A stretch of 64,000 nucleotides of DNA from Candidatus Nomurabacteria bacterium. Its GTDB lineage: Bacteria > Patescibacteriota > Minisyncoccia > Phycocordibacterales > UBA9973. The translations under genes were made by a program, and so were the position numbers. Numbering within the stretch: the first letter of the stretch is position 1; the number at the start of each line of letters is the position of its first letter. The stretch is taken from positions 301,684-365,683 of the forward strand of contig CP064973.1 in NCBI GenBank assembly GCA_016699365.1, given 5' to 3'. Shown here piece by piece: positions 1 to 64,000 of this stretch. Under the pieces are notes generated by a model. It saw only the letters and a program-made list of their open reading frames with translations. It searched no databases and was not told where the DNA came from.

Positions 1-852
1 TTAGGATTTCATGGTGAAGGTCTTGAGAGAATTCATAATGGAATGAAACAAAAAACAGGAATGGTTCTAGCAACAGGACCTACTGGCTCAGGTAAGACTA
101 CAACACTTTATACAATGCTTGATATCTTAAATACTCCAGATGTGAATATATCTACAGTAGAAGATCCGATTGAATATCAAATGCAGAGAATAAACCAAAC
201 TCAAGTAAAATCTGAAATAGGTTTAACTTTTGCAAATGGATTGAGAACACTGCTTCGTCAAGATCCAGATATAATAATGGTTGGAGAGATACGCGACACC
301 GAAACTGTTTCGCTTGCTATAAACGCAGCGCTGACAGGTCATTTGGTGCTTTCTACAATACACACGAACTCTGCTGCGGGAGCGATACCTCGTATGATCG
401 ACATGGGAGCTGAGCCATTTTTAATCGTGTCTACAGTTAAAACTATAATCGCACAAAGACTAGTGCGAAGACTCACAAGTGTAAAAGAAAAATATTTTTT
501 AGAGAAAGAAGAAATATCTGCTCTTGCAAAAATAGTTGATCTAGACAGAATGATGGTTTTTCTTAAAGAAGAAGGTGCTGTTCCAAAGGACGCTAAATGG
601 GAAACAATTCCTTTTTATAAAACTAAATCCTCTGAAGAATCTGAGAGTGGATATAGTGGAAGACTTGGAATACATGAGGTTATGGCAGTTACCCCTACAA
701 TCAAAGAACTTATATTAAAAGGTGCTTCAGAAGATGTAATAGAAGAACAGGCAAAAAAAGAAGGAATGATGACCATGATAGAAGATGGTCTATATATGGC
801 GGTTCAAGGTTTAACTACCACAGAGGAAGTTTTGCGTGTGGTTTCAGAATAA
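1..852 (+). CDS. pilB: Type IV pilus assembly / type II secretion ATPase (GspE/PilB family), C-terminal part. The ORF is open to the window start, so the gene is 5'-truncated here.
   Basis: Walker A motif [17 protein letters not shown] plus the conserved GspE C-terminal region; the reading frame is open from nt 1. Confidence 0.85.
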
Positions 853-864
853 AGATATTTCATA

Positions 865-2082
865 ATGAAATATACATATAAAGTAAAAAATAAAGACGGA
901 ACAGAAAAAAAAGGAGAAATAGAAGCTCCGGATAAATTTAGTGCAGCAAAGTCTCTTCGTGTTGATGGTGCACAGCCTATATCTATATCTGAAGCCAAAG
1001 TTAAAAAGACAGGCATATCAGTCCCTTTTATCGATTCAATTTTTAATAAAATTAAACTCCATGAAAAGATAATTTTTACTAGAAATTTAAGTGGAATGTT
1101 ATCTGCTGGTTTATCGTTGTATAGAGCATTGGTGGTTTTAGAAAAGCAGACAAAAAATGAAAAATTTAGATCGATACTCAATTCTCTTATAAAAGATATA
1201 GATAAAGGCGGTACTTTATCTGAAGGTATGTCTAAATATCCAAAAGTTTTTTCTACTTTATTTGTTTCTATGGTTAGAGCAGGAGAAGAATCTGGAAAAA
1301 TGTCTGACTCTTTAAAAGAAATTGGATTAAATCTTCAAAAAACCTACGATTTAAATAAAAAAATTAAGGGTGCGATAATGTACCCATCTATAATAGTCGG
1401 AGCTATTTTTTTGATAGGTATTTTTATGATGATTTTTGTTGTACCAGTACTAACCTCTACATTCAAGGAGTTAAATATAGAATTACCTGCAAGTACAAAA
1501 TTTATTATTTTTATAAGCGATTCATTATCAAAAAGTCCATTATTAACATTAGGTTTGGTTTTCTTACTTTTTATAGGACTATTTTTATTGTTTAAATCAA
1601 AATTTTTTAAAAAATATTTTGATTTAATAATATTTCACATCCCGGTTGTTGGAGAGATAGTAAAAGAAGTTAATTCTGCTCGTACAGCTAGAACACTTTC
1701 ATCTCTACTCATTTCTGGGGTTGATATGACAAAAGGCCTTATTATTACAGGAGAGGTTTTACAAAATAAATTTTATAAAGATACAATGCAAAAGGCTGTA
1801 GTCGATATTCAAAAAGGTATTACACTATCATCTGTATTCAAAGAACGAGTAAATTTATATCCAATAATGGTTGGTGAAATGATCGAAGTTGGAGAGGAGA
1901 CAGGTAAACTTTCTAATATGTTGGTAGATATAGCAGTTTTTTATGAATCTGAGGTAGACAATAAGACAAAAGATTTATCTACAATTATTGAACCCGTACT
2001 GATGATTTTAATAGGAGCTGCTGTAGGATTTTTTGCTATTTCGATGATATCACCAATGTATTCTTTGATGGATTCGATCTAA
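865..2082 (+). CDS. pilC: Type IV pilus inner-membrane platform protein (GspF/PilC family)
   Basis: Two T2SS-F-type domains and three TM segments; immediately downstream of pilB. Confidence 0.8.
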   Translation: MKYTYKVKNKDGTEKKGEIEAPDKFSAAKSLRVDGAQPISISEAKVKKTGISVPFIDSIFNKIKLHEKIIFTRNLSGMLSAGLSLYRALVVLEKQTKNEKFRSILNSLIKDIDKGGTLSEGMSKYPKVFSTLFVSMVRAGEESGKMSDSLKEIGLNLQKTYDLNKKIKGAIMYPSIIVGAIFLIGIFMMIFVVPVLTSTFKELNIELPASTKFIIFISDSLSKSPLLTLGLVFLLFIGLFLLFKSKFFKKYFDLIIFHIPVVGEIVKEVNSARTARTLSSLLISGVDMTKGLIITGEVLQNKFYKDTMQKAVVDIQKGITLSSVFKERVNLYPIMVGEMIEVGEETGKLSNMLVDIAVFYESEVDNKTKDLSTIIEPVLMILIGAAVGFFAISMISPMYSLMDSI

Positions 2083-2090
2083 TTATAATT

Positions 2091-3881
2091 ATGAAAGATT
2101 TCAAAAATAAAGGTGTCACTTTAATTGAAACCCTAGTAGCAGTAGCTTTTATTGTAGTTTTTTCTGTTGCTATTTATAACGTATATTCAAAAATACTTGA
2201 AACTACAGCTACTTTATCGAATAGACAAATAGCGGCAGCCCTAGCAAATGAACAATGTGAAATAATAAGAAATATGCCTTATGAAAACATAGGGACTTTG
2301 GGCGGAATTCCATCAGGAACACTATTACAATCACAGACACTAACAAGGGATAATATAAATTTTGATGTTTTTATAACAATAAGAAATATTGATGATCCTT
2401 TTGATGGTACTTTAGGTGGTATACCAAATGATTTGTCCCCAGCAGACAATAAACTGGTCGCGATTGAGATTGCTTGTGATACTTGTAAAAATTTTATACC
2501 AGTAGAATATACAACACATATAGCACCAAAAAATTTAGAAACATCATCTACAAACGGTGCTTTGATAATACGAGTATATGATGCAGATGGTATTCCTGTG
2601 CCGGATGCTTTGATTGAAATTGACAATACCGAGCTATCACCAGAAATTCATATAGATGATGTTTCGGGTATAGATGGTACTTTGAATATAGTGGACGCAC
2701 CTCCTTCTGTTGATTCTTATAAAATTAGGGTCTCAAAAGATGGGTACTCAAGTGAAGAGACCTATCCAATTGGAGATATAAATAATCCTAATCCTACCAA
2801 ACCAAACCAAACTGTTATAGTTCAACAAATAACCCAAGTAAGTTTTTTTATAGACAAAGTTAGTACTATACAAGCGAATTCAATTTTTGAAGATTGTGAT
2901 ACTGCACAAAATATTGATTTTCAAATAAATGGTTCAAAGACAATAGGCACATTACCAGACGTGCTTAAATACGACGCATATTATACGACGAATTCTTCCG
3001 GTAATAAGACAATATCGAATCTAGAGTGGGATACTTATAATGTAAGCGTTACAGATAGTTCATATGATCTTATAGGTACTAACCCTTTACTGACACTGGG
3101 CTTAGTACCTGATTCCTCTCAAGATTTAGATTTGATTGTTGCTCCTAAAGATCCAGCCAGATTACTTGCTGTTATTAGAGATCAGTCCACAGGATTACCT
3201 TTGACTGATGTTTCTGTGCGTCTTGAGGGTCCTACAGGATATGATAATACTTTAATTACCGGTCGTGGATTCCTGACTCAGACAGATTGGTCTAATGGAG
3301 CAGGTCAAGACATGATAGGTTCATACTCACAATATGCAAATTCAGGTGGAAGGATAGAGACCAATTCAAATCCTGGTTCAATAGAAATTGAAGATGTTTT
3401 CGGATCATATATAGAAGGTGGGTGGTTAGAATCTTCTACTTTTGATACTAATAATCTTAGTAATTTTCACCAAATATTATGGAGTCCAAGTAGCCAGCCT
3501 ATTCTCACCGGTGATGATAGTGTAAAATTTCAGGTTGCTTCAAATAATGACGGTTTAACTTGGAATTTTTCTGGTCCTGATGGTACAGGAAGCACATACT
3601 ATACTCTTTCAGATACAAATATAAATTCTTCAATAAGCGGCAATAGATATTTTAGGTATAAGATATATTTAAGTACAGAAGATTCAGCTTATACTCCTAA
3701 CGTTTCAGATATTTCATTTACTCTTACAACAGAATGCACGCCTCCAGGACAGGTTTCTTTTTCCGGTCTTGTTTATGGGGAATATACAATAACAGTTACT
3801 AAATCTGGATATCAAGACTATATTCAATCGGTTACTATTTCAGACGAGTGGCAAAAGGAAGAAATAGCAATTTCGCAATAA
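2091..3881 (+). CDS. Large prepilin-type N-terminal cleavage/methylation domain protein (596-aa pilin-like protein)
   Basis: N-terminus KNKG/VTLIETLVAVAFIVVF is a class III signal with Glu at +5; a long Ser/Thr/Asn-rich, beta-rich C-terminal domain follows. Confidence 0.6.
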   Translation: MKDFKNKGVTLIETLVAVAFIVVFSVAIYNVYSKILETTATLSNRQIAAALANEQCEIIRNMPYENIGTLGGIPSGTLLQSQTLTRDNINFDVFITIRNIDDPFDGTLGGIPNDLSPADNKLVAIEIACDTCKNFIPVEYTTHIAPKNLETSSTNGALIIRVYDADGIPVPDALIEIDNTELSPEIHIDDVSGIDGTLNIVDAPPSVDSYKIRVSKDGYSSEETYPIGDINNPNPTKPNQTVIVQQITQVSFFIDKVSTIQANSIFEDCDTAQNIDFQINGSKTIGTLPDVLKYDAYYTTNSSGNKTISNLEWDTYNVSVTDSSYDLIGTNPLLTLGLVPDSSQDLDLIVAPKDPARLLAVIRDQSTGLPLTDVSVRLEGPTGYDNTLITGRGFLTQTDWSNGAGQDMIGSYSQYANSGGRIETNSNPGSIEIEDVFGSYIEGGWLESSTFDTNNLSNFHQILWSPSSQPILTGDDSVKFQVASNNDGLTWNFSGPDGTGSTYYTLSDTNINSSISGNRYFRYKIYLSTEDSAYTPNVSDISFTLTTECTPPGQVSFSGLVYGEYTITVTKSGYQDYIQSVTISDEWQKEEIAISQ

Positions 3882-3885
3882 ATAT

Positions 3886-4488
3886 ATGAATAAACAAAAA
3901 GGTTTTACTTTTATAGAAATTTTAGTAACAGTCGCTGTAGTGGGATTAATAATTTTAGTATCAAGCTCTTTGAATAAAGATGTAATTGTATTTAGTAGAA
4001 TATTTCAATCTGGATTAAACGCGGCAGATGAAGCTAGAAAAATATTAAGACCAATGGCAAATGAGATTCGTTCCGCATCCCCGTCTTCTGCAGGTGCTTA
4101 TCCTATAGAGAGCGCTACAGCGACATCTTTTATTTTTTTCTCAGATATAGACAGTGATGGAGACAAGGATCGTGTTAGATACTATTTATCAGGAACAACA
4201 CTAAAAAAGGGTGTTATAAACCCATCAGGAAATCCTGCTGTTTATTCTTCTATGTCTGAAGTTAATACAGATATTGTCCATAATATACAGAATGGAGCTA
4301 CTCCAATATTTTTGTATTATGATGCATATTATGACGGGACAACAAACCCTTTGCCAGATCCTGTTTCTATATCATCAATAAGATTGATTAAAATTAATTT
4401 TATAATTGATTCTGATTTGAATAAGTTACCATCTGCGACTACAATTAGTACACAAGTATCTTTTCGTAACCTAAAAGACAATTTATAA
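3886..4488 (+). CDS. Prepilin-type pseudopilin / minor pilin
   Basis: N-terminus QKG/FTFIEILVTVAVVGLIILV is a prepilin cleavage motif. Confidence 0.6.
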   Translation: MNKQKGFTFIEILVTVAVVGLIILVSSSLNKDVIVFSRIFQSGLNAADEARKILRPMANEIRSASPSSAGAYPIESATATSFIFFSDIDSDGDKDRVRYYLSGTTLKKGVINPSGNPAVYSSMSEVNTDIVHNIQNGATPIFLYYDAYYDGTTNPLPDPVSISSIRLIKINFIIDSDLNKLPSATTISTQVSFRNLKDNL

Positions 4489-4490
4489 AT

Positions 4491-5969
4491 ATGAATAGAA
4501 AAGGTTTTATACTTTTAAATACAATTATTTTTTCATCAATTGCTATTACCATAGTATATGGATTTATTGGTTGGGCTGGGACAAGCCTTAAAGCAACCAG
4601 ACATCTTATTGCTAGAGAACAGGCTTTTCAAATTGCAGAAGCAGGTATTGATTATTATAGATGGCATCTAGCACACTCACCTACAGACTATCAGGATGGT
4701 ACTGGGGCAGAAGGACCTTATATACATGATTTCAAAGATAAAGACGGTAATGTAATAGGTCAATATACCCTAACAATAACCCCGCCCATAACAGGTTCTA
4801 CTTTAATAAAGATTAAATCTACAGGTACTGTCGTATCAAATCCAGAAGTACACAGGACCATCATGTCTCATTTAGCAATACCTTCTCTTGCAAAATATGC
4901 TGTAGTCGCCAATGATGTTATGCGTTTTGGTGAAGGAACTGAAACTTTTGGCCCTATTCATGCAAATGGTGGGGTGCGTTTTGATGGTATTGCTCATAAT
5001 ATAGTTACCTCTGCTGTTTCTTCATATGATGATCCAGATCACGAAGATTCTGGTACAGAAAAATTAGAATTTGGAGTTCACACTCATGTAAAACCACCAC
5101 CTGCTTCTGGGACATATACTAATTACGTTTCTGCTGAAACACCACCTAACACTGTAAATGAAAGAACTGATGTATTTATAGCAGGTAGGATATTTCCATA
5201 TCCTACGGCAGATTTCGTGGGTATTACTGCGAATATTTCACAAATGAAAACAGATGCACAATCAGATGGTCACTATTATAATCCTTCTGGTTCGCTAGGA
5301 TATCACTTGGTTTTAAAGACGAATGACACTTATGATTTATATAAAGTTACAAGTCTCACTGCTGTTCCGAATGGTTGTAAAAATAAATTAAATGAAGATG
5401 GTTGGGGGACCTGGAGTATAAAATCTTCAGGCGGACAGACATTGTTGGGGAATTATAATTTTCCTAATAATGGAATTATATTTTTAGATGACAATGTTTG
5501 GGTTGATGGGCAGATAAATACTGCTAGATTGACAATTGTTGCCGGTCATTTTCCAGACATAATTGCAAGTAGAAGGAGTATAACCATAAACAATGATTTA
5601 ATTTATACAAACTATGATGGACAAGACGTTATTGGTTTAATAGCCCAGAAAAATATAAACGTTGGTCTTATGTCAGAAGATGATCTAAGGATAGATGCCG
5701 CTATCGTTGCACAAAATGGACGTGCAGGTAGGTATTATTATGGAAATGGAGGTTCTGCGGGTAATTGTGGTTCCACAGCAAGTCGAGATACCCTTACTTT
5801 GTTTGGTATGATAGCCACAAACCTTAGATACGGGTTTGCTTTTACAGACGGAACTGGATATGATTTACGCTATTTAAATTATGATGCAAATCTTCTATAT
5901 GGTCCACCACCATCATTTCCACTTACTTCTGATAAATACTCAACTGTTTTCTGGGAAGAACAGAAATAA
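4491..5969 (+). CDS. Pilus-associated minor pilin-like protein (PilX-like N-terminal hydrophobic segment, no Glu at +5)
   Basis: N-terminus RKG/FILLNTIIFSSIAITIV; position in the pilus operon; no other recognisable domain. Confidence 0.35.
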   Translation: MNRKGFILLNTIIFSSIAITIVYGFIGWAGTSLKATRHLIAREQAFQIAEAGIDYYRWHLAHSPTDYQDGTGAEGPYIHDFKDKDGNVIGQYTLTITPPITGSTLIKIKSTGTVVSNPEVHRTIMSHLAIPSLAKYAVVANDVMRFGEGTETFGPIHANGGVRFDGIAHNIVTSAVSSYDDPDHEDSGTEKLEFGVHTHVKPPPASGTYTNYVSAETPPNTVNERTDVFIAGRIFPYPTADFVGITANISQMKTDAQSDGHYYNPSGSLGYHLVLKTNDTYDLYKVTSLTAVPNGCKNKLNEDGWGTWSIKSSGGQTLLGNYNFPNNGIIFLDDNVWVDGQINTARLTIVAGHFPDIIASRRSITINNDLIYTNYDGQDVIGLIAQKNINVGLMSEDDLRIDAAIVAQNGRAGRYYYGNGGSAGNCGSTASRDTLTLFGMIATNLRYGFAFTDGTGYDLRYLNYDANLLYGPPPSFPLTSDKYSTVFWEEQK

Positions 5970-6006
5970 ATTACATAAATAATTATATTTTGTTATAATA
6001 TTAATC

Positions 6007-6771
6007 ATGAAAACAAAGAAGATTATCGTTGCGAATTGGAAGATGAATCCGCTAAATACTAAAGACGCGATAAAACTTTTTTCCTCTATTAAATCTACAT
6101 CTCAAAAAAGTAAAAAAACTTCCATAGTAGTGTGTAGTCCATCTATTTTTTTGCCGGTACTATCTAAATATTCAAGTATTAAATGTGCGCTAGGTGCTCA
6201 GAACATGCATTTTGAAACAAACGGTGCTTTTACAGGAGAAATTTCTGCAAAGATGTTGAAAGATTCTAAGGTTTCTTATGTTATTTTGGGTCATTCAGAG
6301 AGGCGAGCAATGGGTGAAGATGATATTTTTATAAATCAAAAGATAAAAATGGCTATCAAGTCTGGCATAACACCGATTTTGTGTGTAGGGGAAAAGGAGC
6401 GCACAGGAGATGCTTGGTATTTACATGCAGTTAAAACTCAAGTAGATGGATGTTTGGAAGGATTGAGGCCAAGTGATCTAGCAAAGATAGTCATAGCCTA
6501 TGAACCCGTGTGGGCGATAGGCAAAGATTCTGTTCGAGTAGCAACTCCAAGTGAATGTGAAGAAATGGTCATATATATACGAAAAGTTTTATCTGATAAG
6601 TTCGGAGCAAAAAATGCTCAAACTCCTATGATTGTTTATGGAGGTTCTGTAGACAGTAAGGAAGCTCAGGATTTTATGATGAACGGTGGTATAGATGGAT
6701 TCTTAGTTGGAAGAGCCAGTTTGAATCCAAAAGAATTTGAAAAAATAGTACAAATTGTAGATTTAATATAA
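6007..6771 (+). CDS. tpiA: Triosephosphate isomerase
   Basis: Motifs VANWKMN, ILGHSERR, AYEPVWAIG and GGSV. Confidence 0.85.
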   Translation: MKTKKIIVANWKMNPLNTKDAIKLFSSIKSTSQKSKKTSIVVCSPSIFLPVLSKYSSIKCALGAQNMHFETNGAFTGEISAKMLKDSKVSYVILGHSERRAMGEDDIFINQKIKMAIKSGITPILCVGEKERTGDAWYLHAVKTQVDGCLEGLRPSDLAKIVIAYEPVWAIGKDSVRVATPSECEEMVIYIRKVLSDKFGAKNAQTPMIVYGGSVDSKEAQDFMMNGGIDGFLVGRASLNPKEFEKIVQIVDLI

Positions 6772-6776
6772 ATATT

Positions 6777-6803
6777 AAAACCCGCCAAATTTGGCGGGTT
6801 TTA
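6777..6803 (+). terminator. Rho-independent terminator (CCCGCCAA-loop-TTGGCGGG + T tract)
   Basis: Perfect 8-bp GC stem followed by TTTT directly after the tpiA stop codon. Confidence 0.7.
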
Positions 6804-6818
6804 TGATACAATTTTTGT

Positions 6819-7928
6819 ATGAAATCCATAAAAAGTCTTGGAAATATAAAAGGTAAGGCGGTTCTCGTGAGAGTCGATTTCAACGTTCCAATTGAAGGAG
6901 ATAAAATAATAGACCCTACTAGAATACTAAAAGCTATACCAACAATTGAATATCTAAAGAAAAAAGGTGCTTTAGTAATACTGATTTCTCACTCTGATTT
7001 ACAAAAAGACACTCAAACACTTTTACCTGTAGTAAAATTTTTAAATAAACATATAAAAGTGCGTTTTATAGAAGGCGCGATTCCTAAATCTATAGATATA
7101 AAAAATGGAGAGGTGGTTTTATTGGAAAACTTGCGTCGATTTAAAGGCGAAAAAGAAAACGATCCAAAGTTTGCAAAAAGCTTGGCTCTCTTGGGTAGTG
7201 TCTATGTAAACGAAGCCTTCCCTGTATCACATAGAGCCCATGCGTCTATTGTTGGTGTGCCGAGATATTTGCCATCATATGTTGGATTTCAATTTGAAAA
7301 AGAAATCAAGAATCTATCTCTCATCCTTAATAAACCCAAAAGACCATTTTTGTTTATATTGGGTGGAGCAAAATTTGAAACTAAAATGCCTCTTATAAAA
7401 AAGTTTCTAAAAGATGCTGATAGGGTAGTTGTAACAGGGGCGCTTATGAACAACTTTTTTAAAGAAGCTTCTTTTGAAGTCGGAAGATCTCTTGTAGAAA
7501 GCGGAGATTATGGAATTAAAAAAATAATAAATAACCCAAAACTTCTTTTACCTGTGGATGTAGTAGTTACTGGTCAAGATGGAGGAAGACTTACTAAAGG
7601 TATCGATGAGGTTGGCAAAAAAGACAAGATTGTGGATATAGGAGATAGGATAATAAAAGAATTTGAGATTTTAATAAATAAATCTAAATTTGTTTTATGG
7701 AATGGTCATACTGGGGAGTACGAAGCTGGCTTTGACCATGGAACCATAGCTTTGTTGAAAATATTGGCTAAATCAAAGGCAAAAACAATAATCGGCGGAG
7801 GAGATACTGTTGCTCTCGTTTCTAAAATGAAAATGGAGGATAAGTTTTCTTTTATTTCAACTGGTGGTGGAGCCACTTTAGAATATCTATCTAAAGGTAC
7901 GTTGCCTGGAATTAAGGCTTTGAAATAA
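6819..7928 (+). CDS. pgk: Phosphoglycerate kinase
   Basis: N-terminal VRVDFNVP motif and C-terminal GGGDT...STGGGA motif; 369 aa, somewhat short. Confidence 0.85.
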   Translation: MKSIKSLGNIKGKAVLVRVDFNVPIEGDKIIDPTRILKAIPTIEYLKKKGALVILISHSDLQKDTQTLLPVVKFLNKHIKVRFIEGAIPKSIDIKNGEVVLLENLRRFKGEKENDPKFAKSLALLGSVYVNEAFPVSHRAHASIVGVPRYLPSYVGFQFEKEIKNLSLILNKPKRPFLFILGGAKFETKMPLIKKFLKDADRVVVTGALMNNFFKEASFEVGRSLVESGDYGIKKIINNPKLLLPVDVVVTGQDGGRLTKGIDEVGKKDKIVDIGDRIIKEFEILINKSKFVLWNGHTGEYEAGFDHGTIALLKILAKSKAKTIIGGGDTVALVSKMKMEDKFSFISTGGGATLEYLSKGTLPGIKALK

Positions 7929-7929
7929 A

Positions 7930-7956
7930 GAAAAAATCCGCTTTGCGGATTTTTTA
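7930..7956. terminator. Rho-independent terminator hairpin GAAAAAATCCGCTTTGCGGATTTTTT (copy 1 of an exact 27-nt direct repeat)
   Basis: ATCCGC/GCGGAT stem flanked by an A tract and a T tract; it lies 2 nt after the pgk stop codon. Confidence 0.7.
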
Positions 7957-8336
7957 ATTTGTTTTTTCTTATTACTTTTTTAAAAAAGTAATGCAAAAAC
8001 TTCTTTGGGTATATTAAAAATCTAGCTCACTACACTCAGGCTCGTTAAAAATATTAACTCGTTTCACTCAAACAGAATATTTTTTACTTCGTAACACTCG
8101 CCTTCGTGTGTTCGTAGACAATTTTTAATATAAGCCAAAGCTAGGACCCAAAGGATTCTGAGTTCTTAAATAACCCAATCCACACTTTCTAAAAAGCCTT
8201 GCGCAGGCGGGTAGCCGAGCAGAGCAAAAATCCAGCAGGATTTTATGCGTGCTTTTTAAAAGTGATGGATAAAATAAAAGTTTTCTAGAAACTAAGTTAT
8301 ATAAAACCACGAATGTGATATGGGTTTTGTATAAAA
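7957..8336. repeat. Structured intergenic element, copy A (homologous to the element at 15351-15700; candidate ncRNA or MITE-like repeat)
   Basis: It shares with copy B the 22-nt AT palindrome (ATTACTTTTTT/AAAAAAGTAAT), CAAAAACTTCTTTG, CTCG..TTAAAA.TATTAACTC, TCAAACAGAATA.TTTT and CG.AAC..TCG.C.TC.T. No plausible ORF. Confidence 0.45.
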
Positions 8337-8363
8337 GAAAAAATCCGCTTTGCGGATTTTTTC
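8337..8363. terminator. Second exact copy of the 27-nt terminator hairpin; acts as the terminator for the convergent minus-strand M23 peptidase gene
   Basis: Identical to 7930-7956; located 17 nt downstream of the minus-strand stop codon at 8380. Confidence 0.65.
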
Positions 8364-8379
8364 TTTTCAGAGTTTTTAT

Positions 8380-9447
8380 TTAAAATGGATTTTTTGCTCC
8401 ACGAATCTCGAAGTGCAAGTGTGGTCCTGTTGATCTTCCTGTGTTTCCGACAGCACCTATTACTTGTCCTTGGGTGACTGTTGCTCCCAAAGGAACAGAC
8501 ACTTTTGACATGTGTGCGTATAAAGTTTGAGTTCCGTTTGAGTGTTTTATAACCACATAACTTCCATATCCTCCACCCCATCCTCCTGATCTGGAAACAA
8601 TAACTGTTCCACTTGCTGATGCATATATTGGAGTTCCAACCGGTGCTGCAATATCTATACCGTTAAATCCATGAAGTCCTTGGGATTTTCTTCCACCAGA
8701 CAGTGGTCTGATGTAATAACCCTTCTGTTCAGGTGCACTCGTTCCCCAAGTTTTTTCTTTTTTACTACTAGAAGAAGATGTTTTGGTTGTTTTTGTTACT
8801 TTTGGTGCAGCTATTTCACCATCTGGTATAAGAAGTATTTCACCTGTTTTCAAAGATGCTGTTTCAATAATTCCATTAAATTGGGCTATTTCTTTTGCAT
8901 CCGCATTGAAATTCTTTGCAATACTAGATATTGTCTCACCCTTTTTAACAACATGTCTAACTCCTGTTATTGGCAGTATTGTTAACATCTGGCCTTCCTT
9001 TAGGCTATCTCCTTTTTTTAGATCGTTTGCCCACATTATTGTATTGGCAGAAACCCCATACATTTCCGCGATTGCTCCTATAGAATCTCCAGACCTTACA
9101 ACATACAGACTGATCTCGTCGCTTTCTGGGAAGTCATATTCTACAACGTCGGCTAGTGTTCCTAGTGGACCCACTTCAGATTTTAGAGCTCCGTCGCTTA
9201 TAGTTACAGTTTTCTCTATTAGAACTTGGTTTGGGTCTGGGCTATGATATGCCATCAAAATAGGCATTGTCTGTGAATTTTGCTCTATATTACTTGTCTC
9301 CGCATGTACTTCTGTTGTAGAAGATAGGCCAAAAATCGATAAAATATTGGCCTCTGTCCTAAGCGGGAATATGACGAAGGCTCCTATTATAGATATAGAA
9401 AAACAAACTTCTTTGGTAGGAAGCTTATTATATAAGGCTATTTTCAT
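8380..9447 (-). CDS. LysM-domain peptidase M23 (peptidoglycan endopeptidase)
   Basis: Signal peptide; two LysM repeats (YVVRSGDSIGAIAEMYGVS.., HVVKKGETISSIAKNF..); C-terminal M23 motifs HGFNGIDIAAPVGTPIYA and GRSTGPHLHFEIR. Confidence 0.8.
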   Translation of the reverse strand: MKIALYNKLPTKEVCFSISIIGAFVIFPLRTEANILSIFGLSSTTEVHAETSNIEQNSQTMPILMAYHSPDPNQVLIEKTVTISDGALKSEVGPLGTLADVVEYDFPESDEISLYVVRSGDSIGAIAEMYGVSANTIMWANDLKKGDSLKEGQMLTILPITGVRHVVKKGETISSIAKNFNADAKEIAQFNGIIETASLKTGEILLIPDGEIAAPKVTKTTKTSSSSSKKEKTWGTSAPEQKGYYIRPLSGGRKSQGLHGFNGIDIAAPVGTPIYASASGTVIVSRSGGWGGGYGSYVVIKHSNGTQTLYAHMSKVSVPLGATVTQGQVIGAVGNTGRSTGPHLHFEIRGAKNPF

Positions 9448-9762
9448 CTGACCCCTTGAATTATAGGTGTTTTTCAGGTCAGAATCTTTTATTGTAGGTT
9501 TTATATGCTTTTTTATTTCCCTCCACTAGTCGCATGTAGGTGACCAAAAAGTAGTAACTACAAGCTTTTTTGACTGTTTTGGGGTTACGATCGTTCGGAA
9601 AGTCTATCAAAATATAGCTTTATGGGGATATCTGTATTAGGGATACTGCAAAATAAGGTATACTTATCTATATGAACCCTATATATTGAGGGTATCCGAT
9701 ACCGGCAGGCTAGTCAACGAACTATATCCACACCCTGTGGATTACCTGTGTGGCCAATAAAT

Positions 9763-9790
9763 TTGACAAAATTTTAAAATTTAGTATAAT
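9763..9790 (+). promoter_or_regulatory. Sigma70-like promoter TTGACA-N16-TATAAT. The ATG is only about 11 nt downstream, so the transcript would be near-leaderless.
   Basis: Consensus -35 and -10 hexamers immediately upstream of the 9802 start codon. Confidence 0.5.
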
Positions 9791-9801
9791 TATATTACAA
9801 T

Positions 9802-11616
9802 ATGTCAGAACAACCCCCAAAGGTTTCAGATATTAACCCAAGCCAACTAATAGCTTATTTGGATGAGCAAATCCTGAAGGATGTGGCAAACCATCTTTTT
9901 ATAAAAGCGAGACTAGAAAAGCCAGTAGCTGAATTTTCCAAGACCAAAGACCCTGAGTCTATAAGAAAGATACTCGTTATTTTAAGAGATTCTGGCAAAA
10001 TAACCAAAGATGAAGCCTCTTTGGTAGCAGATTCTTTCAATGAATATATGAAAATTCATAACATAACAGGATCTATTGATATTTCTGTTTCTGCAGAAAA
10101 AATTAAAAATACAGACAATGAATCTAGTGTTGATTTAGATGCCACCGAAGTTTTTACTGTCGGTGTTTTTAGTGCAGATGAATTGATGCAAGAAATTGAC
10201 AGTCAGATAGAAAAATTAAAAGTAGCAGATCGCAAGAAGATAAAAAAGATATTGGAGGCTTTTCAAGAAGGTGTTGTTAAGTCAGTAAAAAATGAGCTTT
10301 TGAAAAAAGTTAAATCAACTGATGAATCAACTGTAAACAAAATACTTTTGATTGTAGAAAAGTATCTTAAGACACATGATGTAGAAAAAAAAGAACAAGA
10401 AATTTCAGATCGTTCGGAAGTAAAAAACAAAAGACCAACAAAGGTGGTAAAAGATCTAAAAGATTTGGACCTCGATGCTATAGAATCAGAATCTCAGGAC
10501 GGAATACAAACAGAAAGTGCAGAAGAGCTTAAGGTGTTAGGGCAATATAACACCCTAGTTGATCTTGGTTGGACAAAAAAACAAATCAAGAGTTTTTCTG
10601 AACAAAGAAGAGAAGAGATAGCTAAAAGAGGCGAGAAAAATCCCAACAGTCCTAAATTTAAAGAAATTGTTTCAAGTGATAAAAACTTAGGTTTAAATGC
10701 AGACGCTATTTTCGATAGACTCACAGCTATTCTTGAAAAGGGTAGTCCTTATAAAGATTCTGATGTAAAAGTTTTCAGAGGAGAAAAATTCTTAGATAAA
10801 GACTCTGGGATGATATTTGAGGTTGTAGATACAATCCGTACAGAAGAAGATCCAGAAGGATTGGATGATTCAGAAAAGTTTGCTTACTACGAAAATCATG
10901 ATCAGGTTTTATTGGAAGGTCCATTTGATTATGAGACTGGTAAAAATATTACCAAAAAAATAAGCAACAGAGAATTTGCTGATTTAATTGCGAATGAATC
11001 TTTTGTTTCTACAACAGATAAAAATCCTGAAGTTACAGGAGGTTCAAACGAGGAAATTGATTCTCTGGAGGACGAAATAAATAGACTAGTGAAGCAACTC
11101 GATGGACTTAGGGCGCCAAAAACAAACAACGAGCGTTCTCTAAAAGAAGATTTACAAAAAGAAGTTTTTGAGAAAAGAAATAAACTAAAAGAGCTTGTGA
11201 GTTTAGAAAACAAAGATAGTATAATAGAAGGTAAAATAATGCGTTTTATAGAAAATGCAGGAATCCCATTTGAGTATGGAGATATTCTTTTACCTATAAA
11301 TGGTGGAAATGAATTCATAATAAAACACCCATTTACTGAATTTGAAGGTCAGACACTATATACTTATACTTATTACAAAATAGCCAGATATAATATAAAA
11401 AATCCACCCAAAGATATTCCTAAAAATAAACTAGAAGATTTTCAGTATTCTGAACGCAAAGATTTTAAGTCTGAAGATATTACAAAATACAGGGTAACAA
11501 AAAGAGAATATCTTGGTATACTTTTGAAGACTGTAGAAATAGAGAAAAATAAGATACAAGAAAAAAGAAACTTATTGGAATTATTAAAAGAAGAGATTAA
11601 AAAAAGGGATTTGTAA
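9802..11616 (+). CDS. Hypothetical 604-aa protein, highly charged (K/E/D-rich) with predicted coiled-coil segments, no TM segment
   Basis: Long ORF with coherent codon usage; no recognisable catalytic motif. Confidence 0.65.
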   Translation: MSEQPPKVSDINPSQLIAYLDEQILKDVANHLFIKARLEKPVAEFSKTKDPESIRKILVILRDSGKITKDEASLVADSFNEYMKIHNITGSIDISVSAEKIKNTDNESSVDLDATEVFTVGVFSADELMQEIDSQIEKLKVADRKKIKKILEAFQEGVVKSVKNELLKKVKSTDESTVNKILLIVEKYLKTHDVEKKEQEISDRSEVKNKRPTKVVKDLKDLDLDAIESESQDGIQTESAEELKVLGQYNTLVDLGWTKKQIKSFSEQRREEIAKRGEKNPNSPKFKEIVSSDKNLGLNADAIFDRLTAILEKGSPYKDSDVKVFRGEKFLDKDSGMIFEVVDTIRTEEDPEGLDDSEKFAYYENHDQVLLEGPFDYETGKNITKKISNREFADLIANESFVSTTDKNPEVTGGSNEEIDSLEDEINRLVKQLDGLRAPKTNNERSLKEDLQKEVFEKRNKLKELVSLENKDSIIEGKIMRFIENAGIPFEYGDILLPINGGNEFIIKHPFTEFEGQTLYTYTYYKIARYNIKNPPKDIPKNKLEDFQYSERKDFKSEDITKYRVTKREYLGILLKTVEIEKNKIQEKRNLLELLKEEIKKRDL

Positions 11617-11643
11617 AATAATTATTAATTTTATTTAAAATAT

Positions 11644-14600
11644 ATGAGCGAAAAAGACCCAGGATTTAACAAACTTACTAAACAAGAGCTCCAAGATAAG
11701 GCAGACGCTCTTGAGAAAGAAATAGAGAAAGGCTCAGCAAATCTGGGTTCTTTGGAAAGCAAGATACTTGAAGCTCTTCAAGAGGATAAGATTTCTAAAA
11801 AATCTTCTAGTAAAAAGTCTGATACAAAAAAGCATAATACTAAGCGCGGAGGAAATACTCCAAAGTCTGAAGAAAAAAATGATAAAATAGAAAATCCTAC
11901 TCGAAAAGAAGCAAACGACTTTTTAGATAAAATAGTAGAAGGCACTCCTCTGTATTTTAATCAAACTAAAGAAACAAGAATTGTAGAAACTATCACAGAA
12001 AATAAATCAGGTGTAAAAACTTACAATCTAGATGATGGCTCTTCTCATACTGACAAAGCTTTGTTTTATGCTAGAACAGTTGGGAAAGTTGGTATAGGCA
12101 ATCTTGAAACAGAAAAAAATAAGACAAATACAAAAAGTGAAATACTTGATATTGGAGGTGGTATAAAAATCACAGCAGGACAAGAGTATGCAGATAGTGA
12201 CAGACCTTCCGTTAAGTATGAGATTGTTAAAGTAGAAAACGGAAAAGTTTTTTATAAAATGTCTGGTAGTAGAGCAGTTTCAAGTATGACCGAAGAAAAA
12301 ACTCGTAAGTTTTTTGAATCTAATCCAAACATGAAACTAGTTGGTCAAACATGGGAAGTTTCTAAATCTAAAAAAGAAAAAGATCCAAAGCCCGATACAC
12401 AAACCCAAGAAGCTCCTATTGGGGGTGTTTCTATGACAAAAGAGGGTGCAGATGCTCGTGTCGCTTCTCTTGCGATCGGAGATATATTGTACGGTGTTTC
12501 TGCAGATGAATACGCAGAAATTACAAATATTGAAACTAAGGGTAAGGGAAATAAAAAGAAAAAAATATATACACTTGAAAAACGTGCAAATGGGGAAGTG
12601 ATGACATATTCTGCAGCTGAATTGGCTGAAAGATTTTTACTTGGTAAGGTTGCGATTGATTCTTCGAGTGAATATATCGGAAAAATTGAAAAACCAGAAT
12701 ATGATATTGGCGCTATTAAAAATGCAGTAAATGATTTGGATATAGGTGCTGTGGTAAAAGGAAAAGATAGTGGAGAAGAATACACACTTATCCGATTGAT
12801 TACCGACAAAAATGGTAATAAGATTTTTGAATTTGAAAATAATAAAACTGGAGACAAAAGATCTGAGAGCGAGAGGGAGATGGTAAATTCACTTAAAAAT
12901 GATGCATTTGAAATATTGTCTACAAGTGGAGTCCAAGAATTTAAAGAACAGAAACCAGAAGATGTTTTAGCAGAAGAACAGAATGAACCTGCTGAGGAAA
13001 ATGCTAAAGAAACTAAAACAAAAGAACCAAAAATACAAAAAGAGGAAAAAGGAGTATCTCCTTCGGAGGATTTAACTACTGCAAGAGATGCTTATATGGC
13101 TAGTTACAGAGCTATGCTTGCTGAGCGACAGAGTGTAATGAAAGGAAAGAGAAATATATTTGGAAAAATATGGTCAAAAGTAGTGGGTGAAAAGATATCC
13201 AAAGAAGATCTTCCAGAAGACAATGCAAAATTAGTTGCATATGAACAAGCAAAGAAAGATTATGAAAATGCAAAAGTTGGATATGGAAATTATTTGTATG
13301 CAAAGAAGAAAGAGGATCTTGATAAAACTAAAATATCTAAAGAGAGCAAAGTAAAAGCTCTTGTTGACTATAAATCTGGAGAACTTTTCAAAAAACTCAT
13401 ATTAGATGAAGGAGATATTTTAGAGAAAGGAAAAATAGAGGCACTTCCAAAAAGAGAACAGGGGGTCTTATTAAAAGCTCTTCAGTGGTATGGAGAGGTT
13501 CAGCCTAGATACAAGCGTGTGGCACTATCAGTTCTAATAGGTACAGGTGTAGCAGCACTTTCTGCTGGAAGCTTAGCAGCTCTCGGTGGTGCGGCTATAG
13601 GAGTAGGTGCTCGTGTAGTGGGTGGAGCAATAGCAGGAGAAGCAGGCATAGGAATAAAGAGTCTCTTCTTTAGCCAGAAAAAAATTGATAAGGGATTTGA
13701 GAAAAGGAAAAAAACACTTGGACAAGGTTCTGGAGAGGGAGAATTTTCAGAGGAATGGTTGAAATCCCAAGAAGGTGTATTTGGTGCAGAATTGAAGAGG
13801 AAAAAGAAATTAGAAAAAGTAAATCGTTATATAAATGCAGGTATTAGACTGGGTTCAAGTGTTGGTGCAGGTCTTATGGCCGGACACTTTGCTGCTGAGA
13901 ATGCAAATGAAGGCACAGGTCCAGTAATTGATCACACTCCACCACCAGAACCAGAGATTGAGACTATAAATCCTCTTGCAACTGTTCAGCCTGGAGATGG
14001 TGTTGAGCATGTATTTATTCGCCAAATTGAAGCTGATCCAGATCTTGCACGTTCTATGGGTTGGGATGGAAATTCTAGTCTACATACTTTTGCTCAAGGT
14101 GAAGCACATAGACTGGCTATAAATACAGGATACTTCAACAATGGAACAGAGCTTCGACTTGGATATGACACAATAGGCCACTCTTCTTATGTTATTACTG
14201 AAATGCCAGATGGTAGTTTTGGTGTTAGAGAATTTATAGATGGAAAACTAATTGAAACTCATAGTGCTGGATCTCCTTTTGAAGCTACTCCAGATGAAAC
14301 AGAATATATTTATCATGGTTCAAGAAGCGGTGGAACATTGGATGCAGAACCAGATGTTTCTAGCTCTACAGATATCGGGCAAAATCAGATGGGTGGCACT
14401 ACCGATATACTTGATAGTGTCGGACAAAACCAAATGGGCGCGTCGGCTGCAAATGGTATAGACAATACTGTTCTTACTAAAGGCAATCAAATAGATTTGG
14501 GTGCTAAGAGTGGGGCACAAATGGGCGAGGTGGAAACAGTAGATGCTTCTGCTCCAGAAACCCCTGCTGCTACAACTGATGCTTCTGTAGGAGTAAATAC

Positions 14601-14982
14601 TCCAGAAGTTAGTGCAGACAGTCTTTCTTTGGAAGTTGATAAAAATACTACTGATTTTATAAATAAATACTTAGACAATAGTTCTGTAGAAGGTGTAAAT
14701 ACTAGAACATGGGAGATATGGCAAAGTTATCCTTCTGATTCAATATACGAGACGGATGAATTGGGTCGTATTACACATTCAATAAACTTTGATGGTAATT
14801 ATGAAGATACTCCTGGTCATGTAGTAGAAACTGCTTCAAAAGCAGATACAAGAGCAATTAATAATATGCTTGATGATATCGAAAAACTTGCCAACAAATT
14901 CGGGATTCCTCCGACAACAGGTCAAACACTTCAATCTTACATAGAAACTTTGCAAAAAGCTGAGATACAAAATGCAAAATAA
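11644..14982 (+). CDS. Hypothetical 1112-aa protein: charged coiled-coil N-terminal half, Gly/Ala-rich TM hairpin (residues ~625-675), Thr/Gly-rich C-terminal domain
   Basis: Long ORF; glycine-zipper-like hydrophobic segment VALSVLIGTGVAALSAGSLAALGGAAIGVG; short internal repeats GQNQMG. Confidence 0.65.
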   Translation: MSEKDPGFNKLTKQELQDKADALEKEIEKGSANLGSLESKILEALQEDKISKKSSSKKSDTKKHNTKRGGNTPKSEEKNDKIENPTRKEANDFLDKIVEGTPLYFNQTKETRIVETITENKSGVKTYNLDDGSSHTDKALFYARTVGKVGIGNLETEKNKTNTKSEILDIGGGIKITAGQEYADSDRPSVKYEIVKVENGKVFYKMSGSRAVSSMTEEKTRKFFESNPNMKLVGQTWEVSKSKKEKDPKPDTQTQEAPIGGVSMTKEGADARVASLAIGDILYGVSADEYAEITNIETKGKGNKKKKIYTLEKRANGEVMTYSAAELAERFLLGKVAIDSSSEYIGKIEKPEYDIGAIKNAVNDLDIGAVVKGKDSGEEYTLIRLITDKNGNKIFEFENNKTGDKRSESEREMVNSLKNDAFEILSTSGVQEFKEQKPEDVLAEEQNEPAEENAKETKTKEPKIQKEEKGVSPSEDLTTARDAYMASYRAMLAERQSVMKGKRNIFGKIWSKVVGEKISKEDLPEDNAKLVAYEQAKKDYENAKVGYGNYLYAKKKEDLDKTKISKESKVKALVDYKSGELFKKLILDEGDILEKGKIEALPKREQGVLLKALQWYGEVQPRYKRVALSVLIGTGVAALSAGSLAALGGAAIGVGARVVGGAIAGEAGIGIKSLFFSQKKIDKGFEKRKKTLGQGSGEGEFSEEWLKSQEGVFGAELKRKKKLEKVNRYINAGIRLGSSVGAGLMAGHFAAENANEGTGPVIDHTPPPEPEIETINPLATVQPGDGVEHVFIRQIEADPDLARSMGWDGNSSLHTFAQGEAHRLAINTGYFNNGTELRLGYDTIGHSSYVITEMPDGSFGVREFIDGKLIETHSAGSPFEATPDETEYIYHGSRSGGTLDAEPDVSSSTDIGQNQMGGTTDILDSVGQNQMGASAANGIDNTVLTKGNQIDLGAKSGAQMGEVETVDASAPETPAATTDASVGVNTPEVSADSLSLEVDKNTTDFINKYLDNSSVEGVNTRTWEIWQSYPSDSIYETDELGRITHSINFDGNYEDTPGHVVETASKADTRAINNMLDDIEKLANKFGIPPTTGQTLQSYIETLQKAEIQNAK

Positions 14983-15003
14983 TTATTATTTAAATTAAAA
15001 AAT

Positions 15004-15309
15004 ATGGATCAAAAATTACGTCAAACAATTATAAATGCATACAATCTCGGCTCTCTATCAGAAGATGAGCAAAATGATATTATCGAGCGAATAGGCTCAC
15101 TAATATTTCAAGGAATACTAATGAGAGTCATGGAGGATATGCCAGAGACTCTTCAATCAGAATTTGAAGAGATGTTAGATAAAGACGCATCTCCTGAAAT
15201 GATAATTGGCTTCTTGCGTGAAAATGTACGAGACTTTGAAAATATCGCAAAAGAAGAAGCTGAAAAATTTCAAAGAGAAAGTATGTCAGTGATGAGTCAG
15301 ATAGGATAA
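15004..15309 (+). CDS. Hypothetical small acidic helical protein (101 aa)
   Basis: Last gene of the 9802-15309 operon; followed by a terminator. Confidence 0.55.
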   Translation: MDQKLRQTIINAYNLGSLSEDEQNDIIERIGSLIFQGILMRVMEDMPETLQSEFEEMLDKDASPEMIIGFLRENVRDFENIAKEEAEKFQRESMSVMSQIG

Positions 15310-15321
15310 AAATATTTTAAA

Positions 15322-15350
15322 AGAAAAAACCCGCCCTGCGGGTTTTTTCT
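15322..15350 (+). terminator. Rho-independent terminator (CCCGC-CCT-GCGGG + T6)
   Basis: GC hairpin plus T tract 13 nt after the stop codon. Confidence 0.7.
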
Positions 15351-15700
15351 TTGTTTGTTTCTTTTCGTTACTTTTTTGAAAAAGTAACACAAAAACTTCT
15401 TTGCATATGACCCTGTGTATATTCACAAGACTCGAACTCATTAAAAGTATTAACTCCCCCACGGCCGCGGGGTCAAACAGAATACTTTTTCCTAACGGAA
15501 CATTCGTCCTCTTCTGTTCATATAAACACAGGGTCACAAGGCAAAGTTTGAATTCAAATACATCAGATGCCTGCCTTTTAAAAGACTAGCGAGCGTGGCG
15601 ACACGAGCCTGCCTGTCGACAGACAGGCTCGAGGAATTTTCTAGCAAGAAAATATCCGTACTTTTAAAAGGCAGGCATGAAGAATAGTTTTCCAGAAGCT
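15351..15700. repeat. Structured intergenic element, copy B (candidate ncRNA): two large stem-loop domains
   Basis: 5' core homologous to copy A. A 10-bp stem GACCCTGTGT(15409-18)/ACACAGGGTC(15527-36) encloses ~110 nt. A perfect 16-bp stem GCCTGCCTTTTAAAAG(15569-84)/CTTTTAAAAGGCAGGC(15661-76) encloses a GC-rich near-perfect palindrome at 15604-15631. Confidence 0.5.
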
Positions 15701-15784
15701 AAACTTTAAAAAACCAATTATAAAATTAAGGTTAAAAAAGTTTATATAAAAATTTATAGCTCGTATGTTATAGTCTATAGACTT

Positions 15785-17701
15785 ATGAAACATCTTGATG
15801 GTCTAAATGAAGCGCAGTTAGAAGCAGTTATTGCAACTGAGGGCCCTTTGATGATTGTCGCTGGAGCTGGTGCAGGAAAAACTAAAACTATTACTCACAG
15901 AATACTGGAGTTAATACATAAAGGCATAGATCCAGATAAAATTTTAGCTATTACGTTTACAAATAAGGCCGCAAGTGAAATGCGTGAGAGAGTAATGCAT
16001 GCAATTGGCGATATGAGACTATCGACCAAGCCTTTTATATCTACTTTTCATGCTCTAGGTGTCCATATTCTAAAAGAAAACGCACGGGAAGTTGGAATAA
16101 CAAGACATTTTACAATACTCGATGAGTCTGATGCTGTTTCGATGATAAAAGAATCTATTCGTGAAGAAGGTTTAGATCCAAAAGAACACGAGCCGAGAAA
16201 ATATAAATATGTAATCTCAAAAGAGAAGGGAGATTTTTTTACTCAAGAAGAATATGCGGCAAAGGTGGGGAGTGCGGCAGAGGAATTATATGCACGTATA
16301 TGGGCTCGATATGAAATAAAGAAGAAAAAAGAAAATGCTTTGGATTTTGATGATCTTTTATTAAAAAGCGTTTTACTGCTTAAAAAGAATCCCGAGATAA
16401 AGAAATCTTATCAATCTAGATGGAAGTATGTTCATATAGATGAATATCAGGACACAAACCAAGTCCAATACGAACTTTCAAAACTTTTAGTCGGCGAAGA
16501 AAGACATATATGTGTCGTAGGGGATACAGATCAGAATATATATTCTTGGAGAGGGGCAAATCTAAAAAATATGCTTAGATTTGAAAAAGATTATCCAAAT
16601 GCAAAAATAGTTTTTCTTGAGCAGAATTATCGTTCTACCAGTGTAATACTTGAGGCTGCAAATACTGTTATACAAAAAAATACTGTCCGCGTACCTAAGA
16701 ATCTCTTTACCTTAAAAGAAGGTGGAGAAAAAATAACCCTAAAAGAATGTTTTGGTGAAATAGACGAAGCGCATTTTGTTGCTGAAACTGCCTCTTCCTA
16801 TATACGTGACGGTGTAGAAGCTAGTGATATCGCTGTGCTCTATAGAGCAAATTTCCAGTCTCGTGTTATAGAAGAAGCTATGTTAGATATTGGTTTGCCT
16901 TACCAAGTTTTAGGTACAAAATTCTTTGATCGAAAAGAAATCAAAGACATGCTTTCTTACATCAGGGCTTCACTAAACAGAGATTCGCTTTCTGATATAA
17001 GACGCATAATAAATACACCTGTCCGTGGTATAGGTAAAACAACTATGTTGAAAGTTATGGCAGGTGATACAGAGAGTCTTCCTCCAGCTATGAAAGCAAA
17101 GATAAAAGTTTTTTATGAAAAGCTTGAGGCAATAAATAATTTTGCGCAGTTCAATGTGCCAAGTGAAATTATAAAATTTACTCTCTCAGAATCTGGCATA
17201 GAAGATGCTTATAAGGCTGGTACAGAAGAAGAGCAAGAAAGATTGGAAAATATAAAAGAACTTGTTACACTCGCAACTCGTTATGACTCGCTTGGTCCAC
17301 AAGAAGGTTTGGACGCACTCCTCACAAGTGCAGCTCTTGCGAGTGACCAAGACACACTAGAAGGAGCTGGTGCTGGTGTAAAACTTATGACAGTTCATGC
17401 GGCAAAGGGACTTGAATTTAAAGTTGTATTTATTGTTGGACTCGAAGAAGGTCTTTTTCCTCATGAGCGTGCAGGTCAATATAAAAAGACTGAAGAAGCC
17501 GAAGAGGAGCGTAGACTTTTCTATGTCGCGATTACTCGCGCAAAAGAAAAGCTCTATCTAACTTACGCTACAACTCGTACAATATACGGTATGCGTCAAA
17601 TAAACAGTCAGTCTAGTTTTATTTCTGATATACCTGCACATCTAATTAACTTCGAACAAGATGGCCAGAGCGGAATACTGAAAACTATTTTTCTTGATTA
17701 A
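15785..17701 (+). CDS. pcrA: ATP-dependent DNA helicase, UvrD/PcrA/Rep family
   Basis: Motifs AGAGAGKTKTITHRI (Walker A), LAITFTNKAA, IDEYQDTN and VGDTDQNIYSWRGA. Confidence 0.8.
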   Translation: MKHLDGLNEAQLEAVIATEGPLMIVAGAGAGKTKTITHRILELIHKGIDPDKILAITFTNKAASEMRERVMHAIGDMRLSTKPFISTFHALGVHILKENAREVGITRHFTILDESDAVSMIKESIREEGLDPKEHEPRKYKYVISKEKGDFFTQEEYAAKVGSAAEELYARIWARYEIKKKKENALDFDDLLLKSVLLLKKNPEIKKSYQSRWKYVHIDEYQDTNQVQYELSKLLVGEERHICVVGDTDQNIYSWRGANLKNMLRFEKDYPNAKIVFLEQNYRSTSVILEAANTVIQKNTVRVPKNLFTLKEGGEKITLKECFGEIDEAHFVAETASSYIRDGVEASDIAVLYRANFQSRVIEEAMLDIGLPYQVLGTKFFDRKEIKDMLSYIRASLNRDSLSDIRRIINTPVRGIGKTTMLKVMAGDTESLPPAMKAKIKVFYEKLEAINNFAQFNVPSEIIKFTLSESGIEDAYKAGTEEEQERLENIKELVTLATRYDSLGPQEGLDALLTSAALASDQDTLEGAGAGVKLMTVHAAKGLEFKVVFIVGLEEGLFPHERAGQYKKTEEAEEERRLFYVAITRAKEKLYLTYATTRTIYGMRQINSQSSFISDIPAHLINFEQDGQSGILKTIFLD

Positions 17702-17704
17702 TAT

Positions 17705-18517
17705 ATGAAACACATTGCAAAAAAATCTTTAGGGCAAAATTTCTTGAACTCACCAGGGGCAATTTCTAAGATGGTAAGTGCTGCAGGTGCTAGAGAAAAA
17801 GATATTGTTTTGGAAATAGGTCCTGGTAAGGGAGTTTTAACTCGTGCTCTCTTGAATACAGCAGGCAAGGTTGTTGCTATTGAAAAAGATTATGAATTAG
17901 CCGCCTTCCTTCATGAGGAATTTAAAAAAGAGATAGATGAAGGCAGACTAGAAATCATAGAAGGTGATGCGCTAGATTTTGATCCGCAAAAAATGTCTTT
18001 TTATAAGAATTTTGAATATAAACTGATTGCCAATATTCCATATAATATAACTGGTGCAATTTTTGAAAAATTTTTGTCAGCAAAGTATCAACCATCTGTT
18101 TTAGTTCTACTTATTCAAGACGAGGTAGCAAAGAGAATAGTTGCTAAATCTAGTAAAGAAAGCATCTTGTCTATATCTATAAAAGCCTATGGAGATCCAG
18201 TTTATATACAGAAAGTTGTACGAGGCTCTTTTTTTCCGATTCCGGGAGTTGATTCAGCTATTTTGGCGGTAAATAATATTTCTCGTAATAATTTTGAAGA
18301 TTTAGAGCATGAAACTGTATTTTTTAGTCTACTTAAAATAGGTTTTTCTCATAAAAGGAAGAAATTGGCAGGAAATCTAAGGGATTATTCAAAAGACATA
18401 GAGTGGAGAACTATCTTAAGCTCTATTGGGGTTGATTCAGAAATTAGAGCTGAAGATTTGGATTTAAAAGATTGGATTTTGCTCGGTAAAACTATTTTAG
18501 ATATTAACAGGAGTTAG
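17705..18517 (+). CDS. rsmA: 16S rRNA (adenine1518/1519-N6)-dimethyltransferase
   Basis: Motifs LGQNFL and VLEIGPGKGVLT (SAM-binding), plus NIPYNIT. Confidence 0.85.
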   Translation: MKHIAKKSLGQNFLNSPGAISKMVSAAGAREKDIVLEIGPGKGVLTRALLNTAGKVVAIEKDYELAAFLHEEFKKEIDEGRLEIIEGDALDFDPQKMSFYKNFEYKLIANIPYNITGAIFEKFLSAKYQPSVLVLLIQDEVAKRIVAKSSKESILSISIKAYGDPVYIQKVVRGSFFPIPGVDSAILAVNNISRNNFEDLEHETVFFSLLKIGFSHKRKKLAGNLRDYSKDIEWRTILSSIGVDSEIRAEDLDLKDWILLGKTILDINRS

Positions 18518-18554
18518 TCTACATATAATTTTCTAGAGTGTATAATGACTCCAT

Positions 18555-19469
18555 ATGAATACTCAGTTTTCTAAGTACCTGCCTAGCAAGAATTTTCAAA
18601 AAGCCATATTTGCTATTGTATTAGGAATTATAATTTTATTCCTAGTATCTAAAATTCCAAGTTTTATAAAAAAACAAGAACCAAAGAAAGAGCCTTTTGC
18701 TGTTCTTGAAGTAGGGGAACTTGTTGAACAAGATGCCGATGGTGATGGTCTAAAAGATTGGGAAGAGCCTATGTGGGGTATGGATCCTGAAAATCGTGAT
18801 ACAAATGGCGACGGTGTGAGTGATGGAGAAGAAGTTTCTAGAATAAAGGCTTCCTTGGGATCAGGAGGTTTGCAAGACACAGAAGATATTGATTTGACTC
18901 AAACAGAGACTTTTAGCCAGCAATTGTTCTCTCTAATATCAGCACTTCAAGAAAATGGCGAACTAACAGACCAATCTGAGGAGAGTATTATTGCAGAGAT
19001 ATCTGCCTTTATTCAAGACAGTCCTGAAGGAACTGTTTATTATATGAAAGATATAAAAACAGTATCTGATACTAGCGTGAATGCTGTTGCATATATAAAG
19101 GCAGTCGATAGTGCGTTTGCAAAATATCCAATAGAGCCTTTGGACTTTATTCTTTTTGATACCGTGGTAACTACACCCAATACAAAATCAGTCAATTCTG
19201 AATTGAAAGCAGTTTCAGATAAATATAAATCATTGGCTGACACGCTACTTGCTACTCCAGTTGTTGTTGGTGAAAGTGCTGTACACTTGGCCCTGTTAAA
19301 TAGTATTGTTTCCGCAGCAGAAATGTTTGAAAATATTTCTAGATATGCAATAGATCCGATACCGGCACTTGCAAGTGCTTATCAGGCAGGTTCTATAGTA
19401 GATGCTATGCTCTCAAATCTAGAAACTTTGAACCAAGACATAATCGATGCAACTAGTACAAATAATTAG
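18555..19469 (+). CDS. Hypothetical N-terminally membrane-anchored protein with Ca-binding-like DxDxDG repeats
   Basis: N-terminal TM segment; DADGDGLKDWEE...DTNGDGVSDGEE (thrombospondin-type-3/EF-like); helical remainder. Confidence 0.55.
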   Translation: MNTQFSKYLPSKNFQKAIFAIVLGIIILFLVSKIPSFIKKQEPKKEPFAVLEVGELVEQDADGDGLKDWEEPMWGMDPENRDTNGDGVSDGEEVSRIKASLGSGGLQDTEDIDLTQTETFSQQLFSLISALQENGELTDQSEESIIAEISAFIQDSPEGTVYYMKDIKTVSDTSVNAVAYIKAVDSAFAKYPIEPLDFILFDTVVTTPNTKSVNSELKAVSDKYKSLADTLLATPVVVGESAVHLALLNSIVSAAEMFENISRYAIDPIPALASAYQAGSIVDAMLSNLETLNQDIIDATSTNN

Positions 19470-19496
19470 CCATAATGTTACAATTAAAATACTTTT

Positions 19497-21620
19497 ATGT
19501 CTTCAAAATATAAATTTCTAAAACCTATTGCCAAAGTATCTTTTGCTTTTGTGCTTATTTTTACACTTACCACTAGTCAAGCTAGTGCTACTGGCCTACC
19601 TACTGTTGACCTGGCAAATTTACCAGTCAATATAGGTAGTGCGATAACCTCTTCTCAGACAGCTGTAACCACAATAAAAGAATTCAGTGAGGGTATGTTA
19701 GCCAAGATGTTGAAGAAGATCGGCTCTCAAGTAGCTCTAAATATGACCCAGCAGGTTATAAACTGGGGTTCTACAGGTTTCAAGGGCAATCCATTCTTCG
19801 TACGTGATCAACAGAGTTTCTATAAAAGTATTGCAGATGAACAAGTTGAAGCTTTTGTGAACGAAATAAGCGCAGATGAGACTGCTTTTCCATATTCTAG
19901 AAATATATCTATGAATTTGATCACCGATCAGGTTTTGGGTAACAGTGGTGATTTTAAAAGTAAATTGAATTTTTCTCTCGATGAAACCATAGGGCCTAAT
20001 TGGGAAGATTTTACTGAAGATGATTTTAGTGTAGGAGGATGGGATGGTTGGATGGCATATACACAAAATGACGCAAACAATCCAGTAGGAGCATATTTGC
20101 GTTCAGCCGAAGAACTTGAAAACAGAGTAGATGCAGTAAAAAATACGACTCAGACAGAGCTTGCTCAAAGTGGGGGATTTTTGTCTATGAAAAAATGTGT
20201 TCAATACAAAGACGGAGTCGATGCATCAGGACTTGATCCGTTAGGAGAAGATATGGAAGAGTACCTGAGCAGTCTGTCTCTTTCTCTTGGAAGTGATATA
20301 GAGTTCAACGCAAGCGATGATTGTGCACGTTACGAAACAGTAACACCAGGTAAGCTTATTGCCGCACAATTACAACAGTCAGTAGAGGCACCTCTAACAA
20401 AAGCCATGAATGACTCCGCGACTGGTAATACAATCCTGGATTCAGTATCAAATCTTGCGGCTGGCCTTATAACACAAGGTATAACACAATTGATAGGAAA
20501 CATAGACACTACAGATCCAGAAGACCCAACAGCTGGTGGACCAGGAAATAACTCAGAATTTCAATCTAGTGGAGATGTATTTGTGTGGAATACAGGCGAT
20601 ACTGTAGATTTGGAGGCTACTCCAATATATGTAGGAGGGGTACTTACGGGTGTGCCTAGTGAATTGTTGCAAACATCTATCGATGATACTCAAGCTGAAC
20701 TTGACTTACTTATGTCTTCAAAAAATCTTATTAGAGATTTCCCTAAAAAAACAATGGAGCTTGATCAGTGTTTACCGGGTCCAGATTATAAATTCGCAAA
20801 TCGAATGCGTGAACAATACCTATTGGAATCAAAGAAGGTTCAAAATAAATCAGATAACGATACTGAAAATGGAGATGAAGCCCAAGATCAAATAAAATGT
20901 TTCGATGGGTTCATATCTCAACTTATATCTGATATAAAAATTGCACTTATCTCAGGAACTCTACGTGACGGTCCAGCGTTAGGTCAATCTCAAATCGCAA
21001 GTTGTCCTGGAGGTAGGCCTTGGGAAGATGTAAATTTTCCATACAAGAATATTCCTTCTGCGCCAATTATATATGATCAAGTAAATAGAATTTCTGGATA
21101 TAACGATGAAGCTGGAGCGCTTGATGCGAAGATTTCTTCTAAGATTAGAGCTTTGGCAATCCTGCAGGGCATAAAAGCAAATATTGTTACATATCCAAAT
21201 ACTGAGCTTCTAAATCCTCTAGATACTCAGTCTCCAGAAAACAAAGAACTAAAAGATAAGCTCGCTTCACAGTATGTTTCGATTGAATCTAAAATTGGAC
21301 GCCCAGATACAATTGCCGATGCTCTCGTAGAATACGATACATATGTAGATGAAGATTATGACATATTTAATGCTGCAAATCCGAGTTCTTTATTATCTAA
21401 ATGTCTTGCCGAAAGAACTGATTTCGCTAGTGCTCCGATGTACTCGGACGCTTGGCATACTATAGTAGATGATAATAGGCAAACTTTGTTCTGTGCTTGG
21501 GAAGATTCGTGGGGTAATTTTTATACACAGACCAGAGGTTACAATGATAATGATTTTGAATTTGAGTGTGATAGCTGGTATAGGGGAGGTATAGACGATT
21601 ATAAGGGTGATGCATTCTAA
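19497..21620 (+). CDS. Hypothetical secreted protein (707 aa, signal peptide)
   Basis: N-terminal signal peptide ending ..TTSQASA; no known motif. Confidence 0.6.
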   Translation: MSSKYKFLKPIAKVSFAFVLIFTLTTSQASATGLPTVDLANLPVNIGSAITSSQTAVTTIKEFSEGMLAKMLKKIGSQVALNMTQQVINWGSTGFKGNPFFVRDQQSFYKSIADEQVEAFVNEISADETAFPYSRNISMNLITDQVLGNSGDFKSKLNFSLDETIGPNWEDFTEDDFSVGGWDGWMAYTQNDANNPVGAYLRSAEELENRVDAVKNTTQTELAQSGGFLSMKKCVQYKDGVDASGLDPLGEDMEEYLSSLSLSLGSDIEFNASDDCARYETVTPGKLIAAQLQQSVEAPLTKAMNDSATGNTILDSVSNLAAGLITQGITQLIGNIDTTDPEDPTAGGPGNNSEFQSSGDVFVWNTGDTVDLEATPIYVGGVLTGVPSELLQTSIDDTQAELDLLMSSKNLIRDFPKKTMELDQCLPGPDYKFANRMREQYLLESKKVQNKSDNDTENGDEAQDQIKCFDGFISQLISDIKIALISGTLRDGPALGQSQIASCPGGRPWEDVNFPYKNIPSAPIIYDQVNRISGYNDEAGALDAKISSKIRALAILQGIKANIVTYPNTELLNPLDTQSPENKELKDKLASQYVSIESKIGRPDTIADALVEYDTYVDEDYDIFNAANPSSLLSKCLAERTDFASAPMYSDAWHTIVDDNRQTLFCAWEDSWGNFYTQTRGYNDNDFEFECDSWYRGGIDDYKGDAF

Positions 21621-21752
21621 AGTTTAAAAAAGAAAAATCTTCCAATAATATGGGGGATTTTTCTTTGGTAATTCACTTTTTTATTGTATTTACTATATAT
21701 TTGCATGGTACAATATACGTACAATTCTATTGTGCAAAAAATATCAAAAAGA

Positions 21753-24700
21753 ATGAAGAATATTTGCGCATCGACACTACTCTTTACTATAGTAATGAGC
21801 TCTTTTTCGTTTTTGTTTTTACCTAGAGTTGCTAAAGCAAATCTAAATGATAATTTCGAAGTTCCTACAATTGAAATTTCGTCAATTGGAGAGACCACAG
21901 CTACAATAAAATATACTCTAAAAGTCGGTGGTAACAATGGTAATATTGGACACGATATCTATAAAAACCAGAAGACAGTAGCAACACCTGGAGCAATCGC
22001 GGATGGAACTGAAGAGTTGGGTGACGCTAGTGATGGGGGAATTGAAGATAGAGTGGGAAATGTATTCGTTAAAGGTGCGGATGGAAACTCTAAATATGAA
22101 ATAATTTCAGGTAATTCAAATGACAATACTGGACCTTTTACTGATCCGGAAAATGGTGGTGCACTCGGATCGTTTGATGAGCTTGAGTGTAACGGATATG
22201 GTTGCGGAGTTTATCTAGATATCGCAGCTATTACGGCTAGTAATTTTGATAGTTTAGACAATAAAGAGGCTCCTAGAATGAGTCAGGAAGAAGTTTTGGC
22301 GGGAACTGAAGCTTCTCTTAGAGCGGGACGTCTAATACCAGGAGAAACTTTTGATCCAGAAATTGGTTTTTCATTTGTTATTATTCCAGACGTTTTTAAA
22401 TCTGAACAAACAGTTATTGTAACAATAACTGGTCTTACTGCTGATACACAATATTATGCATCTGGACGCTTGATGGAAGGAGGTGGAGGAGATGATTTGA
22501 GTGCATCAGATGATGATGAAGACAAGATAGTAGAGTTTAAGACTAAGCCTGTTGGTTCTGGTGAGGTGACTGGTGCCGCTGGTCAAACTACAGCATCAGC
22601 TACCGATGTGGGTGGTTCAGATAATGGTCCTGCTTGTTTCAAAATGGCCGCGGGTGTAGTGCCTTACTTGAGTATCCCTGGATGTTTTGCACAATTGCTC
22701 TACTATGTTTTCTACAAACCAACAGCATTTTTGGCTGGTCTTGCTGCAATGTTTTTGGATTGGTTTATGCATTTTTCTATACAGAGTGCTACCTATAGTG
22801 AATCTGAATTTATATCACAAGGCTGGTCACTTGTTCGTGATATATCAAACATAGTATTTATTTTTATACTTTTATATATAGCAATAGGAACTATACTCCG
22901 ACTACCTTCTGTTGATGCGAAAAAGATGATTGGTACGCTTGTTGTAGTGGCGCTTTTGATAAATTTCAGTTTATTTTTTACAAAGATAGTGGTTGATGCT
23001 TCCAATATTTTAGCGAACCTAATGTATAGCACTATATCAGTCGGAGGTGGAACAGGTGTGGGAGATGAGAAGACAATATCTGGCGCTTTGGTAAGTCAAT
23101 TCAACCCACAAACTATTTTCTCAAAAAGTGGAATAGATTCAGAAGGTGACATAGGTATGTATATCATTGTGACATTGATAGCTGTCGCTATGAACGTTCT
23201 TTTGATAATAATGTTCTTGAAGATAGGTATTTTATTTGTTGGTAGAGTCATATCTCTTATGGTTGCAATGATTTTCTCGCCACTCGCTTTTATATCCATG
23301 ATAGTTCCGGGTATGAAGTCTTGGAAAAATGTTGGTTGGACCAATTGGTCTAGTGAGCTGATAAAAACGGCATTTCTTGCTCCAGTATTTCTATTCTTCT
23401 TGTACTTGATAGTTTTATTCTTAGATTTAAAAACTCTTGCTATATCTGACACAGCTTCTGCTGGAGCAAATCTTCTATACGTCCTGCTTCCGTTTGCGAT
23501 TGTCTACACTTTACTCATGAAAGCACAGAAACTTGCTATAGATTTGTCTGGAGAGATTGGTCAGCAATCCATGGCTGTTATGAGTAAGGTGGGAGGTCTT
23601 GCTGTTGGAGCAGCTACAGGAGGAGCGGCTCTGGCGCTTCGTGGTACGGTTGGGGCCGCTGCCGCTCGTACTGCAGCAAACCCAGAGCTTCAAGCAGCCG
23701 CAGCTGCTGGAGACAAAGGGGCACAACGTAAACTTGCGCTTGCAAACTATGGTGCAGCAAGTAGTTTTGATTTCCGAAAGACAAAGGCTGGTACTGCGTT
23801 TGGTAAACAGACTGGATGGGATATGGACACAAAGGGTAGTGCTAAATTTGCACAAAATCTTGGAAACATGGTTGGTGGTGCAGGTAAATTTGATCTTTCT
23901 ACAGAAGGTGGAGCTAAGTCTGCAAATGAACGCAAGACAAAAGAGAAGTCAGACAAGGTAGAGACATATCTACTCAAGGGTTATGAAGCTAGTCAGCAAG
24001 ATAAAAAAGCAGGAGCTTGGAAAGCTGATCTTGAAAAAGCGCTTGAGCAAGAAAGAAAGAATAATCCAAATCTTGATGAGGTGCAGTTTAGAAAAGACTT
24101 TGAGAAGGGTAATACAACTACTACTTATGTGGATCCTACAACAGGTCAGACTGAAACAATTCGTGGTAGAGCAAAAGAAAAAACAGCAAAAGAAGTCAAT
24201 TCTGAAAGATTACACGATCAAGCAAATGAAGTTGAATTTGGAAATGGCTATACAGAGAAAAGAAATGTTGCTAAAGAGCAGGCTACACAAGCTGGTCAAA
24301 GATTTGATGAAGCTAAATGGAGAAAGGATAACAATATTGAGACTAGATCTGATATGTCTAAATCTGAAAAACAATTTACTGTGGATACTCGCAAAAAAGC
24401 AGGAGAAGAATCAAAACCTATTAGTGGAAAAGAGAGACAGAAGGCAGAAGGTCAGATTACTAGAGCCGCATATGAGCTTAAGAAAATTGATCAGCACTTG
24501 CAAGATATTGCAGATACTTGGAATGCAGACCCTGCAAATGCAGGAAATCCAATTCAGGCAAAAGATGTTTCATTTGATCATGTTGAATTCGCTATGAATG
24601 AAGGTCAGTCAAGTCTATCTATATACGAAGCTCAATTGAAAAAAGCCGAAAAAGATGTTGCTGATGGAACAATTACAGCGCAGCAGTACGCTCAAGTTAA

Positions 24701-24812
24701 ATCTCAGTATGATAAGACAAAAGGAGAAATTGCTTCTTATAAAACATTGTTTAATGACAAAGCTCAGCAGCAGAATGCTAAATCCGAGGCTGAAGAAAAA
24801 TTATCTAGTTAA
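21753..24812 (+). CDS. Large polytopic membrane protein with VirB6/TrbL-like topology (signal peptide, ~280-aa exodomain, at least 6 TM helices, long charged coiled-coil C-terminal tail)
   Basis: Start moved to the ATG at 21753 (signal peptide MKNICASTLLFTIVMSSFSFLFLPRVAKA); the track's 21684 is a TTG that overlaps the TGgTACAAT extended -10. TM cluster at residues ~320-620. Two genes upstream of VirB4. Confidence 0.4.
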   Translation: MKNICASTLLFTIVMSSFSFLFLPRVAKANLNDNFEVPTIEISSIGETTATIKYTLKVGGNNGNIGHDIYKNQKTVATPGAIADGTEELGDASDGGIEDRVGNVFVKGADGNSKYEIISGNSNDNTGPFTDPENGGALGSFDELECNGYGCGVYLDIAAITASNFDSLDNKEAPRMSQEEVLAGTEASLRAGRLIPGETFDPEIGFSFVIIPDVFKSEQTVIVTITGLTADTQYYASGRLMEGGGGDDLSASDDDEDKIVEFKTKPVGSGEVTGAAGQTTASATDVGGSDNGPACFKMAAGVVPYLSIPGCFAQLLYYVFYKPTAFLAGLAAMFLDWFMHFSIQSATYSESEFISQGWSLVRDISNIVFIFILLYIAIGTILRLPSVDAKKMIGTLVVVALLINFSLFFTKIVVDASNILANLMYSTISVGGGTGVGDEKTISGALVSQFNPQTIFSKSGIDSEGDIGMYIIVTLIAVAMNVLLIIMFLKIGILFVGRVISLMVAMIFSPLAFISMIVPGMKSWKNVGWTNWSSELIKTAFLAPVFLFFLYLIVLFLDLKTLAISDTASAGANLLYVLLPFAIVYTLLMKAQKLAIDLSGEIGQQSMAVMSKVGGLAVGAATGGAALALRGTVGAAAARTAANPELQAAAAAGDKGAQRKLALANYGAASSFDFRKTKAGTAFGKQTGWDMDTKGSAKFAQNLGNMVGGAGKFDLSTEGGAKSANERKTKEKSDKVETYLLKGYEASQQDKKAGAWKADLEKALEQERKNNPNLDEVQFRKDFEKGNTTTTYVDPTTGQTETIRGRAKEKTAKEVNSERLHDQANEVEFGNGYTEKRNVAKEQATQAGQRFDEAKWRKDNNIETRSDMSKSEKQFTVDTRKKAGEESKPISGKERQKAEGQITRAAYELKKIDQHLQDIADTWNADPANAGNPIQAKDVSFDHVEFAMNEGQSSLSIYEAQLKKAEKDVADGTITAQQYAQVKSQYDKTKGEIASYKTLFNDKAQQQNAKSEAEEKLSS

Positions 24813-24817
24813 AAAAT

Positions 24818-25714
24818 ATGAAATTTACAGTTGAACAAATAAATAAAGCCTTTGACTCTATCCCAGTAGCTACACGCAAGGCTATGAGTGTTACACCTGT
24901 CGATAAAGTTATGCAAGAGTTGGCTGCAACTCACCAAGTTTCGCTTGATAAAATATCTCAAATTTCTGGTCAAATAACTTTCGTCTTGATTGGTCTTGAA
25001 AAAGCAGGGGATTTCTATGATTCAATTAAGTTTCAAACTGGTCTATCAGATGATATTTTGATAAAACTTGTAGATGAAATAAACAAAAAAATATTTGTTC
25101 CATTTAGACAAGCAATGATTGCATTCTCTTATGAACCAGAAGAAGAGGTAGTAGAAAGTGAACCCGAGGCACCAAGCAATCCTTCGATCAAGTTGAATTT
25201 TCCAGGAACTCCAAAAGCACAAGAGCAAAATGATAGAGCAATTCTTCGTAGTACCGATATAGAGATAGATGAAGATCCAGGAGAGCAGGTTAGAGAGGCT
25301 CTAGAAGATGTAAGCGCAAGAAGTCTAGACAGAGACAAGCTTTTAAGAACACTAGAGAATCCTCCTAAAAGTGAAGGTTTAATAAAAATTCCAGAGGTTG
25401 TAAGACCGGCTGTTTCAGAGATTGGTACAAGTTTTAATAGAGAGAGTATAAAAGTTCCGACGAATATTGTTCCACCGCCTGTAAATTTTTCAGATAAAGT
25501 GGATACAGTACCTCGCCAAGAGAATGATATATCTCCAATACAAAAACTTGCTCAATCAGCAGGAGTTATTGGCACTCCGGAGGTTTCTGGGACTGGTATT
25601 GTAGGTAGCAAACTACAAGCTACTTTTAAAATTCCAAAAGAAGTTAGTAATTACACAGTCCCAGCCATAGGAGAAAAGAAAATTCAGAGTGATCCGTACA
25701 GAGAGCCGGTTTAA
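24818..25714 (+). CDS. Hypothetical acidic protein (298 aa)
   Basis: ORF inside the VirB4 cluster; no TM segment and no recognisable motif. Confidence 0.5.
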   Translation: MKFTVEQINKAFDSIPVATRKAMSVTPVDKVMQELAATHQVSLDKISQISGQITFVLIGLEKAGDFYDSIKFQTGLSDDILIKLVDEINKKIFVPFRQAMIAFSYEPEEEVVESEPEAPSNPSIKLNFPGTPKAQEQNDRAILRSTDIEIDEDPGEQVREALEDVSARSLDRDKLLRTLENPPKSEGLIKIPEVVRPAVSEIGTSFNRESIKVPTNIVPPPVNFSDKVDTVPRQENDISPIQKLAQSAGVIGTPEVSGTGIVGSKLQATFKIPKEVSNYTVPAIGEKKIQSDPYREPV

Positions 25715-25867
25715 AAAATTAGTAAAAATCCCCAAAGGGGATTTTTACTTTATAACCACATGCGTAGTATAGGTTGTGTATATAATAAAAAATCCCATTG
25801 ATTGTGATGGCATAGTATCTCTCTGTATAGTATCTAAAATCTTATAGAATTCTGATATAATACATAC

Positions 25868-26272
25868 ATGCGATTTAGCGTCCCTCAATTTATTGATATC
25901 GAAGATAAAATATTTGGACCATTTACCTTCAAGCAGTTTGTGTATTTAGCTGGAGGTGCTGGTATTTGTTTCATTGTATACAAGTTGCTACCTTTTTTCT
26001 TTGCGGTTATATTTATAGTTCCAATAGCAGGTCTCGCACTGGCTTTGACTTTTTACAAAGTTAACAACAAGCCTTTTATTGCAATACTCGAGTCTTATAT
26101 TAGATTTCTTATGCAGGGTAAGTTGTATATTTGGAAAAAAGATCCGAAGAAAAAAGAAATAAATAAGACAGAAGATGTACTTCCTGCTCCGATTGTTCCT
26201 AGATTATCAGAAAGTAGACTTAAGGATATATCCTGGAGTCTAGATGTTCTCGATGTAAACTCTAAAAAGTAA
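25868..26272 (+). CDS. Small two-TM membrane protein, VirB3/PrgI-like by size, topology and position
   Basis: 134 aa with two adjacent hydrophobic helices near the N-terminus; immediately upstream of the VirB4 ORFs, as is typical for VirB3. Confidence 0.4.
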   Translation: MRFSVPQFIDIEDKIFGPFTFKQFVYLAGGAGICFIVYKLLPFFFAVIFIVPIAGLALALTFYKVNNKPFIAILESYIRFLMQGKLYIWKKDPKKKEINKTEDVLPAPIVPRLSESRLKDISWSLDVLDVNSKK

Positions 26273-26294
26273 ACTATTTGGTATACTAAACTCT

Positions 26295-26939
26295 ATGGCA
26301 ATCAACGCACGCTCAACACAATCATTCGTACCGATCAAAGAAGTTCGGGATGGCGTTGTTGTACTTAAAGATGGTGGTTTGCGTGCTGTGATTATGGCAT
26401 CTTCTGTAAACCTATCGCTTAAGTCTAGTGATGAACAACAAGCTATAATTATGCAATTCCAAACCTTCTTGAATTCTTTGGAATTTTCGACTCAAATAAT
26501 TGTTCAATCTAGGAGATTGGACATAAAACCATACTTACTTACACTTGAGAATCGAATGAAGGATCAAGTCGAACCCCTACTTAAAGTTCAAACAAAAGAG
26601 TATATAGAATTTATAAGATCATTTACAGAACAGGTGAACATAATGACAAAGAACTTTTTTATAGTAGTACCTTATTCTGCAGCTCCATTGTCAAAGCAGG
26701 GTAGTATAACAAAGGCATTTTCCGATCTTACTGGTGCTGGAGATAAAGTTAGTCAAAAAAATGACGCACTATCTTTATTTGAAGAAAAAAGAACCCAGTT
26801 AGAGCAGCGTGTTGCAGTTATTCAACAGGGTCTTAATCGTTGTGGTGTGCGTAGTACAAAACTTGGGACAGAAGAAGTGATAGAACTTTTTTATAAAGTA
26901 TTTAATCCTGGTGAGACTGAACAAAATATAAAAATATAA
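26295..26939 (+). CDS. VirB4 N-terminal-domain-like protein (CagE/TrbE/VirB-type N-terminus). Either a separate ORF or the frameshifted 5' part of virB4.
   Basis: PIKEVRDGVVVLKDGGLRAVIMASSVNLSLKSSDEQQAIIMQFQTFLNSL matches the characteristic VirB4 N-terminus. Its stop overlaps the next ATG in another frame at an A-rich run. Confidence 0.45.
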   Translation: MAINARSTQSFVPIKEVRDGVVVLKDGGLRAVIMASSVNLSLKSSDEQQAIIMQFQTFLNSLEFSTQIIVQSRRLDIKPYLLTLENRMKDQVEPLLKVQTKEYIEFIRSFTEQVNIMTKNFFIVVPYSAAPLSKQGSITKAFSDLTGAGDKVSQKNDALSLFEEKRTQLEQRVAVIQQGLNRCGVRSTKLGTEEVIELFYKVFNPGETEQNIKI

Positions 26940-26941
26940 TT

Positions 26942-28768
26942 ATGGGAATTTTAGATAAAATTTTAGGTAAATCAAGTAAAAAAGCAGACGAACACCAAGT
27001 TTTGCCTGTTTTACCAGAGGAAATATATCAAGCGGCAACTCTAGAACTTCAGGATGTTATCGCGCCATCAGCACTACAAGTTGAGCCAAAGGCTTTGCAT
27101 TTGGGTGATAAAATAGCTCGTACTTTTTTTGTAATTTCTTATCCAAGATATCTTACTGATAACTGGTTTGCGCCAATCATCAACTTAGATAAAATATTTG
27201 ATGTTTCTTTTTTCATACACCCTATTGATACAGCTACAATATTGCGTCAATTTCAGAAAAAAGTTGCTGAGGTGCAAAGTCAGATAAATATGAGAGAGAG
27301 CCGTGGTCTTGTTCGTGACCCAATACTTGATACTGCGTACCGCGACCTAGAAAGTTTGCGTGATAGTTTGCAACAAGCCCAAGAAAAGATGTTTGATGTT
27401 GGTTTGTATATAACAATGTATGCCGACAATGAAGATGAGCTTTTCAAGTTGGAAAATGAAATAAAGTCTATCTTAGATGCCAAGCTAGTGTATCTAAAGC
27501 CAGCACTGTTTCAGCAGGAAGAAGGATTTAAGAGTGTAATTCCAATAGGTACAGATCTTCTTGGTGTACACCAGAAGCTTAATTCTGAACCTCTTTCTAG
27601 TATTTTCCCATTCGTTTCTTTTGACCTTACTTCTGATAAGGGTATTTTATATGGCGTAAATCGACACAATTCAAGCTTGGTTATATTCGACCGTTTCTCA
27701 CTTGAAAACTATAACTCTATTACTTTTGCAAAATCTGGTTCTGGTAAATCTTATGCCACAAAACTAGAGCTTATTCGTACTCTCATGTTCGACACAGAAG
27801 TGATTGTGATAGACCCAGAGCGTGAATATGAATACTTGGCTGAAGCGGTAGGTGGAAGATATTTCAATATTTCACTATCTAGTGATCACCACATCAATCC
27901 TTTTGATCTTCCTATACCTCGTGAAGATGAAACAGCTAGTGATGTGCTTCGCTCCAATACAATCAACTTGGTTGGGTTGTTTAGAATAATGCTCGGCGGC
28001 CTTACTCCAGAAGAAGATGCAATTATTGATCGTGCGATAACTGAGACATATGCTATCAAGGATATCACTGCAAATTCTGATTTCTCGAATATTGAACCAC
28101 CGCTTTTGTCTGACTTTGAAATGGTTTTATCAGGAATGGAGAATACCGAATCCGTTGTTCAGAAGTTGCAAAAGTACACTCGCGGTAGTTGGGCAGGTTT
28201 CTTAAATCAGCCTTCAAACGTTGATATCAATAAAAAATTCGTAGTGTTTTCAGTGCGTGATATGGAAGACGAACTCAAGCCTGTTGCGATGTATATTGTT
28301 ACTCACTACATTTGGAATGCAGTACGTAAAAATCTACGCAAAAGATTGCTTGTAGTGGACGAGGCATGGTGGATGATGAAAAGTGAAGACACAGCATCTT
28401 TCTTGTACTCAATTGCCAAGCGCGGAAGAAAATACTATCTAGGACTAATGACCATAACACAAGACGTGGGGGACTTCTTGAAAAGTCCGTACGGATTGCC
28501 GATCGTAACAAACTCTTCTATTCAATTGCTGTTGAAACAATCTCCTAGTTCTATAGATGTTCTTCAAAAGACTTTCAATTTAACAGATGAAGAAAAGTAT
28601 CTTCTTTTAGAATCAGGAGTCGGAGAGGGAATATTTTTTGCTGGATTAAAGCATGTCGCCATAAAGATTATTGCTTCATATACTGAAGATCAGATCATAA
28701 CATCTGATCCATCACAAGTATTGGCCATCCAGAAAGCTAAAAAGGATTTAGAAGAAGCGTCTAGTTAG
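26942..28768 (+). CDS. virB4: Type IV secretion / conjugal transfer ATPase, VirB4 family (Gram-positive PrgJ/TcpF-like)
   Basis: Walker A motif FAKSGSGKSYAT; Walker B motif LLVVDEAWWMM; motifs IAPSALQVEPKALHLGDKIARTFFVISYPRYL and C-terminal MTITQDVGDF. Confidence 0.8.
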   Translation: MGILDKILGKSSKKADEHQVLPVLPEEIYQAATLELQDVIAPSALQVEPKALHLGDKIARTFFVISYPRYLTDNWFAPIINLDKIFDVSFFIHPIDTATILRQFQKKVAEVQSQINMRESRGLVRDPILDTAYRDLESLRDSLQQAQEKMFDVGLYITMYADNEDELFKLENEIKSILDAKLVYLKPALFQQEEGFKSVIPIGTDLLGVHQKLNSEPLSSIFPFVSFDLTSDKGILYGVNRHNSSLVIFDRFSLENYNSITFAKSGSGKSYATKLELIRTLMFDTEVIVIDPEREYEYLAEAVGGRYFNISLSSDHHINPFDLPIPREDETASDVLRSNTINLVGLFRIMLGGLTPEEDAIIDRAITETYAIKDITANSDFSNIEPPLLSDFEMVLSGMENTESVVQKLQKYTRGSWAGFLNQPSNVDINKKFVVFSVRDMEDELKPVAMYIVTHYIWNAVRKNLRKRLLVVDEAWWMMKSEDTASFLYSIAKRGRKYYLGLMTITQDVGDFLKSPYGLPIVTNSSIQLLLKQSPSSIDVLQKTFNLTDEEKYLLLESGVGEGIFFAGLKHVAIKIIASYTEDQIITSDPSQVLAIQKAKKDLEEASS

Positions 28769-28863
28769 TCCTTGTATACAGTAGATGCTTATTTTATAAT
28801 AGTTTTAATGAATAAAAAGCGATATCGTCTACTTTACTCTATTTTTCAATCACAATTTTCTCT

Positions 28864-29805
28864 GTGATTATGTTCTCTGCACCTTTTAGCACAAGCGCAC
28901 TTGTTGGCAGTGATGTTATTGCAGAAATTACTCCAGAAATACCTGGCCCAAATGAACAAGTTACAATCAGGCTTACTAGTTATGCTATAGATTTGAATAG
29001 TTCACTAATTACTTGGAAGATTGGTGGTAAAACAGTTTTATCAAAAAACGGAGCCGTTTCCTATACTTTAAGTTCTGGTGCTAGTGGTTCTAGAACTACA
29101 GTTGAGGCAACTATTGTTTTTAGAGGTTCAACTTTAGTAAAGACAATATTGATTGAGCCTTCAACAATAGATCTTATATGGGAAGCTGTAGATTCATATA
29201 CACCTCCTTTTTATAAAGGTAAGGCACTACCTTCATCGGAAGCTGTTATAAAAATAGTAGGTATACCAGACATGAAATCTGGTGGAATAAAGCTTTCAAA
29301 AAATGACCTGACTTTCTCATGGGAGAGAAATTTTAGTGCGCTGCCAGTTTTTTCTGGATACGCAAAAGATTCTTTTATTTTTAAAACTAGTTATTTGAAT
29401 ACAACAGAAACAATATCTTTAAAAGCTAGCTCTATCAACGGTGGTCTTTCAGCTCAAAAAATCTCTACAATAAGAACCTCTTCACCTTTTATTGTTTTTT
29501 ATGAGTACAGTCCTCTTGCTGGAGTAAATTATAAAAAAAATCTTGGTGAATATTTTTCTCTAACTAAAGATGAGGCTACTATTGTAGCGGAGCCTTATTT
29601 CTTTTCTCCGAAAGATGCACTATCTAATGATCTAGATTATGAGTGGAAAATCAATGGCACAAGGATTGCAAACCAGTATCCTAAAAATACTCTTGTAGTT
29701 AGGAAACCTGCTGGTGCTAGTGGTAATGCATTTATTGATCTTTCAATTGAAAGTAAACCTAGGCTTTTTCAATCAGCAGATAAAACTTTAAATATTAATC
29801 TATAA
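28864..29805 (+). CDS. Hypothetical beta-rich secreted protein (313 aa)
   Basis: ORF in the cluster; Ser/Thr-rich, Ig-like character; no motif. Confidence 0.5.
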   Translation: MIMFSAPFSTSALVGSDVIAEITPEIPGPNEQVTIRLTSYAIDLNSSLITWKIGGKTVLSKNGAVSYTLSSGASGSRTTVEATIVFRGSTLVKTILIEPSTIDLIWEAVDSYTPPFYKGKALPSSEAVIKIVGIPDMKSGGIKLSKNDLTFSWERNFSALPVFSGYAKDSFIFKTSYLNTTETISLKASSINGGLSAQKISTIRTSSPFIVFYEYSPLAGVNYKKNLGEYFSLTKDEATIVAEPYFFSPKDALSNDLDYEWKINGTRIANQYPKNTLVVRKPAGASGNAFIDLSIESKPRLFQSADKTLNINL

Positions 29806-29809
29806 AACC

Positions 29810-31171
29810 ATGATCATTTTTAAAAAATATAAGATTGCGCTAGCTGTTATTATTTTCTTGGGCCTGATCGTATCCAAGAGTGTTTATGCTGCTGTAGATG
29901 TTTTTGTTGATGATGGAGGAACAGATCTTAATCCAACATCTTTTTCTTTTGAGGGAGATGTTGTTGGAGCGGGGACCGGATTTTCTATGATCCCTGTATG
30001 GGGTGTTACAGCTACATCTTTAACAAATAGTGCCCCAGTAATTACACCGCTTGCGGACGGTTCATTTAGTGGTTCTATAACAGGCCTTACTCCAAATACA
30101 ACTTACTACTATCAGTTTATAGATGCAGCTGACGGCACAATAAAGCTTACGATAGTAGATTCGTTTACTACTCCGCTTGTTTTTGCTGGTACGGATGGTG
30201 GTAAAGATGCCGTAGATTTGACCGGCTCTGGTTCAGGAACTTCAAATCCGAATTGTACAAATGGTGATGATTCATACTGTTTACTAGCTCCTATACCTGG
30301 TTTATCTGAAGTTAATCCGGCAAATACTGATCTTGGTGATTATCTGAATATAATTATAAAATTTGCGATTGGGTTTGCCGGTGCGCTTGCAGTTATCATG
30401 ATGGTGCTTGGAGGTATTCAATATATGTCTACAGATGCGCTGTCTGGAAAGAGCGAGGGGAGAGAGCGTATTACTTATGCTCTGGGAGGATTATTGTTAG
30501 CTCTAGCTAGTTACTTAATACTAAATACAATAAATCCAAATTTGGTTAATTTACATCTTGGAATCCAGGGTACAAACATACAAGTTGTTGAATCGCCGGA
30601 AGATATATTTGCTTTACAGGTTCAGTCTTTTGAATCAACAGGGCAAAATACTTTGGGTAATAAGTATTTGATGTTTGGTAATTATGCTGCCCCTCTACCT
30701 AGTGCTGGAGTGTCCGATTTTGTAAATACATACTTGAAAAATGGATATTCTCTTTCAGAAATAAAAATAAATACATCTACTAAAAAAGCAGAATTTGTAG
30801 CAAAAAATGGAGGAGCAACGAAGAGCGTTATTATAGATATAAACATAGGAGCAAACGGTGCTTCTGAGGTGGGGATGGGTGTGAGTGGAGATTTAAAAAC
30901 ACCAAAAGGTATATGGACTATACCTGCAAATGGTAGGAAGATTTCTGAGAACCAGGATTCTGCTATTTTAAATGGAGCTGGTGTAAACATGGGCGCAGCT
31001 TTTGTGAATACAGGTGCTACTTTGCCTAGCGGCACAGATCGAGGTATTGGTTTTCATGGACAGGCTAACAATAATCTAGGAAATACAGCTGGATGTATAA
31101 AGATGCGAAATGACGACATCTTGATCCTTTATCCTTATATGGTTTCTGGTGTTAAAGTAAATATATTCTAG
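29810..31171 (+). CDS. Secreted/membrane protein combining a VirB2/TrbC-like two-helix hydrophobic hairpin with a C-terminal L,D-transpeptidase (YkuD) catalytic domain
   Basis: Signal peptide. Hairpin KFAIGFAGALAVIMMVLGGIQYMS..YALGGLLLALASYLIL. C-terminus GIGFHGQANNNLGNTAGCIKMRNDDILILYPYMVSGVKVNI matches the YkuD motif HG..(S/T).GC(I/V)(R/K)M.N.D. Confidence 0.55.
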   Translation: MIIFKKYKIALAVIIFLGLIVSKSVYAAVDVFVDDGGTDLNPTSFSFEGDVVGAGTGFSMIPVWGVTATSLTNSAPVITPLADGSFSGSITGLTPNTTYYYQFIDAADGTIKLTIVDSFTTPLVFAGTDGGKDAVDLTGSGSGTSNPNCTNGDDSYCLLAPIPGLSEVNPANTDLGDYLNIIIKFAIGFAGALAVIMMVLGGIQYMSTDALSGKSEGRERITYALGGLLLALASYLILNTINPNLVNLHLGIQGTNIQVVESPEDIFALQVQSFESTGQNTLGNKYLMFGNYAAPLPSAGVSDFVNTYLKNGYSLSEIKINTSTKKAEFVAKNGGATKSVIIDINIGANGASEVGMGVSGDLKTPKGIWTIPANGRKISENQDSAILNGAGVNMGAAFVNTGATLPSGTDRGIGFHGQANNNLGNTAGCIKMRNDDILILYPYMVSGVKVNIF

Positions 31172-31172
31172 T

Positions 31173-32540
31173 ATGAATAAAAAAAGATTAATCATAATAG
31201 TTTCATTTATTGTAATCATTTTGATTGTCTTTTTATCTATTTTTTTGAAAAATAAAAATACAAATCCTGAAACAAGTGGAGATGGTTTTAGTTTGTCAGA
31301 CCTTTTTCCTTTCGGGTCTGTGACTGACAGAGGTGGTAGTTCGGACAATGATACAAACGACGATATTATTCCTGATGTTGTTACTGTGGATGAGAATGGG
31401 AATGTGATTATTCCACGCCTTAGACAGGTTTCTACTTTCCCTGTTTCTGGAGCAACTGTATTTAATACAAAAAGAACAAGAGTTGTTCCAATCCCTCCTC
31501 TACCAATCGAAGGTGACTCAGGAGGTGATCCTGTTGTTATAGCGCAGACTCCAACAGAAGAAATTGTAGTAGAAGATGCGACAGCTATCAGGTATATGGA
31601 ACAATCAACTGCTCATATATATGAGACTTATACTGATACATTGACTGAAACAAGAATTTCAAATACAACCATACCTAGGATATATGATACCTATTGGAAT
31701 TTAGACGGAGGGTCTGTAGTTTTTAGATATTTAGAAGATGGAACAAATAAGATACAAACATATCTTGCAACACTTTCTTCTCCGAGTGTTTTTGCGGAAG
31801 GGGGTAGTAGTCAAAATCCATCAGTTTTAAAAGATTTAAAGGGAAATTTTTTGGTGGAAGGAATTACAGATATATCGGTGTCACCAGACAAGACTAGGTT
31901 TTTTACTCTCGAGCCTGTTGTCGGGGGAGTTGTTGGTATAACAGAGGATTTTCTAGGTGGTAAAAAATCTCAAGTATTTGAATCATCTCTTTCTGAATGG
32001 TTGTCATTTTGGCCAAATGCGACAACTCTAACACTTACTACAAAACCTTCAGGCACACTTCCTGGGTACATGTATTCCGTAGATGTAAATAAAAAAAGTT
32101 TTGACAAAGTACTAGGAGGGATTGTTGGTTTAACTACAAAAATGAGCCCAGATGGTAAAAAAGTTTTATACAGCGCATCTGTTGCAAATGAGGTAAGACT
32201 TTATTCTTATGATTTAAATACAAAATCTACTACAGATCTGGGTATATCTACTCTTCCAGAGAAGTGTGTATGGTCAAAAGACAGCATAACTGTATATTGT
32301 GCTGTACCAGAAAGTTTCTTGTTGGGGGTATATCCTGATGTTTGGTATCAAGGACGTGTATCTTTTGAAGATACATTGTGGAGTATGAACCTCAGTACAA
32401 GTGTTTATTATGTATTAGTTGACCCTATAGAAACAATTAATATTCCTATTGATATGACAAACCTATTCTTGGACGGAAGTGAAAAATACATTTTTTTCAC
32501 CAATAAAAAAGACGGGATTCTCTGGAGTTATAGCATATAA
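31173..32540 (+). CDS. N-terminally membrane-anchored protein with PD40/TolB-like beta-propeller repeats
   Basis: N-terminal TM segment; repeats of the SPDKTRFF / SPDGKKVLYSA type. Confidence 0.45.
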   Translation: MNKKRLIIIVSFIVIILIVFLSIFLKNKNTNPETSGDGFSLSDLFPFGSVTDRGGSSDNDTNDDIIPDVVTVDENGNVIIPRLRQVSTFPVSGATVFNTKRTRVVPIPPLPIEGDSGGDPVVIAQTPTEEIVVEDATAIRYMEQSTAHIYETYTDTLTETRISNTTIPRIYDTYWNLDGGSVVFRYLEDGTNKIQTYLATLSSPSVFAEGGSSQNPSVLKDLKGNFLVEGITDISVSPDKTRFFTLEPVVGGVVGITEDFLGGKKSQVFESSLSEWLSFWPNATTLTLTTKPSGTLPGYMYSVDVNKKSFDKVLGGIVGLTTKMSPDGKKVLYSASVANEVRLYSYDLNTKSTTDLGISTLPEKCVWSKDSITVYCAVPESFLLGVYPDVWYQGRVSFEDTLWSMNLSTSVYYVLVDPIETINIPIDMTNLFLDGSEKYIFFTNKKDGILWSYSI

Positions 32541-32553
32541 ATCCATACAGCTA

Positions 32554-32582
32554 TTGCAAATACTATAAATATGATGTATAGT
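32554..32582 (+). promoter_or_regulatory. Sigma70-like promoter TTGCAA-N17-TATAGT
   Basis: Good hexamers ~30 nt upstream of the 32614 ATG. Confidence 0.45.
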
Positions 32583-32613
32583 ATTTTCGAACTTCTTAAA
32601 TTAAATATTAGCT

Positions 32614-32808
32614 ATGGATAAAACAACTACAGACGGAGATGTGATTCTACACATTTTAAACGAAAAAGGTAAAGAGGGTTCCCTGACAATAGGAGACATA
32701 ATATCCTTTTACAAAGATGACTCTAGAGTTTTAAACTCTCGCACTATTGCAGAAGAAATGCGAGATCTTGAAAAAGAGGGTTTTATAGAAAAAATTCTCG
32801 ACAAGTGA
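32614..32808 (+). CDS. Small hypothetical protein (64 aa), possibly winged-helix-like
   Basis: Short ORF with its own promoter and a downstream terminator. Confidence 0.35.
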   Translation: MDKTTTDGDVILHILNEKGKEGSLTIGDIISFYKDDSRVLNSRTIAEEMRDLEKEGFIEKILDK

Positions 32809-32885
32809 TGTGGTCGATAACCCAGAAAGGTCTGATGAAGATATCAGATATTCCTGAGCTATCCTCTTCCGGATCTCATACGAGT

Positions 32886-32922
32886 TAAAAAATATCCCCC
32901 GCATTTGCGGGGGATTTAATTT
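32886..32922. terminator. Bidirectional Rho-independent terminator (ATCCCCCGC-ATTT-GCGGGGGAT)
   Basis: 9-bp GC-rich stem between two convergent genes; A and T tracts on either side. Confidence 0.7.
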
Positions 32923-33329
32923 TATAAGACAGATTTTATTTTTTCTGCAGTTTCTTCAGCTTCACCTAGCATATAAGGCTTGCCTGGCCAATGCTTTAGT
33001 CCATCTCCTGCAAAACGGGGAATTATATGCATATGATAGTGCCATATAACTTGTCCGGCATCAGTGCCATTGTTTTGTCCTATATTTATACCTGTTGCGC
33101 CTATACTAAATTTTATAGCGTTGGCTATTTTCTTTGCTGTCGGCATCAATTTTTCAAGCAACTCATCGGGCATCTCATGTATATTTTCATGGTGCTCTTT
33201 TGGTATTAGGAGTGTGTGCCCAGGATTTATTGGATTAACATCCAAAAAAGCCAAACCGACTTCGTCCTCATAGACCTTGGTGCAAGGTATTTCTCCTTTT
33301 ATGATTTTACAAAAAATACAACTTTCCAT
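32922..33329 (-). CDS. HIT-family (histidine triad) nucleotide hydrolase
   Basis: Histidine triad HYHMHIIP and the NPGHTLLIPKEH motif. Confidence 0.8.
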   Translation of the reverse strand: MESCIFCKIIKGEIPCTKVYEDEVGLAFLDVNPINPGHTLLIPKEHHENIHEMPDELLEKLMPTAKKIANAIKFSIGATGINIGQNNGTDAGQVIWHYHMHIIPRFAGDGLKHWPGKPYMLGEAEETAEKIKSVL

Positions 33330-33420
33330 ACAAAAATAATACCATAATAGGAATATTTTAGTTATAAGCTATTTTTTAGGAGACGGGATAATAAATACCT
33401 CTCGTGCTACAATCATTTCT

Positions 33421-35071
33421 ATGCAATCGGGTGAATTACTAAAAAAACTATTAGAAAATAGAGGTGTAGACGAAGGTCAAATAGACTCTTTTTTGCTCCC
33501 AGACTACGAAAAGACTTTGCATGACCCTTTTTTATTCAAGGATATGGAGCGTGCGTGCGTGAGAATTTTTGAAGCTATAGATCAGAATCAAAAAATAGTT
33601 GTTTATGCAGATTATGATGCAGATGGAATTCCTGGGGCAGTTATATTCAATGATTTTTTCAAAAGATTGGGTATGAGAATTTTGATATATACATACCCGA
33701 TCGTCACGATGAGGGTTATGGTTTACATAAAAGCGCAGTAGATGAATTTATAAAACAAGGTGTATCGCTCATAATTACTGTTGATTTGGGTATTACCGCA
33801 GTGGAAGAAGTAAGAGATGCTCTTATTGGAGGAGTTGATGTGATTATTACCGATCACCATTTACCACACGCAGGAGTTCCAAGGGCTTTTGCAATCATCA
33901 ATCCTAAATACGATACAAATTATCCATTTGATGGACTTTGCGGAGCAGGAGTTGCTTTCAAGGTTGTGTGTGCGCTTATAAAAAAATATGGAGAATATTG
34001 GAATATAAAAGAAGGTTGGGAAAAGTGGACACTTGATATGGCAGGACTCGCCACCCTTTCTGATATGGTTCCATTGGTAGGTGAGAATAGAACCATTGCT
34101 TATTGGGGTCTTCATGTAATGCGTAAATCTCCTAGACCGGGGTTGGTGCATTTATTTAAAAAAGCGGGGATTAATATGCGCTATATCAATGAAGAAGATA
34201 TAACTTTTTCACTTACTCCTAGACTAAATGCTGCTTCACGTATGGCATCTCCTAAAAGTGCTTTTATGATGCTCGCAGAAAAAGATATTTTAAAAGCGCA
34301 GGGTTTTGCAGAATATCTTACTGGCATAAATGACGAAAGAAAGACAATAGTTGCTAGCATAATGAAAGATGTTCACAAGAACTTAGAAAAAAGAGAACTT
34401 TGTGAAGTTATAGTTATCGGTAATCCGTCTTGGCGAGTCGGGGTGCTGGGTCTTGTTGCTTCAAAAATATGTGAGACTTATAAACGTCCTGCTTTTGTTT
34501 GGGGTAGAGAGGGTGGAAAAGAGGAGGATGATGCTCCTATAAAAGGGTCTTGTAGATCAGATGGAAGTGTAAATATTGTTGAGCTCATGCAACTAGAAAG
34601 TGAATCTTTTGCTAGTTTTGGAGGACATGAAATGGCGGGAGGATTTAGTGTAAAAAGTGAGCATATACATTTTTTAGAAGATAAATTAGCATCTAAATTT
34701 TCATCGATTAAAAGAGATGTAAAAATAGATGACATAGCATATGATCTCGAGCTTAGTATAAGTGATATAAACAAAGGTAACTACAAATCCATAGATAGCC
34801 TATCCCCATATGGCCTTGGCAATCCAAAACCCATCTTTTTATTTAAGAGTGTAAAGATAGAATCTATGAAGCAATTTGGTAAAGAAAAAAATCATCTAGA
34901 GATGATATTTTCAGGAGGTGGTAAAAAAGTTAAAGCCATATCTTTTTTGACTCACCGCATGAGTATGGAGTTTTAGGGGAAGGTTTAAATGTAGATTTGT
35001 ACGCAACATTTGAGTTGTCTAGATTTGCAGGTAAAGAAGAGCTCCGCTTGAGAATAGTTGATATAAAATAA
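33421..35071 (+). pseudogene. recJ: recJ-like DHH-family single-stranded-DNA exonuclease interrupted by two -1 frameshifts, at a G3 run (~33669) and a T6 run (~34943)
   Basis: DHH motifs VVYADYDADG and ITDHH. The conserved IPDRHDEGYGL and the C-terminal ...HEYGVLGEGLNVDLYATFELSRFAGKEELRLRIVDIK continue in the adjacent frames. Confidence 0.6.
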
Positions 35072-35101
35072 AAATCGCACATGTTTGTGCGATTTTTATT
35101 T
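35068..35101. terminator. Bidirectional Rho-independent terminator (AATCGCACA-loop-TGTGCGATT)
   Basis: 9-bp stem flanked by A and T runs between convergent genes. Confidence 0.65.
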
Positions 35102-35108
35102 TATATAT

Positions 35109-35366
35109 CTATAGGTCTGAATCTACTCCCTCTACATCTACACTGTCTAAGTCTGTGCCTATAGAGTTAATTTCTGCTGACAATTCTGCATCTCCTGATA
35201 CTTGCTCGTTTACATTAGTGTCTAGAGTCTCTACTTCGTAATTGAATTCTTTTCCTTTGTTTGTATTCATTACAAAATATATACCTACAAGTATCACTAT
35301 TGCTACAAGAACCCAAATTATTGAATTTCCTTTTTGTGATTTCATATTTTTAAAATAGAAATGCAC
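35109..35366 (-). CDS. Small single-TM protein with acidic C-terminal tail (85 aa)
   Basis: Hydrophobic helix IIWVLVAIVILVGIYFV. Confidence 0.45.
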   Translation of the reverse strand: MHFYFKNMKSQKGNSIIWVLVAIVILVGIYFVMNTNKGKEFNYEVETLDTNVNEQVSGDAELSAEINSIGTDLDSVDVEGVDSDL

Positions 35367-35436
35367 ACAGATATTTTTTCGGTGTGCATTTTCTATAACT
35401 ATTGTTAATTTTTAAACATTTCCAATAATAATTATA

Positions 35437-35898
35437 TTAGAGAGCTGGTTCGTCTGCTGGAGCGTCTTCTGCTTCTCCCTTCTTGTTCTCAATAGCTTCT
35501 CTTAGTTCATCGCGTAGTTCTTTTACAGAATCTCTGTATTCCATCAACGCATCTTTTGCTTCTTTAGTTTGAGTGCGGATTTCAGCAGTTGGAGTTGCTA
35601 CACCTCCTGCTATTGTTTCATCTATAAGAGTCTTTAGAGCCTCAACTTCTGCTTTTGCAGCATCTTGCTTTGCTATAACTGCATCATATGCATCTTCTGC
35701 TTTTGATGTGTCATAACCTTTTGCCTCTGCTTTTACCATAACTGCTTCAAATCTATCTAGGATGCCGTCCATTCGGACAACTAAACTATCTAGACGTCCC
35801 TTGAAAGATGTTAGTCCTTCAGGTTTTGCAGCTAGTGCACTAGAACTTGTAAATAATACTGCTAGAGCCAAAGCTCCGATTGCTAGTTTGTTTTTCAT
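35437..35898 (-). CDS. Secreted Ala/Glu/Lys-rich alpha-helical protein (153 aa)
   Basis: Signal peptide MKNKLAIGALALAVLFTSSSALA; locally higher GC than the neighbouring sequence. Confidence 0.5.
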   Translation of the reverse strand: MKNKLAIGALALAVLFTSSSALAAKPEGLTSFKGRLDSLVVRMDGILDRFEAVMVKAEAKGYDTSKAEDAYDAVIAKQDAAKAEVEALKTLIDETIAGGVATPTAEIRTQTKEAKDALMEYRDSVKELRDELREAIENKKGEAEDAPADEPAL

Positions 35899-36050
35899 AT
35901 GTTTTTTATGTTAGTTAAGATTAATGCTTTTAAACACAAGGTTTTTTAACCTTGTACACTATATATTACGAATGATTTCTCATTTTGTGACAAAGACCAG
36001 GGGTGTTTTTATACTATAAATCATAGCATAAATTTACCTTGTCAATTATA

Positions 36051-36860
36051 ATGGTTCCTATGCAATACGGAATAGAGATATATACAGATGGGTCTTCTAG
36101 GGGTAATCCTGGTCCTGGGGGCTATGGTGCTATTTTGATCATAAAAACCGATGTGACTGATTCTTTAGATTGGAAAAAGCAGGTTAAAATAATCGAAATT
36201 GGGGGAAAGGATACTCATACTACAAACAACGCCATGGAGCTCACTGGTGCGCTGAAGGCTCTTGAGGAGATAAAAAATCGATCAATCAAAGGCAACATAG
36301 CTGTTCATACTGATTCCAGTTATTTACTTCAAGGTATTGAATCTTGGATATATGCGTGGGAGAAAAATGGATGGAAAACAAAAGAGGGAGCAGATGTAGC
36401 CAATCAGGAAATTTGGAAAAAATTATTGGCTATTACTTATAAAGCTAAACTGTCTCGTGAAAGAGAAATAGTTTGGCAAAAAGTAAAAGGCCATTCGGGT
36501 TTGGTTGCAAATGAGCGCGTAGATGAGATAGCTACAAAAAGTGCATTGGGGGAGCATGTGCTTCTTTTTACAGGAACCTTATTAGACTATGAAAATCTTT
36601 TTGGTTTTGATATGGATATTCATCCAACAGAATTAAAAACAGCTGACAAATTAAATCCAAAAATAAAAGACAAAAAATCTAAGTCTAAAAGTTCTAAACC
36701 AGCGTATTCTTATGTGAGTTTAGTGGACGGTAAAATACACAAAGATAAAACTTGGGACGAATGCAAAAAGAGGGTAACAGGTAAAAGTGGTGTTAAATAT
36801 AAGAAGGTTTTTTCAAAATCTGAAGAAGATGAACTCATAGAGAAATTCAAAAGTATTTAG
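36051..36860 (+). CDS. rnhA: Ribonuclease HI with a ~120-aa Lys-rich C-terminal extension
   Basis: Motifs IEIYTDGSSRGNPGPGGYG, HTDSSYL and VKGHSGLVANERVDEIA. The track's 36039 start is a TTG; the ATG is at 36051. Confidence 0.75.
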   Translation: MVPMQYGIEIYTDGSSRGNPGPGGYGAILIIKTDVTDSLDWKKQVKIIEIGGKDTHTTNNAMELTGALKALEEIKNRSIKGNIAVHTDSSYLLQGIESWIYAWEKNGWKTKEGADVANQEIWKKLLAITYKAKLSREREIVWQKVKGHSGLVANERVDEIATKSALGEHVLLFTGTLLDYENLFGFDMDIHPTELKTADKLNPKIKDKKSKSKSSKPAYSYVSLVDGKIHKDKTWDECKKRVTGKSGVKYKKVFSKSEEDELIEKFKSI

Positions 36861-36872
36861 ACTTTTTAGAAT

Positions 36873-38363
36873 ATGCCTGATAGATTATTTTATACAATTA
36901 CATTGGGTTTTATTTTAGGTGTAGCTCTCGAATCTTTTTTATTTATACCAGCAGAAATACTGGTTGTTTTTATTTGTGTGGCTATACCGCTTTTATTCAT
37001 ATCTTTTTTTGTGGAGAGGTTTAGAGAAATTTTTCTTGTACTTTCCATACTACTTGTGTCTGTATTTTTTGGGATATTGAGATTTCAAATTTATGAGAAC
37101 AATCATTTAAAAAAATTAGATTTGTTTTTGAATAAAAAAGTTGAGATCTTTGGTGTAATAGTAGATGAGCCAGACAGAAGAGAGAACAATCAAAAAATCC
37201 TAGTCCGGACAAGAGAAGTTGAAGGGCAGAGCATAGAATCAAATGTCCTTGCGACCACAGATCTATATCCAGTTTTTAAATATGGAGACATTGTGTCTGT
37301 ACAAGGAGTAATATCCAAGCCTGCAAATTTCGCCACCGATCAAGGTAAAGTTTTTGACTATATATCTTATCTAGGAAAAGACAATATATTCTATTTGATG
37401 CAAAAAGTTCAAATAGAACTAGTGGATCACGATGCGCCTTATAAATTTCAAGAAATATTATTTGAATTTAAAAATAGAATTATTAAAAATATTGAAAGTG
37501 TAATACCTGCTCCTGAGAGTACTTTTATGTCTGGGATTACACTTGGTGCACGTTCTGGTTTGCCTAGTAATATTCGTGATGAATTTATAAAGACCGGAAC
37601 AATACATATAGTTGCTTTGTCTGGGTATAACATATCAGTGGTTGCAAATGGTATTCAAAAGTTTTTTACTTTATTTTTATCTCGTTACGGCGCCTTGTCA
37701 TTTGGTGGGTTGTCTATAGTTTTGTTTGTGCTAATGAGTGGCGCAAGTTCTACGGCCATTAGAGCGGGGATCATGGCTATTCTTGTAATAATGGCTCGTT
37801 TTAGTGGTAAGGAATACGATATAAATCGCGGACTAGTTTTAGCGGCAGTTTTGATGATTTTGGCGAATCCTAAAACTTTAATCTTTGATATATCTTTTCA
37901 ACTATCTTTTTTGGCTACAATCGGAATTATATACATAACTCCCATAACTGAGATCTGGTTTTCTTTCATTAAAAAAAAGAGATTTGGTTGGCTCAGGGAA
38001 ATAATTGCTTCAACAGTGGCTGCTCAGATTGCTACCTTGCCTTTTATTGTTTACACAATGGGTAATCTTTCTATTATTTCTTTACCAATCAATATACTTA
38101 TTTTGCCTTTTATACCACTGGCAATGTATTTAGGTTTTTTAGTAGGAGTCCTAGGATTCATCGGGCAGTTCATGGCTTATCCTTTTGGCTTTTTAAGCAC
38201 AGTGCTTCTAGATAAAATTCTTTCTGTTATTAGTTATGGTGCAAAGATACCCCTTTCTTCTGTGTATGTAAAAGAATTTTCTTTTTGGATTATATTTTTA
38301 ATATATGGAGTCATATTTTATTTTGTTTATCGTTGGCACAGGAGTAGAAAAAGCATATTTTAG
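36873..38363 (+). CDS. comEC: ComEC/Rec2 DNA-internalisation channel, membrane (competence) domain only
   Basis: Polytopic membrane protein; competence-domain motif GTIHIVALSGYNISVV; no MBL domain in this ORF. Confidence 0.7.
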   Translation: MPDRLFYTITLGFILGVALESFLFIPAEILVVFICVAIPLLFISFFVERFREIFLVLSILLVSVFFGILRFQIYENNHLKKLDLFLNKKVEIFGVIVDEPDRRENNQKILVRTREVEGQSIESNVLATTDLYPVFKYGDIVSVQGVISKPANFATDQGKVFDYISYLGKDNIFYLMQKVQIELVDHDAPYKFQEILFEFKNRIIKNIESVIPAPESTFMSGITLGARSGLPSNIRDEFIKTGTIHIVALSGYNISVVANGIQKFFTLFLSRYGALSFGGLSIVLFVLMSGASSTAIRAGIMAILVIMARFSGKEYDINRGLVLAAVLMILANPKTLIFDISFQLSFLATIGIIYITPITEIWFSFIKKKRFGWLREIIASTVAAQIATLPFIVYTMGNLSIISLPINILILPFIPLAMYLGFLVGVLGFIGQFMAYPFGFLSTVLLDKILSVISYGAKIPLSSVYVKEFSFWIIFLIYGVIFYFVYRWHRSRKSIF

Positions 38364-38386
38364 ATTTTTATAATATACTTATACAC

Positions 38387-39490
38387 ATGGACAATATAAA
38401 CCTAAACAACCAAGCACCTGAGGCCAGCAAGAAGTTGAAGCTTTCGGTTGCTGGTTTCATTTTTTTAATAATTATAGGAATGATTATTGCTGTTTTTGTG
38501 ACAAATGTAAAAATTACAAGACAGATAGAAAATAAATTTAATAAATACAAAGGATCAGAACAGATGGTTGATTCAGTTGACCAAAAAACTGATTTACAAA
38601 ATGGAAATATAGAAGGAATAGATAGTTCTCAAGATTCTGGTGATTCAAGTGGTTCTTCATCTGTTGCGGGCGCGCTCTCTTACAATGAGGATTATACTGT
38701 CACCACAAAATCAAATGTGGTCTATGGAAATGCTTCAGGGATGGATCTAAAGATCGACATCTACACTCCAAATGGCGCCTCTTCACCAACACCACTTGTT
38801 CTGTATATTCACGGAGGAGGATTTAAAGGTGGAAGTAAGAATGGCGTAGCTGATGATGCAGTTATGCTTGCCAAGCACGGCACAGCTGTCGTTGGTATCG
38901 ACTACAGACTCTCCGGTACAGCAGTTTTTCCTGCGCCGCTTTACGATATAAAAGGTGTTGCCAGGTACATGAAAGCTCATGCAAACGAGTACAATATAGA
39001 CCCTAACGCATTTTTTACACTCGGTGAGTCAGCAGGAGGGGTTCTAGCGTCTCTAATGGGTGTGACAGAAGGGAACACAAGCTTAGAGGGGGCAATCGGA
39101 GGTAATACTAGCTACAGCAGCAACATTGCGGGTGTAATCAATATTTCTGGAAGCTATATCGCATCTATTGTTGATACTATGTCAGGTGGAATCAAAAATT
39201 CTATTGGTAATGAAGTTGGATGTTCTCCTGTCCCAAGTACAACATGCGAAGATGAGTATAAAGCACTCTCTCCAGAGATGTATATAACTAGTGGTGACTC
39301 TCCGTTCCTTATCCTTCATGGTGACAAAGACAGAAGTGTTCCGACTATTCAGGCGACAACACTTGATCAAAAGCTCGCCGCAGTAGGTGTAGCTAGTGAT
39401 GTTTATGTTGCAAGTGACCTAGCTCATGTCGGTGGACTACTCGCGCGGTATCTCGATGAGGTGATAAGTTTTATAAATACGAATAGTTAG
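38387..39490 (+). CDS. Membrane-anchored alpha/beta-hydrolase (esterase/lipase, fold-3 type)
   Basis: Oxyanion-hole motif HGGGF and nucleophile elbow GESAGG; N-terminal TM segment. Confidence 0.7.
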   Translation: MDNINLNNQAPEASKKLKLSVAGFIFLIIIGMIIAVFVTNVKITRQIENKFNKYKGSEQMVDSVDQKTDLQNGNIEGIDSSQDSGDSSGSSSVAGALSYNEDYTVTTKSNVVYGNASGMDLKIDIYTPNGASSPTPLVLYIHGGGFKGGSKNGVADDAVMLAKHGTAVVGIDYRLSGTAVFPAPLYDIKGVARYMKAHANEYNIDPNAFFTLGESAGGVLASLMGVTEGNTSLEGAIGGNTSYSSNIAGVINISGSYIASIVDTMSGGIKNSIGNEVGCSPVPSTTCEDEYKALSPEMYITSGDSPFLILHGDKDRSVPTIQATTLDQKLAAVGVASDVYVASDLAHVGGLLARYLDEVISFINTNS

Positions 39491-39496
39491 TAAAAT

Positions 39497-39528
39497 AAAA
39501 AGACCGCTCAGTTGAGCGGTCTTTTTAT
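39497..39528. terminator. Bidirectional terminator (GACCGCTC-AGTT-GAGCGGTC)
   Basis: Perfect 8-bp stem flanked by A and T tracts between convergent genes. Confidence 0.7.
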
Positions 39529-39529
39529 T

Positions 39530-40105
39530 TTACTTGTTGAAGTTTTCTTCGATCACTTTCCAGTTTAGGTTTTCAAAAAAGTCTGCAACATACTGCTTCT
39601 TTCCGCTTGGTTGATAGTCAGCAACGTATGAGTGTTCCCACATGTCTATAGCAAGAATCATTTCGCAACCATTGAGTTGTCCCAAGTGTTGCTCGTCTAC
39701 CCATGAAGCGAGGAATTTATCTTCTTTCCTGTCATACCAAAGTACTGCCCATCCGATACCGCGGGTGAGAGCGAGTGCAGAAAATTCTTTTATAAATACT
39801 TCATATGATCCGAAAAGTTCTACGAGCCTTTTGCCGAGGTTGCTTTCAGGATCAAATGCAGCAGGTCCACCTTCGAGGGAAGCGAAATATACTTCGTGGT
39901 TTCGCATTCCGTTGTATTCGAAACTAAAACGACGGAAAAGTTCTCCTGCAATATACGCATCTGTCGTACTATCAATTTTCGACATTTTTTCAATGATTCC
40001 GTTCGCATTTTTTACATAGCCTTCGTAAAGTTTGATATGTTCTTCGATAGTTTTTGCACTGATTCCTTTAAGGGTGGGGATATTGAAAGTTTTTGGTGTA
40101 AACAT
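39530..40105 (-). CDS. sodA: Fe/Mn superoxide dismutase
   Basis: DMWEHSYV(A)DYQ and N-terminal HH.KHH-type motifs. Confidence 0.85.
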   Translation of the reverse strand: MFTPKTFNIPTLKGISAKTIEEHIKLYEGYVKNANGIIEKMSKIDSTTDAYIAGELFRRFSFEYNGMRNHEVYFASLEGGPAAFDPESNLGKRLVELFGSYEVFIKEFSALALTRGIGWAVLWYDRKEDKFLASWVDEQHLGQLNGCEMILAIDMWEHSYVADYQPSGKKQYVADFFENLNWKVIEENFNK

Positions 40106-40177
40106 GTATTTTAGGTTTATTGTTAATGTATATATTCTAACATATTTGTATTTATTGGTTTTGCTATAATCAAGACT

Positions 40178-41038
40178 GTGAAGAACAGAAAAATTATAAC
40201 TATATTTGCATTTTTATTTTTGTTTTGCATAACTGTGTGGTCACAGTCTCAGGTAATTGAGGTTCCAAAAGACGGAGATCTTCTAAAGGTTTCATTTTTA
40301 GATGTTGGACAGGGGGATGCGATATACATAGAAGCTCCAAATGGTCGACAGATGATAATTGACGGTGGGCCGAGTCAATCTATCTTAAGATCTTTACCAG
40401 AAGTCATGTCTTTTGGAGATAAAACTATAGATGTAATTGTAATTACGAATCCGGACTTAGATCATTATAGTGGCTTTATTCCAGTTTTAGATAATTATAG
40501 TATTGGTGCAGTCTTGGAAGCTGGGACCAGCTCAGATACAAGCATGTACAAAGTTCTTCAGAATAAAATAAAGGCCGAGGATGTTCCGCATATAGTTGCT
40601 TTTAAAGGTCAACGTATTGTTTTGGATGAAAGTAAAAATATATATTTTGAAATTCTTTTTCCAGACAGAGATGTATCGGGGTGGTCTAGTAATGATGGTT
40701 CTCTAATTGGCAGATTGGTTTATGAAGATACGACTATTTTATTTATGGGAGATTCAACAAAATTGGCTGAGGGGATAGTTGTATCAGGAAGTGATATATC
40801 TGGTACTGATATCTTGAAAGTTGGTCATCATGGTTCTTCTACATCTACAGGCACCGCGCTACTAGAAGAGGCTCGTCCTAAGTTGGCTATTATTTCATCT
40901 GGATTGAACAATAGATATGGTCATCCAAAAAAAGATGTAACTGATAGACTTTCAAATTTTGGTATTCCTTATCTCGTTACCATGTATGAGGGTACAATAA
41001 ATTGTGAAAGTGACGGGGTAGAGTTTGTTTGTGAATAA
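40178..41038 (+). CDS. ComEC-type metallo-beta-lactamase-fold protein (the separated C-terminal domain of ComEC), secreted/anchored
   Basis: Motifs VSFLDVGQGDA, ITNPDLDHYSG, VGHHGSSTST and YGHP are typical of the ComEC MBL domain. Confidence 0.7.
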   Translation: MKNRKIITIFAFLFLFCITVWSQSQVIEVPKDGDLLKVSFLDVGQGDAIYIEAPNGRQMIIDGGPSQSILRSLPEVMSFGDKTIDVIVITNPDLDHYSGFIPVLDNYSIGAVLEAGTSSDTSMYKVLQNKIKAEDVPHIVAFKGQRIVLDESKNIYFEILFPDRDVSGWSSNDGSLIGRLVYEDTTILFMGDSTKLAEGIVVSGSDISGTDILKVGHHGSSTSTGTALLEEARPKLAIISSGLNNRYGHPKKDVTDRLSNFGIPYLVTMYEGTINCESDGVEFVCE

Positions 41039-41072
41039 AAAATTCCCCTTATAAAGGGGAATTTTTTATTTG
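41038..41072. terminator. Bidirectional terminator (TTCCCCTT-ATAA-AGGGGAA)
   Basis: Hairpin with flanking A and T tracts. Confidence 0.65.
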
Positions 41073-41073
41073 A

Positions 41074-41310
41074 TTACACCAGCCTTTTTAGAGTAGCATA
41101 TGCACCATTTTTGTTTATTGTGCGTAGGCCTCTTGTTGATATTGTTAGATTTAGAGTTTTACCAATCTCAGGTACATAAATACGCTTTTTTTGTAGGTTT
41201 ACATATCGGCGAGTTTTGCCGGTAGGGGTAAAAATCGTCGCACGAGTGCGATTCGCGTATTTACCTGCTGTAATACTATTTCTTTTTGTTACTGCGCATT
41301 GTTTTGACAT
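41074..41310 (-). CDS. rpmB: 50S ribosomal protein L28
   Basis: 78 aa; MSKQCAVTKR...KRIYVPE pattern. Confidence 0.65.
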   Translation of the reverse strand: MSKQCAVTKRNSITAGKYANRTRATIFTPTGKTRRYVNLQKKRIYVPEIGKTLNLTISTRGLRTINKNGAYATLKRLV

Positions 41311-41362
41311 AAATATTCACTTAAGATATAAGCTTTTGCATGTTATCATATATAGTATTGGT

Positions 41363-41980
41363 ATGCAAGAATTAGATGCAATTTTCTATATTTTGATTCT
41401 TTTAATGTCTGTCGTTATACACGAGGTGGCTCACGGTTTTGCTGCGGAAAAATTGGGCGACCCAACAGCTCGTATAGCAGGAAGATTAACATTGAATCCT
41501 ATAAAACACCTAGACCCAATAGGTTCGGTTCTTATACCGTTACTTTTAGTTATATCAAATACAGGTTTTATATTTGGCTGGGCTAAGCCCGTTCCCTACA
41601 ATCCAAATAACTTGAGGGATAAAAAATGGGGGACAGTTTTCGTGGCTTCTGCTGGAGTTTTAGCCAACTTAACCCTTGCTGTTATCTTTTCTGTTGTTAT
41701 CAGGGTGCTTAGTATTTCTGGCATTTTTAGTAGTTCTTTTGTAGCAGTACTCGGTGCTGTAGTTTTGGTAAATTTAGTTTTGTTTATTTTTAATTTAATA
41801 CCAATCCCACCTTTGGATGGTTCAAAAATATTATTTGCTCTTTTGCCTGCAAAATACAGAAACATTGAGATATTCATGGAAAGATACGCCCTTCCGATTT
41901 TGATTTTATTTATTGTATTTCTGTGGAAATATGTTTCACCTCTTTTATTGTGGTTATTTGCAACATTAACAGGATTTTAG
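41363..41980 (+). CDS. Site-2 protease family / peptidase M50 zinc metalloprotease
   Basis: HEVAHG (HExxH) in a TM helix, plus NLIP..PLDG. Start moved from 41216 to 41363 to avoid antisense overlap with rpmB. Confidence 0.65.
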   Translation: MQELDAIFYILILLMSVVIHEVAHGFAAEKLGDPTARIAGRLTLNPIKHLDPIGSVLIPLLLVISNTGFIFGWAKPVPYNPNNLRDKKWGTVFVASAGVLANLTLAVIFSVVIRVLSISGIFSSSFVAVLGAVVLVNLVLFIFNLIPIPPLDGSKILFALLPAKYRNIEIFMERYALPILILFIVFLWKYVSPLLLWLFATLTGF

Positions 41981-41984
41981 ATTC

Positions 41985-43886
41985 ATGAAGAGAATTTTAT
42001 TTTTATTTATAATATCAATATTTTTTCTAAATGTTTTTTCTGTGGTTGCTTCTGAGACTGAGGGTACTATTGATGTAGATAGTTATACTTCAAAAATATA
42101 TACACACGGGGAATTGATTTATTGGCTTGTCCCTGGCAATGCTGGTGCAGAAGATGTTCTTATAACTGATACTACTGTTGTTGGAGATATTTGGGGTCCT
42201 AGTTTAGGGTGGATTCATTTGGATCCGAATTCTGGTGGCGTTTTAAATGACCCGGATGCAGATTCTTCTCGAGGCCAGCTTTCGGGATATGCGTGGGGAG
42301 AGGGTGCAGGGTGGATAAATTTTGGTCCGTTTTCAAATAGCTCCACACAAGAAGTCTATATAGATATGGATGGAGAGTTTGTTGGTTTTGCATGGAGTGA
42401 AAACTATGGCTGGATACAATTTGACTGTGGTGTTACAGGAGCTTGCGTAAAGACTGATTGGAGACCTAAAGATGCTAGAGATGGGGACACCACTGGGGGT
42501 GGTGGGGGCAATCCTCCAAGTTTATGTTCTGATGTAAATGCTACAAATTACGGTGGAAGTCTTCCTTGTACATATATAATTTCTATTTGTTCTGATGTTG
42601 CTGCAGCTAACTTCGGCGGCGCATCACCTTGTAATTATCCGCCTAGTGAATGTGTAGGGGTGGAATGTAATCCACCAGAAGAACAAGATGTGTGTGGAGA
42701 TTTGTTTGCTACAAATTACGGCGGATCGTTACCTTGTAATTATTCACCTAGTGAATGTGTTGGCGCAGAATGTAATCCACCAGAAACTTGCACGGGTGAT
42801 GATTGTGTTCCACCACCTCCACCACCTACCGATATAGACGTAGAAGATTGTGTTGGTATTGGTTGTGTTGCAGATGATGGTATCAATTTTATTGATGATC
42901 TGTCAGGAGGAGTAGAAGATTATATAAACAGTGCAGATGGAGGTCTAGCGACTAGAATTTTTACTGGTTTTGCTCTTACAACTAGTGCTGTTATATCGAT
43001 TGCTTCGCTGTTGTTCATGAACCCACTCTCACTCTCTGAACTTGTTTTTATTCCTTTTAGATTGTGGTCGCTACTACTGGCAGCATTTGGATTATCAAAA
43101 CGCCGTCCACCATGGGGAACTGTCTACGATTCTATAACCAAGCAACCTCTTGATCCGGCGTATGTTGTTTTGTATGACAAATATGGAAGTGAAGTATCAA
43201 CATCTATAACTGATCTAGATGGACGTTTCGGCTTCTTGGTTCCAGGTGGAATATATAAAATAATCGCCAATAAAACTAACTATAAATTTCCTTCAGAAAA
43301 ATTAGCTGGCCAGAAGAAAGATGAGCTCTATCAAGATTTGTATTTTGGCGAAGAATTAGAGGTTACAGAAAATTCTCCGATTACAAAAAATATTCCTATG
43401 GATCCAATAAACTTTGATTGGAATGAATTTGCAAAGAAACAACAAAAACTGATGAAGTTCTATTCAAGACGTGATGCTATTTTCAGACAAATATCTGACA
43501 CTTTATTTGCGGCTGGATTCTTTATATCTTTTATTGCGTTTCTAGTATCTCCTGTTTTGTACAATATAATTATATTTAGTTTATATATATTACTGTTTAT
43601 TCTTAGAGAGGTTGGATATAAAGCACATAAGTTGGGTGGAATTGTTGATAAGGCAACTGGTCTACCTCTGTCGTATGCAATATTGAGAGTTTATTCTGTG
43701 GCAAATAACCAGGAAATCACACACAAGGTTGCTGATGCGAGAGGTCACTACTATTGTCTAATTTCAAATGGAAATTATTATGTGACAATAGAAAAGAAAA
43801 ACGAAGATTCTACTTATACAAAGGTTTTCGTATCACTTGCTTTTGAAGTTAAGGATGGTCACATAAAAGATGTATTCAGTGTATAA
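41985..43886 (+). CDS. Hypothetical membrane protein with a tandem Cys-rich repeat region and a C-terminal TM domain
   Basis: Signal/TM N-terminus; repeats CSDV.A.N(Y/F)GG..PC.Y...EC(V)G.ECNPPE; several TM helices near the C-terminus. Confidence 0.55.
   Translation: MKRILFLFIISIFFLNVFSVVASETEGTIDVDSYTSKIYTHGELIYWLVPGNAGAEDVLITDTTVVGDIWGPSLGWIHLDPNSGGVLNDPDADSSRGQLSGYAWGEGAGWINFGPFSNSSTQEVYIDMDGEFVGFAWSENYGWIQFDCGVTGACVKTDWRPKDARDGDTTGGGGGNPPSLCSDVNATNYGGSLPCTYIISICSDVAAANFGGASPCNYPPSECVGVECNPPEEQDVCGDLFATNYGGSLPCNYSPSECVGAECNPPETCTGDDCVPPPPPPTDIDVEDCVGIGCVADDGINFIDDLSGGVEDYINSADGGLATRIFTGFALTTSAVISIASLLFMNPLSLSELVFIPFRLWSLLLAAFGLSKRRPPWGTVYDSITKQPLDPAYVVLYDKYGSEVSTSITDLDGRFGFLVPGGIYKIIANKTNYKFPSEKLAGQKKDELYQDLYFGEELEVTENSPITKNIPMDPINFDWNEFAKKQQKLMKFYSRRDAIFRQISDTLFAAGFFISFIAFLVSPVLYNIIIFSLYILLFILREVGYKAHKLGGIVDKATGLPLSYAILRVYSVANNQEITHKVADARGHYYCLISNGNYYVTIEKKNEDSTYTKVFVSLAFEVKDGHIKDVFSV
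42525..42795 (+). repeat. Three diverged tandem repeats of ~90 nt encoding Cys-rich modules
   Basis: The nucleotide and protein motif repeats three times: TGTTCTGATGT..GCTACAAATTACGG..CCTTGTAATTAT..AGTGAATGTGT. Confidence 0.5.
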
Positions 43887-43892
43887 GATAAA

Positions 43893-45614
43893 ATGTATAG
43901 ATTTAAAATTTTTAAAAAAAATATACTACGCGAAAACCGACTTCTAGTCATCGCACTTCTTTTTCTATTCGTCTTCTCTATAACAATCAGAGCTTTTGCA
44001 ACATATCCAGCAACTCCATTTGCTCCGTCTGATCAAGAAAACGATCCTTCTTGTTCTCCTGGTGATGCAAACTGTTATGTAACTCCTATGGCAATTGGGG
44101 AGACTGTGGGGACGGGGACACTCGGATCTGTTTTATTTCTTGGAACAGCAGGTATTTTAGCTGAAGACAATACGAATTTCTTTTGGGATGATACAAATAA
44201 TAGACTTGGTCTCGGTACAGCATCACCAGATACAATTTTAGATATCACAGGTTCTGGTGGTGGAGCACTTTTTACTTTTAATACTGGTGGTACAAACAAG
44301 ACTGCTCAAATAAACTTTGTTGATGCAAGTACGAGTAAGGCGGTTTTAGGATGGGATGGACCCAATGCTCGTTTTGAGCTTGATACGGATGAATCAATAT
44401 ATCTCGGGGATATGGCAACAGAAGATTATTATTTTTCTATTGAAAGAGGATCTTTTATGCTTACCGGTGGACAAACGAGTGTGTACAATTCAACTGGAGC
44501 TGACTTGGTTGTTAGTGGAGACAGTGACGGGGTTTCCGTTTCACCCGGTATAAATACTTTTGAGATGGCAATATATTCTAGTGCTGCAGGCATTATGCCT
44601 CTTTGGATAAATCTTGCTACGAGTCAGACTGCGAATGCTATCACTGTGACAGACAATGGAGGAAGTACTCTCACTGCGATTACTGCAGGCGGTCTTGTAC
44701 AAGCAACTTCTGGCTCAACAACAACTCCTGGTTTTGGATTTGTGGGTGATACTGATAACGGTTTATACCGTGCTACTACAAATGAAATAGGCTTAGTCAC
44801 AGCAAGCACTGAACGTTTACGCATCGATGCTGCTGGAGAAATAGGAATAGGAGATACAACACCAGACTACTTACTTGATGTTGAAAACACAGGAGTAGAT
44901 ACAAATATATTTGCTCTAACTGATTCGGATGGTGCCTGTTTACACAATCCAGAAGCGGGAACCGAAACGGTAACTTGTTCTTCTGATGAAAGATTGAAGG
45001 AGAATATAGTCAATGCTGATCCGCTGTTGCCTTACTTTAGAGAATTTAATATTCGTGAGTATGACGTGCGCGCTTCGGGAGATCATATGGTTGGAGTTGT
45101 TGCACAAGAAGTCCAAGAAATATATCCCGATTTAGTAAAAATGGGTGGCAATGGTTTTTATACTGTTGAAATACCGAGCACTTGGCAAGTGATCAAAGCT
45201 ATACAGGAGCTTGATATATCTATTCAGAGTATCTCATCTCTTTCTCTTGAAAATGAAAGATCATTGGCAAGTATTATGATTGACTGGTTTTCCGATGCCG
45301 CAAACGGAATACAAACTTTTTTTGCTAGAGAAATACACACAAACGTATTATGTGTAGGAGAAGTGTGTGTCACTGAAGAAGAATTTTTAAATATTGTAAA
45401 TAAAAATAATGAATCTGTTGGTAATGAAGTATCTTCTGATCAGAATATAAATAGTGAAGATATTCCTTCTGAAGAAGATTCGATTACTCCGCTAGAAGAA
45501 GTAGTTATACCAAACGAGGAACCTCCTGTAGAAAGTGAACCAACTATTGTTCCAGATGAAGAAACCACACCTGAAATTCCAGATCTTGAAGAAGAACCTC
45601 TAATATTGGAATAA
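43893..45614 (+). CDS. Membrane-anchored tail-fibre-like protein with a C-terminal intramolecular-chaperone (peptidase S74-like) domain
   Basis: N-terminal TM segment; Gly/Thr-rich repeat body; C-terminal motifs SSDERLKENIV and GDHMVGVVAQEVQEIYP. Confidence 0.6.
   Translation: MYRFKIFKKNILRENRLLVIALLFLFVFSITIRAFATYPATPFAPSDQENDPSCSPGDANCYVTPMAIGETVGTGTLGSVLFLGTAGILAEDNTNFFWDDTNNRLGLGTASPDTILDITGSGGGALFTFNTGGTNKTAQINFVDASTSKAVLGWDGPNARFELDTDESIYLGDMATEDYYFSIERGSFMLTGGQTSVYNSTGADLVVSGDSDGVSVSPGINTFEMAIYSSAAGIMPLWINLATSQTANAITVTDNGGSTLTAITAGGLVQATSGSTTTPGFGFVGDTDNGLYRATTNEIGLVTASTERLRIDAAGEIGIGDTTPDYLLDVENTGVDTNIFALTDSDGACLHNPEAGTETVTCSSDERLKENIVNADPLLPYFREFNIREYDVRASGDHMVGVVAQEVQEIYPDLVKMGGNGFYTVEIPSTWQVIKAIQELDISIQSISSLSLENERSLASIMIDWFSDAANGIQTFFAREIHTNVLCVGEVCVTEEEFLNIVNKNNESVGNEVSSDQNINSEDIPSEEDSITPLEEVVIPNEEPPVESEPTIVPDEETTPEIPDLEEEPLILE
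43929..44101 (+). repeat. 173-nt segment 100% identical to 45731-45903 (5' cassette shared by the two fibre-protein paralogs)
   Basis: Exact nucleotide identity by direct comparison. Confidence 0.8.
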
Positions 45615-45676
45615 GTATTGGTTTTAAACATATTCAAGAGATATAATCTATTTTTTGAGATATAATAGATTTGTAG

Positions 45677-48600
45677 ATGTTTAAACAAAAGATTTTAGGA
45701 AAAATCAAAAAGTTCTACACTTTTTCAGTGCGCGAAAACCGACTTCTAGTCATCGCACTTCTTTTTCTATTCGTCTTCTCTATAACAATCAGAGCTTTTG
45801 CAACATATCCAGCAACTCCATTTGCTCCGTCTGATCAAGAAAACGATCCTTCTTGTTCTCCTGGTGATGCAAACTGTTATGTAACTCCTATGGCAATTGG
45901 GGAAGTTGTTGGTTCAGGTGACGACAATTCAGTGCTCTTTATTGATACCAATGGTGACCTTGCAGAAGATAGTACCAATTTTTATTTCGATGATTCCACA
46001 GATACTCTATATATAGACAATGTTACGCTGGCAAATAATTTAGAAATAACTACAACTTCAAGTTCTACTGTCGGTGTTTTAACAAAAGACGGAACACGTT
46101 TTTTGCATTCATATAAACCAGCTGGAACAAATGACAACTTGTTTTTGGGTAAAGGAGCAGGAAACTTTACACTCTCTGCAACATCAAACTTCAATGCCAA
46201 TACTGGTATAGGAGAGAACTCACTCGCAACACTTTCTACTGGTTATTTCAACACTGCCTTGGGTACAGCTGCTCTTAGATATACAACTACCGGAAACAAT
46301 AATACTGCTGTTGGGTTACAGGCAGGTAATCGTATTACTACAGGTACATATAACGTGGCTGTTGGGCGAGATGCTTTATACGGAGCAGGCTCACCTTCTA
46401 GTGCATCGGGCTCATACAACGTCGCTTTGGGTTATGCTCCTTTGTATTCTCTTTCAACAGGATCAAATAACGTAGCTGTTGGATATCAAGCAGGTTTGAA
46501 TTCATCTTCTGCAGGGAACAATGTGTTTCTTGGATATGAAGCAGGTCACGACATTACAACAGAATCAGGAAATATTTTTATTGGATATCAAGCAGGAGCT
46601 GACGCAACTGGGTCTGATCAGTTATACATAGAAAACACCAACAGTGCATCACCGCTTATTTTTGGAGATTTTGCAAATGATTATGTAAATATAAATGGAA
46701 GACTTGGTGTTGGAACATCGCCATTGTTGAAATTGGACGTAGCAGGTTCGGGTAGATTTACAGGAGCAGCTACCTCTGTTTTAACAGGATCTATAGATGC
46801 TACTGCTTCTACTACTGTTACAGGTGTCGGTACTCTTTTCTCAACAGAGCTTGTAGTTGGGGATAGAATTACAGTTTCAGGAGAATCACGAACTGTTACA
46901 GCGATTGCTTCGGACACAAGCTTAACTGTTGACACTGCATTTACTGATACAGCAAACGATGCATCGCCCGACAAACTTGCAGCGATCTTTATTGCGCGCG
47001 GATCTGACAGTACTCTCACTATGGTCCAAAACAATTTTGGAAACATTGGAATAGGAACTAGTAGTCCAGATTTTGAAGTGGAAGTGGTTTCAGCTTCTCA
47101 GAACGTTGAAGTAGTTGCTTCTGGATACAATGGTAGAAAGCCAGTTTTTGCAGGACGAAGTGCAAATGGAACAGAAGCTGTGCCAACCGCAACAGTTGCG
47201 ACAGATATACTTGCAGAATTTGCAGGTCAAGGGTATGGGGCGACAGGTTTTGCTCCTTCATCCACTGCATCTATTAGAGTTGTTGCAGAAGAAACTTTTG
47301 ATGATGCAGGATATGGTTCACAACTTTTGTTTCGCACTACTCCAAACAACTCAACCACCCTTACTTCTCGTATGGTTATAACAGCAGATGGCAATGTGGG
47401 TATTGGGGACACGGGTCCGGATAACATTCTTGATATTGCGGCAGATGCTGCTGCTGGTATTGCAATTAGCGCATCGGGTGTTGATGTTGATCCTTATATA
47501 AAATTTGAGCTCGTAGACAATACACCATCTTTCACTATAGGCGTAGATGATTCTGATAGTGATAGTTTCAAGATATCTACTACAGCACTTGGGACAAGTG
47601 ATAGATTTATTATTGATTCATCTGGAAACATAAATGTTGGAGGAGATGGGACACCAGGATCACTTTTCTCTGTTGGTTCAACTTCACAATTTCAAGTTGG
47701 TTCGTCTGGTTCGATCGATGCCGTTACAACAATCACAACATCGGGAGGAATAATCATTGGATCTTCTGGAACAGGTGCTCTTAGTGTTGGAACTACTTCT
47801 GGTGTTTACAGAACAACAAGTGCTGGTAGTAACGTTACGCCTCAAACAGTTTTTGATGTAGATAACTCAAACTCCACCGCTGGTTCTCAAGCATATATTT
47901 TTGATACAAATAGTGGGTTTGTTTTTACTGCCGCAAACGGTGCACGTCGTATTGCACGAGCAGCAATTGATATTACCAATCTTACAAATACCGCAGGTTC
48001 TGAAACAGGTGATTTAGCTTTTTCTACTAAACCATCAGGTGCTGCAATAACCGAACGCTTACGCATCGATGCATCAGGAGAAGTTGGTATTGGAGACACA
48101 ACTCCAGACTATCTGCTTGATGTTGAGAATACCGGGGTTGATACAGATGTATTTGCTCTCACTGATTCTGATGGTGCTTGTTTGCACAATCCTGAAGCTG
48201 GATCTGAGACCGTAACTTGTTCTTCTGATGAAAGATTGAAGGAGAATATAGTTGACGCGAATAGTATCTTGCCTTACTTCATGGATTTTCGTATTAGAGA
48301 ATACGATGTTTTGGCATCCGGTGATCATATGACTGGAGTTATTGCTCAGGAGGTAATGGAGGTTTACCCAGAACTTGTCAGAATGGGTGGCAATGGTTTT
48401 TATACTGTTGAAATACCGAGCACTTGGCAAGTAATAAAAGGTATTCAAGAGCTAAAGATATCAATTGATGATTTAGAATCTTTTGATTTAGAGAATGAAA
48501 ATTCACTAGCACATAAGATTATTCTCTGGCTAAATGACACTACAAATGGAATCCAAAATATATTTGCAAAACGAGTGACTGTTGAAGAGCTCTGTGTTGA

Positions 48601-48889
48601 GGATGTTTGTATAACAAAAGATGATCTTTTGGATATTTTAGATGATAGTGGTTCGTATACTCCTGTTGTGAATGATGGTGGTAATACAGAAGAAACTCCT
48701 ATAGATGATCCAATTATTGAAGAAGAACCAGTAGATTCAGAAGGAGATGGTGTAATTGAAGAGGAAAATACTCCAGAGGAGCCGCCAGTAGAAGAAGAAA
48801 TTGTCTCAGATGAAAATACCGAAGAATTGGGTGGTGGTACTGAAGGGGATCCACAATCCGAAGAGGGTGCAGGTGGAGAAGTCATATAA
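45677..48889 (+). CDS. Membrane-anchored tail-fibre-like protein (1070 aa), paralog of 43893..45614, with the same S74-like C-terminal domain
   Basis: Identical N-terminal 58 aa; body of (N/G)..(A/V)(V/L)G..AG-type repeats; C-terminal motifs SSDERLKENIV and GDHMTGVIAQEV. Confidence 0.6.
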   Translation: MFKQKILGKIKKFYTFSVRENRLLVIALLFLFVFSITIRAFATYPATPFAPSDQENDPSCSPGDANCYVTPMAIGEVVGSGDDNSVLFIDTNGDLAEDSTNFYFDDSTDTLYIDNVTLANNLEITTTSSSTVGVLTKDGTRFLHSYKPAGTNDNLFLGKGAGNFTLSATSNFNANTGIGENSLATLSTGYFNTALGTAALRYTTTGNNNTAVGLQAGNRITTGTYNVAVGRDALYGAGSPSSASGSYNVALGYAPLYSLSTGSNNVAVGYQAGLNSSSAGNNVFLGYEAGHDITTESGNIFIGYQAGADATGSDQLYIENTNSASPLIFGDFANDYVNINGRLGVGTSPLLKLDVAGSGRFTGAATSVLTGSIDATASTTVTGVGTLFSTELVVGDRITVSGESRTVTAIASDTSLTVDTAFTDTANDASPDKLAAIFIARGSDSTLTMVQNNFGNIGIGTSSPDFEVEVVSASQNVEVVASGYNGRKPVFAGRSANGTEAVPTATVATDILAEFAGQGYGATGFAPSSTASIRVVAEETFDDAGYGSQLLFRTTPNNSTTLTSRMVITADGNVGIGDTGPDNILDIAADAAAGIAISASGVDVDPYIKFELVDNTPSFTIGVDDSDSDSFKISTTALGTSDRFIIDSSGNINVGGDGTPGSLFSVGSTSQFQVGSSGSIDAVTTITTSGGIIIGSSGTGALSVGTTSGVYRTTSAGSNVTPQTVFDVDNSNSTAGSQAYIFDTNSGFVFTAANGARRIARAAIDITNLTNTAGSETGDLAFSTKPSGAAITERLRIDASGEVGIGDTTPDYLLDVENTGVDTDVFALTDSDGACLHNPEAGSETVTCSSDERLKENIVDANSILPYFMDFRIREYDVLASGDHMTGVIAQEVMEVYPELVRMGGNGFYTVEIPSTWQVIKGIQELKISIDDLESFDLENENSLAHKIILWLNDTTNGIQNIFAKRVTVEELCVEDVCITKDDLLDILDDSGSYTPVVNDGGNTEETPIDDPIIEEEPVDSEGDGVIEEENTPEEPPVEEEIVSDENTEELGGGTEGDPQSEEGAGGEVI
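45731..45903 (+). repeat. Second copy of the 173-nt identical cassette
   Basis: Exact identity to 43929-44101. Confidence 0.8.
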
Positions 48890-48999
48890 TTTGTATATTT
48901 ATAGTAAATAAGTCTTTTGGCCCTTGCAAAAGGTCGAAGGGTATAGTAAAGTATCCGTACTAGCTTTTACGAGCTATTTAATTTTGAATCTAAACATAG

Positions 49000-49425
49000 A
49001 TGCCAACAGTAAATCAACTTATAAGAAAAAATAGAAAGAAAATAGTCCGTAAGTCAAAAGCGGTCGCTTTGGCGCGTGGTTTTAATGCTATCGACAACAG
49101 ACCTATATTTTACCCATCTCCTTTCAAGAGAGGTGTGTGTACAAAAGTTACAACAACTACTCCAAAAAAGCCTAACTCAGCGCTTCGAAAAATTGCTCGT
49201 GTTCGCCTTACAAACGGAATGGAAGTTACAGCTTATATCCCAGGAGAGGGACACAATATCCAAGAACACTCAGTAGTAGTACTAAGAGGAGGTCGCGTTA
49301 AGGACCTTATTGGGGTACGTTACCACATAGTGCGTGGTGTGCTTGATACACAAGGTGTTGAGAAGCGCCGTCAATCAAGATCATTATACGGAGCAAAGAA
49401 ACCTAAGAAAGACGCTAAGAAATAA
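49000..49425 (+). CDS. rpsL: 30S ribosomal protein S12
   Basis: [10 protein letters not shown]... Confidence 0.9.
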
Positions 49426-49430
49426 AATAT

Positions 49431-49901
49431 ATGCGAAGAAGACTAAAAAATAAAAAAATAGTAGAAGCAGACTTGGTTTACAACTCACCAAGACTAGCGA
49501 AATTTATAAACTACATCATGCTTGATGGTAAGAAGGAGACAGCTCGAGGTGTTGTTTATGGAGCTCTAGATATTATAAAAGAGAAGGCAGCTACAGAAAC
49601 TCCATTAGAAGTTTTTGATGCAGCTATTCGTAACGCTGGTCCTACAACAGAAGTTCGTTCACGCCGTATTGGTGGAGCAAACTATCAAGTTCCTCGTGAA
49701 GTTCGTCCAGAACGAAGACAATCTCTTGCTTTCCGATGGATAAAGGAAGCTGCTCGTGGTAAAAAAGGTGTCCCTATGGCTGCCTCATTAGCTGATGAAC
49801 TAATACTGGCTTCAAAGAATGAAGGTTCTGCTATCAAGAAACGTGATGATACTCACAAGATGGCTGAAGCAAACAAAGCGTTCGCTCACTTTGCTTGGTA
49901 A
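49431..49901 (+). CDS. rpsG: 30S ribosomal protein S7
   Basis: S7 family pattern; follows rpsL. Confidence 0.9.
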   Translation: MRRRLKNKKIVEADLVYNSPRLAKFINYIMLDGKKETARGVVYGALDIIKEKAATETPLEVFDAAIRNAGPTTEVRSRRIGGANYQVPREVRPERRQSLAFRWIKEAARGKKGVPMAASLADELILASKNEGSAIKKRDDTHKMAEANKAFAHFAW

Positions 49902-49907
49902 AAAAAA

Positions 49908-49931
49908 TAACCCCGAAAGGGGTATTTTTTT
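49908..49931 (+). terminator. Short hairpin (CCCC-GAAA-GGGG) plus T7; terminator or attenuator between rpsG and fusA
   Basis: GNRA-type tetraloop hairpin followed by a T run. Confidence 0.5.
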
Positions 49932-50052
49932 ACCACTAAAATTAGGTCTATTGGGTCTAGTAAAAATTTGCAAAAAATAACCTTGCGCTGTATAGTATGG
50001 GCATGACTTTGGAGGGTCTTTTTTTATTAACTCCACAAAACTATTAATATAT

Positions 50053-52203
50053 ATGGAACGAGATTACCCACTAGAAAAAGTTAGAAATTTTGGAATTATT
50101 GCACACATCGACGCTGGTAAAACAACTACCTCAGAGCGTGTTTTGTACTACACTGGTATGTCACACAAGATCGGTGAAGTTCACAACGGAGAAGCTACTA
50201 CAGACTGGATGGAACAAGAAAAAGAACGCGGTATCACTATCACTTCTGCTGCTATTACATGTTTTTGGACACCAACATATGCTCCAAATGATAAAGCTAA
50301 AAAACACCGTTTCAATATTATCGATACACCAGGACACATCGACTTCACTGTTGAGGTTAAGCGTTCACTTCGCGTACTAGACGGAGCGGTTGTTGTTTTT
50401 GATGGAGTTGCTGGAGTAGAACCTCAATCTGAGACAAACTGGCGCTATGCTGACGAAGCTAAGGTTCCACGTATTTGTTTCGTTAACAAACTAGACAGAA
50501 CAGGTGCTTCTTTTGAGCACTCATACAAAACTATTCTAGAACGTTTGAATAAAAATGCAGTTAGAATGCAAATTCCTATTGGTCTTGAAGATAAATTTGA
50601 AGGAATTGTAGATTTGCTTACTATGAAATCATTTCGTTCAGAAGGAGCGATGGGAGAAAAAATCATAGAAGGGGAAATACCTGCTGATATGATAGCTGAC
50701 GCAGAAAAATATCGCGCAGAATTGATTGAAAAGATAGTTGAACAAGATGATGCTTTGATGACTGAATATCTTGATGGAAAGATTCCAGATCTAGAAACTC
50801 TAAAAAAGACACTTCGCAAGGCTGTTATTGCTAACAATATTTTCCCAGTTTTTGCTGGTTCAGCTCTAAAAAACAAAGGTGTGCAATTGGTTTTGGATGC
50901 AGTTATTGATTATCTACCAGCGCCAACTGATATTCCTCCAATCCCAGGTATAAATCCTGATACAGAAGAGGCAGATATTCGCCCAGCTTCTGATGAAGCT
51001 CCATTTTCTGCGCTTGCTTTCAAAGTTGCAACTGACCCATTCGTTGGGCAAATAATATTCTTCCGTGTTTACTCAGGTTCACTTGCTGCTGGAAGTTATA
51101 TTTACAACCCTCGTACTAGAAACAAAGAGCGTATTGGACGCATACTTCGAATGCACGCAAACGAACGTGAAGAAGTGAAAAAGGTTTTTGCTGGAGAAAT
51201 CGCAGCAGCTGTTGGTCTTAAAGATACAAAGACTTCAGACACTCTATGTGATGAAGAAAAACCAATCATGCTTGAGCGTATTATTTTCCCAGAACCTGTT
51301 ATCTCTCTACGTATTGAGCCAAAAACAAAAGCTGACCAAGAAAAAATGGGTATGGCACTATCTCGACTTGCAGATGAAGACCCAACTTTCCGTGTATCTA
51401 CAGATCAAGAAACAGGTGAGACTATAATTGCTGGAATGGGAGAGCTACACTTGGATATTATCGTTGATCGTATGAAGAGAGAGTTCTCAGTTGAAGCAAA
51501 TGTTGGTAAGCCACAGGTTGCGTATCGTGAGACTATTACAGGTACTGCTGATGTAGAAGGAAAATACATCAAACAGTCTGGAGGACGCGGAAACTATGGT
51601 CACGTTCGAATCAAGGTTAAGCCTATGGACATGACTTTGTCTAAAGAAGATATTGCAGATCTACCAAAGAATACAAAACATGAAGATCACTTTGAGTTTA
51701 TAAACAACATTAAAGGAGGTGTTATTCCACAAGAATATATTCCTGCTTGTGAAAAAGGATTCAGAGAAGGTCTTGATCGTGGAATTCTTGCAGGTTTCAA
51801 AATGGTAGATGTATCAGTAGACCTATATGACGGTTCTTACCACGAAGTTGACTCAAACGAAATGGCTTTCAAGATTGCAGCATCTATGGCAATCCAAGAT
51901 GCAGCTCGTACAGCTAGACCGGTGATACTTGAGCCTATGATGAAAGTTGAAGTTGTAACTCCAGAAAAATTCATGGGAGATGTGACTGGTTCACTATCAG
52001 CAAAACGCGGACTCATCGAAGGTATGGAAGATAGGGGTATGAACAAAGCTGTTAAAGCTGTTGTACCACTATCTGAAATGTTCGGTTACATGACAAATTT
52101 GCGTTCTATGACTGAAGGTCGCGCAGGATTCACTATGGAATTCCTACGTTACGATATAGTCCCTCAAAACGTTGCAGATACTATTATTGCAGCAAGAAAA
52201 TAA
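50053..52203 (+). CDS. fusA: Elongation factor G
   Basis: AHIDAGKTT and DTPGHIDF; 716 aa. Confidence 0.9.
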
Positions 52204-52220
52204 AAAATCTTAAAAACAAA

Positions 52221-52250
52221 AACCCTCGCATAATCGCGAGGGTTTTTGTT
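52221..52250 (+). terminator. Rho-independent terminator (CCCTCGC-loop-GCGAGGG + T tract)
   Basis: 7-bp GC stem plus TTTTTGTTT. Confidence 0.7.
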
Positions 52251-52278
52251 TGACATTTTTATATTTTTTGTTATAATA
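52250..52278 (+). promoter_or_regulatory. Sigma70 promoter TTGACA-N17-TATAAT
   Basis: Perfect consensus hexamers ~24 nt upstream of the 52302 ATG. Confidence 0.55.
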
Positions 52279-52301
52279 CAAAAAAACAAAACCGAATATA
52301 A

Positions 52302-52856
52302 ATGAAAAGTTTAATACAGATGATCCGCGAAAGACATATATTAAGAAAATTATGGCTTTGGTTACTTTTGTTTCTGAGACCTTTTATTATGGCCACTCTC
52401 ATTACTTTTATATGGTATATATTTTTACCATATATTAAGCCGTACTATTTACTTACTGAGAATGATGAGATGATCGCTGCTCTCATAGGTATATTCGCCG
52501 GACTCTATGTCTTGCCGGTCGCGTTTATGCTAGACCGTGTAGGAAGTGAGTATGTGAAAATTATTGATGCCATAGACACTGACAATGAAGAGCAGTTTCG
52601 GAAATACTTTAGGACTAGTACAAATCCGATGACTCACGTCTTCATGTTTGTGATTTCTATGCACATCATGTATTTCTTTGCAGTCAGAAATTATTCTGAA
52701 TATAGCGATGGAATACAAGTTATTGCGCACCTGTCTTTTGTAGTTGCATTTGTATGGCAAACTGCAAATATAATCGATCAACCCAAAAACGCTCCATGGC
52801 TTGTTGGGAAGATCAAGAAAGAGTGGCTCAAGCCACAAAAAAATCAGAAAAAATAA
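52302..52856 (+). CDS. Hypothetical membrane protein (184 aa, at least 4 TM)
   Basis: Hydrophobic helices; own promoter and terminator. Confidence 0.55.
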   Translation: MKSLIQMIRERHILRKLWLWLLLFLRPFIMATLITFIWYIFLPYIKPYYLLTENDEMIAALIGIFAGLYVLPVAFMLDRVGSEYVKIIDAIDTDNEEQFRKYFRTSTNPMTHVFMFVISMHIMYFFAVRNYSEYSDGIQVIAHLSFVVAFVWQTANIIDQPKNAPWLVGKIKKEWLKPQKNQKK

Positions 52857-52861
52857 AAATT

Positions 52862-52892
52862 AAAACCCGTCCAAATGGACGGGTTTGTTTTA
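52862..52892. terminator. Bidirectional terminator (CCCGTCC-AAAT-GGACGGG)
   Basis: 7-bp stem between convergent genes. Confidence 0.65.
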
Positions 52893-53459
52893 TTTTATAA
52901 GCTTCATCGGAAGATATCCGGAGTTAATCCGAGTTTCCAAATTGGCTGCTTCAATTCTGCTGACTTTTTCCAGGGCGATTCGATATCCAGGGATTTCGAT
53001 TTTTAAAACATCGTCGATATCAAATTTGTCATCTATGTGAGACCGTGCACCAGCGGGAGCTTTTTGTCCATTTTTATAAAATGGATGTTTCAAGGCCTCT
53101 ACTTTTGCAACTTCTATAGATTCGGCCACGACCAATATTTTCTTGTGGTCTTCTTCAAATTCGTTTGGAGTATAGGCTCCAAAATTTATGAAGTATAAAT
53201 TCTTTTTAGCTTTTATCTTTTCGCCATTTCTCAAAGGGAAGGCGATAACTTTATAGCCATCTATACACTTCACTTCTTTCCACACGTCTACATGTAGAGT
53301 ATTTTTTTCTTCCGTTTGTGCCTCAGGCCAGAAAGCTATCATTTTTTCTTTTAGGTCTTCGAATTTATCTCCAACTCCAAAAAAGATATCATGTTGTTCA
53401 GTATTTCTACCTACTGGTTTGCAGCCAAGTAAAACCATAAAAAGCTTTTTCTTATCCAT
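52890..53459 (-). CDS. Hypothetical conserved cytoplasmic protein (189 aa)
   Basis: Clean ORF; no motif recognised with confidence. Confidence 0.55.
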   Translation of the reverse strand: MDKKKLFMVLLGCKPVGRNTEQHDIFFGVGDKFEDLKEKMIAFWPEAQTEEKNTLHVDVWKEVKCIDGYKVIAFPLRNGEKIKAKKNLYFINFGAYTPNEFEEDHKKILVVAESIEVAKVEALKHPFYKNGQKAPAGARSHIDDKFDIDDVLKIEIPGYRIALEKVSRIEAANLETRINSGYLPMKLIK

Positions 53460-53548
53460 ATTGTGAACTTTTTTGTATACATTAGTTTAAAATATCGCTC
53501 TTGTCAATATCTATTTTATATGGTATTTTAATTTTAAACAAATGTAAT

Positions 53549-53986
53549 ATGACCAGAAAAATAGAGGTATTTAAAAAACCTCCCAATTACCACAGATATA
53601 GCAAAGCAATTTCTACTGTGAATGCTTTGATAAGGCTTATAAAAGGCAAACAGCTGATGCTCGGCCGGGAGAATCTTAATAGATTGCAGTACTCTATCGA
53701 TTTCATGAAGAGTTCAAATGCTTCAAGCAAGAAGAAAGAGGAGATTGCCACTAAAAGCATTACTGCGAGTCTTGATCGAAACGTTGAGTATCTCGGAGTT
53801 ATTCAGATGTCGAACGTCCTCGATGAGGCTTTCAAAAAACGCGATAAAGAATTTGCGCTCAAGTTGATCCAGGACTTTATTGATTTTAAGAGGCCTGAGA
53901 TTCACGAGGTAGATAAAGACAATTTACTTTATATTTTAAAAGAGATTAGAGACGACCTCGAAATGAACCAACGTTTGAATAAGTGA
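53549..53986 (+). CDS. Hypothetical protein (145 aa from the first ATG)
   Basis: The track ORF begins at an alternative start at 53501; first ATG at 53549. Confidence 0.45.
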   Translation: MTRKIEVFKKPPNYHRYSKAISTVNALIRLIKGKQLMLGRENLNRLQYSIDFMKSSNASSKKKEEIATKSITASLDRNVEYLGVIQMSNVLDEAFKKRDKEFALKLIQDFIDFKRPEIHEVDKDNLLYILKEIRDDLEMNQRLNK

Positions 53987-54058
53987 CTTTTAAAACCCTA
54001 ATTAAGGGTTTTTATTTTTTCATTTGATATTCGTCTTTAAAGATGTAAACTATTAAAA

Positions 54059-54784
54059 ATGAACACAAATATGGAAAATAAAAAAGTATGTTTTATCACA
54101 GGTGCGACAGGGGAGATAGGTCAGTTTATAGTTGCCGAAGGAGTAAACAGAGGCTATAAGGTGGTTGCTTTTGGTAGAAATGAAGACAAGCTTCAAGCTC
54201 TCAAAAAAGAACATGGAGACAGTATTGATGTTATATCCCTAGATCTTGGTTCTAAAGCAAACATAGAAGAGGCTCTGAATACAATTTTTATTCGGATGCA
54301 CGAAATAGATTGCGTTATCAACTCTACTGGTAAATTTGCCTGGGATTATAAGTATCCAGGTGAAACTGTAGATGAGCAGAGATTGAGTGCCATAGAAGAC
54401 CTTGAAGAGCAGAACTACTTAGCACCGATGCGTTTTGTAGATGCTTTAAAAAAATGCTACCAAAGTCAAAATAAAGTTAAGATTTTGAATGTTTCATCTC
54501 ATGCTGCATCTTTCCCGTTGAAAGATTTGATCATCTGGCCAGAATGGGGGTATGTGTTTTCAAAACGCTCTTTTTCAAAGGTAACTATCAGTAGAGGGTT
54601 GGATAAAGACGAGAAGTTTAAATACTTGCTTATTGAGCCCAAAATCATCGATACACCCAAAATGCGAGCCGATTTTAACGATACTTCCGAGACTAGAAGG
54701 CCTCAAATAAAGGTAGATTGGGATAAAGATGCCCAAAAACCTGAGAATCTGGCTTCTGAGATGTTTGACATGCTCGGAAATTAA
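54059..54784 (+). CDS. Short-chain dehydrogenase/reductase (SDR) family oxidoreductase
   Basis: Rossmann motif KKVCFITGATGEIGQ. Confidence 0.65.
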   Translation: MNTNMENKKVCFITGATGEIGQFIVAEGVNRGYKVVAFGRNEDKLQALKKEHGDSIDVISLDLGSKANIEEALNTIFIRMHEIDCVINSTGKFAWDYKYPGETVDEQRLSAIEDLEEQNYLAPMRFVDALKKCYQSQNKVKILNVSSHAASFPLKDLIIWPEWGYVFSKRSFSKVTISRGLDKDEKFKYLLIEPKIIDTPKMRADFNDTSETRRPQIKVDWDKDAQKPENLASEMFDMLGN

Positions 54785-54785
54785 C

Positions 54786-54813
54786 AAAAAACCCTCCTAA
54801 TTGGAGGGTTTTA
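54786..54813 (+). terminator. Rho-independent terminator (CCCTCC-TAATT-GGAGGG)
   Basis: GC stem plus T run. Confidence 0.7.
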
Positions 54814-54824
54814 GCTTGTAAAAT

Positions 54825-54852
54825 TTGACAATATTTTCATATTTGCTAGTAT
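54825..54852 (+). promoter_or_regulatory. Sigma70 promoter TTGACA-N16-TAGTAT upstream of tuf, leaving a ~100-nt leader
   Basis: Consensus -35 hexamer and a good -10 hexamer. Confidence 0.5.
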
Positions 54853-54953
54853 ATAGACAACGCAATTTTGCGCTGTTTTTATTTGAACAGTATTATTAAT
54901 TTACATAATTTTACACATGAATAGCTCGTCTATTCCTCTGTGATCTCAAAAAT

Positions 54954-56150
54954 ATGGCAACAGAAGCATTCGATCGAAGTAAGCCTCACGTAAACGTGGG
55001 AACAATTGGTCACGTAGACCATGGAAAGACAACATTAACTGCGGCTATTCTGCATGTTCTTAACATGGCAGGAAACAAAGTTAAGATGAAAGATGTTAAT
55101 GCGATTGACTCCGCACCTGAAGAAAAGGCTCGTGGTATCACTATTAACCTTTCACACAACGAGTATGAAACTCCTACTCGTCACTACGCACACATTGATG
55201 CTCCAGGTCACGCTGACTACATCAAAAACATGATTACTGGTGCAGCTCAGATGGACGGTGCAATCCTAGTGGTTGCAGCTACTGATGGAGCTATGCCACA
55301 AACTCGTGAACACGTTCTTCTTGCAAAACAAGTTGGTGTTCCAAAAATTATCGTTTTCCTAAACAAGTGCGACATGGTTGACGACAAAGATCTTATCGAT
55401 CTAGTTGAAGAAGAAATCCGTGAAATCCTTACAAAACAAGGCTTTGATGGTGCAAACGCTCCTGTTATCCGTGGATCAGGTCTAAAAGCTCTTGAATCAA
55501 CTTCAATGGAAGATGAATGGGCAAAGAAAGTTCTTGAACTTACAGAAGCTCTAGATACATACATTCCAGTACCAGAACGCGATACAGCTAAGCCTTTCCT
55601 TATGGCAGTTGAAGATATCTTCTCTATCGAAGGACGTGGAACTGTTGCTACAGGTAAAATCGAGCGTGGAATCGTAAAGGTTGGTGAAGAAATTGAAATC
55701 GTTGGTATCAGAGATACAGCTAAAACAACTGTTACTGGTATTGAAATGTTCAACAAGAACCTAAACGAAGGTCAAGCTGGAGACAACGCTGGTATCCTAC
55801 TTCGCGGTACAAAGAAAGAAGATATTACTCGTGGACAAGTTCTAGCAAAGTCTGGATCTGTTACTCCTCATGATCAATTTGATTGTGAAGTTTATATCTT
55901 GAAAAAAGAAGAGGGAGGTCGTCACACACCATTTTTCAAAGGTTACAAACCACAATTCTATATCCGTACAACTGACGTTACTGGAGAGGTTACACTTCCA
56001 GAAGGAGTAGAAATGGTTATGCCTGGAGATACTATAACTTTCAAAGTTAAGCTTATTACTCCAGTTGCACTAGAAGAACAACAGCGTTTCGCTATCCGTG
56101 AAGGAGGTAAGACAGTTGGAGCTGGTGTTGTAACTAAAATTACTGCATAA
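54954..56150 (+). CDS. tuf: Elongation factor Tu
   Basis: [10 protein letters not shown] and DAPGHADY. Confidence 0.9.
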
Positions 56151-56187
56151 CAGAGAGATTATCGTGCGAAAGCACTAAAGTTCATTC

Positions 56188-56553
56188 ATGACAACAAAAA
56201 CAACAAAACCAAAAGCAACTCGCAAGAAGACAGTAAAGGATGATGCTAGTATTAAGCTTCGTATACGTGTACGTGCATACGAAAATAAAATTCTTGACGC
56301 TTCTGTCAAGCAAATTATAGACACAGCACTACGTTATGATGCTACAGTAGTAGGACCAATTCCACTTCCGACAGAAATCAAGAAATACACTGTCAATCGT
56401 GCTTCCTTTGTCTACAAAAATTCTCGTGAACAGTTTGAAATGCGTGTTCACAAGCGTGTTATCGATATTTTGAATCCAAATCAAAAGACGATAGAAGCTC
56501 TAACGAATTTAAGTCTTCCTTCTGGTGTTGATATTGATGTAAAGATGCTCTAA
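56188..56553 (+). CDS. rpsJ: 30S ribosomal protein S10 (with ~20-aa basic N-terminal extension)
   Basis: IRIRVRAYENKILD... Confidence 0.85.
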   Translation: MTTKTTKPKATRKKTVKDDASIKLRIRVRAYENKILDASVKQIIDTALRYDATVVGPIPLPTEIKKYTVNRASFVYKNSREQFEMRVHKRVIDILNPNQKTIEALTNLSLPSGVDIDVKML

Positions 56554-56647
56554 TAGGCGCGCATAATAAATGGCGCAAAGTAAAGCAGGGTGGCTACTAA
56601 AAAAGTATCCTCACTGTTTTCTTTGCCTTATCACTTAAATTACTAAT

Positions 56648-57262
56648 ATGAAATTTATTCTCGGAACAAAACAACATATGGCAAACTACTTTACCGAAGA
56701 TGGTAAGGTTGTTCCTGTGACTTTAGTTTCTACAGGTCCAATTGTTGTTACACAGGTTAAAGAAAAGGACAAAGATGGATACTCTGCTGTGCAGATTGGT
56801 TATGGTACTCAAAAGCCAGAACGTAAAACAAAGGCAGAAGTTGGACATACAAAAGATTTAGGATCTTTTAGATTCTTGCGTGAGTGGAGAATGGAAAATC
56901 CAACATTGAAACGTGGTGATACATTGAACTTGGATCAATTCGCTGTAGGCGACAATGTAAGTGTTAGTGGTATTACAAAAGGTAAAGGTTTTCAAGGTGT
57001 GGTTAAGCGCCATGGTTTCCATGGAGACAAGAGATCACACGGACGTAAGCACTCAGAACGTGCTCCAGGTTCTATTGGAGGAGGAGGACGTGCTGGAGGT
57101 CGCGTTATCAAAGGGATGCGCATGGCGGGAAGAATGGGAAGTGATTTTATCACTGTAGAGAATCTTACTGTTGTTGCTATTGATCCTGAAACAAATACTT
57201 TATTTATAAAAGGTGCCATACCTGGTCGTCGTGGTACGCTTGTTGAGGTAACTTCAAAATAA
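56648..57262 (+). CDS. rplC: 50S ribosomal protein L3
   Basis: L3 family pattern. Confidence 0.9.
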   Translation: MKFILGTKQHMANYFTEDGKVVPVTLVSTGPIVVTQVKEKDKDGYSAVQIGYGTQKPERKTKAEVGHTKDLGSFRFLREWRMENPTLKRGDTLNLDQFAVGDNVSVSGITKGKGFQGVVKRHGFHGDKRSHGRKHSERAPGSIGGGGRAGGRVIKGMRMAGRMGSDFITVENLTVVAIDPETNTLFIKGAIPGRRGTLVEVTSK

Positions 57263-57266
57263 TTTT

Positions 57267-58007
57267 ATGGCTACAACAAACAAAACAAAAAAATCTACAA
57301 AGAAAGTTCCTGGAACAGCTCCTAAGGCTAAAGCCGTTTCTTTGGATGCAGTTGTGTATGACCAAAAAGGTGTTGCTGGAGAAACAATTAAGCTTCCAGA
57401 AAATGTTTTTGGCGTAAAGTGGAACGGTGACATGGTTCACCAGGTAGTTACAAGTATTCTCGGAAACAAGCGTGCTGGTACTGCTGATACAAAAGATCGC
57501 GGAGAAGTTCGTGGTGGAGGTATCAAACCTTGGAAACAAAAGGGAACAGGACGATCTCGTCACGGTTCAAGTCGTTCACCAATATGGGTTGGTGGAGGTA
57601 CTACTCATGGTCCAATTTCAGAAAAGAACTACAAGAGAAAGATTAACAAGAAGATGAGAAACAAAGCTCTAGCTACTGTTCTTTCAGAAAAATGGAAGAG
57701 TGGTCAGGTATTGTTTGTATCTCCTTTAAAGATTGGTACTAAGACAAAAGAAGGTGCTTCTGTAATGAATGCTCTAAAATCTATTAGTGGTTTTGAAAAG
57801 ATTGGAGTAAACGGAAGAAGAAATACTGCAATTCTGTTCCCAGAAGTTGATAGTGTTTCACTTAGACCTTTCGGTAACATACCTGCTGTTAGATTGGAAT
57901 CTGTATTGGATATAAATCCAGCACAAGTTTTAAACTATAAATATCTTATTATCGTTGACCCAGAGACTTGTCTATCTGCACTTCTAAAACGCGTAACTTC
58001 AAAATAA
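57267..58007 (+). CDS. rplD: 50S ribosomal protein L4
   Basis: L4 family pattern; conserved order. Confidence 0.85.
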   Translation: MATTNKTKKSTKKVPGTAPKAKAVSLDAVVYDQKGVAGETIKLPENVFGVKWNGDMVHQVVTSILGNKRAGTADTKDRGEVRGGGIKPWKQKGTGRSRHGSSRSPIWVGGGTTHGPISEKNYKRKINKKMRNKALATVLSEKWKSGQVLFVSPLKIGTKTKEGASVMNALKSISGFEKIGVNGRRNTAILFPEVDSVSLRPFGNIPAVRLESVLDINPAQVLNYKYLIIVDPETCLSALLKRVTSK

Positions 58008-58011
58008 TTTT

Positions 58012-58311
58012 ATGGCTACAACAAACAAAACAAAAAAAGGAAAAGAGGGTATCATAAAAAGACCTCGCATAAGTGAAAAGGCGGCATTTGTATCTACAAA
58101 AAATGTCTACACTTTCGATGTTTCTCCAGATGCAACAAAGCCTGAAATAATAAAAAATATTGTGGCTAAGTATAAAGTTACACCTGTGAAAGTAGGTATA
58201 GTTACAATTAGAAAAAATAAGATTACTGTACGAGGTAAACGCGGTACAACAAGTGGTGGAAAGAAAGCCTATGTTTATCTTAAAAAAGGCGATAGTATAG
58301 AATTAATATAA
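58012..58311 (+). CDS. rplW: 50S ribosomal protein L23
   Basis: Size and conserved order. Confidence 0.8.
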   Translation: MATTNKTKKGKEGIIKRPRISEKAAFVSTKNVYTFDVSPDATKPEIIKNIVAKYKVTPVKVGIVTIRKNKITVRGKRGTTSGGKKAYVYLKKGDSIELI

Positions 58312-58333
58312 ATAGGAAAATAGTATCACTAAT

Positions 58334-59182
58334 ATGAAATCATATAAACCAACAACTCCATCACGCAGACATATGACAACGATCCCGTATCGCGAGTTGC
58401 TTTCTGGTGCAAAAAAACCAGAGAAGTCTCTTGTGTATGGACGTAAGCGCTCTGTTGGACGTAACAACCAAGGACGTATCACAACTCGCCACAAAGGAGG
58501 AGGACACAAGCGCCTTTTCAGAGAAGTAGATTTTCTTTACAACAAGTTTGATATTCCAGCCAAGATCACTTCAATTGAATATGATCCAAACAGAACAGCT
58601 TTTATTGCTCTTGCTGTATATAAAGATGGAGAAAAGAGATATGTTATTGCTCCAAAAAGCATGAAAGTAGGAGATACTTTCGTTGTATCTGAGAGTGCTC
58701 CTCTAACTACTGGAAATAGATTACCTTTGAGAAAAATCCCTGTTGGTACTTTTGTATACAACATAGAACTTAAGCCAAAAGGTGGTGCTAAAATTTCTCG
58801 TGGTGCAGGTGTTTTCACTCAAGTGGTTGCAAACTCAGATGGCCAAACACACCTAAAGATGCCTTCAAGTGAAATTCGTAAAGTTTCAGAAGAATGTTTC
58901 GCTTGTATTGGAGAAGTTTCAAACGGTGAACATGCTCTAGAGTCTATAGGTAAAGCAGGACGTAGTCGCTGGAAGGGTATTCGCCCAACAGTTCGCGGAT
59001 CTGTGATGAACCCAGTTGATCACCCATACGGAGGAGGAGAAGGACGCCAAGGACGCGGAACTCGCCGACCAAAGACTATGTGGGGTAAAGTTACAGGAGG
59101 ACGAAAAACTCGTACACCTAAAAAATACTCAAACCACCTTATCGTATCTCGTCGCAAGACAGGAAAAAATAGAAAAGGTTAA
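58334..59182 (+). CDS. rplB: 50S ribosomal protein L2
   Basis: L2 C-terminal motif GGGEGRQ.. Confidence 0.9.
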   Translation: MKSYKPTTPSRRHMTTIPYRELLSGAKKPEKSLVYGRKRSVGRNNQGRITTRHKGGGHKRLFREVDFLYNKFDIPAKITSIEYDPNRTAFIALAVYKDGEKRYVIAPKSMKVGDTFVVSESAPLTTGNRLPLRKIPVGTFVYNIELKPKGGAKISRGAGVFTQVVANSDGQTHLKMPSSEIRKVSEECFACIGEVSNGEHALESIGKAGRSRWKGIRPTVRGSVMNPVDHPYGGGEGRQGRGTRRPKTMWGKVTGGRKTRTPKKYSNHLIVSRRKTGKNRKG

Positions 59183-59185
59183 AAG

Positions 59186-59216
59186 AAAAGCCTCGCACTT
59201 GCGAGGCTTTTCTTTT
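59186..59216 (+). terminator. Rho-independent terminator (GCCTCGC-ACTT-GCGAGGC + T run)
   Basis: Perfect 7-bp GC stem right after rplB. Confidence 0.7.
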
Positions 59217-59252
59217 TTTCTTTTTGTGTTACTGTAAAACAAAACGAACACT

Positions 59253-59570
59253 ATGAGAATAATAATTGTCCGCGTAGAATTGCCCGAAGCAAAATTTAAT
59301 TATCTAAAGAATAAACTCATATCTTTAGGCCACTCTGTAGCCACTGTAGAGCTCAGGGAGGGTATGACCCATGAAGACTTGTCGAATGATTCAGTAATTA
59401 TTTTTGCCAACGACCCTCTGGTTTTAATACCAAAGGAATGCAATGATTTTATTGGCTGGGCTGCAAAAAAAGATGTTTCTTTTGTATATCTAAATCAATC
59501 AAAGATTCCAAACCAGAGCCTCATTCCTAACTTAGGAGGTGACATACAGAATCTTCAAGTTTTTGCATAA
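59253..59570 (+). CDS. Hypothetical 105-aa protein inserted between rplB and rpsS
   Basis: ORF with its own terminators on both sides; no ribosomal-protein similarity. Confidence 0.5.
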   Translation: MRIIIVRVELPEAKFNYLKNKLISLGHSVATVELREGMTHEDLSNDSVIIFANDPLVLIPKECNDFIGWAAKKDVSFVYLNQSKIPNQSLIPNLGGDIQNLQVFA

Positions 59571-59577
59571 TTATATT

Positions 59578-59607
59578 TAAATCCCTCGATAAAGGGGGAT
59601 TTTTTTG
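59578..59607 (+). terminator. Terminator-like hairpin (ATCCCTC-GATAAA-GGGGGAT + T7)
   Basis: Imperfect GC stem plus a long T run. Confidence 0.55.
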
Positions 59608-59678
59608 TGGGACATGTCTCTAAAATTGGTTTTTTTGAGCATGATCGCTGAATTTATGAATCTATAAAGAATCCTTAT

Positions 59679-59707
59679 TTGACAATAAATGTGCTGTCTG
59701 CTAGTAT
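59679..59707 (+). promoter_or_regulatory. Sigma70 promoter TTGACA-N17-TAGTAT, internal promoter for rpsS-rplE with a ~130-nt leader
   Basis: Consensus -35 hexamer and a good -10 hexamer. Confidence 0.5.
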
Positions 59708-59838
59708 AGTTTCGACGCTCGTAGAGAGCTATTTTAATTAGTAAATAGGCAAAAGGGACGAGGGAACGGGAATAAAGTACTTATTTTTTCTTGTAAAACT
59801 CAAATAATCCCTAATTCCTAATCACTTACCCCTAACAC

Positions 59839-60189
59839 ATGACACGATCACTTAAAAAAGGTCCATACGTTGACGAGAGACTCCTCAAAAAAATTGAGGG
59901 TAAAAATCCTATTGCTACAGGGGTTATTCGAACTTGGTCACGATCTTCTCAAATAAGTCCAGAAATGGTTGGTTTCAATTTTGGTGTACATAACGGTAAA
60001 AGTCACATAGAAGTGCTTGTTACAGAGGATATGGTGGGTCACAGATTAGGTGAATTTTCACCAACTCGTAAGTTTATTAGACATGGAGGTAAGATGCAAA
60101 AGGAACTTGAAGCAAAGCAGAAAGAGACAGAAATCGCTCAAGCTAAGGCTGCAAAGGCTACTTCAGATAGTAAGACAACTAAGAAATAA
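59839..60189 (+). CDS. rpsS: 30S ribosomal protein S19 (with Lys-rich C-terminal extension)
   Basis: [12 protein letters not shown]... Confidence 0.9.
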
Positions 60190-60191
60190 TT

Positions 60192-60599
60192 ATGAAGGCT
60201 TCAATTCCAAATTACAGACAGTCACCTAGAAAGGTTCGCTTAGTTGCGGATTTGATTAAGGGCAAGAAAGTAAAAGATGCTGAATTGGCTCTATCTTTTT
60301 TACCTAAGCGCGCAGCAACACCACTTTTGGTTTTGTTACGTTCAGCTGTTGCAAATGCAACTCAAAATTCTGGCATTAAAGTAGAGAATCTTGTAGTTTC
60401 AGATGTTAGAGTAGACAAAGGAGTAACCATGAAGCGTTTCATGCCTCGTGCACGTGGTTCTGCATCTCGTATAAACAAGAGATCAAGTCATGTATTGCTT
60501 GTTTTGTCTGAAAAGGTAGAGAAAGCAAAAGCAGTAAAGACAAAGACTTCAACAGCAAAGAAAGCAGCACCAAAGAAGGCTAAAAAAGTAACTGAATAA
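60192..60599 (+). CDS. rplV: 50S ribosomal protein L22
   Basis: Conserved order; family pattern. Confidence 0.85.
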   Translation: MKASIPNYRQSPRKVRLVADLIKGKKVKDAELALSFLPKRAATPLLVLLRSAVANATQNSGIKVENLVVSDVRVDKGVTMKRFMPRARGSASRINKRSSHVLLVLSEKVEKAKAVKTKTSTAKKAAPKKAKKVTE

Positions 60600-60619
60600 T
60601 ATTTTTTAAATAATAATTT

Positions 60620-61285
60620 ATGTCAAAAATTGTCCACCCATATGCACATCGCCTAGTAATACTCAGAGATTGGAAATCTCGTTGGTTTGCTAGTGGTAAA
60701 AAATATGTAGATTTTCTACGTGTTGATGTTTTGATACGTGAATACCTAGAGAAGAGACTTCGTGGATCTTATGTTTCATCTATTGAGGTAGAAAGAAACC
60801 AAAAGGCTTTTCGTATAATAATACGCACATCAAGACCAGGTATGCTTATTGGTAGAAATGGAGAAGGATCAATCAAGCTAAAAGCAGACATAATCAAAGA
60901 AATAAACAAACTAGGCATAAAGCCATCTGAAGAGATAAAGATAGATATAGTTGAAGTTGCTCAACCAGAAGCAGATGCAGCTCTTGTGGCTTACATGATT
61001 GCTGAAGGTCTTGAAAAGAGACTTCCTTACAGACGTGTTTTGAAACAGACAGTTGAGAAAGTTATGTCAGTAAGAGGTGTTGAAGGAGCTCGTATTGTTG
61101 TAGGAGGAAGATTGGGAGGAGCAGAAATCGCAAGAAGTGAGGAAATAAAGCGTGGTTCAATACCACTACAAACTTTCCGAGCTGATATTGATTTCGCACG
61201 CGAAAAGGCACACCTACCTTACGGAGATGTTGGTATCAAAGTTTGGATTTATCGTGGACAAGTTTTTCAAAAAGATAAGAAATAA
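60620..61285 (+). CDS. rpsC: 30S ribosomal protein S3
   Basis: KH domain followed by S3-C pattern. Confidence 0.9.
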   Translation: MSKIVHPYAHRLVILRDWKSRWFASGKKYVDFLRVDVLIREYLEKRLRGSYVSSIEVERNQKAFRIIIRTSRPGMLIGRNGEGSIKLKADIIKEINKLGIKPSEEIKIDIVEVAQPEADAALVAYMIAEGLEKRLPYRRVLKQTVEKVMSVRGVEGARIVVGGRLGGAEIARSEEIKRGSIPLQTFRADIDFAREKAHLPYGDVGIKVWIYRGQVFQKDKK

Positions 61286-61300
61286 TTTTAATTTAAATTT

Positions 61301-61723
61301 ATGTTAGTCCCAAAGAAAGTAAAACATCGAAAATGGCAACGTGCACGTAAAGATATCTCAAAGCTCGGAAGTGATACGAGAGGTACTTCAGTGTCCTTCG
61401 GTTCTTATGGAATCAAGGCGACATCAAGTGCACGTGTTATGTCAAATCAAATCGAATCTGCTCGTAAGGCAATGACTCGTGCACTAGGTAAAACTGGTCG
61501 CGTTTGGATTCGAATATTCCCTGATCGTCCTGTAACAGCAAAACCACCAGAAGTGGGTATGGGAAAAGGAAAAGGAGATCTACAAGGATATTGCTTTGAA
61601 GTTAGACCAGGACGTGTTATTTTCGAAGTTGATGGTGTTGACGAGCGTATTGCTCGTGAGGCTCTACGAAAGGCTGGAACAAAGCTTCCTATGAAGACTA
61701 AGGTAGTAAGTCGCGAATTGTAA
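61301..61723 (+). CDS. rplP: 50S ribosomal protein L16
   Basis: MLVPKKVKHRK... Confidence 0.9.
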   Translation: MLVPKKVKHRKWQRARKDISKLGSDTRGTSVSFGSYGIKATSSARVMSNQIESARKAMTRALGKTGRVWIRIFPDRPVTAKPPEVGMGKGKGDLQGYCFEVRPGRVIFEVDGVDERIAREALRKAGTKLPMKTKVVSREL

Positions 61724-61728
61724 AATTT

Positions 61729-61911
61729 ATGAAAAAGATGAAAGATATTAAAATAGAAGATATGGAAAAGGAACTAGCAGATGCTCGTGAAGCTCTTTCA
61801 AGTTTCAATTTCAATCTTTCTGGCGCAAAAACAAAGGATGTTCGCGCGGGTCGCAATACAAGAAGAAAAATCGCACGTATTTTAACAGAATTACGTCTAC
61901 GAAAAGCATAA
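61729..61911 (+). CDS. rpmC: 50S ribosomal protein L29
   Basis: Size and conserved order. Confidence 0.8.
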
Positions 61912-61915
61912 AACT

Positions 61916-62161
61916 ATGAAAACAGAAGTTGTAAAAAAGAAGAAGGTTCTAAATGGTGTAGTTGTATCAAACAAGATGGACAAGACTGCGGTTGTTTCAG
62001 TTTCGAATTTCAATAAGCATCCTAAGTACCAAAAATATATTAAAGTTTCAAAAAAATACAAAGCACATGATGAAGACAATAGTGCTGTGGTCGGACAAAA
62101 TGTAATGATTGAAGAATGTTCTCCTATTTCAAAGGACAAGCATTTTAAAATCATCAAATAA
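61916..62161 (+). CDS. rpsQ: 30S ribosomal protein S17
   Basis: Size and conserved order. Confidence 0.85.
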
Positions 62162-62186
62162 TAATCTTAATTTTTAAAATAATTTT

Positions 62187-62558
62187 ATGCTTCAAGATGG
62201 ATCAGTTGTAAAAATAACAGACAATGCCGGAGGAAAGATCGGTAAAGTTTTCAAAGTACTCGGAGCTGCAAAAAAGAGATATGCTCGCATAGGGGATATT
62301 GTCATCATTTCAGTTAAGATCGCAGAACCTCGTAAGGCTGTAAAGAAAAAAGATGTCCACCAAGCTGTAGTAGTACGCACTACAAATGCTTTCCGCAGAA
62401 AGGATGGTTCATATATCAGATTTGATGATAACGCAGTTGTTATCCTTGAAAAAGGTAAGCTTGAGCCAAAAGCGGGACGCATATTTGGACCAATACCTCG
62501 TGAGTTGGCAGAAAAAGGTTACCAGAAAATAGTATCCCTTGCTCCAGAGGTTCTATAA
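62187..62558 (+). CDS. rplN: 50S ribosomal protein L14
   Basis: L14 family pattern. Confidence 0.9.
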   Translation: MLQDGSVVKITDNAGGKIGKVFKVLGAAKKRYARIGDIVIISVKIAEPRKAVKKKDVHQAVVVRTTNAFRRKDGSYIRFDDNAVVILEKGKLEPKAGRIFGPIPRELAEKGYQKIVSLAPEVL

Positions 62559-62581
62559 AAAAAGTTTTAATAAACAAAATT

Positions 62582-62833
62582 ATGAAAATCAAGAAAGGAG
62601 ACAATGTAATAGTGCTAACAGGTAAGGATAAAGGCAAGAGTGGATCTGTCTTGAAGGCTATTCCTAGTGAAAATAAAGTTGTTATTGATGGAATAAATAA
62701 AAAAAAGAAGCATATTCGTAGCCGTGCAAGAGGTGCAAAAGGACAAGTAGTCGAAGTTTCTCTACCAATACACGCATCAAATGTTAAACTGAAGAGTGAT
62801 GCAGCGGCAAAACCTAAAAAGACTAAGAAATAA
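62582..62833 (+). CDS. rplX: 50S ribosomal protein L24
   Basis: KOW motif MKIKKGDNVIVLTGKDKGK. Confidence 0.85.
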   Translation: MKIKKGDNVIVLTGKDKGKSGSVLKAIPSENKVVIDGINKKKKHIRSRARGAKGQVVEVSLPIHASNVKLKSDAAAKPKKTKK

Positions 62834-62835
62834 TT

Positions 62836-63375
62836 ATGGAACCAATAAAGATAAAAGAAGAAAAAGCATATGAGATTATGAAAGCTAAGCGCGGTTATAA
62901 AAACCGTCTTGCCTCACCTCGTTTGTTGAAAGTCATAGTTGCATCTGGTACAGGTAGTGGAATCAAAAAGGATAAGAATCGCAATGAATTCATAATTGGC
63001 CGTCTTGCAAAGATCACAGGTCAAAAACCAGCAACAAAAAGTGCAAAGAAATCTATCGCTAGTTTTAAAGTTAGACAAGGAGATCCAGTTGGAGTTATGG
63101 TTACTCTACGCGGGGCTCGTATGTATGGATTCCTAGATAAACTGACAAACGTCGCTATCCCTCGTATGAAAGACTTCCGAGGTATTGAGACAAAGATCGT
63201 TGATTCTATAGGAAACTTAACTCTTCCAATCCGCGAACACACTATTTTCCCAGAAACAGGTGACGAAGAACTAAAAGATGTGTTTGGACTTGCTATTACA
63301 GTAGTAACAAGTGCAAAAACAAAAGAAGAAGCACTTGAATTCTTCACACTCCTAGGTTTTCCTTTCAAGAAATAA
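62836..63375 (+). CDS. rplE: 50S ribosomal protein L5
   Basis: L5 family pattern. Confidence 0.9.
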   Translation: MEPIKIKEEKAYEIMKAKRGYKNRLASPRLLKVIVASGTGSGIKKDKNRNEFIIGRLAKITGQKPATKSAKKSIASFKVRQGDPVGVMVTLRGARMYGFLDKLTNVAIPRMKDFRGIETKIVDSIGNLTLPIREHTIFPETGDEELKDVFGLAITVVTSAKTKEEALEFFTLLGFPFKK

Positions 63376-63389
63376 AAATATTTTATAAA

Positions 63390-63426
63390 ACAAAATCCCC
63401 TGCATATGCAGGGGATTTTGTTTTAT
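63390..63426 (+). terminator. Rho-independent terminator, 14-bp perfect palindrome AAAATCCCCTGCAT/ATGCAGGGGATTTT
   Basis: Strong hairpin plus T run right after rplE. Confidence 0.75.
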
Positions 63427-63453
63427 AAAGCAAACAAGATACAATGTTATTTA

Positions 63454-64000
63454 TGAATACAAATATGGAAATCAATCCAACTGATACAAGTAAAAAAGAA
63501 GATATCACTCCTATAGAACTTCAGGCTCTTTTAGCTGAACAGTCAGCTGCTGAGCAAGCTGTAACTCAAAAAGAACAGGAGCTTATGATCGCAAAGCAGA
63601 AATTAGAAGATATAAACAGTCGCATTACAAAAAGCAGAGAAACTGTTGTTGAAAACAAGATTCCAGAAACCATAGAGGCGTATACACACACAGAGGTATC
63701 TCAAAATTTGGAAACTCCTATAGTAAGTCCTACTCAAGAATCTGAAAATACTCCGGTAGTTAAAAGTGAAAACATGTTTTCCGTAGGTGAAGAAAGATAT
63801 GAAATGATTGCTTCTAAGATTTCTTCTGTAAAAGAAAATGTAAAATCTCGTGTTTCAGGTATGGGCAACAAATTAGGAAATTTCTTTAGAAAAATAAAAG
63901 ACTTTGGTTACGAAATACCTAAAAATATTTCTGTGGCTATTTTATCTACTGACAAAATAATAGAGTCTGGTTTGAATATGGGCACAAAAGGTTTGGATGC
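63454..64000 (+). CDS. Hypothetical protein, 5' part (the ORF runs off the window end); coiled-coil N-terminus
   Basis: Open frame from the ATG at 63454 to the end of the window without a stop. It sits where rpsN/rpsH would be expected. Confidence 0.4.

Follow-up and report, generated by a model that had tools for sequence, protein, structure and literature searches.

An uncatalogued family of modular, hairpin-rich intergenic repeats with two copies in a 64-kb stretch of a Candidatus Nomurabacteria genome

The structured intergenic block of about 350 bases upstream of pcrA, in the 64,000-nt stretch of Candidatus Nomurabacteria DNA analysed here (the window), is copy B (15320-15717) of an uncatalogued family of modular, hairpin-rich repeats. 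The modules of this family recur as hairpins with numerous compensated changes, related genomes carry them in varying combinations, orientations and loci, and the element adjoins or supplies intrinsic terminators between genes. Rearrangement and inversion of the sort seen in repetitive DNA leave a new RNA gene as just one of two live readings, and we tentatively favour, at a probability of roughly 45%, a BOX/BIME-like interspersed mosaic element of this Patescibacteria lineage with hairpin modules that fold in transcripts.

Located between a terminator and the start of pcrA, on the pcrA strand, copy B runs from a terminator hairpin (Te) through a second hairpin (Pal), a long hairpin (D1) and a three-way domain (D2) to a small palindrome (pal). 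Te (15320-15352, as located by a repeat finder) is G+C-rich and ends the DUF5663 gene, and since an A-run precedes or follows it opposite a T-run, it should be able to act both ways. It resembles a hairpin that travels with the element in relatives, where a cccgcctctggcggg hairpin stands at the equivalent element position. Pal (15367-15388) is the AT hairpin GTTAC-T6-G-A5-GTAAC, recorded by the repeat finder as an AT palindrome at 15362-15393, and its stem ends covary across members (GTTAC/GTAAC, GGTAC/GTACC, GCCAC/GTGGC, GATAC/GTATC). The A-tract that follows (15390-15398, CAAAAACTT, reading AAGUUUUUG on the minus strand) can pair with 15687-15693 in a helix, P1, enclosing D1 and D2; P1 is invariant in 7 copies and thus draws no support from covariation. 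D1 (15399-15546) is a long irregular hairpin with the basal stem CTTTGC/GCAAAG and a hypervariable but complementary stem, TGACCCTGTGTATAT at 15408-15422 with ATAAACACAGGGTCA at 15522-15536 (15 nt, 93% complementary in the repeat finder), which is the closing stem originally proposed for the first domain. Its core (15448-15484) reads TATT-AACTC-hairpin-TCAAACAG-AATA, the hairpin being variable (CCCCACGGCCGCGGGG here). The stem that closes D2 (15567-15678) is perfect, as had been claimed, but longer, with 18 nt (15567-15584 / 15661-15678, 100% complementary in the repeat finder) instead of 16 bp. Within D2 lie a hairpin with an AGCA loop (15633-15657), a second hairpin, and the inserted G+C-rich palindrome, which at 93% complementarity over 28 nt (15604-15617 / 15618-15631, repeat finder) is indeed near-perfect; this palindrome belongs to copy B and its strain-level equivalents only and is missing from 10 other D2 copies. 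In all cases pal (15686-15700, AGTTTTCCAGAAGCT) directly adjoins the D2 end, and the sequence from about pal to the right is homologous to what natively precedes pcrA in relatives without D1 and D2.

Copy A (7926-8310) folds into the same architecture and is homologous to copy B (15320-15717) over the whole of about 385 nt, by alignment and in nhmmer searches (E 1e-27 and 9e-22). The homology to 7957-8130 that had been noticed earlier is therefore real, but it is not restricted to the 5' 170 nt or so. At the position of Te, following pgk, copy A has a terminator hairpin (left T1, 7927-7955), and then come Pal (7971-7992), D1 (8003-8140, with its core at 8052-8079 and its variable stem at 8010-8021 / 8121-8132), D2 (8178-8270, with an inner region of 'type ii', unlike that of copy B), and pal (8278-8294) with a tail containing GTGATATGGG (together 8278-8328). 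The right T1 (8333-8367) is the terminator of the convergent M23 peptidase gene, so that copy A sits between two convergent genes with terminators on both flanks; the left and right T1 share 29 identical nt, and the flanks are 79% identical over 58 nt. The hairpins at 15320-15352, 7931-7955 and 8333-8367 all have the make-up of intrinsic terminators, being G+C-rich with a T-run behind them, and the A-runs upstream of them would make them bidirectional, judging by sequence. Copies A and B differ by indels of 1, 2, 3, 5 and 9 nt, so that no reading frame is preserved, and the ORFs of 50-83 aa in the element gave no Pfam match, in agreement with the original view that neither copy holds a credible ORF.

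Every stem proposed for the block was found where it had been placed, and the folding is far beyond chance, with a z-score of -7.6 for the plus strand of copy B (0 of 100 shuffles were as stable) and of -9.4 for the minus strand. In an alignment of the seven full-length copies, pairing holds for 96.6% of 710 stem cells, and both sides have changed in 41 of 103 pairs, as compared to 19.6±2.7 in shuffles, none of which (0/500) reaches the observed number; sliding the partners by 1-3 columns leaves at most 10 pairs with changes on both sides. Such double changes affect 24 of the 35 pairs in the D1 variable stem (helix 5) and 7 of 10 in the D2 AGCA hairpin (helices 2-3), while the 5-bp stem adjoining the D1 core has all four Watson-Crick types (AT, GC, CG, TA) at its first position. 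The AGCA loop and a bulged A of the D2 hairpin are conserved, which suggests specific recognition. Non-Watson-Crick combinations make up only about 3% of the stem cells, G-U and A-C being nearly balanced, and stems of such purity are as compatible with the upkeep of palindromes in DNA as with selection on an RNA. To a chance structure, or a local spacer duplication of no wider significance, we give virtually no credence: there are only two copies in the window, but homologues are spread over many genomes and metagenomes, the scores of the covariance model are bimodal and controls show far less covariation, which refutes this explanation. The original prediction had tied a local duplication to the lack of homologues, covariation and transcription together, and the first two are clearly present.

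Members of the family were found in Patescibacteria, in four Cloacimonadota MAGs and in MAGs labelled Acetobacteroides (Bacteroidota) and Clostridium, and all copies are intergenic. The description as a two-copy family thus applies within the window only (2 per 64 kb); elsewhere there are many members, with at least 4 copies in MAG CAZWJU01. The 21 specified bases of the D1 core, which form an asymmetric internal loop, are identical in every member found, an identity that in part reflects ascertainment, since these bases were fixed in the search pattern; a covariance-model search of 496 kb gave no D1 copies with a variant core. In the covariance model, true members score 49-89 bits over their full length and chance pattern matches at most 30 bits, over the core only. 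One sub-group (L014, L020, L033, L042, L050, L051) is about 97% identical in the interior, and its basal stems differ with compensation. None of the 4227 models of Rfam 15 matched anywhere in the window at the gathering threshold, as the proposal of a novel family would have it, and the sole match on 20 related loci was an unrelated tRNA. At relaxed thresholds (E up to 10 for both copies, up to 1 for 11 relatives) the matches were terminator-like or scattered and weak, none recurring on D1 or D2, and a tRNA/tmRNA scan gave nothing. There was no match in phage and plasmid records by BLAST, and pattern scans of viral contigs gave no copy, only a single chance match inside coding sequence (L028). 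We found no description of such an element in the literature, and the family appears to be undescribed.

The loci of the element differ from genome to genome, and so does its composition. D1 stands alone at the Cloacimonadota loci (L003, L005, L015, L021, L025) and at L013, L031 and L039, and at L002 it has no adjoining D2, an inverted D2 fragment lying about 300 nt away. The DUF5663-pcrA site illustrates the range: D1 is deleted in L080, two inverted D2 modules are found without D1 in L084 and L085, and only a tail-plus-pal remnant is left in L072-L075. Relatives have pcrA behind a spacer of just 156 nt, without D1 and D2. In assembly DALYDX01 the element is present after RNase Y (L008) and absent from DUF5663-pcrA (L073). 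Two D1 stem types are combined in L006, a chimaera, the far end of L018 carries a partial Te-linker-Pal copy in inverted orientation, and the inner D2 types are exchanged between the two loci when the window is compared with its syntenic relative. In CAZWJU01 the element is flipped at both window loci, with collinear flanks. The big unit, to the left of pal in the window, is on its right in CAZWJU01, D2 being beside pal either way. Orientation with respect to neighbouring genes is random (upstream, 13 same and 10 opposite; downstream, 12 same and 14 opposite). These arrangements make it highly improbable that the element is a cis-regulatory leader of pcrA, such as a riboswitch or attenuator, as the position and strand of copy B could be taken to imply: besides the random orientation and the terminator-flanked setting of copy A between convergent genes, the copy upstream of pcrA is inverted in CAZWJU01 and relatives have neither D1 nor D2 there, which refutes this role. 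Both window copies occupy the same loci in a syntenic relative with flanks only about 80-86% identical, and 20 of 20 strain-level contigs (10 + 10) have the arrangement and orientation of the window; the element is thus stable over long times and not actively hopping. Several short-read contigs stop about 30 nt past the DUF5663 gene, at the element boundary. Look-ups by exact protein sequence gave no record for the PcrA and DUF5663 proteins of the window; an identical DUF5663 protein is encoded on a complete contig of 705 kb (NCBI locus tag IPJ63_01790).

This variation in presence, absence and orientation, together with the almost purely Watson-Crick stems, would also be consistent with a non-autonomous mobile DNA, moved in single-stranded or hairpin form by a transposase or recombinase encoded elsewhere, so that the structure matters in the DNA; possible models are a palindrome-associated element derived from IS200/IS605 (PATE), a REP-RAYT system, or a site-specific recombinase acting at Pal and pal. 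In other lineages Pal has arms of 10-14 bp and a spacer of 3-7 bp, as in recombinase core sites, and L001 and L009, unlike the window copies, have TTAC where Pal begins on the left and again where the tail ends. In L002 the start of a tyrosine recombinase gene is about 60 nt away from D1, copy A stands within a direct repeat of 29-58 nt, and a unit found on either side of pal, with D2 always at pal, is what insertion at a symmetric site should produce. We nevertheless hold this explanation to be distinctly unlikely. The element ends are unrelated (AAAAATCTACAACCCGCC... and ...GTGATATGGGTTAC), with no terminal inverted repeats, and target duplication is not consistent: the two copies in L015 have exactly the same boundaries in unrelated flanks, with no duplicated flank, and the direct repeat brackets copy A only and contains a terminator. 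An empty pgk-M23 site, which would test this repeat as a target duplication, was not found among relatives, because these have ComM, not pgk, beside M23. No recombinase homologue was detected near the other copies or in the window (tblastn, with one query protein), and there is no transposase nearby. The neighbours are unrelated housekeeping genes, the viral, phage and plasmid sequences gave no copy, and copies have long been kept at orthologous loci.

Several points speak against the mosaic-repeat reading itself: the copy number is low for a classical repeat, the element has stayed in place over long times, the D2 hairpin has its conserved loop and bulged A, and an unpaired motif of 21 nt that is kept across phyla would be expected of a functional RNA (aptamer, ribozyme or protein-binding RNA) more than of lineage-specific repeats. 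The main rival, possible if doubtful, is a family of free-standing, trans-acting structured ncRNA genes, of about 200 nt (D1 alone) and about 340-380 nt here. Such an RNA would probably be made from the minus strand of the window, have its ends paired in P1 (GGAAAAC/GUUUUUG), terminate at the U-tract after D1 and/or at Te, and bind a conserved protein or RNA with its invariant D1 loop. The strong covariation and the conserved unpaired motifs and loops argue for it, as does the L014 sub-group, with its nearly identical interior and compensated basal stems. On the minus strand the core reads UUUGA-hairpin-GAGUU, with tandem G-A pairs possible beside the hairpin, and the variable hairpin is often GC-GNA-GC (for instance GCGAAGC). 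A minus-strand U-tract follows D1 in window-type members, in L002, L004, L030, L031, L035 and L038 and in Cloacimonadota members, Te provides a hairpin and U-run on the same strand, and L015, L030 and L039 each have a TATAAT box 3-12 nt upstream of the hairpin, with another at 15722-15717 in the window. Against this, pattern-strand U-tracts also follow the hairpin in L020, L042, L051, L031 and L039, promoter-like boxes vary in position among window-type copies, and one and the same locus may lose D1 or D2, which would be surprising if the RNA needed both. A sigma-70 promoter scan returned 0 sites at copies A and B.

The attempts to assign a strand do not settle on one. Raw folding energy seemed decisive for the minus strand, but this was an effect of composition, gone in composition-controlled z-scores, which are equal (-5.6 and -5.3). 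Counts of G-U versus A-C are weak and inconsistent, at 13:5 for shared pairs, favouring the minus strand, 13:23 over groups (pattern strand versus minus strand) and 4:5 for D2. Loop composition is ambiguous as well; unpaired positions are 35% A on the pattern strand, the more RNA-like composition, and the GCGA tetraloops of D2 are also found on that strand, both of which speak against an RNA gene on the minus strand. Of the novel ncRNA originally predicted, what holds is a conserved, structured, non-coding element with homologues and compensatory change; what fits poorly is that its modules separate, invert, delete and recombine.

Returning to the mosaic repeat, its palindromic modules would recombine with one another, by inverted duplication followed by deletion, and the element would be kept and reshuffled in this way, with no transposase encoded nearby. 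Transcripts from either strand would form very stable structures of A-tract, hairpin and U-tract that might end or insulate neighbouring transcripts, and the invariant D1 loop would be a putative recognition site for a conserved host factor. A bolder proposal, which we consider unlikely, is that D1 is a new class of functional RNA. Its invariant loop, set among freely covarying helices and common to Patescibacteria, Cloacimonadota, Bacteroidota and Clostridia, would then cleave itself or bind a universal factor or ligand, with Pal, D2, pal and Te as the vehicle that carries and reshuffles it, or alternatively that the family is a new palindrome-templated, transposase-free mobile module.

Patescibacteria (CPR) have tiny, densely coded genomes. 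In the cultured Saccharibacteria strain TM7x, no validated small RNAs are known according to the transcriptome paper (bioRxiv 10.1101/2022.03.25.485537). An uncatalogued element of about 200-400 nt, kept at orthologous loci and with a central motif identical in unrelated anaerobic phyla, is thus of interest on either of the two live readings: as a functional RNA it would be a new class in reduced genomes, and as a repeat it would be a new palindromic type, showing how reduced genomes shuffle terminator-like modules without transposases. In practical terms, the element causes short-read assemblies to break at these sites, and may be mis-annotated as ORFs of 50-90 aa.

Several known systems were compared with the element. 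The likeness to SRP RNA, RNase P RNA, tmRNA and group II introns is confined to superficial motifs, and that to integron attC sites, K-turns, hairpin ribozymes and the single- and double-strand origins of rolling-circle plasmids is equally superficial, in each case with no model match, and all of these were set aside. The hammerhead ribozyme has a three-stem junction with CUGANGA, GAAA and a UH cleavage site, and the minus-strand order CUGUUUGA-hairpin-GAG recalls its CUGAUGA-stem II-GAAA, in that tandem G-A pairs could extend the hairpin. The element has two strands only (CUGUUUGA and GAGUU), however, with no third stem or cleavage strand, the equivalents of A6 and A14 are altered, and the Rfam hammerhead models gave no match even at E up to 10. 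A MITE (e.g. Correia) has terminal inverted repeats at both ends and a short target-site duplication, and the unrelated ends of the element and the L015 flanks conform to neither. PATEs derived from IS200/IS605 have sub-terminal hairpins but neither terminal inverted repeats nor a target duplication, insert 3' to a fixed tetra- or pentanucleotide, and occur in genomes with TnpA (Y1 HUH); the element was seen to have hairpins near both ends and no terminal inverted repeats, with TTAC in L001 and L009 as described above. An inverton is a segment flanked by inverted repeats, with an invertase nearby and both orientations within a population; here orientation differs between species and is uniform in the 10 + 10 strain-level contigs, and the search with one query protein gave no recombinase homologue.

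Among structured bacterial ncRNAs of unknown or protein-sequestering function (6S RNA, OLE, ROOL, GOLLD, raiA), the size of 200-400 nt, covariation-supported helices and conserved internal loops all have their counterparts in the element, and D1 is a rod-like hairpin of 6S-like size with possible end pairing in P1. The element differs from these RNAs in having no Rfam match, in being multi-copy, modular and orientation-flipping, and in having stems almost without G-U. 6S RNA (RF00013 or related models), of which a genome has one or two copies, is a rod of about 180-200 nt whose large central bubble imitates an open promoter; it was rejected, as no 6S model matched at E up to 10 and one MAG has at least 4 copies of the element.

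REP units are 20-40 nt long, have a GTAG or CGTC tag, form alternating mosaic arrays at high copy number and have a cognate RAYT gene. The present modules span 20-150 nt and, as read from the sequence, lack the GTAG/CGTC tag, copy number was low in the sequence examined, and no RAYT gene was seen in it. The element is like REP/BIME in that palindromic units form mosaics between genes, near terminators and in alternating orientation, with inverted partial copies, and in that recombination between units would rearrange them.

BOX of Streptococcus pneumoniae, ERIC/IRU, the Neisseria Correia elements and the Rickettsia palindromic elements are modular intergenic repeats, those of the BOX/ERIC type being recognised by separable modules in varying combinations that are intergenic, self-complementary and non-coding. 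The element differs from them in being larger (about 380 nt) with far fewer copies per genome, from Correia in being without terminal inverted repeats, and from all of these families, which are genus-specific, in the conservation of the unpaired D1 motif across phyla. It has no sequence similarity to any of them, and the resemblance is one of kind: D1, D2, Pal, pal and Te separate, are reordered and reoriented, with no conserved ORF and between genes, and, like these families, the element has no internal transposase, lies near terminators and gene ends, and is so strongly self-complementary that its transcripts fold into stable hairpins.

The structured element upstream of pcrA, originally predicted as a block of about 350 nt, occupies window positions 15320-15717 (copy B) and has a homologue at 7926-8310 (copy A). 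The predicted homology to 7957-8130 is real, but it covers the whole ~385 nt of both copies and not just the 5' 170 nt. All the stems named in copy B were found at their positions, shuffled controls come nowhere near the folding of either copy on either strand, and the GC-rich palindrome inside the second stem-loop domain is present at 15604-15631, as a 28-nt insertion private to copy B and its strain-level equivalents. The absence of a credible ORF also stands, since the two copies share no conserved reading frame and none of the mechanical ORFs has a Pfam match. Copy B follows the DUF5663 gene (15004-15309) and a terminator hairpin (15320-15352), with pcrA (15785-17701) on its far side; copy A has pgk (6819-7928) on one side and, on the other, a LysM/M23 peptidase gene that converges on it from the minus strand (8380-9447). 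Copy A is flanked on both sides by a 29-nt identical repeat (79% identity over 58 nt) that includes the terminator hairpin, and an empty pgk-M23 site, sought with regard to insertion duplication versus conversion around this copy, was not found. One terminator-hairpin sequence type (AAGAAAAAATCC..GG ATTTTTTCTT) recurs at several gene ends in the window (7928-7958, 8335-8365, 15321-15351 and 25720-25750), and near-identical hairpins adjoin the element at different loci in relatives (contigs L001, L006 and L018); they may constitute a further small repeat module and not independent terminators. Between the two copies, ORFs at 9802-11616 (604 aa) and 11644-14982 (1112 aa) have no Pfam match at E values up to 0.1, and the second differs in length among relatives (1112-1291 aa). 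The window has a G+C content of 36.6%, and its genes and closest relatives place it in the Patescibacteria/CPR. The public labels of near-identical or syntenic relatives vary among Nomurabacteria, Pacebacteria/Paceibacterota and Saccharibacteria: an identical DUF5663 protein is labelled Nomurabacteria and a 99% identical one Pacebacteria, a syntenic MAG is filed as Saccharibacteria and a 79% relative as Paceibacterota (protein records P0001 and P0002, contigs L001/L009 and L008).

From both window copies and six further full-length copies in other records we derived a modular plan, which runs, in the orientation of the finding, as Te, T-rich linker, Pal, A-tract, D1, D2, pal and, in most copies, a tail. 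Te is a G+C hairpin with A- and T-runs on its flanks, Pal an AT hairpin (GTTAC-T6-A6-GTAAC), and the A-tract (CAAAAACTT) separates Pal from D1. D1 is a long irregular hairpin with a base stem CTTTGC/GCAAAG, above which a second stem of 14-17 bp is wholly different in sequence between copies with its complementarity kept; its top is an asymmetric internal loop of the form UAUU-AACUC-(variable hairpin)-UCAAACAG-AAUA. The three-way domain D2 has a long closing stem (UUUUAAAAAG) and two hairpins inside, one of them bearing a bulged A and a loop of conserved sequence AGCA; then come the small palindrome pal (AGTTTYCYRGAAACT) and, in most copies, a tail that includes GTGATATGGGTTAC. The A-tract can also pair with half of pal in a helix, P1, that encloses D1 and D2, and as P1 is invariant in the seven full-length copies compared, covariation is uninformative on it.

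The structure is conserved beyond chance. Across seven distinct full-length copies (710 stem cells, 103 pairs), standard pairs fill 96.6% of the stem cells, and 41 of the 103 pairs have changed on both sides, compared with 19.6±2.7 in column shuffles, none of 500 of which reaches the observed value; sliding the 3' partners by 1-3 columns leaves at most 10 such pairs. The covariation by which the original prediction could be checked is thus well above both controls. Compensated pairs make up 7 of 10 in the AGCA hairpin of D2 and 24 of 35 in D1, and the first pair of the stem adjacent to the core is AT (7), GC (6), CG (3) or TA (6) among 25 distinct members from several phyla. Since gene conversion between copies or arm-templated correction could bring in both sides of a stem together in multi-copy palindromic DNA, these counts prove that hairpin potential is maintained, not that selection acts on an RNA.

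One exact pattern of the 21 specified bases of the D1 core, its internal loop, matched 27 places in species-representative genomes and 33 in metagenome contigs, with about 8 expected by chance in the genome set (596 Gb, two strands, 31 gap lengths, 4^21, assuming uniform base composition). Nine matches lie in coding or unstructured sequence; in the remaining ones a long hairpin carries the core at its apex. A covariance model trained on 28 of the latter splits true members (49-89 bits over the full model) cleanly from chance matches (at most 30 bits, on the core only). Phage records, plasmid records and viral contigs hold nothing similar to the element; the sole viral-contig core match (L028/L045, IMGVR_UViG_3300028392_000001) is a chance one, with a 31-nt gap and neither a flanking hairpin nor a covariance-model match. 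True members occur in the window's lineage, other Patescibacteria and unassigned metagenome contigs, in four different Cloacimonadota MAGs (where one 3-kb contig holds two copies), and in one Acetobacteroides-labelled and one Clostridium-labelled MAG; beyond the window's lineage they carry D1 without D2, usually with a Pal-like hairpin and an A-tract ahead. The predicted two-copy family therefore holds within the 64 kb, where no further copy or module exists, but pattern and model together find members in many other genomes and metagenomes, which refutes a local duplication. In a D1 sub-type without Pal (L014, L020, L033, L042, L050 and L051), a ~125-nt interior is ~97% identical between Parcubacteria- and Saccharibacteria-labelled records and the basal 15 bp differ, compensated; this identity is due to constraint of great strength, to a recent transfer or to bins that are mislabelled.

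The main rival reading, which we consider somewhat unlikely, is that the family consists of free-standing genes for structured ncRNAs; it is favoured by a D1 loop invariant across phyla, by the conservation of other loops and of the bulge, and by the long time for which copies have stayed at orthologous loci. The invariance of the core is partly ascertainment, because the search pattern fixed it; the covariance model found no D1 copy with a variant core in the 496 kb of sequence searched. It seems improbable that D1 represents a new class of RNA, catalytic or factor-binding, for which the modular cassette is the carrier.

The behaviour of the element in genomes, namely its inversion, arrangements, loci and chimaeras, shifts the reading away from a simple ncRNA gene. 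In the syntenic relative MAG CAZWJU01, whose flanks run collinear with those of the window (~80-86% identity), each of the two loci carries the element, and in each case it is inverted with respect to its flanks. These copies look orthologous to those of the window because D1 stem types match by locus, and the inner D2 types are exchanged between the two loci. Ten strain-level contigs per locus have exactly the arrangement of the window, ruling out a rapidly switching inverton. The DUF5663-pcrA site shows six arrangements in all, among them, in more distant relatives, a deletion of D1 that joins Te-Pal straight to D2 (L080), a flipped orientation (L083), two inverted D2 modules of different inner types without D1 (L084/L085; head-to-head at L084 1073-1330), and only a 156-nt spacer that contains the tail along with an extended pal hairpin (L072-L075). 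The right part of this spacer aligns to window 15687-15792 and its left part to the tail of the flipped copy, which puts the large unit on the left side of pal in the window and on its right side in CAZWJU01, with D2 always adjoining pal. Assemblies with the short spacer hold the element elsewhere (after RNase Y in L008, and at the end of L076). A pcrA leader is refuted by the inverted element of CAZWJU01 and by the spacer that lacks D1 and D2. Short-read contigs from four samples (L078, L079, L081 and L082) end ~30 nt past the DUF5663 stop codon, at the element boundary, which suggests that the element, as a repeat or long palindrome, breaks assemblies.

Elsewhere, the far end of L018 carries an inverted partial copy of Te-linker-Pal, L006 combines two D1 stem types in a chimaera, and L002 has an inverted D2 fragment ~300 nt from D1. 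The neighbouring genes are unrelated housekeeping genes, relative to which the element is oriented at random. L002, from a Nomurabacteria-labelled MAG, has a tyrosine recombinase gene (Phage_integrase, E 6e-41) within ~60 nt after D1 and the inverted D2-like fragment upstream of D1 (positions noted, 1131-1190, 1513-1703 and 1765-2703). This recombinase is the only one near any copy and has no counterpart elsewhere; a third reading, a hairpin-DNA element mobilised in trans, appears very improbable.

As to the strand, there is at most a slight lean towards the minus strand. Raw folding energy is better on that strand in 18 of 21 copies, an effect of G+U composition (z-scores -5.6 and -5.3) that we discount. 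Among pairs predicted on both strands, G-U versus A-C counts favour the minus strand 13:5 in window-type copies, stand at 13 for the pattern strand (on which the core pattern was written) and 23 for the minus strand over five groups, and at 4:5 in D2; only ~3% of stem cells are non-Watson-Crick. Hints of the minus strand are UUUGA-(hairpin)-GAGUU, which permits tandem G-A pairs, a variable hairpin that is often GC-GNA-GC, a U-tract after D1, TATAAT boxes just upstream in L015, L030 and L039, and Te as terminator; those of the pattern strand are A-rich unpaired positions, GCGA tetraloops in D2 and U-tracts after the hairpin in several members. A perfect minus-strand TATAAT at window 15717-15722, ~16 nt upstream of pal and in a stretch that relatives have as their native flank upstream of pcrA, could direct transcription of the minus strand into the element.

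The modules of the element occur in varied combinations, are gained and lost, invert in situ and form chimaeras; wobble pairs are nearly absent, neither strand nor neighbour is preferred, and the element is associated with terminators. This is the behaviour of a mosaic repeat. We therefore rank first, tentatively and with a probability of about 0.45, a mosaic element without a transposase, whose modules are reshuffled through recombination among its own palindromes and whose transcripts would fold to end or insulate neighbouring transcription. The palindromes would recombine and so reshuffle the modules without a transposase, and the partial duplications that L018 and L084 carry in inverted form are plausible intermediates of flips; transcripts would form A-tract/hairpin/U-tract folds that end or insulate transcription nearby, and a putative factor may recognise the D1 loop.

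The hairpin modules, which are real and conserved, appear to be undescribed: the literature searched holds no description of such an element, and Rfam 15 has no match to the window copies or 20 relatives. The kind is already known, as an intergenic structured repeat or orphan structured RNA; the combination, in reduced CPR genomes, of a cross-phylum invariant core with a modular cassette that recombines is not known. BOX, BIME/ERIC and Correia elements behave as interspersed mosaic repeats, and the genomic behaviour of our element is like theirs, a likeness without homology.

Follow-up and report, generated by a model that had tools for sequence, protein, structure and literature searches.

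A resident T4SS-like gene cluster beside KsgA in a Nomurabacteria-like Patescibacteria genome, with no coupling protein or relaxase found in the surrounding window

Gene content of the locus

The window analysed here is a 64,000-nt stretch of a Nomurabacteria-like Patescibacteria MAG. Open reading frame calls place ten consecutive forward-strand genes (g1–g10) at 18555–32540, between housekeeping genes: KsgA (17705–18517) lies immediately to the left with UvrD further upstream, and a convergent HIT gene lies 3' of g10 with RecJ beyond, as an earlier reading made from the sequence alone had described. The GC content of the cluster (0.35–0.41) equals that of its flanks, and all genes are intact except g8, which carries a 1-nt frameshift. 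Five of the ten have T4SS identities (PrgI/VirB3, TrsD, VirB4, a VirB6-like protein, and a VirB2-like pilin joined to a YkuD domain). No family match above cutoff was obtained for g1 (304 aa), g2 (707 aa), g4 (298 aa), g8 (~332 aa) or g10 (455 aa), so that the earlier statement that most partner proteins lack a family applies to these five and not to the rest.

At its 3' end the cluster is bounded by a terminator-like bidirectional hairpin (32894..32915; 9 bp, 7 of them GC), which separates g10 from the convergent HIT gene. Within the cluster, g4 and prgI lie 153 nt apart, and this gap contains a forward-strand 13-bp, GC-cored hairpin (25721..25749) followed by a U-rich tract, with an MFE z-score of −3.5 for the region, and a consensus match to a promoter-like site (25802–25831); the hairpin may be an internal terminator or attenuator.

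A PrgI–TrsD–VirB4 core with a VirB6-fold protein

The VirB3-like protein PrgI (g5; 25868..26272, + strand, 134 aa) has two adjacent transmembrane (TM) helices at residues 24–58, matches the Pfam PrgI family above cutoff (39.2 bits, cutoff 27, E = 1e-9) and was recovered at 75 of 77 testable loci with a median identity of 52%. It is followed by a TrsD-like gene (g6; 26295..26939, + strand, 214 aa), which encodes a detached VirB4 N-terminal domain and stops 2 nt 5' of the virB4 ATG. This ORF had gone unnamed in the earlier gene list. Its NCBIfam matches are VirB4_plasma (positions 101–285, E = 3.8e-13) and TrsD (E = 8.7e-9), and it is present at all 78 loci (median identity 62%). When the undivided VirB4 of Clostridium perfringens was aligned to the window with tblastn, its residues 2–193 fell on 26280–26915 and its residues 205–754 on g7.

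The C-terminal ATPase part of VirB4 is g7 (26942..28768, + strand, 608 aa). It matches the NCBIfam family conju_CD1110 above cutoff (379 bits, cutoff 325, E = 3.8e-113), as well as Pfam P-loop_TraG (E = 4e-26) and the VirB4 structure 4ag5 in the PDB (E = 1.5e-41), and it has the Walker A (AKSGSGKSY, residues 263–271, nt 27728–27754) and Walker B (LLVVDEAW, residues 469–476, nt 28346–28369) motifs that had been read from the sequence. Identity of g7 is 76–86% across 79 other species-level genomes.

The VirB6-like protein g3 (21684..24812, + strand) is 1042 aa long as called from TTG 21684; the true start is probably ATG 21753, which gives 1019 aa. A signal peptide is followed by an extracellular region of ~300 aa, a five-TM helical domain (residues ~331–643, nt 22674–23612) and a K/E/A-rich tail of ~400 aa that is predicted to be cytoplasmic. 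Two structure-comparison methods assign the membrane domain to the TrwI/VirB6 fold, in agreement with the sequence-only reading, and weak Fn3-like matches to the extracellular region were found in two orthologues. The VirB4 ATPase, the detached TrsD, the PrgI anchor and this extended VirB6-fold protein make up a cytoplasmic-membrane core, with which five further envelope or secreted proteins are co-inherited.

A pilin hairpin fused to a cell-wall enzyme

The product of g9 (29810..31171, + strand, 453 aa) comprises a signal peptide, an Fn3-like ectodomain, a VirB2/T4SS_pilin two-TM hairpin (residues 174–245, nt 30329–30544) and a domain of the YkuD L,D-transpeptidase fold (residues 318–452) with the His...Cys motif HGQANNNLGNTAGCIKM (nt 31055–31105). 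The YkuD match exceeds the Pfam cutoff (37.5 bits, cutoff 23.4, E = 4.5e-9). In the window protein itself, Pfam T4SS_pilin is matched only at E = 0.008; the pilin segment shares 50–65% identity with PF18895 pilins that stand alone (E values as low as 4e-25), and a Pfam scan found the T4SS_pilin match in 58 of 71 family members, the window protein counted. The proposed pilin–transpeptidase fusion is thus borne out, with hairpin and enzyme co-occurring in one ORF. The C-terminal enzyme varies among the 71 members, with matches to NlpC/P60 (12), VanY (7), YkuD (5), SLT-type (5), Amidase_5 (3) and M15_4 (1). By its domain content, g9 is predicted to serve both as a VirB2-like part and in a VirB1-like role, the YkuD domain acting on peptidoglycan.

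Family-less partners

The first gene, g1 (18555..19469, + strand, 304 aa), encodes an N-terminal TM anchor (residues 17–35, by hydropathy), two thrombospondin-type-3-like Ca-binding repeats (residues 60–93, nt 18732–18833) and a helical C-terminal region. Its Pfam TSP3_bac match is below threshold (E = 0.076); in a pooled scan of 119 proteins (41 of g8, 41 of g10 and 37 of g1) eight matched TSP3_bac at E < 1e-3, and we infer that these belong to g1. By tblastn, g1 was detected at 35 of 51 testable loci, every time directly 3' of KsgA. The g2 protein (19497..21620, + strand, 707 aa) is secreted, acidic and mostly helical, with eight cysteines; its N-terminal GLPTVDLANL (residues 33–42) recalls the VirB5/TrbJ N-terminal motif, a likeness that is not significant.

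The soluble, acidic g4 (24818..25714, + strand, 298 aa) has no TM segment and consists of a conserved N-terminal domain of ~110 aa and a low-complexity region. An iterated HMM placed a family member, often tandemly duplicated, between VirB6 and PrgI at 61 of 61 loci, compared with eight loci by tblastn. A nearby DUF5663 ORF was compared with g4 and is unrelated.

The gene g8 (28808..29805, + strand, ~332 aa after frameshift correction) was called as a 313-aa ORF (28864–29805). The T-run at 28842–28846 has five residues here and six in the near-identical genome L001, and because of this 1-nt deletion, a probable assembly error, the called ORF lacks ATG 28808 and the hydrophobic N-terminus. The corrected protein begins with a hydrophobic segment, either an anchor or a signal, and continues into a well-conserved ectodomain, probably rich in beta structure, with the motifs PPFYKGKALP and SGYGKNSF; it occurs at 75 of 76 testable loci (median identity 35%), with no Pfam match in 41 family members and no PDB match by profile. 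The last gene, g10 (31173..32540, + strand, 455 aa), was found at 65 of 66 testable loci; its product consists of a TM anchor at the N-terminus (residues 6–24), a linker and a conserved C-terminal domain. One TolB-like propeller blade repeat (E = 6.8e-4) and PDB 7mx5 (E = 0.021) are both sub-threshold, and no Pfam match in 41 family members is attributable to g10. The labels 'Ig-like', given earlier to the 5'-truncated 313-aa ORF, and 'TolB-like' both correspond to sub-threshold matches only.

Conservation and residency

The cluster is fully collinear at 74 of 80 loci, and g1, g2, g4, g8 and g10 keep their synteny with VirB4 in almost all of the 79 other related Paceibacteria genomes. KsgA is the conserved left neighbour. 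To the right, most relatives have jag, yidC, rnpA, dnaA and dnaN; in the window genome, the cluster is separated from dnaA. The sequence-only reading was to be given up if VirB4 proved the sole T4SS member and its neighbours were not conserved; neither was found, because PrgI, TrsD, the VirB6 fold and the VirB2-like pilin accompany VirB4 and the neighbours are conserved at those 74 loci.

Its observation that mobility functions are missing was upheld: VirD4, relaxase and integrase families had no Pfam match in any of 40 ORFs scanned, and clostridial VirD4, relaxase and MobC queries had no tblastn match in the whole window. The window has no tRNA gene, the cluster is not flanked by att-like repeats, and neither a coupling protein (T4CP) nor a relaxase was found near VirB4 in the relatives. 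Either gene may lie outside the 64-kb window, on another part of the ~705-kb chromosome; in many Patescibacteria, VirD4-like genes lie far from virB4 (PMC12102498).

Relationship to known systems

The closest likeness is to Southlakia epibionticum SEML1_0006–0019, also a chromosomal cluster of a monoderm ultrasmall bacterium. Shared features are the order VirB6 ... PrgI, TrsD-like, VirB4 and cell-wall enzyme(s) (given in a supplementary table), a VirB2-like PF18895 pilin, and a locus without relaxase and T4CP. In S. epibionticum the pilins stand alone in an array of six, an NTF2-like protein (VirB8-like) is present, and peptidase and lysozyme are encoded by separate genes, whereas in the Paceibacteria form one pilin hairpin is joined to a peptidoglycan enzyme, the five lineage-specific partners (g1, g2, g4, g8 and g10) are present and no VirB8-like protein was recognised in the cluster. 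The system is the Patescibacteria-clade T4SS known since 2023–2025 (Wang et al. 2023, PMC10633639; Quinonero-Coronel et al. 2025, PMC12102498). A phylum-wide survey reported VirB4, TrsD, PrgI, VirB6 and VirB2-like genes located close to KsgA and dnaA, with relaxases seldom present (PMC12102498), and its Paceibacteria KsgA/oriC neighbourhood matches our cluster; separation from dnaA distinguishes the window genome.

Among conjugation systems, the cluster resembles MPF_FATA of the CD1110/CTn2 type (C. perfringens pSXP-169_2; pCF10 Prg/Pcf) in its CD1110-family VirB4 with PrgI immediately 5', in a membrane-anchored peptidoglycan hydrolase downstream, and in being monoderm without a VirB7/9/10 outer-membrane core. 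In the closest plasmid system, MobC, relaxase and VirD4 lie immediately 5' of PrgI–VirB4–hydrolase; our cluster lacks this DNA-processing module and T4CP. It differs further in its split TrsD and VirB4 (the C. perfringens plasmid protein is undivided, at 783 aa), in VirB4 identity of 31–36% and in the VirB2-like pilin domain, which is absent from the Gram-positive systems.

R388 Trw and Agrobacterium VirB (MPF_T) share the VirB3, VirB4, VirB6 and VirB2 functional set, including the TrwI/VirB6 fold of g3. In contrast, the cluster has no VirB7, VirB9, VirB10 or VirB11 and no significant VirB5 or VirB8, and structure comparison points to g3 as an 'extended' VirB6 that carries large added regions on the extracellular and cytoplasmic sides. 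The ComB system of Helicobacter pylori is likewise a chromosomal T4SS without coupling protein or relaxase, with ComEC in the same genome; it is, however, a diderm VirB2–4, 6–10 set, and no sequence-level membership of the cluster in it was found.

Origin and possible function

We consider it likely that the cluster is a resident, non-conjugative T4SS derived from monoderm MPF_FATA (CD1110/CTn2-like) conjugation machinery stripped of its DNA-processing functions, and the earlier core reading, a resident Gram-positive-type apparatus, holds. Under the proposed mechanism, VirB4/TrsD docked on PrgI and VirB6 would power the assembly of a short pilus-like or stalk structure made of the pilin-domain protein and the secreted or anchored g1, g2, g8 and g10, the fused enzyme would open the wall locally (its own or the host's), and macromolecules would move across the epibiont–host interface without a coupling protein; the roles of g1, g2, g4, g8 and g10 are suggested by synteny and topology. 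T4CP-less precedents are the Ptl, Brucella VirB and ComB systems. In S. epibionticum, the one Saccharimonadia species with essentiality data, epibiotic growth requires this same architecture (PMC10633639; PMC12857230). We lean slightly towards a role in host contact, as an exporter or conduit, that would be essential to episymbiotic life.

ComB-like or Ced-like import of host DNA, nucleotides or other macromolecules, possibly with ComEC, is a possible but doubtful alternative. The missing T4CP and relaxase, as in ComB, would fit it, as would the lack of nucleotide synthesis in Patescibacteria, and the idea has been proposed outright (PMC11665869, PMC12102498). VirB4 also has a weak likeness to CedB (E = 3.8e-8), but at 32 bits it falls far under the 700-bit cutoff. 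The argument previously drawn from ComEC and type IV pilus genes in the same 64-kb window does not generalise: of the 80 loci, this linkage is seen in the near-identical L001 only, and in 0 of the other 79 relatives. Moreover, deletion of comEC in S. epibionticum abolishes competence but not viability, whereas the T4SS is essential (PMC10633639, PMC12857230); what makes the T4SS essential therefore does not act through ComEC. None of the cluster's components was recognised as DNA-binding or as a nuclease, and uptake by the cluster is hypothetical.

Rather improbable is a surface pilus or adhesion organelle only, in which a VirB2-like filament or stalk attaches to the host with zero translocation. 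VirB4 is the pilus-biogenesis ATPase of canonical systems, the pilin domain recurs across the g9 family, no substrate receptor (T4CP) was found, and the extracellular partners evolve fast (25–42% identity, compared with 81% for VirB4), as expected of host-recognition parts. However, canonical VirB2 polymerisation is difficult to picture for a hairpin placed between ectodomain and enzyme in a multidomain protein of 453 aa, the cluster has no stand-alone pilin gene (in contrast to the Saccharimonadia arrays), and a type IV pilus system encoded separately in the window already provides for adhesion and motility.

Horizontal acquisition of the cluster as an integrated conjugative element, whether whole or as a decaying remnant, is effectively refuted: although VirB4 falls in the CD1110 conjugative family and its nearest non-patescibacterial homologues are carried by plasmids of Firmicutes and Actinobacteria, the window yielded no integrase, relaxase, T4CP, tRNA or att repeat, composition matches the flanks, gene order and the KsgA junction are common to dozens of species, the genes are intact save one probable assembly frameshift, and VirB4 shares no more than 36% identity with its plasmid counterparts and is conserved above the flanking housekeeping genes.

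The finding is real and not new, contrary to the novelty implied earlier: earlier publications already cover the system, its relaxase-less state and lack of coupling protein, the KsgA/oriC neighbourhood and the idea of ComB-like import (PMC10633639, PMC11665869, PMC12102498, PMC12857230). Possibly new in detail are the VirB4 identity of ~81% between species, above that of the flanking housekeeping genes (medians across relatives: VirB4 81%, UvrD 55%, KsgA 48%), and the retention of the pilin hairpin in g9 orthologues while the peptidoglycan enzyme is swapped (NlpC/P60, VanY, YkuD, SLT).

Organization and conservation of the locus

The locus is a genuine, well-delimited and strongly conserved T4SS cluster of a type that has already been described. 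Its ten consecutive plus-strand open reading frames (ORFs; g1 to g10, 18555–32540) are separated by gaps of 1–153 nt and, as the sequence-only reading had it, lie among housekeeping genes: a UvrD helicase gene and then KsgA (17705–18517) on the left, and on the right a HIT-family gene, convergent to the cluster, followed by RecJ. The GC content of the cluster (0.35–0.41) is the same as that of the remainder of the window.

Taking one genome per species, we obtained 80 VirB4-bearing loci; the source genomes are all Patescibacteria MAGs carrying the label Nomurabacteria, Paceibacterota or Parcubacteria. Searches by tblastn with each window protein recovered an identical gene order in 74 of the 80, bearing out the expectation that the genes around VirB4 homologues would be conserved. 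Leaving out one locus that is near-identical to the window (L001), and counting only loci long enough to be testable, the VirB6-like g3 was present in 57 of 57, TrsD (g6) in 78 of 78, PrgI (g5) in 75 of 77, g8 in 75 of 76, g9 in 67 of 69 and g10 in 65 of 66, with lower counts for g2 (41 of 52) and g1 (35 of 51). An iterated hidden Markov model recovered the poorly conserved g4 in 61 of 61 loci, each time with VirB6 and PrgI on either side. In a few relatives gene order appears to depart locally from that of the window: prgI and trsD look inverted in L012 (8861–9990), and g8, g9 and g10 look permuted in L004, L033 and L059.

Across species representatives, median identity is 81% for VirB4, 62% for TrsD and 52% for PrgI, compared with 55% and 48% for the flanking housekeeping proteins UvrD and KsgA, and falls to 27–42% for the exposed proteins g1, g2, g3, g8, g9 and g10. 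VirB4 is thus better conserved than the adjoining housekeeping genes. This steep gradient is consistent with an essential motor joined to host-facing parts that evolve quickly, and it may go beyond published descriptions.

KsgA is the conserved left neighbour (junction found in 31 of 51 loci). Past g10, the next 0–7 kb in most relatives (45–59 of 65 examined) contain jag(−), yidC(−), rnpA(−), dnaA(+) and dnaN(+), so the cluster abuts oriC in these genomes, in agreement with the published origin proximity. The window and L001 instead have HIT, RecJ, RNase H and ComEC genes after the cluster, an arrangement that indicates a lineage-specific rearrangement of the right junction.

A VirB4, TrsD, PrgI and VirB6 core

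The 608-aa g7 matches the CD1110 conjugal-transfer family of VirB4 (379 bits; cutoff, 325), with Walker A at residues 263–271 and Walker B at residues 469–476, and the nearest solved structure is that of Thermoanaerobacter VirB4 (E = 1.5 × 10−41). It is 76–99% identical to the VirB4 proteins of the 80 Patescibacteria genomes and at most 36% identical to any plasmid VirB4; judged by family score and pairwise identities, g7 appears to be a member of the Patescibacteria clade of VirB4 that is nested in MPF_FATA. Directly upstream of virB4, the 214-aa g6 corresponds to the N-terminal domain of VirB4, detached as TrsD. Its matches are to positions 101–285 of a mycoplasma-type model of full-length VirB4 and to the TrsD model, the latter at 35.5 bits and so under the 200-bit cutoff of that model; in the undivided 783-aa VirB4 of a Clostridium perfringens plasmid, residues 2–193 align to g6 and residues 205–754 to g7. 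The 134-aa g5 matches the Pfam PrgI/VirB3 family (39.2 bits; cutoff, 27).

The 1,042-aa g3 has no sequence family, even with a 43-member profile: the 43 family members share no consistent Pfam family, and the profile finds nothing significant among PDB sequences. One homologue just misses the TrbL threshold (25.4 versus 25.9 bits), and a PF19590 label that was precomputed on three homologues was not reproduced. An AlphaFold2 model of the membrane domain, built from 106 sequences (pLDDT, 82.5), was compared with PDB entries using Foldseek; the top seven matches are all R388 stalk entries that contain TrwI/VirB6 (best E = 5 × 10−4). With a signal peptide, an ectodomain of about 300 aa, five transmembrane (TM) helices and a charged tail of about 400 aa, g3 is, by its modelled fold, an ‘extended VirB6’.

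TrsD thus adjoins virB4, with PrgI/VirB3 and VirB6 nearby. The VirB4 ATPase, VirB3-like and VirB6-like assignments of the sequence-only reading all stood, and the 214-aa ORF that it had left unnamed is now identified. Since further T4SS-family members are present and the genes around VirB4 are conserved, VirB4 is clearly not an isolated T4SS gene in unrelated surroundings; the components can be identified and are inherited together.

Pilin hairpins fused to exchangeable enzymes

The 453-aa g9 had been read as a fusion of a pilin-like domain with an L,D-transpeptidase, and both parts were recovered. Its C terminus scores 37.5 bits as a YkuD domain (cutoff, 23.4) and retains an intact His...Cys catalytic motif, and its central two-TM hairpin is a VirB2-type pilin domain. 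In the window copy, the hairpin is below the threshold of Pfam T4SS_pilin (16.6 versus 26.6 bits, E = 0.008); it is 50–65% identical to stand-alone PF18895 pilins (E down to 4 × 10−25). A VirB2-like (PF18895/PF04956) pilin is therefore present near virB4, built into a larger protein instead of encoded as a free pilin.

The hairpin was matched in 58 of the 71 g9 family members scanned (including the window protein). The fused C-terminal enzyme varies by species, with NlpC/P60 (12), VanY (7), YkuD (5), SLT-type (5), Amidase_5 (3) and M15 (1) domains, and we verified that hairpin and enzyme co-occur in single ORFs. The peptidoglycan-active domain, fused to the TM hairpin, lies at a position equivalent to that of the membrane-anchored hydrolase of conjugative MPF_FATA systems and is at most a candidate for this VirB1 role; YkuD is a transpeptidase fold and not SLT or CHAP. 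PrgK and CwlT of Gram-positive T4SSs appear analogous as TM-anchored multidomain hydrolases; the anchor of g9 differs in being a VirB2-like hairpin. Such fusions are not mentioned in the survey of Patescibacteria T4SSs by Quinonero-Coronel et al. 2025 (PMC12102498), and a pilin hairpin with an enzyme swapped between species may go beyond published descriptions.

Conserved partners without a family

No family match was found for g1, g2, g4, g8 or g10. Among 119 pooled members of the g8, g10 and g1 families, E values below 1 × 10−3 were obtained only for TSP3 (8), PG_binding_1 (4) and gp37_C (1); the g2, g8 and g10 family profiles found nothing significant among PDB sequences, and 43 members of the g2 family share no consistent Pfam family. 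The N-terminal region of g2 gives three sub-significant signals of a VirB5/TrbJ-like motif, with a low-confidence model. No sequence match to a VirB8-like (PrgL/TraM, NTF2 fold) component was obtained. Kinship of g4 with the DUF5663 ORF at 15004 was considered and rejected, as the two are not related.

These partners are a source of candidate new components. It is possible, although we would put it somewhat short of an even chance, that they and g9 represent an undescribed extracellular half of the system, in which a VirB2 hairpin is permanently fused to a swappable NlpC/P60, VanY, YkuD, SLT or amidase cassette, and the four or five co-inherited proteins (g1, g2, g8, g10 and the cytoplasmic g4) are bona fide T4SS structural components. 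This would be a wall-spanning device that cuts the host wall, with the enzyme swap tracking host wall chemistry.

Published systems and possible functions

Patescibacteria, which draw resources from their hosts, account for much of bacterial diversity. Their T4SS is essential in the single species tested. In that species, Southlakia epibionticum, epibiotic growth requires a T4SS that is unusual and Gram-positive-like, has pilins and lacks recognizable coupling or relaxase proteins, and the published table gives the gene order as VirB6, NTF2-like, large protein, PrgI, TrsD-like, VirB4 and hydrolases (Wang et al. 2023, PMC10633639). In a survey of 3,035 genomes, Patescibacteria VirB4 proteins formed a monophyletic clade inside MPF_FATA; TrsD, PrgI/VirB3, VirB6 and VirB2-like genes were widespread, relaxases were rare and, in Paceibacteria, KsgA and dnaA were close by. 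Its authors proposed that DNA or other macromolecules of the host are imported (PMC12102498). A 2024 perspective (PMC11665869) and a 2025 review (PMC12857230) call the function unknown and weigh effector delivery against ComB-like uptake. The interpretation offered by the sequence-only reading agrees with this literature; its novelty falls away, since the conclusions were already published. The locus is not a new kind of system; it adds an example from Paceibacteria, clean and compact, with each cluster gene delimited, and its uncharacterized conserved partners, modular pilin–enzyme fusion and unusually conserved VirB4 are targets for structural and genetic work.

We infer that VirB4 and TrsD would dock on PrgI as well as a VirB6 platform and power the building of a stalk or pilus-like structure outside the cell, in which the pilin-domain protein would be joined by anchored or secreted partners. 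The enzyme fused in g9 would remodel peptidoglycan locally, and transport across the epibiont–host interface would proceed without a coupling protein.

A dedicated import role is the foremost alternative. The type IV pilus genes (PilB, PilC and pilin; 43–5969) and split ComEC that had been taken as a functional hint are indeed in the window. Between the ComEC gene with Competence and DUF4131 domains (36873–38363) and the separate metallo-beta-lactamase-domain gene (40178–41038) lie genes for a BD-FAE esterase and, on the minus strand, a superoxide dismutase, so the split is not a simple frameshift. However, L001 alone among the 80 loci has ComEC within 10 kb of the cluster, and PilC is near the cluster in only two. 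Given a genome of about 0.7 Mb and a linkage that is not conserved, we regard the proximity as incidental and reject it as meaningful; the genomic coupling to ComEC-dependent transformation that marks a ComB-type system is lacking. Nor does the locus have the CedB-type ATPase with CedA or CedA1/A2 of archaeal Ced DNA import: CedB scores 32.4 bits against g7 (cutoff, 700), and no CedA-like match was found. We consider dedicated import unlikely. Pure adhesion, or a pilus that serves nothing else, seems less likely still; we lean slightly to an export or conduit role, which takes the remaining weight.

A conjugative element or its remnant can be dismissed: among the 40 window ORFs scanned there are no coupling protein, relaxase or integrase families (including T4SS-DNA_transf, TraG and FtsK-type coupling proteins), as had been claimed, and the window has no tRNA genes and no att-like flanking repeats, only chance AT-rich ones. 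The closest plasmid system supplied clostridial queries for VirD4 (CD1115), relaxase and MobC, and tblastn with these was negative in the 64-kb window and in all 80 loci. In the C. perfringens plasmid, MobC, relaxase and VirD4 lie directly upstream of the PrgI–VirB4–SLT hydrolase block, whereas the window cluster is without them. The 64-kb window thus holds no relaxase with oriT, VirD4/TcpA, integration module or plasmid replicon, and the window and the 80 loci present a locus free of relaxase and coupling protein in a chromosomal housekeeping context.

Transcription, assembly and other window genes

Just one intergenic gap is sizeable. It separates g4 from prgI and contains a strong hairpin of 13 bp followed by a U-rich tail (25721–25749), along with a promoter-like site (25802–25831), so the cluster may be split into two transcription units. 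The promoter scan gave 53 sites versus 58 expected from shuffles and was thus no better than shuffles. Rfam families have no match across 15000–36000.

A T-run in g8 (28842–28846) is T5 in the window and T6 in L001 (window 28808–28870; L001 11868–11930), and T5 puts the N-terminal signal or anchor out of frame with the rest of the ORF; this frameshift is probably a homopolymer assembly error. In the window, RecJ is divided between a 106-aa and a 396-aa ORF (33421–34976); in L001 it is a single intact 563-aa ORF (16316–18007). As the second frameshift within 6 kb, it suggests indel errors in the assembly of the window.

Upstream of the DUF5663 gene, two ORFs (9802–11616, 604 aa; 11644–14982, 1,112 aa) have no Pfam family and are not conserved beside the T4SS in relatives. 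After an M50 protease gene, three large surface-type proteins are encoded at 41985–48889, one with a CarboxypepD_reg domain and two with Peptidase_S74 (endosialidase-chaperone) domains; these tail-fibre-like proteins may be adhesins.

What the first reader, a model, noticed from the sequence alone, without database searches (positions are those of the whole stretch)
29810..31171. Domain fusion: VirB2/TrbC-like pilin hairpin plus L,D-transpeptidase catalytic domain in a T4SS cluster
The C-terminal 40 residues (GIGFHGQANNNLGNTAGCIKMRNDDILILYPYMVSGVKVNI) match the YkuD L,D-transpeptidase active-site region, including the catalytic Cys. The middle of the protein carries a two-helix hydrophobic hairpin resembling T4SS pilins. 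A peptidoglycan-remodelling enzyme embedded in a T4SS cluster would be a functional analogue of VirB1/PrgK hydrolases using a different chemistry. To my knowledge the pilin-like plus LDT architecture is not a described T4SS component.
Basis: partly seen in the sequence, partly recalled or inferred. Interest (0 to 1): 0.6.

Follow-up and report, generated by a model that had tools for sequence, protein, structure and literature searches.

The report
T4SS pilin carrying swappable cell-wall enzyme
In the chromosomal type IV secretion operon of an ultra-small Paceibacteria-type bacterium, the only pilin-like gene is fused to a cysteine/histidine cell-wall enzyme (YkuD fold), and closely related genomes carry a different cell-wall enzyme at exactly that position, so the secretion machine appears to carry its wall-cutting tool on the pilin itself as an exchangeable cassette.

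Summary
ORF 29810-31171 (+, 453 aa) has a signal peptide, an FN3-like beta-sandwich, a two-helix hairpin of the Patescibacterial T4SS_pilin family (PF18895) and a C-terminal YkuD domain (Pfam 37.5 bits against a cut-off of 23.4). His416 and Cys429 are invariant, and the AF2 model has pLDDT 97. The gene follows PrgI/VirB3, TrsD-like and VirB4 genes in an operon conserved in five other loci.

It is not a one-off. At least 126 protein clusters (50% identity) combine this YkuD cassette with the pilin module. Other homologues carry VanY, M15, SLT, NlpC/P60, Amidase_5 or M74 domains after the same hairpin. A genome about 95% identical in DNA has VanY in place of YkuD, with breakpoints right after the conserved NPNLVNLHLGI motif and at the next gene's start.

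The most likely function is the peptidoglycan-processing module of the T4SS, tethered to the pilin and substituting for the missing VirB1. Whether it acts on the cell's own wall or a host's is unresolved. No paper found describes the fusion or the swapping. I rate it a new variant of a known kind, interest about 0.6.

The parts
29810..31171 (+). Whole gene: signal peptide, FN3-like domain, T4SS_pilin-type hairpin and YkuD enzyme (453 aa)
   Evidence: ORF; Pfam; AF2; 97.4% identical DNA in L008 and a 74% identical full-length orthologue in L007
29810..29890 (+). Signal peptide, residues 1-27 (KKYK, hydrophobic core, VYA|A)
   Evidence: Hydropathy and sequence; helix 3-21 in the AF2 model. The cleavage site is inferred from the AXA-like motif.
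29894..30172 (+). FN3-like beta-sandwich, residues about 29-121, predicted extracytoplasmic
   Evidence: AF2 pLDDT 85-94; Foldseek against PDB matches the RsgI4 sensor domain and FN3 domains, E down to 3e-5; weak Pur_ac_phosph_N and PhoD_N Pfam hits
30254..30562 (+). Pilin module, residues 149-251: C-x7-C / YCLLAPIPG motif, helix 1 (175-207), charged loop (STDALSGKSEGRER), helix 2 (211-241), and the nearly invariant NTINPNL junction motif
   Evidence: It is the most conserved part of the family (G227 invariant; I187, G202, Y205, K214, T240, I241, N242 and P243 at 90% or more). 25 of 26 related modules hit PF18895 and 8 of 26 hit TrbC PF04956 weakly.
30565..31193 (+). Exchangeable cassette: linker plus YkuD domain, stop codon and the first 21 nt of the next gene. 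There is no DNA similarity to the otherwise 94-97% identical loci L001 and L002, which carry VanY here.
   Evidence: blastn; junction alignments
30761..31165 (+). YkuD (L,D-transpeptidase-fold) catalytic domain, residues 318-452
   Evidence: Pfam 37.5 bits, above the gathering score of 23.4; AF2 of residues 282-453 gives pLDDT 97.0 and pTM 0.91; Foldseek against PDB has probability 1.0 to Bd1075, Pgp2, DpaA, YkuD and Csd6
31055..31057 (+). Codon of His416 (predicted catalytic His, GFHG motif)
   Evidence: invariant
31094..31096 (+). Codon of Cys429 (predicted catalytic nucleophile, TAGCIKM motif). Lys431 stands where most relatives and B. subtilis YkuD have Arg.
   Evidence: Cys invariant; Arg at 90% or more
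21684..24812 (+). 1042-aa membrane protein with an N-terminal hydrophobic segment and five central TM helices; candidate extended VirB6/PrgH-like channel subunit
   Evidence: Hydropathy; same position in L001, L002, L003, L005 and L006. No Pfam hit, so the assignment is inferred.
25868..26272 (+). PrgI (VirB3-like), 134 aa, 2 TM
   Evidence: Pfam PF12666, E=1e-9
26295..26939 (+). 214-aa TraC-like/TrsD-like protein preceding VirB4
   Evidence: Orthologues in L001, L003, L005 and L006 carry PF26593 TraC-like. The supplement of PMC12102498 labels the gene directly before virB4 FATA_TrsD.
26942..28768 (+). VirB4-type ATPase, 608 aa
   Evidence: Pfam P-loop_TraG E=4e-26, plus AAA_10 and DUF87
28864..29805 (+). 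Conserved operon gene of unknown function (311-345 aa in relatives) between virB4 and the pilin fusion
   Evidence: no Pfam hit
31173..32540 (+). Conserved operon gene, 455 aa, with an N-terminal TM anchor and a large external part. It is unchanged (96.7% DNA identity) whichever cassette precedes it, so it is not a cassette-specific immunity gene.
   Evidence: orthologues

Best explanation
The gene encodes the VirB2-like (PF18895 family) subunit of a chromosomal, relaxase-less T4SS of MPF-FATA type in a Paceibacteria-class Patescibacterium. Shown or well supported: after Sec export and signal-peptide removal, the two-helix hairpin sits in the membrane with its short charged loop inside. This places both the FN3-like N-domain and the C-terminal enzyme outside the membrane, at the peptidoglycan. 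The enzyme is a YkuD-fold Cys/His enzyme with an intact His416/Cys429 pair. It is one state of an exchangeable C-terminal cassette slot that in relatives holds VanY/M15, SLT, NlpC/P60, Amidase_5 or M74 peptidoglycan enzymes. Inferred: the enzyme is the cell-wall-processing activity of this T4SS and does the job of the VirB1/PrgK hydrolase, for which no gene was found in the operon. Being covalently tethered to the pilin module keeps it at the assembly site or on the growing filament. There it attacks the L-centre to D-Ala bond of tetrapeptide stems, through a Cys429 acyl-enzyme. Hydrolytic LD-carboxypeptidase or endopeptidase trimming is more likely than cross-link synthesis, because the domain is interchangeable with pure hydrolases and is structurally closest to hydrolytic YkuD enzymes. 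The cassette is exchanged by homologous recombination between the conserved pilin module on the left and the conserved downstream gene on the right.
For: Architecture.
Catalytic residues: invariant His and Cys, aligned to B. subtilis YkuD.
Context: the order PrgI, TraC/TrsD-like, VirB4, ~330-aa gene, pilin fusion, ~455-aa gene recurs in L001, L002, L005, L006, L007 and L008. L003 has a variant order, and L004 starts just upstream of the ~330-aa gene.
No separate hydrolase: no SLT, CHAP or NlpC gene was found among the operon genes scanned.
Only pilin candidate: this is the only pilin-like gene in 64 kb.
Family modularity: of 95 homologues, 74 hit PF18895 and 87 have a C-terminal extension of at least 100 aa. 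The recognised extensions are all peptidoglycan enzymes: VanY 11, YkuD 8, M15_4 5, SLT 3, NlpC/P60 3, M15_3 2, Amidase_5 2, M15_2 2, M74 1 and M15 1. This set includes the two chemistries of classical VirB1/PrgK (SLT and NlpC/CHAP-like).
Cassette specificity: of the best 150 representatives of this YkuD cassette, 126 carry the pilin module, and most of the rest are short fragments.
Cassette swap: YkuD is replaced by VanY between genomes 94-97% identical in DNA, with sharp junctions. A third cassette occupies the slot in L006, while the more distant L007 keeps YkuD.
Fold neighbours: Bd1075, Pgp2, DpaA and Csd6 rank above the cross-linking LDTs. Their activities are taken from PMC10653827 and PMC8938487.
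Literature: VirB1 homologues are mostly missing near Patescibacterial virB4, and other hydrolases may substitute (PMC12102498). In canonical virB operons virB1 and virB2 are adjacent genes.
Against: No biochemical or genetic data exist for any member.
The query's own hairpin is below the Pfam threshold, and profile-profile comparison with bona fide VirB2 is not significant. 'Pilin' therefore rests on family assignment, topology and context.
The motif after the Cys (C-I-K/R) resembles that of transpeptidases such as B. subtilis YkuD, so a transpeptidase activity is not excluded.
The Foldseek ranking of hydrolases over transpeptidases is by modest margins (E 6e-6 against 5e-4; TM about 0.5).
Rapid swapping between different chemistries in near-identical genomes is not what a pure housekeeping assembly factor would be expected to show. 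It fits a target that varies, such as a host wall.
An M23-LysM peptidase elsewhere in the window (8380-9447) could also serve the T4SS.
Confidence: 0.55

Rival explanations
1. Armed pilus, or 'evolved pilin' effector. The fusion polymerises into (or caps) a T4SS pilus, so that the FN3-like and enzyme domains decorate its outside. The enzyme acts in trans on the peptidoglycan of the host or prey bacterium to which the epibiont attaches, breaching or remodelling its wall. The C-terminal slot is polymorphic because hosts differ, in the manner of evolved VgrG/PAAR, Rhs and CdiA toxins.
For: A conserved delivery module carries a sharply delimited, recombining C-terminal cassette with a near-invariant junction motif (NTINPNL). 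At least three cassette types occupy one locus in related genomes. The enzyme repertoire resembles lysins and antibacterial effectors: M15_3/4, Amidase_5, NlpC/P60 and SLT. The hairpin is far more conserved than a plain anchor needs to be. In known VirB2-type pili both termini face outward (established structural knowledge, not tested here). The T4SS and its pilins are essential for epibiotic growth of a Saccharibacterium (PMC10633639; PMC12857230). A YkuD-like T6SS antibacterial effector, Tlde1, is a precedent from my own knowledge; the search to verify it failed on syntax.
Against: No immunity gene travels with the cassette, and the downstream gene is the same for YkuD and VanY. No pilus has been seen for this lineage. 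A filament built only of subunits carrying about 150 plus about 200 extra residues would be very crowded, and this window has no plain pilin. The hosts of Paceibacteria are largely unknown and may lack murein. Several cassette types (carboxypeptidase-like) are weak weapons.
Confidence: 0.27
2. Pro-protein. The conserved motifs flanking the hairpin (xYCLLAPLPG on the N side, NTINPNL on the C side) are processing sites. Maturation releases a VirB2-sized pilin of about 95 aa (as TrbC and VirB2 are trimmed at both ends) and frees the FN3 and enzyme domains into the wall space. The fusion then serves co-expression and co-localisation only.
For: Both motifs are among the most conserved positions and sit exactly at the domain boundaries and at the recombination junction. 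Low-confidence, G/S/T-rich linkers adjoin them. Canonical TrbC and VirB2 are known to be proteolytically trimmed and cyclised (established knowledge, not tested here).
Against: No TraF-like or other maturation peptidase is recognisable in the operon. The motifs could equally be packing or lipid-contact elements. There is no direct evidence of cleavage.
Confidence: 0.1
3. True L,D-transpeptidase used for anchoring. The domain forms 3-3 cross-links, or covalently attaches the T4SS or pilus base (or itself) to peptidoglycan, as ErfK-type enzymes attach Braun's lipoprotein. Alternatively it is simply a housekeeping LDT with a membrane anchor, whose operon position is incidental.
For: The YkuD family hit and the C-I-(R/K) motif are shared with transpeptidases. 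Standalone relatives of the cassette exist in housekeeping contexts. One (P0254) lies beside DAP-pathway and alanine racemase genes.
Against: At the same codon, near-identical genomes carry VanY, and other relatives carry SLT, NlpC/P60 or M15 domains, none of which can anchor or cross-link. 126 of 150 cassette representatives are pilin-fused. The operon position is conserved across loci with about 65-75% or no detectable DNA identity. The top fold matches are hydrolases.
Confidence: 0.08

Closest known systems
VirB2-like T4SS pilins of Patescibacteria (Pfam PF18895 T4SS_pilin; Wang et al. 2023 Cell, PMC10633639; Quinonero-Coronel et al. 2025 Microb Genom, PMC12102498)
   Same: The hairpin module is the same: signal peptide, two hydrophobic helices and a short charged loop. 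The location near virB3/virB4 is the same, in a chromosomal, relaxase-less MPF-FATA-like T4SS. The neighbourhood also fits: ksgA is 9 kb upstream here, and dnaA, rnpA and yidC flank the locus in L003-L005, as that paper reports for Paceibacteria.
   Different: The described pilins are treated as small stand-alone subunits, often in arrays of 2-11 genes. Here there is one gene of 453 aa with an FN3-like N-domain and an enzymatic C-domain. Neither the fusion nor the cassette exchange is mentioned in those papers or in the supplement.
T4SS-associated peptidoglycan hydrolases: VirB1 (SLT) of Gram-negative systems; PrgK and TraG(pIP501) (SLT/muramidase plus CHAP/NlpC) of Gram-positive systems
   Same: It is a peptidoglycan-active enzyme encoded inside the T4SS operon and exposed outside the membrane. 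Family members with the same pilin module carry SLT or NlpC/P60 domains. In canonical operons virB1 lies directly next to virB2.
   Different: The chemistry here is different (YkuD Cys/His, acting on stem peptides, not glycan strands). The enzyme is covalently fused to the pilin-like subunit rather than being a separate protein, and the enzyme type is exchangeable between close relatives.
YkuD-fold hydrolases: the LD-carboxypeptidases Csd6 (H. pylori), Pgp2 (C. jejuni) and Bd1075 (B. bacteriovorus), and the amidase DpaA/LdtF (E. coli)
   Same: These are the best structural matches of the high-confidence model: 7o21 E=6e-6, 6xj6 and 8ikr 4.8e-5, 4xzz 1.2e-4. They share the same catalytic His/Cys arrangement.
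   Different: Sequence identity is only 17-23%. Those enzymes are soluble periplasmic proteins, some with NTF2-like domains, involved in cell shape or Lpp release, and are not linked to secretion systems.
Polymorphic toxin and 'evolved' delivery-subunit systems (evolved VgrG/PAAR of T6SS, Rhs, CdiA; the T6SS effector Tlde1 with an LDT-like fold)
   Same: A conserved delivery or structural module is followed by a conserved junction motif and a recombining C-terminal enzymatic cassette, several of which target peptidoglycan.
   Different: No cognate immunity gene accompanies the cassette. The carrier is a T4SS pilin-like membrane hairpin. Delivery into another cell is not shown. The comparison with Tlde1 is from memory only.

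Membership tests
YkuD / L,D-transpeptidase catalytic domain (PF03734) | Profile HMM match above the curated threshold over the whole domain | tested here: met
   37.5 bits against a gathering score of 23.4, E=4.5e-9, profile positions 4-146 of 146, residues 318-452
YkuD / L,D-transpeptidase catalytic domain (PF03734) | Catalytic His ... Cys pair in the H-G ... (S/T)-x-G-C-h-(R/N) motif | tested here: met
   His416 (GFHG) and Cys429 (TAGCIKM) are invariant in 26 cassettes. They align to the IHG...GCIRM motif of B. subtilis YkuD. The query has Lys431 where at least 90% of relatives have Arg.
YkuD / L,D-transpeptidase catalytic domain (PF03734) | YkuD beta-sandwich fold | tested here: met
   AF2 gives pLDDT 97.0 and pTM 0.91. 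Foldseek probability is 1.0 to 12 YkuD-fold chains at E<=1e-3.
YkuD / L,D-transpeptidase catalytic domain (PF03734) | Transpeptidase (3-3 cross-linking) activity as opposed to LD-carboxypeptidase or amidase activity | not testable with these tools
   There is only indirect evidence. The top fold hits are hydrolases, and the domain is interchangeable with hydrolase domains.
T4SS_pilin (PF18895), the VirB2-like pilins of Patescibacteria | Profile HMM match above the curated threshold | tested here: not met
   The query scores 16.6 bits (full protein) and 21.3 bits (module alone) against a gathering score of 26.6. Homology is transitive: modules 33-60% identical to the query's match PF18895 in 25 of 26 cases, best E=1.3e-13, and 74 of 95 homologues match it.
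T4SS_pilin (PF18895), the VirB2-like pilins of Patescibacteria | Signal peptide followed by two hydrophobic helices joined by a short charged loop | tested here: met
T4SS_pilin (PF18895), the VirB2-like pilins of Patescibacteria | Encoded in the T4SS cluster next to virB3/virB4 | tested here: met
   the arrangement is conserved in L001-L003 and L005-L008
T4SS_pilin (PF18895), the VirB2-like pilins of Patescibacteria | Polymerises into an extracellular filament | not testable with these tools
   No experimental data exist for this lineage. Even for Saccharibacteria the pilus is only predicted (PMC12857230).
Canonical TrbC/VirB2 pilins (PF04956) | Detectable sequence or profile homology to bona fide VirB2/TrbC | tested here: inconclusive
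   The query has no PF04956 hit. 8 of 26 related modules give weak hits, best E=3.9e-5. hhalign of the module alignment against six annotated VirB2/TrbC proteins gives a colinear alignment that is not significant: E=0.18, probability 0.3%. No VirB2 is found in PDB by profile.
Canonical TrbC/VirB2 pilins (PF04956) | Small subunit (mature protein about 70-120 aa) without extra globular domains | tested here: not met
   The protein is 453 aa with an FN3-like N-domain and a YkuD C-domain
VirB1/PrgK-type T4SS peptidoglycan hydrolases | Lytic transglycosylase/muramidase (SLT) and/or CHAP/NlpC-P60 catalytic domain | tested here: not met
   This protein has YkuD only. Paralogous family members with the same pilin module do carry SLT (3) and NlpC/P60 (3).
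VirB1/PrgK-type T4SS peptidoglycan hydrolases | Encoded within the T4SS operon and exported to the wall compartment | tested here: met
   topology is inferred from the signal peptide plus an even number of TM helices
VirB1/PrgK-type T4SS peptidoglycan hydrolases | Required for T4SS assembly or transfer | not testable with these tools
   This needs genetics.
Polymorphic toxin / effector-cassette systems | Conserved N-terminal carrier with variable C-terminal enzymatic domains exchanged by recombination at a conserved junction | tested here: met
Polymorphic toxin / effector-cassette systems | Cognate immunity gene immediately downstream that co-varies with the toxin | tested here: not met
   The swapped segment (30565-31193) holds no further gene. 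The next gene is 96.7% identical whichever cassette precedes it. Only antisense ORFs overlap the segment.

The most novel reading that the evidence does not exclude
Patescibacterial T4SSs build an enzymatically armed filament. Each VirB2-like subunit (or a tip or minor subunit) displays a recombining peptidoglycan-cleaving cassette (YkuD, VanY/M15, SLT, NlpC/P60 and others) on the pilus surface. The epibiont uses this to cut through or harvest the wall of its host. This would be a T4SS counterpart of evolved VgrG/PAAR effectors, with the pilin itself as the polymorphic toxin carrier.
Probability: 0.25. Interest if true: 0.85.

Novelty: new variant of a known kind. Interest (0 to 1): 0.62.

Why it matters
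The T4SS of Patescibacteria is the first T4SS shown to be essential for its owner. Its substrate and mode of action are unknown, and the literature notes both unexpected VirB2-like pilins in a monoderm and a general lack of VirB1 (PMC12857230, PMC12102498).

The results here bear on both puzzles. In Paceibacteria the pilin-like subunit commonly carries the wall enzyme itself. The enzyme is also a hot-swappable cassette across at least six chemistries. Together these give one concrete, testable handle:
- They suggest where the missing hydrolase is.
- They predict that pilin and enzyme act at the same place.
- They raise the possibility that the machine targets a partner cell's wall.

The finding also adds a secretion-system-linked branch to the YkuD family, whose members are drug targets and cell-shape enzymes. 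Finally, it provides a clean natural example of domain-cassette exchange between genomes about 95% identical.

Tried and rejected
- Full-length sequence search against PDB: only a spurious glutamine-synthetase hit at E=0.57.
- Word-indexed homologue search with the C-terminal 203 aa alone: one hit. This would have wrongly suggested that the cassette is nearly unique. The exhaustive profile search found 578 representatives.
- Pilin-module profile against PDB: no VirB2, TraA or TrbC; only chance membrane-protein hits.
- hhalign of the pilin module against six annotated VirB2/TrbC proteins fetched from plasmids: not significant. I therefore do not claim membership of PF04956.
- Search for further pilin genes in the window, using a family HMM on all stop-to-stop ORFs of at least 40 aa and a two-TM small-ORF scan: none except PrgI/VirB3.
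- Search for an immunity gene in or after the cassette: none.
- Compositional anomaly of the cassette: none. GC is 0.376, against 0.391 upstream and 0.352 downstream.
- Pfam on nine unassigned C-terminal domains of relatives: nothing significant. By eye, several show LAS-type H..D...HxH motifs. This is a lead, not a test.
- A literature search for Tlde1 failed on term syntax, so that comparison rests on memory.
- Considered and rejected, hairpin as simple signal-anchor: a separate cleavable signal peptide exists, and the hairpin is the most conserved part of the family.
- Considered and rejected, chance ORF or gene-calling artefact: orthologues at 97% and 74% DNA identity keep the full frame.
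Full report
**1. The observation**

The window carries an ORF at 29810-31171 on the + strand (453 aa, ATG start). It abuts the preceding ORF (28864-29805) and the following one (31173-32540).

Pfam gives YkuD (PF03734) at E=4.5e-9. The score is 37.5 bits against a gathering score of 23.4, and the match covers almost the whole profile (positions 4-146 of 146, residues 318-452). The protein has only two histidines and three cysteines. His416 (GFHG) and Cys429 (TAGCIKM) are the predicted catalytic pair.

The window has GC 0.31-0.41 and a steady positive GC skew. It holds housekeeping genes:
- type IV pilus genes, tpiA and pgk;
- uvrD-like helicase, ksgA, RNase H and comEC;
- rpsL, rpsG, fusA and tuf.

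This is a chromosome, not a plasmid or phage.

**2. Anatomy of the protein**

- Hydropathy shows an N-terminal signal peptide (residues 1-27, KKYK, hydrophobic core, VYA|A) and two more hydrophobic helices around 176-203 and 221-241.
- An AlphaFold2 model built on the 95-sequence family alignment gives a confident beta-sandwich for residues 30-120 (pLDDT 85-94). It also gives a confident helical hairpin, H175-207 and H211-241 (pLDDT about 90).
- Foldseek on that model picks out the N-domain as FN3-like: the RsgI4 sensor domain and many FN3 domains, with E down to 3e-5.
- The C-terminal part was poorly modelled at first. Re-predicting residues 282-453 with a 26-sequence cassette alignment gave pLDDT 97.0 and pTM 0.91.
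- Foldseek on this second model returned only YkuD-fold proteins at the top. In order they were Bd1075 (7o21, E=6e-6), Pgp2 (6xj6), DpaA (8ikr), B. subtilis YkuD (3zqd) and Csd6 (4xzz). The cross-linking transpeptidases of A. baumannii and M. tuberculosis came next.
- A profile of eight cassettes matches B. subtilis YkuD in PDB at E=4e-6, with His and Cys in register.
- With one cleaved signal peptide and two further membrane helices, the inferred topology puts the loop STDALSGKSEGRER inside. The FN3-like domain and the enzyme are then both outside, where peptidoglycan is.

**3. Is the hairpin a T4SS pilin?**

The query itself falls short of the PF18895 (T4SS_pilin) threshold. It scores 16.6 bits, or 21.3 bits for the isolated module, against a gathering score of 26.6. 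Its homologues do not fall short:
- 74 of 95 match PF18895 at E<=1e-3.
- 25 of 26 diverse modules that are 33-60% identical to the query's module match it, best E=1.3e-13.

The hairpin is the most conserved part of the family. G227 is invariant, and L159, I187, G202, Y205, K214, A224, L228, L238, T240, I241, N242 and P243 are at 90% or more, while the flanking domains are unrelated between members. That speaks against a mere anchor.

The link to canonical VirB2/TrbC is weak:
- The query has no PF04956 hit, and only 8 of 26 modules give weak hits.
- No VirB2 is found in PDB by profile.
- hhalign against six annotated VirB2/TrbC proteins fetched from plasmids gives a colinear but non-significant alignment, E=0.18.

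I therefore file the module under PF18895. That is the family Wang et al. 2023 and Quinonero-Coronel et al. 2025 call VirB2-like pilins of Patescibacteria. I do not file it under PF04956.

**4. Context**

The gene order around the finding is as follows:

| Coordinates | Gene | Evidence |
|---|---|---|
| 21684-24812 | 1042-aa protein with five central TM helices (VirB6/PrgH-like by inference) | |
| 24818-25714 | 298-aa protein, unknown | |
| 25868-26272 | PrgI/VirB3 | Pfam E=1e-9, |
| 26295-26939 | 214-aa TraC/TrsD-like protein | annotation of orthologues; |
| 26942-28768 | VirB4 | P-loop_TraG E=4e-26, |
| 28864-29805 | 313-aa protein, unknown | |
| 29810-31171 | the pilin fusion | |
| 31173-32540 | membrane-anchored 455-aa protein | |

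The same order recurs in loci from other assemblies. L001 and L002 (a Ca. Pacebacteria MAG, GCA_018061905.1), L005, L006, L007 and L008 all show it. L003 has a variant order with an extra plain 151-aa T4SS_pilin gene, and L004 is cut just upstream.

No coupling protein, relaxase or separate SLT/CHAP/NlpC hydrolase turned up in the genes scanned. The fusion is the only pilin-like gene in the 64 kb.

All of this fits the published picture of a chromosomal, relaxase-less, MPF-FATA-related T4SS in Paceibacteria that lies near ksgA, dnaA and rnpA.

**5. The family is modular, and the cassette is swapped**

Of the 95 homologues, 87 have at least 100 residues after the hairpin. Every Pfam-recognisable extension is a peptidoglycan enzyme:

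| C-terminal domain | Homologues |
|---|---|
| VanY | 11 |
| YkuD | 8 |
| Peptidase_M15_4 | 5 |
| SLT | 3 |
| NlpC/P60 | 3 |
| M15_3 | 2 |
| Amidase_5 | 2 |
| M15_2 | 2 |
| M74 | 1 |
| M15 | 1 |

The N-terminal side varies too. It carries FN3-like repeats in some members and an Annexin domain in five.

The nearest relatives of the query share 64-78% identity over its first 74% but end in VanY (P0002, P0003, P0005). At the DNA level, the window and L001 compare as follows (the same holds for L002):
- 94.3% identical over 21528-30564;
- no detectable similarity over 30565-31193;
- 96.7% identical over 31194-39489.

The left junction falls right after the codons for ...NPNLVNLHLGI. The right junction falls at the start codon of the next gene.

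L006 is 82% and 76% identical on the two sides and has a third, unassigned 196-aa cassette. The more distant L007 (74% identity, contiguous through the whole gene) keeps YkuD and adds a second pilin-SLT gene. L008, at 97.4%, is the same allele as the window.

Cassette type therefore does not follow relatedness, which indicates recombinational exchange. The cassette shows no compositional anomaly and brings no extra gene.

**6. How widespread is the pilin-YkuD fusion?**

A word-indexed search with the cassette alone found a single hit, which was misleading. An exhaustive HMM search of 1.84 billion representatives with the cassette profile found 578 proteins at E<=1e-3, 150 at E<=1e-10 and 105 at E<=1e-30.

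In nearly all of these the match sits at the extreme C-terminus. Of the best 150, 126 also contain the pilin module. Of the remaining 24, 20 are shorter than 230 aa, and most of those are probably fragments.

A few genuine stand-alone relatives exist in housekeeping contexts. P0254 lies beside dapA, dapB, dapF and alanine racemase genes and lacks a signal peptide. The YkuD cassette is thus essentially a pilin-associated subfamily.

**7. Mechanism**

What is shown or well supported by computation:
- the architecture;
- an intact catalytic pair;
- an outside-facing topology (inferred);
- membership of the operon;
- the cassette exchange.

What I infer is that the enzyme is the wall-processing function of this T4SS, physically tethered to the pilin-like subunit. 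Four observations support this:
- The slot is filled, in relatives, by the very chemistries used by VirB1, PrgK and TraG (SLT, NlpC/CHAP-like).
- No separate VirB1 was found in the operon. The literature notes that VirB1 is mostly missing near Patescibacterial virB4 and that other hydrolases may take its place.
- In Saccharibacteria, peptidase and lysozyme genes right after virB4 are essential.
- In classical virB operons virB1 and virB2 are neighbouring genes, so a fusion of the two functions is a natural Rosetta-stone case.

YkuD here is interchangeable with hydrolases, and its closest structural relatives are hydrolytic YkuD enzymes (LD-carboxypeptidases and DpaA). I therefore favour hydrolytic trimming or cleavage at the L-centre to D-Ala bond through a Cys429 acyl-enzyme, over 3-3 cross-link synthesis. 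The C-I-(R/K) motif shared with transpeptidases keeps the alternative open.

**8. Rivals**

*Trans action on a host wall.* This is the most interesting rival: the protein polymerises, the pilus displays the enzyme, and it acts on a host's wall.
- In favour: polymorphic-toxin-like cassette swapping between 95%-identical genomes, a near-invariant junction motif, a lysin-like enzyme repertoire, and the essentiality of the T4SS and its pilins for epibiotic growth in Saccharibacteria.
- Against: no immunity gene, no observed pilus, steric crowding if every subunit is decorated, and unknown hosts.

*Pro-protein.* The conserved motifs on both sides of the hairpin could be processing sites that release a VirB2-sized pilin and a free enzyme.

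*Anchoring or housekeeping transpeptidase.* This is disfavoured because pure hydrolases occupy the same slot in relatives.

**9. Novelty**

Three things are already known:
- VirB2-like pilins exist in Patescibacterial T4SSs.
- T4SSs need peptidoglycan hydrolases.
- YkuD-fold enzymes can be hydrolases.

Searches were made for PF18895, T4SS_pilin, VirB2+YkuD, CPR+pilin+transpeptidase and related terms. The two key papers, one review and one supplement were also read. None of these mention a pilin-enzyme fusion or its cassette exchange.

The library does not cover subscription journals. Database domain architectures already expose the combination. The claim is therefore 'not described in the literature I could search', not 'never seen'.

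I rate it a new variant of a known kind. It should be of real interest to T4SS and Patescibacteria specialists, because it addresses the missing VirB1 and offers a handle on what the essential T4SS touches.

Noticed in passing
window 33421-34976 (+): The recJ gene is split into two ORFs (106 aa and 396 aa) by two single-base deletions, near 33653 and 34942, relative to the 96.7%-identical L001, where it is one 550-aa gene. It is either a pseudogene or a homopolymer/assembly error.
   Followed up: partly
L007 6001-7038 (GCA_031972635.1): A relative that keeps the pilin-YkuD orthologue (L007 3249-4604) has a second pilin fusion two genes downstream. This is P0009: no FN3 domain, a hairpin 76% identical to the query's, and a C-terminal SLT lytic transglycosylase. 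One operon can therefore hold two differently armed pilin genes.
   Followed up: partly
L003 9519-9974 and 10001-11020: In another lineage a plain 151-aa T4SS_pilin gene sits immediately upstream of a pilin-YkuD fusion. This would fit a major-subunit plus decorated-minor-subunit arrangement. In this locus the ~433-aa conserved gene precedes the pilins instead of following them.
   Followed up: no
homologues P0042, P0045, P0052, P0062, P0070: Five pilin-module proteins carry an N-terminal Annexin domain (PF00191, best E=4e-9) and no C-terminal extension. An Annexin domain fused to a T4SS pilin is unexpected and unexplained.
   Followed up: no
homologues P0013, P0014, P0022, P0092, P0004, P0019: Many C-terminal cassettes have no Pfam family. 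By eye, several share H-x(n)-D ... H-x-H motifs (for example WLHKTHG..IDL...HWH) reminiscent of LAS-type zinc peptidases. These may be undescribed peptidoglycan peptidase families.
   Followed up: partly
L010 8001-8513 (P0254) and L010 12807-14160: A stand-alone 170-aa relative of the YkuD cassette, without a signal peptide, lies next to dapB, dapA, a DAP aminotransferase, dapF and alanine racemase. It may be a cytoplasmic LD-carboxypeptidase for muropeptide recycling. About 4 kb further on, bAvd and reverse-transcriptase genes suggest a diversity-generating retroelement.
   Followed up: no
window 41985-48889 (+): Three large consecutive genes. One (633 aa) has a CarboxypepD_reg domain. The other two (573 and 1070 aa) have Peptidase_S74 domains, the intramolecular chaperone of endosialidase and phage tail fibres. 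They look like fibre or adhesin proteins on a chromosome.
   Followed up: no
window 43-5969 (+): A type IV pilus gene block: a PilB-like ATPase (truncated at the window edge), a PilC-like T2SSF protein, a 596-aa CarboxypepD_reg protein, and a 200-aa protein with an N-terminal methylation motif (pilin). The genome thus has both T4P and T4SS-pilin systems. comEC is at 36873-38363.
   Followed up: no
window 8380-9447 (-): An M23 peptidase with two LysM domains lies about 17 kb upstream of virB4 on the opposite strand. It is a further peptidoglycan hydrolase that could also serve secretion-system assembly. The published survey counted some M23/LysM proteins as VirB1-like.
   Followed up: no
window 35061-35106: A perfect 21-nt inverted repeat with a 4-nt loop (ATATAAAATAAAAATCGCACA / TGTGCGATTTTTATTTTATAT) lies between recJ and the minus-strand gene at 35437-35898. 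It is conserved in L001 and looks like a bidirectional terminator.
   Followed up: partly
window 1-64000: ARAGORN finds no tRNA gene anywhere in the 64 kb, even though the window includes the str operon region (rpsL, rpsG, fusA, tuf).
   Followed up: no
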